Part shown: piece after piece, positions 1 to 34,497 of the stretch
Numbering within the stretch: the first letter of the stretch is position 1
Layout: each line of letters opens with the position of its first letter
Virus record (IMG/VR): IMGVR_UViG_3300020403_002101
Location: 1 to 34,497 of that record
Source of the DNA: a virus
Lineage: Duplodnaviria; Caudoviricetes
Length of the DNA: 34,497 nt
Reading direction: 5' to 3' (one strand)
Position numbers and translations under genes: made by a program
The notes under the pieces: model-generated
Told to the model about the DNA's origin: nothing
Databases searched by the model: none
Seen by the model: only the letters and a program-made list of their open reading frames with translations

Positions 1-2
1 AT

Positions 3-1382
3 AGAGAATTACATCTCAATGAATTTATACCTAAAGTAGGTAAATACCTTAAAGATAGAAACATCGATTTTCAGATGTATTTCTGTCATCAAGTAGACGA
101 TAAACTCTTTAATAGAGGGGCGACTAAAAATATTGCAGCTAAACATGCTTTAGAAGAAGGATGTGATTATATAGTATGGCATGATATTGATATGATTCCT
201 GTAGAAGGAGGAGGCGCAGACTATTCATTTCCAGAAAAAGCTCCAAGACATATTGCTACTAAAATAGAACAGATGGACTGGCAGTTAAAATATCATGAAT
301 ATTTTGGTGGTGCCGTTTTATTTAGTAAAGAACAATTAGAAGCTACTAATGGTTATTCAAATGATTATTGGGATTGGGGTATGGAGGATGATGATTTATT
401 TTGGAGATGCCACAAGGAAGGTTTAACTAATGATAGTTACTTAGATGTTAATTTAGATGGTACTCAATTTATAAGATTTAACGGAGATGATGCCTCAGCT
501 TCTATTGATATACCAGAACAATATAAAAACTTTAATAGAAGATCTCATACAGTTTCAGTTTTAACTAGAGCATTTCAAATGCCTGATAAGAATCCTATAT
601 TCTTAATCGGTAGTAAAAAAAGAAGATATGTTGAATACCCAATATTAAGAGTACCAGGTTATGATTACGGTATATCTTTTAATAATTCTAGAGCTTTATC
701 ATTAACTTTTTGGAATACTTTTAATCAACATAATTACATGTGGTTGAAAAGATATGATAATCAATGGAGCTGGGTAACTGTAGTATTTGATGATTATAAT
801 AAACTATCTCATTTTTATTTAAATGGTACTGAAGTAGATTCCTTAGCAGGATTTGGTTCTCCATCACCATATAAGTATGAAGGTAGATTAAAAAAATATA
901 ATGTAGATAAAGTATATTTAGGATCAACACCATCTGAAAAAGAAGATAGCCCTATAAAATATTTCAAAGGAGATATTGCATCAGTTAGAATATGGGATAG
1001 AGATTTAACTCCTACAGAAGTTGAAAACTTACATAAAGAGGTTCCTTCAGATGGCTTATTTATAGATTTAGATCCTGGTGATTTGAGTTCATATAATAGT
1101 GATAATATTACCATAAGTAAAGATGATATTAGAATACCTAACTCTATAATCCCACATAGAGTAGAAGGTAAGATGAGATGTTTACCTCATAAGGATGAAG
1201 GTATAGTTGGCGGTAAGTTTGTAAAAGGAGAAACTACAGCTAGGAATGAAAGACGTTATGTCTTAGAAATGCAGCAAAATAAAATTAACTATAAAAATGA
1301 TGGCTTAAAACAGGTTAAGTATGAACTTGTAGGAGAAGAGATACTTACACCGTGGGCTAAGATGATCAATGTTAAATTATGA
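3..1382 (+). CDS. GT7 (beta-1,4-galactosyltransferase-like) glycosyltransferase with inserted LamG/concanavalin A-like domain; 5'-truncated by the window edge
   Basis: The frame is open from nt 3 (RELHLNEFIPKVGKYL...), so the ATG at 75 is internal. GT7 motifs: FNRG..KNI, WHDIDMIP (DxD), YFGGAVLF, NGYSNDYWDWGMEDDD and C-terminal DGLKQVKY. LamG-like segment: WSWVTVVFD..HFYLNG..YFKGDIASVRIWDRDLTPTEV. Confidence 0.85.
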   Translation, partial: RELHLNEFIPKVGKYLKDRNIDFQMYFCHQVDDKLFNRGATKNIAAKHALEEGCDYIVWHDIDMIPVEGGGADYSFPEKAPRHIATKIEQMDWQLKYHEYFGGAVLFSKEQLEATNGYSNDYWDWGMEDDDLFWRCHKEGLTNDSYLDVNLDGTQFIRFNGDDASASIDIPEQYKNFNRRSHTVSVLTRAFQMPDKNPIFLIGSKKRRYVEYPILRVPGYDYGISFNNSRALSLTFWNTFNQHNYMWLKRYDNQWSWVTVVFDDYNKLSHFYLNGTEVDSLAGFGSPSPYKYEGRLKKYNVDKVYLGSTPSEKEDSPIKYFKGDIASVRIWDRDLTPTEVENLHKEVPSDGLFIDLDPGDLSSYNSDNITISKDDIRIPNSIIPHRVEGKMRCLPHKDEGIVGGKFVKGETTARNERRYVLEMQQNKINYKNDGLKQVKYELVGEEILTPWAKMINVKL

Positions 1383-2758
1383 ACACATCCTACGCAAAGG
1401 TAAGAGATCAGCTCAATCAAAAAGGATGTGGGTTTTGTCTCGCTAAATGGACTCAAGTAACTATGCACTTAGGTGTTGGTTTGACTCACTCATGTCACCA
1501 CCCGGTACAACATAAGATACCACTTGCAGAGTTAAAAAGAAATCCTTCTGCCTTACATAATACAAGATATAAAAAGCTTAAGAGAAAAGAAATGCTGGAA
1601 GGTAAAAGACCAGCAGAATGTAACTATTGTTGGAATATAGAAGATAACTCTAATGCTTTTTCAGATAGAACTTTTAAATCTGCAGAACCTTGGTCTTTAG
1701 ATCAAATGGAAAAGATTAAAACTTCTAATTGGAGAGATAACTATAATCCAAGATATGTAGAAGTTTCTTTTTCTAATACTTGTAACTTAAAATGTGCTTA
1801 TTGTGGACCTCAATATTCATCTAAATGGGTAGAAGAGATAGAAAAGCATGGTGAATATAAAACATCTACTGAATTTAATAGTATAAAGTTACTTAAAGAA
1901 AGGGATGAAATGCCTCTTAAGAAGACTGAACATAATCCTTATGTAGAGGCTTTTTGGGAATGGTGGCCTGATTTATACCCAGACTTACATACATTTAGAA
2001 TTACTGGAGGTGAACCTTTACTATCTCCTGATACATTCAAAGTATTAGAATATATTCAAGAAAACTGGGAACAGAATCCTAAGTTATCTTTAGCTATCAA
2101 TACTAACTTAGCCGTACCAGATAAATTAATTCAAAGAATGTTAACTATAGCAGAAGATTTAGTTAATAATAATAAAGTTAGAGAGTTTATTATCTTTACT
2201 TCAGTAGAGGCTATTGGTAAGCAAGCTGAATATACTAGATGGGGATTAAAGTATGATAAGTTTTGGGAAAATATAGATGAAATTTGTACTAGACTTCCTA
2301 AAGTAACTGTTAATATTATGGCTGCATTTAATGCATTATCTGTATTTACTTATGGTGAATTGATAGATAAAGTATTAGAGATGAAAAAGAAACATAATAA
2401 CGGACAAAGATACTGGATGACACCAGTACAGTTAGATACTGCATATATTAGATGGCCAATGCATTTATCAGTTAAAATATTAGAAGCTAAAGATAAAGAA
2501 AATATATTAGAAGCAGCTAAAAAAGCTTTGCATTATGGTTCTAATAAAATGACTAAAACTACATACGGTTTTACTGACGTAGAAATACAAAAGATTAAAA
2601 GAGTATATGATTATGCGATAGCAGAAGATTCTTTTGATACTGAAAAGTATAGAAAAGATTTTGGAATCTTTATAGAAGAAAATGATAAAAGAAAAGGAAC
2701 TAACTTTAAAGAAGTATTTCCTGAATTAGCAGAATTTTATGATAAATATAAGCCGTAG
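1379..2758 (+). CDS. Radical SAM protein 1 with N-terminal Twitch/SPASM-like domain (SCHHP type)
   Basis: CNLKCAYC (CX3CX2C), ITGGEP, INTN; N-terminal FCLAKW..SCHHP..CNYCW; ATGA overlap with the upstream gene. Confidence 0.92.
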   Translation: MNTSYAKVRDQLNQKGCGFCLAKWTQVTMHLGVGLTHSCHHPVQHKIPLAELKRNPSALHNTRYKKLKRKEMLEGKRPAECNYCWNIEDNSNAFSDRTFKSAEPWSLDQMEKIKTSNWRDNYNPRYVEVSFSNTCNLKCAYCGPQYSSKWVEEIEKHGEYKTSTEFNSIKLLKERDEMPLKKTEHNPYVEAFWEWWPDLYPDLHTFRITGGEPLLSPDTFKVLEYIQENWEQNPKLSLAINTNLAVPDKLIQRMLTIAEDLVNNNKVREFIIFTSVEAIGKQAEYTRWGLKYDKFWENIDEICTRLPKVTVNIMAAFNALSVFTYGELIDKVLEMKKKHNNGQRYWMTPVQLDTAYIRWPMHLSVKILEAKDKENILEAAKKALHYGSNKMTKTTYGFTDVEIQKIKRVYDYAIAEDSFDTEKYRKDFGIFIEENDKRKGTNFKEVFPELAEFYDKYKP

Positions 2759-3335
2759 ACATCCATGGGCATTATGGCCTAACAGTATCTGCCCAGCATT
2801 TTTAGATAAACCTGCTGTAGATAGATTACAAGGAGATCAGTATTGGAAAATAGATATAACTTTTTCATATAATGAAGTTAATATGAAGAATCAAAAAGAT
2901 ATATTTTGTATAGTTCCTAAATATACTGGACTCTCAGTATATGAAAAGAGAATATTTATAGGTGTAGGCCATGAAGACGAAGATGACTGGCATGGCACAG
3001 GTGAATTTATACAACCTAATACTAAGGAACATTTTACATTTGAACATTTTCCTAAAGATAAATTAGTTGTATATAGAAACGGTGTTAAAACTTTTGAATA
3101 TTCATTAGTTATGAGACCATTGGCAGTAGTATCACCACCTAAAGAACCTATAGTATTTATAGGAACTGATAGACATATAGTACAAGATCAACCCGAGGAT
3201 GATGATATTACAGTTTACGAATTTAAAATAACAGTTAAAGAAGGAGTTATTTGTCACCATGATTGGAGTGAAATAATTCATCATAAGTCTGTTGATAAAA
3301 CAGGTAATTGTAACTTCTTGTATGAAATGGCATGA
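2739..3335 (+). CDS. Hypothetical protein, probable LamG/concanavalin A-like beta-sandwich
   Basis: Beta-strand patterning, HFTFEH..LVVYRNG, IVFIG and C-terminal DKTGNCN resembling the DxSGNGN motif of LamG proteins. Overlaps both neighbours. Confidence 0.55.
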   Translation: MINISRRHPWALWPNSICPAFLDKPAVDRLQGDQYWKIDITFSYNEVNMKNQKDIFCIVPKYTGLSVYEKRIFIGVGHEDEDDWHGTGEFIQPNTKEHFTFEHFPKDKLVVYRNGVKTFEYSLVMRPLAVVSPPKEPIVFIGTDRHIVQDQPEDDDITVYEFKITVKEGVICHHDWSEIIHHKSVDKTGNCNFLYEMA

Positions 3336-4681
3336 AAACCAGTTACGAAAGAACAAGGCAGATTATAAAAGATATAGCTCCTCAATCGTTTTGTGCAGCA
3401 AAATGGTACAATGTATCTATATGGCTAGGTAATGGTAGAACAGCTTCATGTCACCATCCATTAGCTCATAAAATACCAGATGATGAATTAGCAGCTGATG
3501 CATCTGCATTACATAATACAAAACATAAAAAAGAACAAAGACGTAAAATGCTTGCAGGTGAAAGACCTGCTGAATGTGGTTATTGTTGGAGAGTAGAAGA
3601 TGCAGCTCAAAGTGAAGAAATTAATAGTGATAGAATATATCAAACTGCTAGATATACCGAAGAAGAAATAAAAGCATTAAAAGATATACCTTGGGATAAA
3701 AATGTAAATCCTAAAACTGTAGAAATATGTTTTGACAACTTATGTAACTTAGCTTGTTCATATTGTAACTCAGAATTTAGTTCTACATGGTCTAAAGATA
3801 TATCTACTAAAGGTGAGTATAAAAATATGGTTACTGACGGTGGTAAAACGTATAGACAAGATGGTTCTATAGCAATGCCATTTGGTAATAAGAATGAAGG
3901 TAACATTTATGTGAAACGATTTTTTGATTGGTTCCCTGAAATAAAAGATGGTATTCAAGAATTAAGAGTATCAGGAGGAGAACCTTCTCGTAGTCCTTCT
4001 TTCTGGAAACTTATTGACGTTAGTAATGACGAAAAATTTGACTTTGCAGTTAATAGTAATCTAATTATGGAAGATTCTAGATTAGATAGATTAATTAACG
4101 CTGGTCAAAAGTTTAAAAAATTAGATATCTATACATCTGCAGAATGTATGTATAAAAACCAAGAATTCGTTAGAGATGGATTCGTGTGGGATGTATGGGA
4201 AAAGAATCTTAAGAAGGCTAATGCCTCACCTCATGTGAACGGGGTATATATTATGATGACTATTTCTGTTCTAAGTATATGGACAGTAGCTGAATTTTTA
4301 CAGCAAATAGTAACATGGAAAAAAGAATGTAATGATATACATGCATTTTTTATGTCTGTTAATATACTCCGTTTCCCTTCTTTTCAGAGTGTAAATATGT
4401 TACCTCAAGCTACAAAAGAAATGTTAGCTGATAAAATAGAGAAGGTTATGGAGGTAAATAAAGACTGGATTAACGATTTAGAAAGGAATCAATTCCAAAG
4501 GTTGCTTATTTATTTAAGAAGGGTGGATACTTCTTATGAGGATGTTGATGCTTACGGTAAAAAGAAAAATGATTTTATTAACTTCATAGATCAGTATGCC
4601 GAAAGAAGAGATAAACCCATAAAAGAGTATATGCCTAATAAATTTTTAAATTGGTACGAAGACCTTAAGAATGGAGAATAA
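3332..4681 (+). CDS. Radical SAM protein 2 with N-terminal Twitch/SPASM-like domain (SCHHP type)
   Basis: CNLACSYC, VSGGEP, VNSN; FCAAKW..SCHHP..CGYCW; closest paralog of 1379..2758 (shared SALHNT..KK..R..ML.G.RPAEC). Confidence 0.92.
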   Translation: MKTSYERTRQIIKDIAPQSFCAAKWYNVSIWLGNGRTASCHHPLAHKIPDDELAADASALHNTKHKKEQRRKMLAGERPAECGYCWRVEDAAQSEEINSDRIYQTARYTEEEIKALKDIPWDKNVNPKTVEICFDNLCNLACSYCNSEFSSTWSKDISTKGEYKNMVTDGGKTYRQDGSIAMPFGNKNEGNIYVKRFFDWFPEIKDGIQELRVSGGEPSRSPSFWKLIDVSNDEKFDFAVNSNLIMEDSRLDRLINAGQKFKKLDIYTSAECMYKNQEFVRDGFVWDVWEKNLKKANASPHVNGVYIMMTISVLSIWTVAEFLQQIVTWKKECNDIHAFFMSVNILRFPSFQSVNMLPQATKEMLADKIEKVMEVNKDWINDLERNQFQRLLIYLRRVDTSYEDVDAYGKKKNDFINFIDQYAERRDKPIKEYMPNKFLNWYEDLKNGE

Positions 4682-5945
4682 GCCAAAATTTTTATGCTCA
4701 TTACCATGGGAACATTTAAGTATACATCCTCATGGTCATTCATCTCCTTGTTGTGAAGTAGACTGGGGGAGTGATATCGCTTTTGCAAAAAATAAAATTA
4801 ATGGTCAATATACTCCTAGTGTTTTAAATATTGATAGAGATGGACCTGAAGCCATAATGAACTCTGATGCTTATAAGCAAATAAGAAAAGAGATGCTAGC
4901 AGGAGATGTACCAACTCCCTGTCTTACTTGTTATAGACTAGAAGAAGCAGGAGGACAATCAAAAAGAAATAGAGAAAAAATAGTAGAAGAAGATTATTTA
5001 CGTTCTATAACTCAAGATGACGGTACCATAGAAGTAGATATTCAGAACTTGGAACTTAGATTAGGTAACTACTGTAATTTAAAATGTAGATCATGCAATG
5101 CTGAATCTTCTACATCTTGGATTGATGACTATTATAAGTTAAAAGATGAGATTCATATGCCTAGTATTTTCGATAAGTTAAAAAACTCAGAAGATACTTC
5201 ATATGAATGGGTTGATAAAGAAGAATTTTACGAAGAAATTTTAAAATACACCTCTAAACTTCATAGACTTCAGATAAGTGGTGGAGAACCTTTCCTTGTT
5301 GATAAACATAGTCATTTACTAGATTTATTAATTGATAATGATATAGCTAAAAACGTTCATATATCTTATATTACAAATGCTAATTATAACTTTGATAAAG
5401 TTAGTCAAAAGTTCTTTGATAAACTTACTAAGTTTAAAAGTGTTAATATGTCAATTAGTATAGATGATGTAGATAAAAGAAATACATATATTAGAAGTTT
5501 AAGTAACTGGAATTTAACTATAAAAAATCTTAAAAGATTTATAAATGAATATCCTTCATTTCATTATTCAGTAACTCAGACTATAAATGTATTTAACTTT
5601 TTATATGTAGAAGAATTATCACAGTTTTTAATTAATGAAGGCTTACTTTCCTTAACTGGAAAAAAACCTCTTTATATAAATGATAATTATGTCTTCTCTC
5701 CTGAGTATCAAAGTGCTAATGTTTTACCTTTAGATGTAAGAAGAGAAAAAATAGATAGTATAGAAGGTAAATTACCCGTAACATTTTATAATAGATTAAA
5801 GTCTAACTTTTATAATACAGATTGCAATGAGTTAGGTATAGATTGGATAAAAACTACTAATGCTGTAGATAGAGTAAGAAGAGAAAAAGTTACTGATATA
5901 TTTCCTGAGTTATATAAAATTATAGCAAATGAGTACAAAATTTAA
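4671..5945 (+). CDS. Radical SAM protein 3 with N-terminal Twitch/SPASM-like domain
   Basis: CNLKCRSC, ISGGEP, ITNA, ISID; LCSLPW..PCC..CLTCY. Confidence 0.92.
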   Translation: MENKPKFLCSLPWEHLSIHPHGHSSPCCEVDWGSDIAFAKNKINGQYTPSVLNIDRDGPEAIMNSDAYKQIRKEMLAGDVPTPCLTCYRLEEAGGQSKRNREKIVEEDYLRSITQDDGTIEVDIQNLELRLGNYCNLKCRSCNAESSTSWIDDYYKLKDEIHMPSIFDKLKNSEDTSYEWVDKEEFYEEILKYTSKLHRLQISGGEPFLVDKHSHLLDLLIDNDIAKNVHISYITNANYNFDKVSQKFFDKLTKFKSVNMSISIDDVDKRNTYIRSLSNWNLTIKNLKRFINEYPSFHYSVTQTINVFNFLYVEELSQFLINEGLLSLTGKKPLYINDNYVFSPEYQSANVLPLDVRREKIDSIEGKLPVTFYNRLKSNFYNTDCNELGIDWIKTTNAVDRVRREKVTDIFPELYKIIANEYKI

Positions 5946-7311
5946 ATGGCCTAAACACGATAAACTAAAAAGTACAAAATCGTTTTGTGTACTTCCTTGG
6001 TTGCATTTAAATGTACAACCTAACGGAGATATATATCCTTGCTGTATGGCACCCTATGGAGATACTATAGGTAATACATCAGACGATACTTTAGAAGAAA
6101 TATGGAACGGAGAAGCCATGAAAGACATCAGAAAAAAGATGTTAACTGGAGATAGACCAGAATTATGTCAAAGATGTTTTCTAATAGAGGATAATGGTTT
6201 AAATAGTCCAAGATACACTCATAACGATTACTTTAGAAATCGTATGGAGGAAGTATTAGATATGACTGATGAAAAAACAGGAGAGTTATCTGAGTTTAAA
6301 TTAAGATATTGGGACTTTAGATGGTCTAATATTTGTAATTTTAAATGTAGAATGTGTGGAGTTTACTCTAGTAGTAAATGGCATCAAGAAGCTATGGAAC
6401 TTCATAACGATACTACAGCAGCTGATACTAAAGGTATATTAGAGTTTAATTCAAAAGGTAAAGAAGATACTTTTGCTTTAATAGATAAGTTTATATATGA
6501 TGTAGAAGAGATATATTTTGCTGGAGGTGAACCTTTAGTGATGGAAGAACATTATTTAATTTTAGAGAAACTTATAGCAGCTGGAAGAACCGATGTAAGG
6601 TTAAGATATAATACTAACTTTAGTCATTTAAAATTTAAAAAATGGGATTTATTTGGAATGTGGCAACATTTTATAAATGATCCTAAAGGACATATACAAT
6701 TATTTGCTTCGTTAGATGCAGTAGGTAAATTAGCAGAAGTAATTAGAGACGGCACTAAATGGAATAACGTATACCAGAATATTAAAAAATGTCAAGGTAC
6801 CGGTATTATGATTTATTTTTCTCCTACTATTAGTTTACTAAATATGTTCTTTATAGATGAACTTATAGATGTAGCAGCAGAATTAAATATAGACGTAGAT
6901 AAAATAAACGTAAATAATATATTAACAACCCCAGGATTTTATGATGTTAGATTATTACCTCAATACCTTAAAGATGAATTAATAAATAAATTAAAAGATT
7001 ATAGAGATAATAAAGTACATCCTAAATATAGAGGAGTAGTAGAATATGGTTTAAAAAGTTGGAGTAGTTTTATTAACGAACCATTCAAAGGAAATAGAGA
7101 AGCTGAAGAGCAAAGTTTACTAGCTAATACAGTCTATTTAGATGTTAGCCGTAAACAATCTTTTTTAGAAGTTAACCCTCAATATGAAAGATGGTTTAAA
7201 GAGATAAGACATAGACTTGATAGCAAAGGAATAGATTGGAAAAAATTACCAAAAGGAAAGAAAGAACCAGTAATAAAAGTAACTAAAAAAGAAACCAGGC
7301 CTTTAATATGA
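5929..7311 (+). CDS. Radical SAM protein 4 with N-terminal Twitch/SPASM-like domain
   Basis: CNFKCRMC, FAGGEP, YNTN, ASLD; FCVLPW..PNGDIYPCC..IGN..TLEEIWNG..CQRCF is a close match to the SPASM/Twitch pattern. Confidence 0.93.
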   Translation: MSTKFKWPKHDKLKSTKSFCVLPWLHLNVQPNGDIYPCCMAPYGDTIGNTSDDTLEEIWNGEAMKDIRKKMLTGDRPELCQRCFLIEDNGLNSPRYTHNDYFRNRMEEVLDMTDEKTGELSEFKLRYWDFRWSNICNFKCRMCGVYSSSKWHQEAMELHNDTTAADTKGILEFNSKGKEDTFALIDKFIYDVEEIYFAGGEPLVMEEHYLILEKLIAAGRTDVRLRYNTNFSHLKFKKWDLFGMWQHFINDPKGHIQLFASLDAVGKLAEVIRDGTKWNNVYQNIKKCQGTGIMIYFSPTISLLNMFFIDELIDVAAELNIDVDKINVNNILTTPGFYDVRLLPQYLKDELINKLKDYRDNKVHPKYRGVVEYGLKSWSSFINEPFKGNREAEEQSLLANTVYLDVSRKQSFLEVNPQYERWFKEIRHRLDSKGIDWKKLPKGKKEPVIKVTKKETRPLI

Positions 7312-8336
7312 CAAAGGTACTAGATAAAAAAGATTGGGTCTGTACTCAACCATTTGAGTTTGCAGAAATATTCGACCATAAGATGTTTATGTGTTGCCCT
7401 AACTGGTTACCAGAAGATCTAGGAAATCCTAATAATATTTTAGATAATTTTAAATCTGAGAAAGCACAAGCTATTAGAGATAGCATGCTTGATGGCTCAT
7501 ATAAATACTGTATAGAGGCTAGATGTCCAAAACTTACAGGATTAAAAGAAGGTAAAACTACTGGTTTTATTCCTAAATCAGAATATATTAAAAGAATAAA
7601 GGAATTTGAAAATCAATACCCTCATCAGTTAAAATTTAATTTTGATCAAAGTTGTAATTTAAGATGTCCTTCTTGTAGATTAGATTTTATAAATTATGAA
7701 GGTAAGGAAAGAGAAAGAACAGAAGAATTAATTCAGAATATAGAAGACCAGGTTGGTAATATTTTAACTCATATTGAATGTACGGGATCAGGAGATCCTT
7801 TCTTTTCTAGAACTTTTAGAAAATGGATGATGAGATTTGATCCAACTAAGTATCCTAAGTTACAATCTATACATTTACATACTAATGGTACATTATGGAA
7901 TGAATCTAACTGGGTTAGAATGAAAAACGTTCACAGGTTTGTTAAGAGTTGTGAGATATCAGTAGATGCTTCTAATAAAGATACATATGAAAATGTTACT
8001 AGGTTAGGAGGTAAGTGGGATAAGTTGATGGAAAATTTAGAATATATTTCTAATATACCAACATTAAGAAATGTTACTCTATCATTTGTAGTTCAAAATG
8101 ACAACTTTACTGAAATGGTAGACTTTTATGATTTAGCAGGATCTATCTTTGGAGGTAAAAATAAAGAATGGAGTGTTTTTTATAATAGAGTAGTTAACTG
8201 GGGGCATTGGTCTAATGAAAAGTTTAATTCTGTCGATGTAGGTAACCCTAACCATCCAGAATTTAATGATCTAATGCAGGTATATAAAAGATTACCAGTC
8301 GTTAATAATATAAGACATAATTTAACTATATTATGA
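7308..8336 (+). CDS. Radical SAM protein 5 (divergent subfamily, GSGDP motif)
   Basis: CNLRCPSC, TGSGDPF, HTNG, ISVDA, RLGGKW; N-terminal VCTQPF..MCCP..CIEARCP. Confidence 0.9.
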   Translation: MTKVLDKKDWVCTQPFEFAEIFDHKMFMCCPNWLPEDLGNPNNILDNFKSEKAQAIRDSMLDGSYKYCIEARCPKLTGLKEGKTTGFIPKSEYIKRIKEFENQYPHQLKFNFDQSCNLRCPSCRLDFINYEGKERERTEELIQNIEDQVGNILTHIECTGSGDPFFSRTFRKWMMRFDPTKYPKLQSIHLHTNGTLWNESNWVRMKNVHRFVKSCEISVDASNKDTYENVTRLGGKWDKLMENLEYISNIPTLRNVTLSFVVQNDNFTEMVDFYDLAGSIFGGKNKEWSVFYNRVVNWGHWSNEKFNSVDVGNPNHPEFNDLMQVYKRLPVVNNIRHNLTIL

Positions 8337-9526
8337 GTTTGAGATGTGTACATATTGATGCTGGTTTAAGGATACAGAATAATGGTTCGTATTCACCTTG
8401 TTGTGTTGCAAGAGAAGTCGCGTATAAGGATGAAAATGGAGAGTATATGAATGTTAAGACTCATACATTCGATGATGCTTTTGCTTCTCCTACCTTAAAA
8501 GAAATAAGAGATGCTTTTAAAAATAATATTAAGCATCCAGGCTGTTCTGATTGTTGGCAAGAAGAAGAATTAGGTAAAAAAAGTAAAAGATTAAGAGATA
8601 ACGATAAAACTAAATTAGATAAAGTTACTTATAATAAACCTCATTCATTAGAACTTAATTTAGGTAATATCTGTAACCTTGCTTGTAGAATGTGTTATTT
8701 AGGAGCTTCAATGAATTGGAAAAAAGAAGTTAACTTAGTTAGAGATCCTGATGAGCAATGGGACAAGGAAAAAGTAAATTCAATTGCTAAAGAACATAAT
8801 AATTCTTTTACTGATGATAGTATTATATGGGAACAGCTCCATAAAAATATGAAATATGTTAAATGGATAGATACTTACGGTGGAGAGCCTATGATGATGA
8901 AAAAGCAATGGGATGCTTTACGTTATAGTGTAGAACAAGGATATGCTAAAGAACAGTATATTCATTTTAATACTAACGGTACTATATTTAAACCTGAGTA
9001 TGTAGATATTTTAAAACACTTTAAAAAAGTAGATATATCTTTCAGCATAGACGGCACTGAAAAGTATTTTGAATACATAAGATACCCAGCTAAATGGAGT
9101 GATGCAGAAAATACTATGGATACTTGGTTGGAAAATACAAAAGAATTTACTAACTTTGAATTTGACCTCTGTTTTACTTTTCAAATACTAAATGTACTTG
9201 ATTATGGTAAGACAGCGGCATGGGCTAAAGATAGAGGAATTAGAATTTATAGAAATGCAGTATATGCTCCAAAATATTATAATGCTACAAATATAGCAGA
9301 GGAGTTAAAACCTGCAGTTATAGAAAAAATTAGATCTATACCAGTTAAGTATCCTGAAATTAGAGAAGAATGGGAAGAGATAATAAACCATATTAACTTT
9401 AAAGAAGGAGAACCTGATGCATGGAGAAGATTTAAGACTTATAATAAAAATTTAGATAAATCTAGAAATCAATCTTTTGAGGAATTATTCCCAGAGGAAA
9501 CTAAGTTGTATAAAATAGTTATTTAA
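8333..9526 (+). CDS. Radical SAM protein 6 with N-terminal Twitch/SPASM-like domain
   Basis: CNLACRMC, YGGEP, FNTNGT, FSIDG, YIRYP; RCVHID..PCC..CSDCW. Confidence 0.92.
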   Translation: MSLRCVHIDAGLRIQNNGSYSPCCVAREVAYKDENGEYMNVKTHTFDDAFASPTLKEIRDAFKNNIKHPGCSDCWQEEELGKKSKRLRDNDKTKLDKVTYNKPHSLELNLGNICNLACRMCYLGASMNWKKEVNLVRDPDEQWDKEKVNSIAKEHNNSFTDDSIIWEQLHKNMKYVKWIDTYGGEPMMMKKQWDALRYSVEQGYAKEQYIHFNTNGTIFKPEYVDILKHFKKVDISFSIDGTEKYFEYIRYPAKWSDAENTMDTWLENTKEFTNFEFDLCFTFQILNVLDYGKTAAWAKDRGIRIYRNAVYAPKYYNATNIAEELKPAVIEKIRSIPVKYPEIREEWEEIINHINFKEGEPDAWRRFKTYNKNLDKSRNQSFEELFPEETKLYKIVI

Positions 9527-10371
9527 TGGACGCTATATTTACCTGGAAAAATTTAAGTACTGCAAAGGAGTTGCAAAGTACATTTTTTTGGCATTACGCT
9601 AAAATTAGTGTACAAACTGCTTCTAAATATCATAAAACTATTTTATATACTGATACGAAAGGGGCAAAACAGTTTAAAAATAATGGAATAGGATTTGATG
9701 AAGTAGTAATCTTAAAAGAGATAGAAGATATAACAGGTAGTTTAATTTGTATACCTAAAATATACACTATGCTTCAAAGAACTGAACCTTACGTTCATTT
9801 AGACTTTGATATCTTTACAAATAGAGAATACCATACATATGAACCAATAGCTTTTGGGTACCCCGAAGTTAATTTAAAAAAATATTTCGGTCTTACTGAA
9901 TTAAGGTATTTAAACGATAACTATCTAAATGCTTATGAAAAAGAATTTTATATGTACTTCGATGGTAAAAACTGGGATTGGAGATTAATACCTAATTTTG
10001 GCGTCTTTATAGTTAATAATCCTTCTTTAGTTAAAGATATATTTTCTAGAATATTAAAAAAGATAGAAAGATTCGAACCAAGTTCTAGTACTAAACATGA
10101 ATATGCTTCATTTATAGAGCAATTTTTATTTATGCGGTATGTTGAAGAGTTTGATATAGATTATGAATTTATATACGATAAGTCACCTTTTACGTTTAAA
10201 GATAGCAATTTCGTGTATGTAAAAGATAAAATGATTAATGTAAGTTATAAATCAGGTATAAGTACGCATTTGAATACTTTAAAGTTTGCACACTTTCATG
10301 GTTATAGAAAATTTCCTACATTTAGCAATACGATAATTAAAAAATTAATAACAAAAGAAAACCCAATATAA
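9526..10371 (+). CDS. DxD-motif GT-A-like protein, DUF6734-like
   Basis: ILYTD..G, PKIYTMLQRTEPYVHLDFDIF, PNFGVF and FIEQF match, from memory, the DUF6734 / nucleotide-sugar transferase-like pattern. Confidence 0.6.
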   Translation: MDAIFTWKNLSTAKELQSTFFWHYAKISVQTASKYHKTILYTDTKGAKQFKNNGIGFDEVVILKEIEDITGSLICIPKIYTMLQRTEPYVHLDFDIFTNREYHTYEPIAFGYPEVNLKKYFGLTELRYLNDNYLNAYEKEFYMYFDGKNWDWRLIPNFGVFIVNNPSLVKDIFSRILKKIERFEPSSSTKHEYASFIEQFLFMRYVEEFDIDYEFIYDKSPFTFKDSNFVYVKDKMINVSYKSGISTHLNTLKFAHFHGYRKFPTFSNTIIKKLITKENPI

Positions 10372-10372
10372 A

Positions 10373-10645
10373 ATGGCAAAAAAAGAAGAACAAAAAAAAT
10401 CAATACCTTTAGAAGAGCAAGAGATTACCAATCTACAGATTATACAGAACCGTAAGACTGCTTTAAGAAATGAATTAGCTGAAATAGGTTTAGCTGAATT
10501 AGCTTTAGAGAACAGAAAAGATAGCGCCAAGCTATTTAATAATAAGACCATCGAGATGGGATCTCAAGTAGGTAAGGCACTAGAGGAAAAGTACGGTAAA
10601 GGAATGCTTGATCTTGACAAAAAAGTTTTCGTCCCACAGGATTAG
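10373..10645 (+). CDS. Small coiled-coil hypothetical protein upstream of the tail sheath
   Basis: 90 aa, helical heptad pattern, ends LEEKYGKGMLDLDKKVFVP; A-rich start context. Confidence 0.7.
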   Translation: MAKKEEQKKSIPLEEQEITNLQIIQNRKTALRNELAEIGLAELALENRKDSAKLFNNKTIEMGSQVGKALEEKYGKGMLDLDKKVFVPQD

Positions 10646-10721
10646 GTTTACGCTAAATTTACTCTATTTATTATTGTACCCTAAACGTAAATATAGATTA
10701 GTGTTTTAGGTATAATGACGA

Positions 10722-10729
10722 TATTTATA
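10722..10729 (+). promoter_or_regulatory. TATTTATA motif, candidate late promoter of the sheath gene
   Basis: Intergenic, about 30 nt before ATG 10759. The same motif precedes several other structural genes. Confidence 0.55.
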
Positions 10730-10758
10730 AGAGTACTCAATAATATAATTTTCAAAAC

Positions 10759-12525
10759 ATGGCAGAAACATTAATTTCCCCAGGCGTACTAGCGAGAGAA
10801 AATGACATTTCTTTTATCGCACCAGCAGCTATTGAAGCAGGGGCAGCGATTATAGGACCTACTGTAAAAGGACCTGTTGAAGAGCCAGTAAAAGTAACTT
10901 CATACGGACAGTATCAAAATATATTTGGTACAGTATTTACTTCTGGATCTACAAAACAAGAATTTCTTACTTCTATCGCTGTTAAATCTTACTTTAACCA
11001 AGGTGGTAATTCAATGCTTGTAACAAGAGTTGTTACAGGATCTTTTGGAGTTGCTAGTAACTCTACAATCTCAGCAGCAGATTCAGGTACAGCACCATTC
11101 ACATTAGCTACTTTAGGTAAAGGAGCAATCTTTAATAACATCACAGGATCTACTTACAATGAAGTAGGATATGACGAAAATAGTGATGGTTCTTTAGTAT
11201 CAGGTTCTTCTGATAACTTAAGATGGGAGATTGTTAATCAAGATACTGCAGCTGGAACATTCGGTCTATTAATTAGACGTGGGGATGATAACTCAAAGAA
11301 CAAAATTATCTTAGAAACTTGGAACGATTTATCATTAGATCCAAATTCTGAGAACTATATCGAATCTGTTATCGGTAATCAAAGCAAGTCAAAAGCTGTA
11401 GATAACGGACAGTATTACATTACAACTACTGGTGAATATGTAAACAGATCTAAATACATTAGAGTATCTGGTGTAGCAAGACAAACATTAGACTATGTAG
11501 GTAATGATGGATTAACAGTTGGTACTGACGAATCAGGAAATTCATTCTCTGGATCTCTTCCAAGTAACCAATCAGGTTCATTCCACGGAGGTACTGGTAA
11601 TAATGTAGTAGGTGGAAGCACGAGAGACAAATACTTCGGTGACATTAACGGAACAGATACACAAGGTTTAACAGGAGCTTGTTATGCAGATGCAATTTCA
11701 ATCTTAGGAAATCAAGACGAGTACGTTTTTAATATAATTTCTGCCCCAGGATTGATTTATGAATTTGGAGATCACAAGACTCAATTAGACTCAATTATCT
11801 CTACAGCTGAAAGTAGAGGAGATTGTATCGCTGTTATTGATGTACAGAATTATGGCGCAACAGTAGCTAACGTAACAGGAACTGCAGCAACATTAAACAG
11901 TTCTTATACTGCTACTTACTGGCCATGGTTACAAACTTTATCATCTAATGGAAAAACAGTATGGATCCCAGCATCAGTAATTATACCAGGAGTATATGCA
12001 TTTACTGATAGTGCAGCAGCACCATGGTTCGCTCCAGCTGGTTTAACTAGAGGTGGTTTAGGAGATGTAATTCAAGCAGAAAGAAAACTTACAAGATCTC
12101 AAAGAGATACTTTATACAACGCAAATGTTAACCCAATTGCAACATTCCCAGGAAGTGGAATCTCAGTATTTGGTCAGAAAACATTGCAAAAGAAAAAATC
12201 TGCTCTAGACAGAGTAAATGTTAGAAGATTGTTAATTGATCTTAAGAAATTCTTAGGAGATACAGCTAAGCAATTAGTATTCGAACAAAATACTATCGCA
12301 ACTAGAAATAGTTTCTTAGCTACAGTTAACCCTTACTTAGAATCAGTAGTACAAAGACAAGGTCTTTATGCATACAGAGTAGTAATGGATGACAGTAACA
12401 ATACTCCTGACACAATCGATAGAAACCAATTGATTGGACAGGTATTCATTCAACCAGCTAAAACAGTTGAATTCGTAGTACTAGACTTTACAATCGAGCC
12501 AACAGGCGCAACTTTTGGAGCATAA
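10759..12525 (+). CDS. Contractile tail sheath protein (T4 gp18-like)
   Basis: N-terminal SPGVLAREND, GPTVKGP; C-terminal YWPW, PWFAPAGLTRG, LYNANVNPI, FGQKTL, LDRVNVRRLL, IQPAKTVEFVVLDF. Confidence 0.96.
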   Translation: MAETLISPGVLARENDISFIAPAAIEAGAAIIGPTVKGPVEEPVKVTSYGQYQNIFGTVFTSGSTKQEFLTSIAVKSYFNQGGNSMLVTRVVTGSFGVASNSTISAADSGTAPFTLATLGKGAIFNNITGSTYNEVGYDENSDGSLVSGSSDNLRWEIVNQDTAAGTFGLLIRRGDDNSKNKIILETWNDLSLDPNSENYIESVIGNQSKSKAVDNGQYYITTTGEYVNRSKYIRVSGVARQTLDYVGNDGLTVGTDESGNSFSGSLPSNQSGSFHGGTGNNVVGGSTRDKYFGDINGTDTQGLTGACYADAISILGNQDEYVFNIISAPGLIYEFGDHKTQLDSIISTAESRGDCIAVIDVQNYGATVANVTGTAATLNSSYTATYWPWLQTLSSNGKTVWIPASVIIPGVYAFTDSAAAPWFAPAGLTRGGLGDVIQAERKLTRSQRDTLYNANVNPIATFPGSGISVFGQKTLQKKKSALDRVNVRRLLIDLKKFLGDTAKQLVFEQNTIATRNSFLATVNPYLESVVQRQGLYAYRVVMDDSNNTPDTIDRNQLIGQVFIQPAKTVEFVVLDFTIEPTGATFGA

Positions 12526-12538
12526 TTTAATTTGTAGA

Positions 12539-12546
12539 TATTTATA
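12539..12546 (+). promoter_or_regulatory. TATTTATA motif, candidate late promoter of the tail tube gene
   Basis: Lies in the 37-nt sheath-tube gap. Confidence 0.55.
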
Positions 12547-12562
12547 ATAAAGAAAACATAAA

Positions 12563-13048
12563 ATGGCAGTACTAGATCCTAACGAAATAATGTTTAGAGC
12601 CTTTGAACCGAAGGTACAGAATAGATTTATCATGTATGTTGATGCTATTCCATCCTTCATGATCAAAAACGTAACGGCTCCTTCTTTCACTGATGAAGAA
12701 GTTAAACTAGATCATATGAATACTTACCGAAAAATCAGAGGTAAGAGAAACTGGGAAAATATGGATATGACTCTATATGATCCGATAACACCTTCTGGCG
12801 CTCAAGCGGTAATGGACTGGGCAAGACTTTCTTATGAGTCTGTAACAGGAAGAGCAGGGTATTCAGATTTCTATAAAAAGGACTTAACTTTAAACGTATT
12901 AGGACCTGTAGGTGACGTAGTAAGTGAGTGGGTAATCAAAGGTGCATTTATAGTAAATATGGCACAAGGATCATTTGATTGGGCTACTTCAGACGTTGCT
13001 GAGCTAACAATTACAGTAGCGATGGATTACTGCGTATTAAATTATTAA
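12563..13048 (+). CDS. Tail tube protein (T4 gp19-like)
   Basis: 161 aa directly after the sheath; FEPKVQNRF, GKRNWENMDMTLYDPI, YKKDLTL..LGPVGDVVSEWVIKGAF. Confidence 0.92.
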   Translation: MAVLDPNEIMFRAFEPKVQNRFIMYVDAIPSFMIKNVTAPSFTDEEVKLDHMNTYRKIRGKRNWENMDMTLYDPITPSGAQAVMDWARLSYESVTGRAGYSDFYKKDLTLNVLGPVGDVVSEWVIKGAFIVNMAQGSFDWATSDVAELTITVAMDYCVLNY

Positions 13049-13071
13049 TTAGGAATTACCGTAGGAAAAAT

Positions 13072-13098
13072 AGCTCGATTTTATCGGGCTTTTTTTTT
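13072..13098 (+). terminator. Rho-independent terminator after the tail tube gene
   Basis: AGCTCGAT-TTT-ATCGGGCT stem (one G-U pair) followed by a run of 8 further T. Confidence 0.85.
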
Positions 13099-13106
13099 AG
13101 TTATAT

Positions 13107-13853
13107 ATGAAATTAGTTTGGACTTATAGTGATAGGTTTAAAAAAGGTAAACCTAATAAAAATACCGTAGCTACTCACGAATATATTCAATTTCTTTTTA
13201 GAAAAGCAATTAAAGAAGCTCCTTCTTCTTATCAAAAAGTAGTATTTACTGATGACTACAACTTTTCTCTCTTTAAAGACCTAGACGTAGAATTAATCCC
13301 AGCACCAAAAAAAGACTTTATATTTTTAGATGACTTAAAATTTGATGCTGCTGAAATAATAGATGGAGAGTTTATTATATCTGACGGAGATCTTTTTATA
13401 AAAGAAGAATTATTTATTCCTTCAAATTATAAAGTAGGTTTTGAGGTAAAGGTGGACTGTAAACCTTGTTTAGATTCTAAAATATTAATGCAAAAAGAAG
13501 GTATAGGTGATATATTACCGTATTGGAAAGGTAACAATAGTTTTATTAATAATTTAGGATTAATGTACTTTAATGATAATACCTTAAAAAAAGATATTAT
13601 TAAGGAATATAGAAATACTCAAACTTTTTTTGCAAAATTTATAGATAGTCAATATAAAATTAACGAAAGAGATGTATTATTTGGCGGGATAGGATGCTGT
13701 ATGTTCTTATACCAATACCTAAGTAGTAGAAAAATACCTACATTTTATTTTATAGATAATAATTTTGGTAAATATGATCATTTAGGAGCTCCTAGAAAGT
13801 TGGAATTCTTAGATGAATTTCATAAATTAAATGGAGGACCTCCTTTAATATGA
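13107..13853 (+). CDS. DxD-motif GT-A-like protein, DUF6734-like; distant paralog of 9526..10371
   Basis: MKLVWTY, KVVFTD, LKF..GEFIISDGDLFI, NNLGLM and YDHLG follow the same motif order as 9526..10371. Confidence 0.55.
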   Translation: MKLVWTYSDRFKKGKPNKNTVATHEYIQFLFRKAIKEAPSSYQKVVFTDDYNFSLFKDLDVELIPAPKKDFIFLDDLKFDAAEIIDGEFIISDGDLFIKEELFIPSNYKVGFEVKVDCKPCLDSKILMQKEGIGDILPYWKGNNSFINNLGLMYFNDNTLKKDIIKEYRNTQTFFAKFIDSQYKINERDVLFGGIGCCMFLYQYLSSRKIPTFYFIDNNFGKYDHLGAPRKLEFLDEFHKLNGGPPLI

Positions 13854-14545
13854 AAGAAGTTACAGTTGTATTAACGAGTTGTGGTAGATTAGATTTGTTA
13901 TCTAAAACTATAAAGAGTTTTAATAAGTATAATACTTACCCTATATCTAAATTTATTATAGTAGATGATAGTGGGGATGAGTCTATTCATGAACAAGCAG
14001 ATAAATTACTTCCAGCCTTACTCGAACAATATGATCACTTTGTTATATTCAATAATAAAAGACAAGGTCAGATAAAGAGCATAGATGATGCTTACAGTTT
14101 AGTAAAAACACCGTATATATTTCATTTAGAAGACGACTGGGAGTTCTATAAACATTCATTTATAGAGCATTCATTTAAACTAATGGATGAGAATTCTAAA
14201 TTAATAACTGTTTGGTTAAGAGAATTAGACGATACTATGGATAATCCAATTGAGGGCGAGTGTCATTCTAATGGTAATTTAAAATACTATTATGTTAAAA
14301 ATAACAAAGGTTGGTCTGGTTTTTGCTTTAACCCAGGACTAAGAAGATATAGTGATTATAAAACTATTGCGCCTTTTAAAAATGTTGTACCTAAACATTT
14401 AGTAGATATACCTAAATCAGTTATGGAAGCAGAATTAGCTATAAGTAAAAAATATGGTGAGTTAGGATTCAAAGCTGCTATTTTTGATGAAGGATACGTA
14501 AAACATATCGGATGGGCAAATACAACTAAAGAATCATTATTCTAA
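13850..14545 (+). CDS. Family 2 glycosyltransferase
   Basis: VTVVLTSCGRLDLLSKTIKSF, IIVDDSG, YIFHLEDDWEF, YVKHIG. Confidence 0.88.
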   Translation: MKEVTVVLTSCGRLDLLSKTIKSFNKYNTYPISKFIIVDDSGDESIHEQADKLLPALLEQYDHFVIFNNKRQGQIKSIDDAYSLVKTPYIFHLEDDWEFYKHSFIEHSFKLMDENSKLITVWLRELDDTMDNPIEGECHSNGNLKYYYVKNNKGWSGFCFNPGLRRYSDYKTIAPFKNVVPKHLVDIPKSVMEAELAISKKYGELGFKAAIFDEGYVKHIGWANTTKESLF

Positions 14546-15174
14546 TGAACAATATAAAATATAAACATACTACTGAACTTCATAATCTTGAATCTCCAAG
14601 TGTAGTAGTACCAATTATTAATTCTTTATTAGAACCTAAAAGTGTAGTAGATTTTGGATGCGGTTTAGGAACATGGTTAAAAGTTTTTAAAGACTCAGGA
14701 ATAGATAACCTATTAGGTTTAGATGGAGATTGGATAGATAGATCAAAATTTGAAGCATCTGTAATAGGTAGTTTTAAAGAAGTAGATTTAGAAAAAGAAA
14801 TTAAACTTGAAAAAAAATATGATTTAGCAATATCTTTAGAAGTTGCAGAACATTTACATAAAGACTCAGCAAGTATATTTGTAGAAAATTTAATAAATGC
14901 ATCAGATATAGTTGTATTTTCAGCAGCAGTACCTATGCAGGGAGGGCAGAATCATATTAATGAACAACCTTTAACATACTGGATTAACTTATTTAATGAG
15001 TATGGTTATAAATTTAATGATATTATACGAGGTAGAATATGGAATATGGAAAAAGTATTCTGGTGGTATAAGCAAAATATGGTAGTATTTTCAAAACATG
15101 ATTTAAATATTACTCCTATATATCCAATAAATATATTACACCCAGAATCTAGACCTAAAAAAACAATAATATAG
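14545..15174 (+). CDS. Class I SAM-dependent methyltransferase
   Basis: VVDFGCGLGTWL, YDLAISLEVAEHL, FSAAVPMQGGQNHINEQ; a type commonly seen in polysaccharide loci. Confidence 0.9.
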   Translation: MNNIKYKHTTELHNLESPSVVVPIINSLLEPKSVVDFGCGLGTWLKVFKDSGIDNLLGLDGDWIDRSKFEASVIGSFKEVDLEKEIKLEKKYDLAISLEVAEHLHKDSASIFVENLINASDIVVFSAAVPMQGGQNHINEQPLTYWINLFNEYGYKFNDIIRGRIWNMEKVFWWYKQNMVVFSKHDLNITPIYPINILHPESRPKKTII

Positions 15175-15207
15175 TTGGTTCCAAAGTTTTTTCTTCGTAT
15201 ATTTATT
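15175..15207 (+). promoter_or_regulatory. TTG-N20-TATATT promoter overlapping a TATTTATT motif
   Basis: TTG 15175-15177, TATATTT from 15198; upstream of ATG 15237. Confidence 0.6.
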
Positions 15208-15236
15208 ATTAGAACTAGTTTTAACTTAATAAGTAT

Positions 15237-15980
15237 ATGGAAAAATCAAACAAATTTCCTAGCGAAATTGTAGAATTACCTTCAAAAGGCTTATTGTATT
15301 CAGAAGATTCACCTCTAAGATCCGGAAAAATAGAGATGAAATACATGACTGCAAAAGAAGAAGATATTCTAACAAATCAAAATTACATTGAAAGAGGAGT
15401 AGTAATAGATAAACTATTACAAGCTCTAATTGTAGACAAGGACATTAACTACAATGACCTTCTTATAGGGGATAAAAATGCTCTCCTTGTGGCTGCAAGA
15501 GTTTTAGGTTACGGTAAGGATTATGAATTCAATTACGGTGATACTAAAGAAGTTATAGATCTTTCTAAATTAGATAATAAAGAGGTAGACTATAAAACTC
15601 TTACAGGCGGTAAAAATGAATTTAATTTTACATTACCTACTACAGGTGATGAACTTACATTTAAACTTCTTACACATGGTGATGAGTCTAAGATACAAAG
15701 AGAAATAACTGGACTTAGAAAAGTAAATAAAGATGCATCACCTGATTTATCTACAAGATTAAAGTATATGATTATCGCAGTAAACGGTAATGGAGATACT
15801 AAAACTATTAGAGAATTTGTAGATAATCAATTCCTAGCAAGAGATTCTAGAGAATTTAGAAAACATGTTGAGAAGATCTCCCCAGACGTAGATATGACAT
15901 TCTACCCTGAGAACGGTCCAGAGGAGGGGGTGACTATACCCATTGGGGTTACCTTTCTTTGGCCTGACGCAGCAATATAG
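15237..15980 (+). CDS. Baseplate hub / tail assembly chaperone (T4 gp26-like)
   Basis: VELPSKG..Y, MKYMTAKEEDIL, LLIGDKNALLVAARVLGYG, FTLP..LTFKLLTHGDE; lies between tube and tape measure. Confidence 0.8.
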   Translation: MEKSNKFPSEIVELPSKGLLYSEDSPLRSGKIEMKYMTAKEEDILTNQNYIERGVVIDKLLQALIVDKDINYNDLLIGDKNALLVAARVLGYGKDYEFNYGDTKEVIDLSKLDNKEVDYKTLTGGKNEFNFTLPTTGDELTFKLLTHGDESKIQREITGLRKVNKDASPDLSTRLKYMIIAVNGNGDTKTIREFVDNQFLARDSREFRKHVEKISPDVDMTFYPENGPEEGVTIPIGVTFLWPDAAI

Positions 15981-16209
15981 GGTTAATCTGTTTACACAGA
16001 TTCATGAGATAGTATTTCATGGGAAAGGCGGATATGACTACGATACCGTCTATGGAATGCCGATTTGGTTACGTAATTTTACATTTAAAAAAATGCAAGA
16101 ACATTACGAAGAAGAGGCAAAACAGTATAAAAAAGGTACACCTTCTAAGTCGATGCCTAAGGGTCCGGCTATTAGGAAACCTTCTTACACAACAAAGGCT
16201 CGCAAATAG
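15943..16209 (+). CDS. Second tail chaperone segment (T4 gp51-like); probably reached by a +1 frameshift from the upstream gene
   Basis: LFTQIHEIVFHG.GGY....VYGMPIWLRNFTFKKM resembles gp51-type segments. It overlaps the upstream ORF in the +1 frame and has no ATG until 16057. Confidence 0.65.
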   Translation: MGLPFFGLTQQYRVNLFTQIHEIVFHGKGGYDYDTVYGMPIWLRNFTFKKMQEHYEEEAKQYKKGTPSKSMPKGPAIRKPSYTTKARK

Positions 16210-16217
16210 CGGGCCTT
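16195..16217 (+). other. GC-rich hairpin over the stop codon of the gp51-like ORF (weak terminator or processing/stability hairpin)
   Basis: AAGGCTCGC-AAATA-GCGGGCCTT, with no strong U-tract. Confidence 0.5.
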
Positions 16218-16220
16218 AAC

Positions 16221-16228
16221 TATTTATA
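16221..16228 (+). promoter_or_regulatory. TATTTATA motif before the tape measure gene
   Basis: Intergenic, 18 nt before GTG 16247. Confidence 0.55.
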
Positions 16229-16246
16229 TATAGATAATACCATACT

Positions 16247-19200
16247 GTGGACGAACAATTAAAGAATTTGATAGCGCAGCTTAAGGCTGCAGGTGTAGAT
16301 ACTAGAGCTTTTCAGAAAGCTTTTGATGATACTACTAGAACCATCGGAGATAGTGAAAAATTACTTCAAACGATGCTATCTACTCTACGTGGTGTTCAAG
16401 CAAATGCACGAGGATTAAGCGGTGAGTTCGGTGACATTAGAGATAATTTAGCAGCAGCTTTAGCAGAATTAACAAAAAAGAATGCCGCAGTTAACAAAGC
16501 AGTAAGAAGTTATAGAGGCTTAACTGGGATTGTAGAGCAACTAGCTCAAGAAGAAGAAGGTGTTATAACATTAGGAACTAAACAACTTGATGTTTTAAAG
16601 TCTAAAAGTAGCATATACCTACAAGAGATGCAGCTTAACGCTAGAAGACTTATACAAGAAAAAGCAGCTTTAGGTTTACAAATAACAGCTAATGGATTAA
16701 TAGATAGGAGAACAGAAGCTTACAAAAACTTATCTGAAAAAGAAAAGGCATTATTAGCAGCTTATGAAGATGGATTCAGCCAAGAAAAAAGAGCATTAAA
16801 AGCTATTGAGCAAAGAGCAGAAAAAGAAAAGCTAGTACAGCAGGAACTAGGATTAACAGGAGTAGCTGTTGGAGGTTTAGCAACTGTGCTCGGTAAGTTA
16901 GGATTAGATGGATTAAGTGAAGACTTTGATGAAATCAAGAAAAAACTTGCATTAGATTTTAGAAAAGAATTAGAATCTACTAAAGAGGAAGTAGTTTCTA
17001 TAGGAGCCAAAGGAACTGAAGAAGCTGTTAAAACATACAAAGAAAATCAAAAGATAATAGGTCAGAATCAAGAAAGAATTGACCAACTTCAAGAAAAAGG
17101 TAAACTTACTAACGAAGAAAAAGAAGAATTAACACAACTTTCAGCTGAAACTGATCGAATAACAGCTGCAAATGAGGAACTTATAGATTCTCAAAAAGTA
17201 AGCCTTGATATTACATACCAGCATATAGGAGTAGCTAAAAAGATGGGTATGGCATTAAGTGCAGCAGGTCAAATGGCTAAAGCTGCGTTTGATAAAGTTG
17301 CTGACCCAGCAGTAGTATTATCATTTATTGGCAATGCACTTTTAAAAGGTAACTCTCAAGCTGTTAAACTTCAAAAAGAATTAACTATAAGTGCTGGAGC
17401 GGCAAGAGAATTAAGAACTGAACTAGCAGGAGCAGCAATTGCTTCAGGTTCTAATTTTATTACAACTGAGAAACTTGTTAAGAGTTTCGTAGAAATGTCT
17501 AAATATATTGGACAATCAGCTCATGCATTAGGAGGTGAAGCATTAAAGAGTGCTACTTACCTTACTGAAAAAATGCATTTAAGTGCTGATGCAGCAGGAC
17601 AGTTAGTTACCTTAACTAGATTAACTGGGCGTAACACAGAAGAGACATTCAAAGGTATGGGTAAAACTTTAACTAAGTTTAACCTTACTAATAAAACTGC
17701 ATTTAGTTTAAAAGATATAATGAATGACATAGGTAATATGTCAAAAGCTACAGTCCTTACTTTAGGAAAAAGTCCTGATGCATTAGTTAAAGCAGCAGCA
17801 GCTGCTAGAAAGTTAGGAGTAAGTATGGAGCAATTAGAATCTATAGGTGAAAGCTTATTAGATTTTGAAACTTCTATTGAAAAAGAATTAGAAGCTCAAT
17901 TACTTACAGGTAATTCATTAAACTTATCAAGAGCTAGAGAATTAGCTATGATGGGTGATATGGAAGGGCTAGCTAAGGAAATAGGAAATCAAGAAGCTAT
18001 TAAAAATGCTTTTGCTACTAAAAACGTAATAGCACAAAAAGCAGCAGCAGAAGCTCTTGGAATGTCAAGAGAAGAGTTAGCTAAAATGACTTATCAGCAA
18101 GAACTTAATAATATGAGTGCTGAAGCATTTAAGGCTAAGTATGGTGAAGTAGCTTATGAATCTGCAAAAGCTCAATCAGCTCAAGATAAATTTAAAGATT
18201 TATTAGCTAAATCTCAAGATATATTAGCTAATTTATTAACTCCATTATTACCGATAGTTGAATTAGTTGGTAAACTAGCAGCCAGTCCATTAGCAGCTCC
18301 TATATTAGCAGCAGGTATTGCTATGAAGGCTTTAGGTGGTAGTGTTTCTAGTACTATAAAAGGAATGGGTTCATTAGTAGGCCAGTTCCAAAAGTTGAAA
18401 AAAACTGGATTTATAGAAAGTGCTAAACAGCAAGGTGCTGCTATTAAAGACAAAGCTCTTGGTTTAAGAGATAAAGCTAAATCTCTTTTTAAAGAAGGTA
18501 AAACTGGAGTTAAAGATAAAGTAGAAACGGTTAAGAATAAAGTTACTTCCTCAGCTAAAACATTATCTGATAAAGCTAAAAAAATGCCTAAAGATACAAA
18601 AGCAGGAACAGGAGGTTTTAAGGCTTTAACTGATGCTATATCTAAAATCGATGTTAAAAAATTATTAGCTGGAGCAGCAGCAATGGTTGTAGCAGCAGGA
18701 GCAGTATTTGTTTTTGCAAAGGCAACTCAAGAATTTATGCAGGTTAGTTGGGGTGCTGTAGGTAAAGCTATAATATCATTAGCTGCATTAGTAGGAGCGG
18801 TAGCAGCATTAGGAGTTATAATGTCTTCTGGTGTTGGAGCAGTAGCAATATTAGCAGGAGCAGGTGCAATGGTAATAATGGCCGGAGCATTATTTATTCT
18901 TGGTAAGGCTATGCAAGAAATAGGTGAAGGATTAGGTATAGTAGGTGAAAGCGTAGTTGATATAGGTTCTGCTGTATCTGGTGAAATGATAGGTAAACTA
19001 TTCTTGCTAGGACCAGCATTAATGTCAGCAGCGGCAGGAATAGCATTATTCTCGGCAGCTATGGCTGGTGGATCTATAGTTACGGGATTAACTTCATTAT
19101 TTACTGGAGGAGGAATTTTAGGCGATCTACAGTCTTTAGCTGATATGGCACAACCATTAGCTACAGTAGGTACTTCTTTAACTCTTATTGCATCTGGATT

Positions 19201-19483
19201 AGCAGCAATATCTTTAGCATTAAGTAGTTTAGAGACAGAAAAAATAAACGAATTAAAAGGTCTAGTTATGACAACTGCAATGGCAGCACCAATGGTAGCT
19301 GCTACTGGAGCAATAACAGATCTTATTTCCGGAATGACCGGAGGCGGCGAAGATAATTCTAACTCAGAATTATTAGCTGAGATAAAAGCATTAAGAGCTG
19401 CTGTAGAAGCAGGAGGTGATGTTTATATTGACGGTAATAAAGCAGGTACTGCAATGATGCTTGCTCAATATAAAACTGCATAA
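16247..19483 (+). CDS. Tail tape measure protein
   Basis: 1078 aa, Ala/Gly/Leu-rich and helical; LLDFETSIEKELEAQLLTG..LNLSRARELA segment, hydrophobic C-terminal repeats, terminal GGDVYIDG.KAG; follows the chaperones. GTG start. Confidence 0.9.
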   Translation: MDEQLKNLIAQLKAAGVDTRAFQKAFDDTTRTIGDSEKLLQTMLSTLRGVQANARGLSGEFGDIRDNLAAALAELTKKNAAVNKAVRSYRGLTGIVEQLAQEEEGVITLGTKQLDVLKSKSSIYLQEMQLNARRLIQEKAALGLQITANGLIDRRTEAYKNLSEKEKALLAAYEDGFSQEKRALKAIEQRAEKEKLVQQELGLTGVAVGGLATVLGKLGLDGLSEDFDEIKKKLALDFRKELESTKEEVVSIGAKGTEEAVKTYKENQKIIGQNQERIDQLQEKGKLTNEEKEELTQLSAETDRITAANEELIDSQKVSLDITYQHIGVAKKMGMALSAAGQMAKAAFDKVADPAVVLSFIGNALLKGNSQAVKLQKELTISAGAARELRTELAGAAIASGSNFITTEKLVKSFVEMSKYIGQSAHALGGEALKSATYLTEKMHLSADAAGQLVTLTRLTGRNTEETFKGMGKTLTKFNLTNKTAFSLKDIMNDIGNMSKATVLTLGKSPDALVKAAAAARKLGVSMEQLESIGESLLDFETSIEKELEAQLLTGNSLNLSRARELAMMGDMEGLAKEIGNQEAIKNAFATKNVIAQKAAAEALGMSREELAKMTYQQELNNMSAEAFKAKYGEVAYESAKAQSAQDKFKDLLAKSQDILANLLTPLLPIVELVGKLAASPLAAPILAAGIAMKALGGSVSSTIKGMGSLVGQFQKLKKTGFIESAKQQGAAIKDKALGLRDKAKSLFKEGKTGVKDKVETVKNKVTSSAKTLSDKAKKMPKDTKAGTGGFKALTDAISKIDVKKLLAGAAAMVVAAGAVFVFAKATQEFMQVSWGAVGKAIISLAALVGAVAALGVIMSSGVGAVAILAGAGAMVIMAGALFILGKAMQEIGEGLGIVGESVVDIGSAVSGEMIGKLFLLGPALMSAAAGIALFSAAMAGGSIVTGLTSLFTGGGILGDLQSLADMAQPLATVGTSLTLIASGLAAISLALSSLETEKINELKGLVMTTAMAAPMVAATGAITDLISGMTGGGEDNSNSELLAEIKALRAAVEAGGDVYIDGNKAGTAMMLAQYKTA

Positions 19484-19484
19484 C

Positions 19485-19492
19485 TATTTATA
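19485..19492 (+). promoter_or_regulatory. TATTTATA motif after the tape measure gene
   Basis: Directly after the TMP stop, 24 nt before ATG 19517. Confidence 0.55.
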
Positions 19493-19516
19493 TTAAATAA
19501 CTAAATTAAATTAATC

Positions 19517-19690
19517 ATGGGAATTTTAAAAAATCAATTAAACTCAGTATTAGGATTAAAAGGTGAGAACCAGCCAATAAGAGATGCTGCTAAATCTACT
19601 AGTACTGTACATAAGAATGATAAAGAAGATTACAGTGCATTTGATCTAAATGCTATAACTCCAGAGAAGTATACAAATCCAGAAGGATAG
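19517..19690 (+). CDS. 57-aa hypothetical protein (absent from the ORF track)
   Basis: Translated by hand: MGILKNQLNSVLGLKGENQPIRDAAKSTSTVHKNDKEDYSAFDLNAITPEKYTNPEG*. It fills the gap exactly and ends 3 nt before the next ATG. Confidence 0.7.
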   Translation: MGILKNQLNSVLGLKGENQPIRDAAKSTSTVHKNDKEDYSAFDLNAITPEKYTNPEG

Positions 19691-19693
19691 TAA

Positions 19694-21874
19694 ATGGCTT
19701 TAATCGAATTAACAACTAACCTTAAGTCCTTAACTAATAAACAGACAGGGGCTAAATCGTTATTGGTGTCTAAAGATATAAATGATCCACCGAAAACGGG
19801 CGGTATTGCTGTGCAAGCTAATGCCCGAATAGATGATCTTGTTAGACATACAAAGTTGTTAACTCGTAAACCAGGTCTTAAATTCTTAGGTAATCAAGCC
19901 TTGTTAGCTCAAACTGATATGAAGAAGTTTATAGCTAATCAAAAAGGTAAGAAGTTTAAAGCAATAGCTAAAGCTGTTGGTAAAAAAGCTCTTGATACCT
20001 TAGAAAACACTGCACTTGCTACAGCATCTATATTAGCTCAGGTACCGGTAAATGGTACTGGAACTCATTTTGTTAGAGGTTTTAAAAACGTAAGAGGTAC
20101 TTATTTAGGAGAACACGGTATGAAAATATCTAGTTTCAATGCTCCTGATGGAAGTATTATACCTAATATAGACCCTAATGAAAAATCTGAAGGACAATTT
20201 TTTGTAGGTCCAGAAAATAAAACTACTCAACTTGGTAATATTTCTAAAAATAAATATAATCAAGGAGACCCAACATCACCAGCAGCAGGTTTACCTATTT
20301 CTTTACCAGGTGGTGGAAAAGATTATTTAGAATCAGATCAAAATGCAAGAGAAAGAGCTGAAAGAGCTAAAAAAGGAGAAACTATTATTGCTAATAATGA
20401 CGGTACTGCTGGTAATGATGATAAATCTAAATTAAAAGATAAGAAAAATGCTGATGATTCTACTATCAAAGCTAAATTTAGCGCTGATGGTAAACCTAGC
20501 GAAAAAACTTTTAAACAAAGACCTGACGGTATTCCAAGCGGTTCAGTCTATATTCAACAATATGGTGATAATTTAGTAGCTAATGGTGAAAAAGCCTATG
20601 TAGATAATACAGGTGATGCTGGATGGACTGGTCCTATTTCTGCAAGTAAGTTAGAAGAAAAACAATCTACTACTGAAATAACTGTTAACCGTGTAGGACA
20701 AGCTGCAGAAAATTATAAACAAAGACCAGATGAAATAGAAGATGAAGCAACTTATCTTCAAGCAAAAACCTCTAACCAAGTAGCAGGAGGAGAAAAAGCT
20801 TTCGTAGATAATATAGGTGACCAAGGATGGTCAGGACCTTTATCAGGAAGTATCCTTAAGGATAGAGAAACTATAGGAGAAATAGTTGTCAATAAGGTAG
20901 GAAAAGCAGCTAGAACATTCAAACAAAGACCTGGTGAAGTAAGTGATGATAATACTTATTTAAAAGGTAAACAATCTGCAACTGCAGCAGCAGGTAATAG
21001 AATTGAATCATTATACAACTCAGGAGTAGTACCTGGAGTAGATCCAGTGAGTGGTAGTTCTATACATGTAGATCCTAAATACGACCAAGGTTTAAATACT
21101 ACTTCGTTTGTAGTAAATGATGGAGTCAATGAAAGAGAGTTTAGACAAAGACCAGATGTAGGACATACAGATAGCTCAACACAAGCAATTCAGGATATTA
21201 ATATTGATGGTGTTGATATGCCTTACTTAGATAATATAAGTATTCAAGGTAATAAGTCTGAAGATGTAACTAGTGAAGATAGAATTAAAAGATCAGCTAT
21301 CGCACCTGGTGCAAAACCAGACCCGGTACAATCATTAGCAAAACAAACATCTAGTATATTAGGTAGTGACCAAGAAGATATTATTCCATTTGAATTTAAT
21401 ACTTTCTACCCCGGTAATACAACAGGAAACTTCTTATACTTTAGAGCATTTTTAGGAAGCTTTTCAGATAATTTTACTGGTGATTGGGCAGGTACTAAAT
21501 ATGTTGGTAGAGCAGAAGAATTTTTTACTTATCAAGGATTTAAAAGAGATATAAGTTTTGATTTTCAATTAGCAGCATTTTCTAAAGATGATTTAGAACC
21601 ATTATATGAAAAAATTAATTTATTAGTAGGATCAACAGCTCCTACTTACGGTGACGGTAGTTTTATGAAAGGTACACTAACTAAAGTCACGATAGGAGAT
21701 TATTTAAAAGGAGTACCAGGATTTATAGGCTCAGTAGGATTAAGCTGGGATGTAGGTTCTCCTTGGGAAATAGCAGAAGAAGGAAAAAGATTACCTCATA
21801 TATTGAATTGTAATATTTCATTTACTCCAATACATGAGTTTGTACCAACAGCAGAAAGTAAGTTTATAGGTTAA
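19694..21874 (+). CDS. Baseplate / tail-tube initiator-like protein with internal 68-aa repeats
   Basis: C-terminal tube-like domain (FRAFLGSFSDNF..W...YVGRAE.FFTYQGFKRDISFDF..TIGDYL...PGFI); position between TMP and the LysM gene. Confidence 0.7.
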   Translation: MALIELTTNLKSLTNKQTGAKSLLVSKDINDPPKTGGIAVQANARIDDLVRHTKLLTRKPGLKFLGNQALLAQTDMKKFIANQKGKKFKAIAKAVGKKALDTLENTALATASILAQVPVNGTGTHFVRGFKNVRGTYLGEHGMKISSFNAPDGSIIPNIDPNEKSEGQFFVGPENKTTQLGNISKNKYNQGDPTSPAAGLPISLPGGGKDYLESDQNARERAERAKKGETIIANNDGTAGNDDKSKLKDKKNADDSTIKAKFSADGKPSEKTFKQRPDGIPSGSVYIQQYGDNLVANGEKAYVDNTGDAGWTGPISASKLEEKQSTTEITVNRVGQAAENYKQRPDEIEDEATYLQAKTSNQVAGGEKAFVDNIGDQGWSGPLSGSILKDRETIGEIVVNKVGKAARTFKQRPGEVSDDNTYLKGKQSATAAAGNRIESLYNSGVVPGVDPVSGSSIHVDPKYDQGLNTTSFVVNDGVNEREFRQRPDVGHTDSSTQAIQDINIDGVDMPYLDNISIQGNKSEDVTSEDRIKRSAIAPGAKPDPVQSLAKQTSSILGSDQEDIIPFEFNTFYPGNTTGNFLYFRAFLGSFSDNFTGDWAGTKYVGRAEEFFTYQGFKRDISFDFQLAAFSKDDLEPLYEKINLLVGSTAPTYGDGSFMKGTLTKVTIGDYLKGVPGFIGSVGLSWDVGSPWEIAEEGKRLPHILNCNISFTPIHEFVPTAESKFIG
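20510..21160 (+). repeat. Degenerate protein-level tandem repeats (KQRP-anchored, 68-aa period)
   Basis: [KR]QRP codons start at 20513, 20717, 20921 and 21143 (spacings 204, 204, 222 nt). Confidence 0.85.
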
Positions 21875-22179
21875 TGGCGCAAAGATATTCAAATATAGAT
21901 TCATTATTAACTAGCGGTGGTAGAAGATATCGTAAGAACGCTATCTATCCTACTATACCTCAATCACCAGATGATACATATATTATTACTACTGGTGGTG
22001 ATAGATATGACCAGCTTGCGCAACAGTTTTACGGAGATCAAAGGTTATGGTGGGTTATTGCAATGGCTAATAACTCTAAAAAAGACGGATTGATTGTAAA
22101 ACCAGGTGTTCAACTAAGGATACCAGCCGATGGCCAAGGTGCTAAGGCTCTATTTGAACAATTAAATGAAGAGTTATAA
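21874..22179 (+). CDS. LysM-like baseplate wedge / tail protein (gp53 / gpX-like)
   Basis: YIITTGGDRYDQLAQQFYGDQRLWWVIAMAN..VKPGVQLRIP. Confidence 0.85.
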   Translation: MAQRYSNIDSLLTSGGRRYRKNAIYPTIPQSPDDTYIITTGGDRYDQLAQQFYGDQRLWWVIAMANNSKKDGLIVKPGVQLRIPADGQGAKALFEQLNEEL

Positions 22180-24266
22180 TGCCAATATTAGGACAATCCA
22201 TAGGAGGAAAGCTAACTAGCCAGATCAAGGCGAGACAAGGTAAGCACGGAGCTACTATTCGTGATAAAGAAACCTTAGGTCTACTTAATTCTAATACTGC
22301 ATGGGTTAAATTAAGATCTGGAGTTGATACAGTTTCTAAAAAAACATCTCTTAATGGTCTAAAAGCAATCGGTGATCCACCGTCTGGAAAGAGTGATTTA
22401 GCTAAAAGTTTAATTTTAACCGGAGGAGTATTAAATGGTACTACACAAAGAGCAGGAATAGGAACTACTTCCACTACTGGAGGAGCAAAAGCATACCATA
22501 ACTCACCATCTACAGGATTCAGACCAATGCCAGGTATTACTGGGGTATCATCTAAATCTAAAGGTACTTTTGGTACTTTAAGAGAGGCAGAGGTATCATT
22601 TAAGGTATGGTCAAAAGAAGATTTTGATAATATAGAAAGATTATATTTTAGAGTTGGTTTTAGCTGCTTACTAGAATATGGACATTCAGTTTACTTAACT
22701 AATGGCGGTAGTATAGAGACTTTTACTAATGCTAAAACAGTTCGTAATACAACGTGGTTTGATTCTAAGTCACCAAAGAGTATTGATAGGGAAATAGATC
22801 AACTAAGGGAAAGTACTGACGGTAACTATGAAGGTATATTTGGGTTTATTTCTAATTTTAACTGGAAATTGCAAAATGATGGTTCTTATGATTGTAGTGT
22901 AACTATTATTTCAAAAGGTATTATAATGGAAGGTCTAGCTGAAGGTAAAACATCAGATGGACTTACAGCTGAAGAAAGAGAAGCATTAGCAGAAAAACAA
23001 GCAGAATCAAATAGAGAAGAAAATAAAAGTATCTATCATGCTGTATTAAAAGGTATAGAAGCACAAAAAGGAGTAGAAGGATTCTTTAGAGATTTACTTT
23101 CTTCCTCAGGATGTACCGGGCTAGGTAATCAATTAGGTAATCATAAAGCATTTGGTTTAGATGTTAGTATAGGTAGATTTACTAATTTTATTTTAAAGCT
23201 TCTTAATGATAATATTTTTATGGTGTATATTCCATTAAGAGCATTATTAGATATCTGTAATAAATTTAATGTTATGAAAGGACCAGATGGAGAACTTATC
23301 TGTGGCTTTAATATTAATAATAACGAAAAATTTTCTACGTTCCCTGGGCACTTTACTGTCGATCCATTAGTAGCATTACCTCCTAAAGTACCTACTGGTG
23401 ATTTTAGCTTTGCTCAAATTTCAAGAGAAGGATTACATTCTAAATTTACCCAAAGTGATAACGTTTTAGATATCATGTTAACTTCTCAATTTATAAAATC
23501 TAAAATGGAAGATTTACAGCAATCAGCTCAAGAACCAGGAACAGGTATATTTGATTTTATAAAAAATATTTTAACTGATATTAATTTTGCTTTTGGTAAT
23601 ATTCCTACTTTAGAATTAATGTATAGAGATACAAACGGAGGAGAGTATTTTGTAGTTGATAGAGGGATGCCTCAAGCTACTACTTCACCTGGAAGAATAG
23701 ATCTTTCTGGTTTAACTACAACAGTAACTAATATTGATGTAAATTCGAAATTAAGCTCGCAGATGAAATCAATGGTTTCTATAGCAGCACAAGGTAACAC
23801 AGGTAACTATAAAGATAACTTAGATAGTATTCTTAAATTTAATGCTGGTGTTGTAGATAGAAACTATGCAAGTAAGCATCAAAATTCTGGTACAAAACAA
23901 GCAGACCCTAATGTAGAACCTTTTAGAAAAAGATTTGAAGAAGCTTGGGAAAACTTTAATGATAAAGATGTTATAGATCCAGAAAAGTTTAATGAAATGA
24001 GAACTGAAGCAATAGCTCAGTTAACAAGAGATTATAAAAGAGGAAATGCAAATAAACTTTCAGCAGGTATTCCAGTACCTATTGAATTATCAATTACTTT
24101 AAAAGGTATATCACTATTTAAAATAGGTGAAGTATTTGCAGTTAATACAGCTATAATGCCTGCTAAATATAAAGATTACGGATTTATTATTACAGCAGTA
24201 GACCATACTATAGAAAATGGTCAGTGGATGACGAATGTTGGAACTAAAATGTATACTATAAGCTAA
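22179..24266 (+). CDS. Probable baseplate hub protein (gp27/VgrG-N-like)
   Basis: RPMPGIT, GTLREAEVSFKVWS, LLEYGHS, NFNWKLQNDGSYDCSV; C-terminal LSITLKGISLFKIGEVF..FIITAVDHTIENGQWMT; position after LysM. Confidence 0.65.
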   Translation: MPILGQSIGGKLTSQIKARQGKHGATIRDKETLGLLNSNTAWVKLRSGVDTVSKKTSLNGLKAIGDPPSGKSDLAKSLILTGGVLNGTTQRAGIGTTSTTGGAKAYHNSPSTGFRPMPGITGVSSKSKGTFGTLREAEVSFKVWSKEDFDNIERLYFRVGFSCLLEYGHSVYLTNGGSIETFTNAKTVRNTTWFDSKSPKSIDREIDQLRESTDGNYEGIFGFISNFNWKLQNDGSYDCSVTIISKGIIMEGLAEGKTSDGLTAEEREALAEKQAESNREENKSIYHAVLKGIEAQKGVEGFFRDLLSSSGCTGLGNQLGNHKAFGLDVSIGRFTNFILKLLNDNIFMVYIPLRALLDICNKFNVMKGPDGELICGFNINNNEKFSTFPGHFTVDPLVALPPKVPTGDFSFAQISREGLHSKFTQSDNVLDIMLTSQFIKSKMEDLQQSAQEPGTGIFDFIKNILTDINFAFGNIPTLELMYRDTNGGEYFVVDRGMPQATTSPGRIDLSGLTTTVTNIDVNSKLSSQMKSMVSIAAQGNTGNYKDNLDSILKFNAGVVDRNYASKHQNSGTKQADPNVEPFRKRFEEAWENFNDKDVIDPEKFNEMRTEAIAQLTRDYKRGNANKLSAGIPVPIELSITLKGISLFKIGEVFAVNTAIMPAKYKDYGFIITAVDHTIENGQWMTNVGTKMYTIS

Positions 24267-24790
24267 TGTATATACCTAAACATAAATTAAAAGTAGGAGG
24301 AAAAGTCCCTGGAAAGCTTTTAGATGCTAAAACTAAAAGACAATATCTTGGTGAGTTCGTTAGAGACCATAAAAATAATTACTATAAAGGAACTGAAGTA
24401 ACTTCTAAATCTGAAAAACTTATACTTCAAAGAGACGAAGCTTCAATAGAAAAAGCAACAGGATTAAGAACTGTATATAGAAAACCTTCAGCTGAAGAAT
24501 ATGCAAAAGGAGAATTTATTAGATACTTTATTATGGATTCTAGATCAAGAAGAATTATAGAGACTGATAAACCAGCATATCTAGCAGAAAGAAAAGAGAA
24601 AAAAAGATATAGAAAGACAATGAAATTAATCTGGTATATAAAAGGCAACCCAGAAGACCAGATAATTAATGGATTTTTATACCCAGGAGTTAAAGCAAAA
24701 AATCAAGATGTAGTAAATCAAGCCGAAAAAGTACTACCAGGAATTGGTAAGCAAGTACTGTTTGATTTAGCACAATTTGTAAAAATATAA
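24266..24790 (+). CDS. Hypothetical basic protein (putative structural)
   Basis: 174 aa ORF, TAATG-coupled to the upstream gene; no recognisable motif. Confidence 0.65.
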   Translation: MYIPKHKLKVGGKVPGKLLDAKTKRQYLGEFVRDHKNNYYKGTEVTSKSEKLILQRDEASIEKATGLRTVYRKPSAEEYAKGEFIRYFIMDSRSRRIIETDKPAYLAERKEKKRYRKTMKLIWYIKGNPEDQIINGFLYPGVKAKNQDVVNQAEKVLPGIGKQVLFDLAQFVKI

Positions 24791-24798
24791 GAATTAGT

Positions 24799-24828
24799 TT
24801 GCTTCTTTGCAAATAAGTTATTATATTA
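24799..24828 (+). promoter_or_regulatory. TTG-N20-TATATT promoter upstream of the polymerase
   Basis: TTG 24799-24801, TATATTA 24822-24828. Confidence 0.6.
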
Positions 24829-24847
24829 AAATAAAAAGGTTATATAA

Positions 24848-26173
24848 GTGTTTTATATAGTAGAGCAGGATTCTAAGCTAGAAAGTTTAGAAAAGTTGAT
24901 TAGATTAGGAGTTTACGTTGATGTTATTTCAACGAATGATAATTACCACCCATTAAAATCTTCCACAGTAGCAGTTTATGTTAGACCGGTAGGATCTAAG
25001 TTTGGTTATATTATTCCTATAAATCATGACGAAGGATTGAATATAGAAAAAGAACGTATCTACGACATTCTATCTAAAGCTTCTAAACTATATACATTAA
25101 ATAAGAAAGACTTACTCTATCACTTTAATCTACAAGGAGCAATTGATCTCTCATTGTTATATTCAATGACAAAATACGAAAGATTAGAGTATTCCAAAGA
25201 TAATTCTACGATTAATTATTTCTATAATAAACATAGAAGTTTTCAAAATATAAATCAATTAATTCCGCTTTCAAAATTATACGAAAGCTGTGAAAAAGCA
25301 TACGAAAAAGTTAAAGATATTATAGATTATGAAATACCTGAAGGGTTCGATTTTTATAATAAATTAGCTACTAATGTTTTTTATCTTTTAGAGCAAGGAG
25401 GTTTAGGAACTTACTATAAAGAGTTTAACGAACAGTTTAAACCAAGAGATCCTCTATATAATTCACTAAATAACTCAGTATTAACTTACTATAATTTGTA
25501 TAATGCTACTTCTAGACCTACTAATGCTTTTAATAGCGTCAACTTTGCTGCTATACCTAAGGGGATTGAGTATAGAAAATGCTTCAGACCGACCAATGAT
25601 TATTTTGTTGAGTTTGACTTTGATGGTTACCACCTTCGTCTACTTGCAGAACAGATTGATTATGAATTAACTGAAGAATCTGCTCATAAGCAGCTAGCAA
25701 AACAATATTTTAACAAAGAAGAAATCACAGATGAAGAATATAACGAAGCAAAACAGATTAACTTTCACGCAATTTACGGAAAGATACCCGAGAAATATTC
25801 TTTTCTCGAAGTTTTTGAAAAAATCGATGGATTCATTAAAAAGCTTTGGTCCGAATTTGAAACTAACGGAAGAATCTTGGCGCCGATTAGTAATAAACCG
25901 TTCACTAAAGAGTTAAAAGACATGAACCCTCAGAAGTTAATGAATTATGTAATGCAGTCATTAGAAACTTCGAGGAATATATTAATTTTAAAAGATGTAT
26001 TGCAGTACCTTAAAGATAAAAAAACTAAGGTTGTGCTTTATACTTACGATGCATTACTATTTGACTTTTCGCAAGAAGATGGCAAAGAAACCTTAAATAA
26101 AATACAGGAGATCTTAGAATCTGGTGGCAAATACCCAGTAAAATTTAAATACGCTAAAGATCTCAGTTTATAA
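24848..26173 (+). CDS. Short family A DNA polymerase
   Basis: ATSRP....NFAAIPK...RKCF, motif A EFDFDGYHLRLLA, motif B AKQINFHAIYG, MNYVMQS, motif C LYTYDALLFD. GTG start. Confidence 0.85.
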   Translation: MFYIVEQDSKLESLEKLIRLGVYVDVISTNDNYHPLKSSTVAVYVRPVGSKFGYIIPINHDEGLNIEKERIYDILSKASKLYTLNKKDLLYHFNLQGAIDLSLLYSMTKYERLEYSKDNSTINYFYNKHRSFQNINQLIPLSKLYESCEKAYEKVKDIIDYEIPEGFDFYNKLATNVFYLLEQGGLGTYYKEFNEQFKPRDPLYNSLNNSVLTYYNLYNATSRPTNAFNSVNFAAIPKGIEYRKCFRPTNDYFVEFDFDGYHLRLLAEQIDYELTEESAHKQLAKQYFNKEEITDEEYNEAKQINFHAIYGKIPEKYSFLEVFEKIDGFIKKLWSEFETNGRILAPISNKPFTKELKDMNPQKLMNYVMQSLETSRNILILKDVLQYLKDKKTKVVLYTYDALLFDFSQEDGKETLNKIQEILESGGKYPVKFKYAKDLSL

Positions 26174-26178
26174 ACATA

Positions 26179-26652
26179 ATGGATATTTATATGAAAGATA
26201 CAATCGTTGTAGAAAGAGAGTTTGATTACGACATCGAACCAATCTATTTTAATGAAGATATGAGCAATAAATTATTCTGTACCTTTGCGACAGAAGATAC
26301 GTTAGATAATATTCTGTCCGAGATCCAGGAAAGGTACAATATTATTTACAACAAAATTTTCGTCCTATATTCCAAGTCACAAGATGAGTACATTTGTACT
26401 TATAATGTTGATTTCGGGAACGTAGGCGCATTCCTTGAAAATACTATTCTAGTTCATAGAAAAAAAGAATCAAATACACTTTATACTATTAATGCTTTGA
26501 ACACTTTAATCAAAGAGTTAAACGGTGGTGTATTAGATACTTCCTATAGAATCAACTGGCCTGATTATAGGAATTGTATATTACTTACCAAAGGCCCAGA
26601 TCTAAAAAGAGTAAATACTAAACTTTATAAGATAATAGAGTTGGAGAAATAA
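26179..26652 (+). CDS. Hypothetical protein between polymerase and SSB (true start may be 26191 or 26260)
   Basis: Open frame with NKLFCTF..VHRKKESNTLYTINALN; function not recognised. Confidence 0.7.
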   Translation: MDIYMKDTIVVEREFDYDIEPIYFNEDMSNKLFCTFATEDTLDNILSEIQERYNIIYNKIFVLYSKSQDEYICTYNVDFGNVGAFLENTILVHRKKESNTLYTINALNTLIKELNGGVLDTSYRINWPDYRNCILLTKGPDLKRVNTKLYKIIELEK

Positions 26653-26670
26653 AAAATATTTCTTATATTA
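26641..26670 (+). promoter_or_regulatory. TTG-N20-TATATT promoter upstream of SSB
   Basis: TTG 26641-26643, TATATTA 26664-26670. Confidence 0.6.
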
Positions 26671-26700
26671 TAGTATTAACGTTAAATAAAAATTAGTTAT

Positions 26701-27486
26701 ATGGATTTAAATGCTATTAAAGCGAAGCTTAGTGCGCTAAACAACAATGGTCAGGAGAGAGAAAAGACTGACTATTCAACAATTTTTTGGAAACCTGAGT
26801 TAGGTAAACAGACTGTAAGGATTGTTCCTTCTGCTTATGATCCTACTTTTCCTTTTAAGGAATTAAAGTTTCATTACGGTATTGGAAAATATCCTATGGT
26901 TGCTTTATCCAACTTTGGTAAACAAGATCCTATCGAGGAGTTTGTAAAAGAACTGAGAAAGACTAACGATAAAGATAATTGGTCTCTTTCAGGTAAGATT
27001 AACCCGAAGACTAGAATCTTTGCCCCTGTTATTGTAAGAGGTGAAGAGGATAAGGGTGTTAGACTTTGGGGATTCGGAATTACTATTTATAAAGCTCTTC
27101 TTGCGTTAGCAGAAGATGAAGATGTAGGAGACTACACTGACGTAATAAACGGATGGGATCTAGTGGTAGAACAACAGCAAGGTAACCCTTATCCAACTAC
27201 CACAGTAAGGATTAAACCTAAACAGACGCCATTATCTGATAATAATGATTCAGTAGATAAGTGGCTGAAGGAACAACCTAATCCCGTGGAAGTCCACACT
27301 CAGTATGATTACGACTTTATTAAGAAACAATTACAAAATTATCTTAATCCAGGAGCTGTAGAAGAAACTGCACCAGCTGCAGGCTCTGAAGCCTCTACAC
27401 CGGCAAAGTCTGATTTCACTCTTGAAACAGCAACAGCAGGTAATCAAGACACTGTAAGCAAATTTGATGATTTGTTTAATGAGTAA
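26701..27486 (+). CDS. Single-stranded DNA-binding protein (T4 gp32-like)
   Basis: FWKP..G.QTVRIVP, PF....FHY, DPIEEF, GVRLWGFG, DYTDVINGWDL; acidic tail ending FDDLFNE. Confidence 0.85.
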   Translation: MDLNAIKAKLSALNNNGQEREKTDYSTIFWKPELGKQTVRIVPSAYDPTFPFKELKFHYGIGKYPMVALSNFGKQDPIEEFVKELRKTNDKDNWSLSGKINPKTRIFAPVIVRGEEDKGVRLWGFGITIYKALLALAEDEDVGDYTDVINGWDLVVEQQQGNPYPTTTVRIKPKQTPLSDNNDSVDKWLKEQPNPVEVHTQYDYDFIKKQLQNYLNPGAVEETAPAAGSEASTPAKSDFTLETATAGNQDTVSKFDDLFNE

Positions 27487-27490
27487 ATTA

Positions 27491-27520
27491 GAGGCCGCGC
27501 CAGCGGCCTTTATTTTTTTT
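27491..27520 (+). terminator. Rho-independent terminator after SSB
   Basis: AGGCCGC-GCCA-GCGGCCT stem followed by TTATTTTTTTT. Confidence 0.88.
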
Positions 27521-27535
27521 AATTAGTTATTATTT

Positions 27536-28609
27536 ATGGCAAAGAAAAAACAAGAAGTCCAAGAAAGGGCAACAGCAGCAGTAAGAAAATCTTTTAATTT
27601 AGGAAACTTCAAAAAGAAGAAAGGATTCTCAAATGCTTCTGTTAAATTTAAAGAACAAGGCTGGATACCATTATCTAAAGCCTTTCAAGATATAACTTCA
27701 CTACCTGGTATACCAACAGGACATATTACATTATTAAGAGGTCATAGTGATACTGGTAAAACTACTGCTTTAATTGAAGCTGCTGTAGCTGCTCAAAAGC
27801 TTGGTATACTACCAGTCTTTATTATTACTGAGATGAAATGGTCTTGGGAACATGCTAAAGAGATGGGACTTCAGGTAGAAGAAGTAAAAGATGCAGATGG
27901 AAATGTATTAGATTATGAAGGTCATTTCCTATATGCTGATAGAGGTACTCTAAATACTATTGAAGATGTAGCTGTGTATATGGCTGATCTTATGGATGAA
28001 CAAGCTAAGGGTAACTTACCTTTTGATATGTGTTTCTTATGGGATAGTATTGGTTCTGTACCTTGTGATCTATCTGTTAGATCTAATAAAAATAATAATG
28101 AGTGGAACGCGGGTGCGATGTCAACTCAATTCGGTAATAATCTTAATCAAAAGATTTTACTATCAAGAAAAGAAAACTCTCCGTATACTAATACGCTTGT
28201 AGCGATTAATAAAGTATGGACGATGAAACCTGAATCACCTATGGGAATGCCTAAACTTCAAAATAAAGGAGGTATGTCTATGTGGTATGATGCAACATTA
28301 GTAGTTACCTTTGGTAATATTACTAACCCAGGTACATCTAAAATAAAAGCTATTAAAGATGGATTACAAGTAGAGTTTGCGAAGAGAACTAATGTTCAAA
28401 TAGAAAAAAATCATATCGGGGGAGTACAATCTAGGGGTAGAATAGTCATGACTCAACATGGGTTTATACCAGATGATAAACGTGCAATTGATAAGTATAA
28501 AGATGAGCACAAAGATCACTGGTTAAAACTTATTGGTAGTCTAGACTTCAGTCTTATAGAAGAGGGAGATCTTGCAGAAGATCCTATCAACCCGAATCTA
28601 TTAGATTAA
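27536..28609 (+). CDS. RecA/UvsX-like recombinase
   Basis: GIPTGHITLLRGHSDTGKT (Walker A), FLWDSIGS (Walker B), INKVW, KGG, IEKNH. Confidence 0.88.
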   Translation: MAKKKQEVQERATAAVRKSFNLGNFKKKKGFSNASVKFKEQGWIPLSKAFQDITSLPGIPTGHITLLRGHSDTGKTTALIEAAVAAQKLGILPVFIITEMKWSWEHAKEMGLQVEEVKDADGNVLDYEGHFLYADRGTLNTIEDVAVYMADLMDEQAKGNLPFDMCFLWDSIGSVPCDLSVRSNKNNNEWNAGAMSTQFGNNLNQKILLSRKENSPYTNTLVAINKVWTMKPESPMGMPKLQNKGGMSMWYDATLVVTFGNITNPGTSKIKAIKDGLQVEFAKRTNVQIEKNHIGGVQSRGRIVMTQHGFIPDDKRAIDKYKDEHKDHWLKLIGSLDFSLIEEGDLAEDPINPNLLD

Positions 28610-29634
28610 TGGCCTACGAAAAAATACTAAAGAATTTAAAGCAGACCCCACCCCGAGAGCTGAACGATCATATCTTGATCATAGATGCTATGAATATGTT
28701 AATTCGTAGTTTTTCGTTGCTCAAAGCAATGAATCCATCAGGTCATCACATAGGTGGCCTGGTTGGGTTTTTGCGATCTTTAGGGTATGTAACAAGAATA
28801 TTTGATCCTACTAGGGTGGTAGTTATCTGGGACGGTAAAGGAGGTTCCGGAAATAGACAAAATATTAATCCAAATTATAAAGCTCAAAGAGCTACTTCAA
28901 GAATTACTCATTGGGGTCTTTATGACTCTAGAGAAGAAGAGCAAGAAGCTTTGATTGGACAATTATTTAGAACTAAAGATTACTTAGAATGTTTACCTTT
29001 GCAACAAATCGTAATGGAGAAGCTAGAAGCAGACGATATAATAGCTTATTTAGCAAAAAGAGCTTCGAACGCAGGAAAGAAAGTCACTATAGTGTCATCA
29101 GACAAAGATTTCTTTCAACTGATAGATAATAATATTGAAGTATATGCTCCAGTAAAAAAGAAAACTTTTACTATCGAGAATATAAAAGAAGAGATTGGAG
29201 TATTACCTCAAAATTTTAATATTGTAAAAGCATTATTAGGGGATAATTCTGATAATCTACCAGGAGTAAAAGGATTAGGAATCAAAACTATTTTATCTGA
29301 ATGGAAAAGTTTTACATACGACCCTAATGCTTCATTACAAGATGTATGGGATCATTGTGAAACTCAAATGGAACAAGATAAACCTAAAAAAATATTTGCA
29401 AAAATATTACATAACTTTGATAGAGTAGTAGATAATTTTGCTATGATGGATTTACATCAAACTCAATTAGACGAAAAAGAAATAAAAACAGTAGAGGATA
29501 TTTTTAAGGCTAAAATACCAGATTTACAGACAGGTGTATTCTTATCGTTATTAGATCAAGATAAAATTGAGGGAGTTACTAAAAATACTGAAGGTTGGTT
29601 AGAAAACTTTAGAGGATTAACAACAGTAAAATGA
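28609..29634 (+). CDS. 5'-3' exonuclease / flap endonuclease (PolI N-terminal, T4 RNase H-like)
   Basis: LIIDAMN, VIWDG, YKAQR, EADDIIAY, IVSSDKDFFQL, LLGDNSDNLPGVKGLGIKT. Confidence 0.93.
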   Translation: MAYEKILKNLKQTPPRELNDHILIIDAMNMLIRSFSLLKAMNPSGHHIGGLVGFLRSLGYVTRIFDPTRVVVIWDGKGGSGNRQNINPNYKAQRATSRITHWGLYDSREEEQEALIGQLFRTKDYLECLPLQQIVMEKLEADDIIAYLAKRASNAGKKVTIVSSDKDFFQLIDNNIEVYAPVKKKTFTIENIKEEIGVLPQNFNIVKALLGDNSDNLPGVKGLGIKTILSEWKSFTYDPNASLQDVWDHCETQMEQDKPKKIFAKILHNFDRVVDNFAMMDLHQTQLDEKEIKTVEDIFKAKIPDLQTGVFLSLLDQDKIEGVTKNTEGWLENFRGLTTVK

Positions 29635-29813
29635 AAAAACTAAAAGAAAAGTTATACGGATGGGCGATGGAATCTCCTTTACGTAAATGGGCACTATCGC
29701 TTACAGGATGGAAGTGGTGGTTTTATCAAATAGTAGTTTGCGGTATTATATTTCTTATTATGGAATGGTTATTAAATAAAATAGGAATGACAATGTTACC
29801 ATGGAAACAATGA
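29631..29813 (+). CDS. Small membrane protein
   Basis: 60 aa, Trp-rich with one hydrophobic segment (WWFYQIVVCGIIFLIMEWLL); overlaps both neighbours. Confidence 0.6.
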   Translation: MKKLKEKLYGWAMESPLRKWALSLTGWKWWFYQIVVCGIIFLIMEWLLNKIGMTMLPWKQ

Positions 29814-30226
29814 AAAAAGGAGTAATAGCAGGTAATTTTGACGTTATACATCCAGGATATATTAATATGTTCAAGGAAATGGCAGACAATTGCGACTGTG
29901 TTATAGTATTACTTCACACTGACCCTTCAATTGAAAGACCACATAAGTTAAAACCTATTTTATCATCAGATGATAGAAAAGAAATGTTAGAAAGTATCAA
30001 GTATATAGATGATGTGATAAGATATACTTATGAAGAACAATTATACGATTTACTTAAAGTAGGAGAATTTGATGTAAGATTTTTAGGGGATGATTATAAA
30101 AATAAACCTTTTACTGGTGATGATTTAAAAATACCTATCCACTATCTTAATAGAGATCATGGATGGTCAACAACTAAGTTTAAACAGTTAATCGCAGAGA
30201 GTTATGAAAAAGCTAATAATAGTTAG
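29801..30226 (+). CDS. Cytidylyltransferase-like nucleotidyltransferase (TagD-like); start may be 29810
   Basis: GNFDVIHPGY (HxGH variant), R..ML.SIKYIDDV, GDDY, R..GWSTTK. Confidence 0.85.
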   Translation: METMKKGVIAGNFDVIHPGYINMFKEMADNCDCVIVLLHTDPSIERPHKLKPILSSDDRKEMLESIKYIDDVIRYTYEEQLYDLLKVGEFDVRFLGDDYKNKPFTGDDLKIPIHYLNRDHGWSTTKFKQLIAESYEKANNS

Positions 30227-30626
30227 CGGGTACTTTAATCCGTTACATAAAGGACATCTTGATCTTTTTGAAAAAGCAAAAGAAGCTGGAGACTTACTTT
30301 GTGTTATCGTCAATAATGATAAGCAAAGAGAAATGAAAGGTTCTAAATTTTTTATGGATGAAGAAGAAAGAATAAAAATTATTAGAGCTTTAAGTATTGT
30401 AGATATGGCTTGGATTTCAGTAGATGAAGATTCAACTCAAAATGCTACTTTAAAGCTCATGGTAGATAAATTTTATGGTTCTATGAAACTTGCATTTGCT
30501 AATGGTGGTGATCAAAATAACGATACAATCCCAGAAGCAGATATATGCAGACAGTTTGGTATAGAATTAATTGACGGACTAGGAGATAAAATACAGTCAA
30601 GTAGTTGGTTATTAGACAAAAAGTAA
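30204..30626 (+). CDS. Cytidylyltransferase-like nucleotidyltransferase
   Basis: VSGYFNPLHKGH, VIVNND, FANGGD, KIQSSSWL. Confidence 0.88.
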   Translation: MKKLIIVSGYFNPLHKGHLDLFEKAKEAGDLLCVIVNNDKQREMKGSKFFMDEEERIKIIRALSIVDMAWISVDEDSTQNATLKLMVDKFYGSMKLAFANGGDQNNDTIPEADICRQFGIELIDGLGDKIQSSSWLLDKK

Positions 30627-30634
30627 TTATATTA
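30605..30634 (+). promoter_or_regulatory. TTG-N20-TATATT promoter upstream of the helicase
   Basis: TTG 30605-30607, TATATTA 30628-30634. Confidence 0.6.
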
Positions 30635-30653
30635 ATAAAACAAATTAGGTTAT

Positions 30654-31991
30654 ATGACATTAAAGAGATTACAAGAGTACGGTAAAGGTTTTCAACTTAA
30701 AGTACTCGGCTCACTCCTTACAGATAAAAAATTCCTCTTAAACGTTAGAGATGTATTGCACGATCATTATTTTGATGCAGACTCTCATAAGTGGATAGTA
30801 TCTGAAATCTGTAAGTATTTTGATAAGTATCATACGAACATTACGATGGACGTTCTTAAAGTAGAACTTCAAAAAGTAGAAAACGATGTACTTAAAGTCG
30901 CACTTAAAGAAGAGTTAAGAAACTCTTATGAAGCTTCTCAAGATGATTTAGAATATGTACAAGAAGAGTTTACTAACTTCTGTAAGAATCAAGAAATGAA
31001 AACTGCTATACTTAACTCAGCAGACTTACTTAAAGATAGTGATTTTGACGGTATCAGAAATCTAATTGAAAAGGCTATGAAAGCCGGTATGGATAAAAAT
31101 ATAGGACATGAATATAACAAAGATGTTGAAACAAGGTATCGTAATGATTACCGTCCTACTATTCCTACTCCTTGGCCTGTTCTCAATGATGGTATACAAG
31201 GTGGGTTTGGTCCTGGCGACCTTGGGATTATTTTTGGTAGTCCCGGTGGTGGTAAATCTTGGACTATGGTTGCTATTGCTGCTCATGCTGTATCACTTGG
31301 TCATAAGGTTAACTACTACACCTTAGAGTTAGGAGAAGATTATGTAGGTAAAAGATTTGACTGTTACTTCACTGGTTATAGTATCGATGAAATAAATAAA
31401 CATCGTAAAGAAGTACAGACATATGTAGATAACTTAAAAGGTAAACTAATAGTAAAAGAGTATCCACCAAAAGGAGCTACTGTAAATACTATTAAATCTC
31501 ATATTCAGAAATGTATGGATATGAATCATAAACCAGACATAATTATCATAGATTATGTTGATTACTTAAAAGCGCCTTCAAGAGGTAGAAATAGTGAACG
31601 TAAAGATGAAATCGATGACGTTTTTATAGCTACTAAAGGATTAGCAAAAGAACTTAAAATTCCTATTCTTACACCTTCTCAGGTTAATAGAATGGGGGCT
31701 AAGGATAATGTAATCGAAGGAGACAAAGCTGCTGGTTCTTACGATAAGATGATGGTAGCAGATATTTGTTTGTCTTTATCAAGGCAAAAAGAGGATAAAG
31801 TTTTAGGAACTGGAAGAGTGCATGTTATGAAAAATAGATATGGACAAGATGGTATGACATATAATGTAAAAATGGATACTAACAACGGACATATTGAATT
31901 TGAAGGGAAGCCATATGAGGAGGATGAAACGGAAGCTAATGCAGGACCTAGGTTTACGCTTGATAAAGAGACAATGGAAAAATTATTTTAA
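30654..31991 (+). CDS. Replicative DNA helicase (DnaB / T4 gp41-like, SF4)
   Basis: GSPGGGKS (Walker A), YTLEL, IIIDYVDYL, PSQVNR, KNRYG. Confidence 0.93.
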   Translation: MTLKRLQEYGKGFQLKVLGSLLTDKKFLLNVRDVLHDHYFDADSHKWIVSEICKYFDKYHTNITMDVLKVELQKVENDVLKVALKEELRNSYEASQDDLEYVQEEFTNFCKNQEMKTAILNSADLLKDSDFDGIRNLIEKAMKAGMDKNIGHEYNKDVETRYRNDYRPTIPTPWPVLNDGIQGGFGPGDLGIIFGSPGGGKSWTMVAIAAHAVSLGHKVNYYTLELGEDYVGKRFDCYFTGYSIDEINKHRKEVQTYVDNLKGKLIVKEYPPKGATVNTIKSHIQKCMDMNHKPDIIIIDYVDYLKAPSRGRNSERKDEIDDVFIATKGLAKELKIPILTPSQVNRMGAKDNVIEGDKAAGSYDKMMVADICLSLSRQKEDKVLGTGRVHVMKNRYGQDGMTYNVKMDTNNGHIEFEGKPYEEDETEANAGPRFTLDKETMEKLF

Positions 31992-32007
31992 AAATTAACA
32001 AAAAAAA

Positions 32008-32040
32008 TTGGCAAGAACGTAAATATATATTATATTTATT
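32008..32040 (+). promoter_or_regulatory. TTG-N20-TATATT promoter overlapping TATTTATT, upstream of nrdB
   Basis: TTG 32008-32010, TATATTT from 32031. Confidence 0.6.
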
Positions 32041-32043
32041 TAA

Positions 32044-32076
32044 GTCTGCCGTCTACAAGATAGAGCAGACATTTTT
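32044..32076 (+). terminator. Bulged hairpin with short T-run between helicase and nrdB
   Basis: GTCTGC-cg-TCTA-caaga-TAGA-GCAGAC followed by ATTTTT. Confidence 0.5.
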
Positions 32077-32107
32077 GTCTATAATACTAAAAAATATATA
32101 AAGATAT

Positions 32108-33085
32108 ATGAGTTTATTAAAAGAGAGAGTTGTATATAAACCCTTCGAATATCCCAAAGCATACGATTACTGGTTAAAGCAACAACAAGCACATTGGCTA
32201 CATACTGAAGTACCAATGGCACAGGACGTTTCCGACTGGAAAGGTAACATGAAAGATCACGAAAAGAACGTAGTAGGTCAAATTCTTAAAGGATTTGCTC
32301 AAACTGAAACAATAGTAAATGACTATTGGTCAACATTAGTAACTAAATGGTTTAGGAAACCTGAAGTTATTATGATGGGAACTACTTTAGGTTCAAGTGA
32401 AACTATTCATGCTGAAGCATACTCTCTTTTAAACGAACAATTAGGATTAGACAACTTTGCTGAGTTTTTAGAAGATGAAACTACAGCAGCTAAGATAGAA
32501 GCATTAATGGAAGTTAGAGATAACCATGATGGAACTCCTAACTGGCATGAAAGAGCAAAATCTCTTGCAATTTTTTCCGCGTTTACGGAAGGTGTGAACT
32601 TATTTAGTTCATTTGCAGTACTTCTATCTTTTAAAATGAGAAACTTACTGAAAGGTGTAGGACAGATCGTAGAATGGTCAGTAAGAGATGAAAGTTTACA
32701 CTCAGAAGCAGGATGTTGGTTATTTAGAACGTTGATGAAAGAAAATCCTAAATTCAAAACTAAAAAGTTAGTTAAGGAAATAGAAGAAGCTGCTCAATTA
32801 GCTTTACAATTAGAGTTTGATTTTATAGACAAGGTCTTTGAAATGGGTGATTTAGAAAATTTAGGTAAAGACGAACTTAAAAACTTTATCCGTCATAGAG
32901 TAAATACAAAAATGGCAGATTTAGGTCTTGAACCTATAATTCCAGCATCTGAAATTGATAAAGGTGCTTTAAAAACCATGAAATGGTTTGATGCAGTTAT
33001 TGCTGGTAAACAGCATACTGATTTCTTTGCCAATAGAGTAACTAATTACTCGAAAGGTCATTTAGACTGGTCTAACGCATTTTAA
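32108..33085 (+). CDS. nrdB: Class I ribonucleotide reductase beta subunit
   Basis: YKPFEYP, W...EV, ETIHAEAY, EGVNLFSSF, RDESLH, DFFANRVTNY. Confidence 0.95.
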   Translation: MSLLKERVVYKPFEYPKAYDYWLKQQQAHWLHTEVPMAQDVSDWKGNMKDHEKNVVGQILKGFAQTETIVNDYWSTLVTKWFRKPEVIMMGTTLGSSETIHAEAYSLLNEQLGLDNFAEFLEDETTAAKIEALMEVRDNHDGTPNWHERAKSLAIFSAFTEGVNLFSSFAVLLSFKMRNLLKGVGQIVEWSVRDESLHSEAGCWLFRTLMKENPKFKTKKLVKEIEEAAQLALQLEFDFIDKVFEMGDLENLGKDELKNFIRHRVNTKMADLGLEPIIPASEIDKGALKTMKWFDAVIAGKQHTDFFANRVTNYSKGHLDWSNAF

Positions 33086-33094
33086 GAAAAAATA

Positions 33095-34497
33095 ATGAGT
33101 GTACAAGTAAATTATTCCCACTGGGAGAAGGGGAAAGATTATCCTGATTGGATGAACGAAGTTTCGTTAGCTACCATATCAAAAGGATATCTTTTAGCCG
33201 GAGAAACTCCTAAAACAGCATATAAAAGAGTAGCAGATACAATAGCTAAAAGGTTAGATAAACCTGAATTAGCAAATAAATTTTTTAGATATATTTGGAA
33301 AGGATGGCTTAATTTAGCATCTCCAGTATTATCAAATACAGGTACTGATAGAGGATTACCTATTTCGTGTTTTGGTATTGACACACCAGACTCTATCAGA
33401 GGAATTGGACTAACTAACGCAGAATTAATGAGATTAACTTCATTAGGAGGAGGCGTTGGTATTAGTTTATCAAGAGTTAGAGGTAGAGGAGAAAGAATCG
33501 GTGATGGTTCAACAGGACAATCAGAAGGAGTTGTACCGTGGGCTAAGATTTATGACTCTACTATTATTGCAACTAATCAAGGTGCAGTAAGACGAGGAGC
33601 AGCATCAGTTAATTTAGATATTAATCACCCTGATATTCACGAATATCTTGAAATTAGAAGACCAAAAGGAGACCCTAATAGACAGTGTCTAAACCTTCAT
33701 CAAGCAGTTATAGTGGATGATAGCTTTATGCAAAGATTAGAGCATAGAGAACAGGAGGCAATGGATCTCTGGGTAAAAATACTTAAATCTAGAGTAGAAA
33801 CTGGTGAACCTTATATCATGTATAAGGATAATGTAAATAACAACAATCCAGCAGCTTATAAAAAGAATAATTTAGAGGTTACTATGACTAATATTTGTTC
33901 TGAGATTACTCTTTTTACAGATGAAGAGCATTCTTTTATTTGTTGCTTATCTTCAGTTAACCTAACAAAATACGATGAATGGAAAAACACGGACCTAATC
34001 GAAACCGCGATATATTTTTTAGATGGAGTATTAGAAGAGTTTTTAGCAAAAACTTCTGGAAGAGAGTCTCTAGTAAGACCACACAGATCCGCTAAAAAAG
34101 GTAGGGCAGTTGGGTTAGGAGTGTTAGGATGGCATACATTATTACAAAATAAAAGAATACCATTTGCATCAGTAGCAGCTACTTCACTAACTCATCAAAT
34201 ATTTTCTGATATGAGATCAAAAGCTGAAGCAGCATCAAGAAAATTAGCAGATGAATATGGAGAACCAGTATGGTGTAGAGGAACTGGTCAAAGAAATACT
34301 CATTTACTTGCAATTGCACCTACTGTTTCAAATAGTACTATAGCTGGTGGTGTTTCTGCAGGAATCGAACCAATACCTGCTAATGTATTTACATTCAATT
34401 CAGCAAAAGGTACTTTTATTAGAAAAAATAAAGCATTAGAACAATATTTAGAAGAAAAAGGACATAATACTGAAGAAGTATGGGATCAAATTATGAA
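33095..34497 (+). CDS. nrdA: Class I ribonucleotide reductase alpha subunit, no N-terminal ATP cone; 3'-truncated by the window edge (absent from the ORF track)
   Basis: Translated by hand from ATG 33095 and open to the end: ASPVLSN, PISCF, GGGVG, NQGAVRRGA, TGEPY, TNICSEI, CCLSSVNL, GLGVLG, AIAPTVSNS. Confidence 0.95.
   Translation, partial: MSVQVNYSHWEKGKDYPDWMNEVSLATISKGYLLAGETPKTAYKRVADTIAKRLDKPELANKFFRYIWKGWLNLASPVLSNTGTDRGLPISCFGIDTPDSIRGIGLTNAELMRLTSLGGGVGISLSRVRGRGERIGDGSTGQSEGVVPWAKIYDSTIIATNQGAVRRGAASVNLDINHPDIHEYLEIRRPKGDPNRQCLNLHQAVIVDDSFMQRLEHREQEAMDLWVKILKSRVETGEPYIMYKDNVNNNNPAAYKKNNLEVTMTNICSEITLFTDEEHSFICCLSSVNLTKYDEWKNTDLIETAIYFLDGVLEEFLAKTSGRESLVRPHRSAKKGRAVGLGVLGWHTLLQNKRIPFASVAATSLTHQIFSDMRSKAEAASRKLADEYGEPVWCRGTGQRNTHLLAIAPTVSNSTIAGGVSAGIEPIPANVFTFNSAKGTFIRKNKALEQYLEEKGHNTEEVWDQIM

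Follow-up and report, generated by a model that had tools for sequence, protein, structure and literature searches.

Islands in which radical SAM enzymes are combined with glycosyltransferases have already been published for T4-like aquatic phages (PMC7029224, PMC5332604), and one T4-like marine phage was described in 2017 as having 12 such enzymes in its genome (PMC5332604). In the sections of these papers available to us, the pelagimyophage 'host recognition cluster' (PMC7029224) and the genome of PMC5332604 have a structural region that includes a variable island of tail fibers, glycosyltransferases and added radical SAM cassettes; there, the enzymes are not typed and the island is read as O-chain modification. 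Mycobacteriophages provide a second point of reference, as phage glycosyltransferases decorate their structural proteins (Freeman 2023, via PMC12619734 and PMC12691614), and the accessible parts of these accounts do not mention radical SAM tailoring. The window analyzed here is a whole stretch of 34,497 nucleotides from a member of the Caudoviricetes (IMG/VR record IMGVR_UViG_3300020403_002101), whose source is likely a marine Flavobacteriia myophage. Its island resembles those of the T4-like phages, but differs from the pelagimyophage cluster in the likely Bacteroidota host and in a core of GT7-LamG, free LamG and DUF6734 genes instead of GT8. Six radical SAM enzymes in which the twitch domain comes first are encoded within this accessory, glycosyltransferase-like island in the tail-fiber region. 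We give about an even chance to the reading that they edit the sugars of a phage-made glycan, which most likely decorates virion proteins. Mycobacteriophage virion glycosylation is a precedent for this proposed target.

The six enzymes are all encoded on the plus strand: R1 (1379..2758, 459 aa), R2 (3332..4681, 449 aa), R3 (4671..5945, 424 aa), R4 (5929..7311, 460 aa), R5 (7308..8336, 342 aa) and R6 (8333..9526, 397 aa). The preliminary description had recognized them as radical SAM proteins with a Cys-rich N-terminal domain, and all six indeed score above the PF04055 cut-off (R5 with 41.1 bits), retain an intact CX3CX2C motif and keep four Cys residues aligned to C20, C39, C81 and C84 of R1. 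The GGE-like motif that had been assigned to every copy is exact in five (GGEP), while R5 reads GSGDP. A C-terminal motif said to be common to five copies holds only loosely, because its strict form, D..R(8)P, is present in three (R3, R4 and R6), the Arg of R1 lies one place earlier, R2 is without the Asp and R5 is without the motif. The gapless arrangement was confirmed in that all junctions from the GT7-LamG gene to the DUF6734 gene overlap by 1-20 nt, but R1 and R2 are not neighbors and are separated by an ORF of 198 aa (2739..3335) that does not encode a radical SAM enzyme.

The twitch domain lies N-terminal to the barrel in all six proteins, as in the family NF033640 (N_Twi_rSAM, twitch domain-containing radical SAM). 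The cut-off of 170 bits for this family is passed by five of them at 279-370 bits (R1 332.5, R2 279.5, R3 316.6, R4 369.8 and R6 304.2 bits), and the SPASM model PF13186 was located at residues 9-88 of R3 and 20-83 of R4 (E 1e-14). The shorter R5 falls below the cut-off (64.2 bits), yet it is twitch-first and has the four N-terminal Cys residues, and judged from its sequence it is a divergent relative of this family. The earlier view that these enzymes are not QueE, MoaA or NrdG was upheld, as all scores are far below the equivalog cut-offs (best scores: MoaA 42.5 of 284, viperin 32.9 of 180, QueE 21 of 260, NrdG2 20.6 of 131); the listed RiPP maturase models did not exceed 42 bits, far from their cut-offs of at least 265. 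None of the solved structures is close to these enzymes (best VIA Z 14.6, identities of up to 17% among the matches listed). Their chemistry had been called uncharacterized, and this was upheld; the family itself is already catalogued as NF033640. In the literature searched, which also covered DUF6734 and the combination of phage radical SAM enzymes with glycosylation, no study of the reaction or function of this family was found. Of the 75 genome matches to NF033640 labeled as bacterial, 7 contain genes of the phage cassette and resemble phage contigs that were binned in error.

R1 was the one radical SAM enzyme folded (model pLDDT 96). The model matches partial TIM-barrel radical SAM cores with Z up to 14.6 and has an extra helical C-terminal part. 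Its whole-fold matches, led by SkfB (Z 14.6), anSME (13.1) and BlsE (13.1), do not favor sugar enzymes. BtrN is absent from the top whole-model matches listed; the best whole-profile PDB sequence matches are viperin and MoaA. For the N-terminal domain profile, the sole PDB match is the twitch domain of BtrN, with the four Cys residues aligned (E 4.5e-6). These residues are 99-100% conserved across four subfamilies, and the profile also matches the C-terminal twitch of co-occurring canonical enzymes (6 matches). In the putative active site, R1 and R2 differ from R3-R6, which have other residues in place of R207, D96 and H40/H41. The 2-deoxy-scyllo-inosamine dehydrogenase BtrN (PDB 4M7S/4M7T) is alike in its homologous four-Cys twitch and radical SAM core, but its twitch follows the barrel, whereas the phage enzymes have the reversed order and the additional C-terminal helices and occur as arrays beside glycosyltransferases. 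According to the accessible text of PMC9012708, the four-Cys cluster of BtrN accompanies a two-electron oxidation, and by analogy the radical editing in the phage would probably be oxidative.

The array had been described as a set of intact copies, and all six genes are under purifying selection, with dN/dS values against L001 from 0.074 (R5) to 0.166, compared with 0.132 for the tail sheath. Decay of the copies could therefore be ruled out. A mis-assembly was likewise ruled out because independent contigs cover positions 3123-13321 and 1-3067; the former, which stems from another study, contains five of the six radical SAM genes and shows 128 differences and no gaps. Near-identical DNA was detected in 16 sequencing runs that contained at least half of the words. 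R2-R6 are 15-33% identical to R1. In a near-midpoint FastTree of 211 sequences, from which fragments and weak matches were left out, R2 falls into the sister clade of R1, and each paralog lies closer to its orthologs from other phages than to the adjacent copies. Recent tandem duplication was thereby ruled out, and at the sequence level the six paralogs are old subfamilies rather than recent duplicates.

At the start of the window lies the gene for a GT7 (beta-1,4-galactosyltransferase-like) and LamG protein (1..1382, plus strand; PF02709 4e-19, PF13385 1e-13), which is cut by the contig start and encodes 470 aa in the sister locus L237. This contig is 98.6% identical and runs from a tail-fiber gene, whose product consists of 22% Ser+Thr, to R1, and no gap on the way exceeds 18 nt. 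The ORF between R1 and R2 (plus strand) encodes a free LamG/ConA-like module, for which the LamG domain inserted in the GT7 proteins is a homolog; its family profile matches these inserts in the first round (E 4e-7) and converges, and the Atlas leads for this ORF were carbohydrate-binding modules only. R6 is followed by a DUF6734 protein (9526..10371, plus strand; PF20508; model pLDDT 91) with an invariant D93/D95 (DxD) pair. UGGT, GNPT/CpsY, glycogenin and LgtC are the top folds for this model (Z 10.8-12.6), and it is a predicted nucleotide-sugar transferase of the GT-A fold, the match being one of fold, with no PDB match by sequence. The gene run ends with an ORF of 90 aa (10373..10645, plus strand), whose family member in L008 is 40% identical to the pre-sheath gene of Immutovirus and which is probably lineage core rather than cassette. 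The virion module that brackets the island continues with the tail sheath (10759..12525, plus strand; PHROG 23, E 2e-73), which is 61% identical to that of Flavobacterium phage immuto_2-6A; the cultured Flavobacterium phage relative is without the radical SAM block. A second accessory insert on the plus strand (13107..15174) is located between the tube and baseplate hub genes and comprises an unknown ORF, a GT2 (PF00535) and a class I methyltransferase (PF13489). It had no match in the Immutovirus region searched, and the comparison of ORF 13107 with DUF6734 was not significant (probability 1.6%).

Comparison of gene neighborhoods in related contigs, as foreseen in the preliminary description, revealed a tight linkage to glycosyltransferase and LamG genes. 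Of 77 viral loci with the R1 type, 61 have a GT-A gene immediately before it and 67 have one no more than three genes away. In the reverse direction, such an enzyme was detected in 77/79 informative GT7-LamG loci and in 55/71 loci of an unrelated T4-type GT-like family, and R4-type loci contained a glycan-family gene in 75 of 80 cases; these locus sets overlap and include near-duplicates. Two non-homologous GT cores fill the same slot before R1 (23 vs 51 loci) and never occur together; one protein of the T4-type core is glycogenin/GT8-like (E 4e-7). In the cultured Vibrio phage K566, four relatives are interleaved with two GT8 genes and a gene with weak GT4 similarity. This cluster and that of KVP40 are located close to nadV, a gene of NAD salvage, and the stretches examined contain no annotated fiber gene, which speaks against a virion target. 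The cassette of RsoM2USA is placed after ORF361, ORF359 and ORF356, whose products were detected in virions according to the available part of PMC8504454. Single-record fusions connect R1 to a GT7/GT2-like domain (P0076), a T4-type GT (P0038) and a LamG-type module (P0047), and other fusions involve subtilase, GNAT and TPR repeats. NDP-sugar epimerases, RmlC, UDP-glucose dehydrogenase, DegT and a carbamoyltransferase are further neighbors, and an Fe-S carrier (PF01521) was detected in one of four related genomes. The large neighbor family F10 (25 loci) gave no Pfam, NCBIfam or PHROG match and only a short PDB match; it may contain a GT10-like motif. The preliminary description had left peptides or proteins and sugars as substrate classes, and it is this gene context of GT and LamG neighbors that favors sugars over peptides.

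The rarity of the array was overstated in the earlier reading, since an estimated 9,100 stored IMG/VR stretches match, 8,526 clusters (50% identity) match at E<=1e-30 and the 12-gene phage had been known since 2017; the window is one example of a widespread island. The exact six-gene order was found in only 5/79 GT7-LamG loci with such a gene, and the radical SAM copy number per locus ranges from 1 to 8. Of the earlier proposal of multi-step tailoring or one enzyme per substrate, a fixed six-step pathway is therefore doubtful.

In the proposed mechanism, a glycan would be built on structural proteins in the cytoplasm by the soluble GT7-LamG pair together with the GT2-like and DUF6734 proteins. 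At its CX3CX2C cluster, each radical SAM enzyme would split SAM and then remove a hydrogen atom from a carbon of the sugar, which may be a nucleotide sugar or part of the growing glycan. The spare electron would be taken up by an auxiliary [4Fe-4S] cluster that is fully ligated as in BtrN, and the two-electron oxidation would result in a keto-sugar or an oxidative decarboxylation. R1, the conserved core paralog adjacent to the glycosyltransferase, would act on the conserved core sugar, and R2-R6 would serve as exchangeable editors, each specific for a position, by which the glycan is diversified in the manner of O-antigen loci. It is possible, though somewhat short of an even chance, that large aquatic phages coat their tail fibers with a radically edited glycan that varies between strains and is generated by shuffled sets of domain-permuted enzymes that each perform a different sugar C-H transformation. 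Such a coat would be a viral counterpart of O-antigen variation, and the family, with its more than 8,000 distinct clusters, would be a very large reservoir of untapped radical chemistry on carbohydrates. If editing of a virion glycan is correct, it would explain the long-noted sugar-gene islands beside the tail fibers of aquatic myophages, which are now read as host LPS modification. Virion glycosylation would then also apply to phages with Gram-negative hosts, and many new radical enzymes for carbohydrates would become available. This window contributes the Bacteroidota-phage layout, a cultured island-less relative that can serve as natural control and, for DUF6734, the prediction of a glycosyltransferase fold.

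An unlikely alternative is that the same enzymes edit a host surface glycan, namely precursors of LPS/O-chain or capsule on the cytoplasmic side, and thereby change receptors against competing phages or grazers. This is the published interpretation of the GT8-rich pelagimyophage clusters with radical SAM cassettes, as given in the accessible part of PMC7029224. The upstream gaps of T4-type cassettes contain TAAATA in 15/32 and the sigma70-like -35 box TTGACA in 10/32 cases, and the latter fits earlier expression. A recognized glycan gene accompanies the cellular relatives in 24/68 non-phage loci (counted under incomplete annotation and with no control set), where Wzm/Wzt-like ABC transporters, a flippase, GT2 and DegT are encountered; the low share counts against the sugar reading itself. 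However, no window cassette protein has a hydrophobicity peak >1.9 and only one screened core-family sequence lies just over this value, so membrane-spanning proteins, as judged by this screen, are missing; the glycosyltransferases, whose transferase activity is predicted, are soluble and sit in the virion gene region, with the block embedded behind the fiber gene. In addition, GT7 and glycogenin-like families are known in glycoprotein glycosylation, which also speaks against a host glycan.

It is improbable that the enzymes serve, in the infected cell, to make a small diffusible molecule or a cofactor derived from a sugar, such as an aminocyclitol, a nucleoside or a glycolipid. The characterized twitch relatives BtrN and BlsE belong to antibiotic pathways, the whole-profile matches are to viperin and MoaA, and many cellular copies occur in unrelated contexts; the window, however, contains no scaffold-forming or export gene, and the constant post-fiber position and the shuffling of paralog sets agree better with a surface structure that is under pressure to diversify. 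RiPP-like or anSME-like crosslinking or modification of a peptide or protein is quite improbable, despite SkfB and anSME as top fold matches and the TPR, subtilase and GNAT fusions. A candidate substrate, besides fiber residues, would be a Trp-rich ORF of about 75 aa that is conserved before the GT7 pair in 17/23 GT7-type loci (ORFs of at least 60 aa searched), but its family is missing from T4-type cassettes that keep R1, the RiPP-maturase models are all far under their cut-offs, and the N-terminal domain is a twitch and not a peptide-recognition element. The weakest candidate is a sugar-bearing DNA base modification, which is highly improbable even though phage glycosyltransferases often glycosylate DNA (parts of PMC7029224 and PMC12619734) and carbamoyltransferases and methyltransferases are frequent neighbors, as it leaves the LamG modules and the fiber location unexplained, no base-hydroxymethylating or DpdA-type gene was detected among 41 family representatives and 77 further neighbors (one ThyX lies at the island edge), and the nearest cultured relative, which is without the radical SAM family, relies on a separate deazaguanine cluster for its DNA modification (available text of PMC10516641). 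A Tet/JBP search of 4 related genomes gave no matches, and neither did its controls.

Expression signals were searched within the window and in related loci. The scan for sigma70 promoters and terminators showed no excess over shuffles (78 vs 90 and 6 vs 5, respectively), and a late motif at the operon start was present in only 3/13 and 2/41 gaps, in which gene starts are noisy. RNA contigs over parts of the array derive from two libraries of one sample, in which DNA carry-over is possible and depth cannot rank genes. A late-promoter-like motif, ATATTTATA, precedes the tail sheath (10721..10729, plus strand) and also the tube (12539), hub (15200) and tape measure (16221) genes, and 14 of 15 motif matches in the Immutovirus virion region lie at most 100 nt before gene starts.

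The six radical SAM genes reported in the preliminary description (R1 to R6, 1379-9526) are real ORFs, each with a CX3CX2C motif, and all six pass the radical SAM profile PF04055. Five of them also pass the cut-off (170 bits) of the N-terminal-twitch radical SAM family NF033640, with R5 falling below; to our knowledge, NCBIfam lists this family as being of unknown function. The tight packing of the operon was borne out, with neighbours overlapping by 1-20 nt, except that a 198-aa ORF (2739-3335) separates R1 from R2, and the C-terminal motif attributed to five copies is present in its strict form in just three. The copies are as highly diverged as described (15-33% identity to R1) and are intact, not decaying, with dN/dS values of 0.07-0.17 against the syntenic locus L001, which is 73-92% identical. 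R2-R6 are spanned unbroken by one contig from a separate study, and in a tree each paralog clusters with orthologs from other phages. We regard the array as a genuine accessory gene set, kept under selection, that encodes uncharacterised radical SAM enzymes of the twitch-first type; it sits within a putative phage glycosylation island, and its value is chiefly that of a clean, testable example.

The array enzymes have their twitch domain ahead of the barrel. When a profile built from 45 N-terminal domains was compared with solved structures, BtrN, a 2-deoxy-scyllo-inosamine dehydrogenase, was the sole match (E 4.5e-6); the four aligned cysteines are 99-100% conserved over four subfamilies. According to PMC9012708, the BtrN auxiliary cluster is ligated by four Cys, an arrangement associated with the two-electron oxidation of its aminocyclitol substrate, and the MoaA auxiliary cluster has three Cys and binds substrate. 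The predicted structure of R1 (pLDDT 96) matched radical SAM cores in structure and Foldseek comparisons, with no close relative among the matches; SkfB ranked first (Z 14.6, rmsd 3.6, 231 aligned), and anSME and BlsE each gave Z 13.1. Residues around the active site vary from subfamily to subfamily, which is consistent with different substrates or positions.

A GT7 protein bearing a LamG domain is encoded upstream of R1, and its LamG-like module recurs in free form as the 198-aa ORF. Downstream of the array lies DUF6734 (PF20508; 9526-10371), in which a DxD is invariant and for which a GT-A nucleotide-sugar transferase fold is predicted; the family is mostly viral, and a literature search gave no paper naming it. 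In the sister contig L237 (98.6% identity across 9.4 kb) the gene run is longer, in the order tail fibre, two small ORFs, DUF6734, methyltransferase, GT2-like, 77-aa ORF, two GT7-LamG genes and R1, with intergenic gaps of at most 18 nt from fibre to R1. At the island site, the cultured relative Immutovirus has fibre genes, then sheath, and a search of its whole genome gave no NF033640 match; the island is therefore accessory in this lineage.

From 636 confirmed matches, 77 loci were kept, and a GT-like gene stands directly upstream of the R1 type in 61. The slot before the R1 type holds GT7-LamG in 23 loci (Bacteroidota-type) or an unrelated DxD family adjoining a glycogenin-like pair in 51 (T4-type). 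Reciprocal searches, counted over the best 80 matches of each scan in overlapping, partly redundant sets, found such a radical SAM enzyme near GT7-LamG in 77/79 loci (one further locus too short) and near the T4-type family in 55/71 (nine further too short), and a glycan-family gene in 75/80 R4-type loci. Loci carry 1 to 8 copies in the flanking DNA retrieved, and all six genes in exactly this order were seen in 5/79 loci, at identities down to 54-84%. Among cultured phages, RsoM2USA carries a T4-type core after virion-confirmed genes, Vibrio phage K566 has four relatives alternating with GT8 and GT4-like genes in a cluster beside nadV, and KVP40 has distant relatives, all under the cut-off. 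In most cassettes of the Bacteroidota type, a highly conserved, Trp-rich helical ORF of about 75 aa (L237 5617-5850) immediately precedes the two GT7-LamG genes; in T4-type cassettes an unrelated ORF of about 115 aa precedes the GT pair. Another frequent neighbour (F10, about 410 aa, 25 loci; L005 13633-14916) has a conserved TEKxxKP motif and no match in profile libraries; we take it to be possibly another glycosyltransferase.

Long proteins account for 48 of the top 150 representatives and are mostly tandem radical SAM fusions. Many natural proteins contain two or three twitch-first units fused together (P0018-P0150), which suggests that the paralogs act together. In a survey in which 18 long proteins were Pfam-scanned, and in which single-record fusions may be frameshift artefacts, R1 was fused to a GT or LamG-type domain in three proteins; other partners were subtilase, GNAT and TPR repeats. 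In earlier reports, GT8-rich host recognition clusters differ by radical SAM cassettes and are interpreted as acting in O-chain modification (Zaragoza-Solas 2020, PMC7029224), a T4-like genome has 12 radical SAM genes (Nishimura 2017, PMC5332604), and large Bacteroidota phages have core glycosyltransferases (PMC12619734). Phage cassette genes were also found in 7/75 cellular-genome loci, all on bacterial-MAG contigs (L083, L090, L092, L094, L095, L148, L149) that are probably mis-binned phage DNA, and some of the NF033640 members classed as 'bacterial' may be viral. The remaining cellular loci include a recognised glycan gene in 24/68, a count with no control set for comparison.

The TATTTAT(A/T) motif lies upstream of virion genes in the window and Immutovirus alike and also precedes the L001 fibre gene heading the run, so that late read-through into the array is plausible; a direct test for the motif at operon starts came out unsupportive. 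Both TAAATA (15/32) and TTGACA (10/32) occur in T4-type cassette leaders. Judged from their sequences, the cassette proteins look soluble. The substrates are probably sugars or glycans overall; there is about an even chance that the target is on the virion, the host surface is an unlikely site, and the rest falls to a small molecule or DNA.

Domain and profile searches showed that the window, 34.5 kb long, is part of a T4-like myophage genome, with genes for sheath, tube, baseplate, DNA polymerase A-like protein, SSB, UvsX, helicase and ribonucleotide reductase. Related near-complete records measure 170-290 kb, and marine metagenomes from several studies contain near-identical DNA. The nearest cultured relative by tail sheath (61%) is Flavobacterium phage immuto_2-6A, with collinear gene order from the sheath to position 24790, which points to Flavobacteriia as the likely host. 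The polymerase-like ORF (24848-26173) has just 441 aa and a short Pfam match at residues 229-313. Two adjacent cytidylyltransferase-like genes (PF01467; 29801-30626) in the replication region might supply an activated sugar or polyol. Contigs of two other studies skip 629 nt (14525-15155) and with them most of a methyltransferase gene, a presence/absence variant within the population. A small ORF in the baseplate hub/tape measure region (15943-16209) has a 48% match in Immutovirus, and another of less than 60 aa (19519-19690) follows the tape measure gene, downstream of a late-type motif at 19485.
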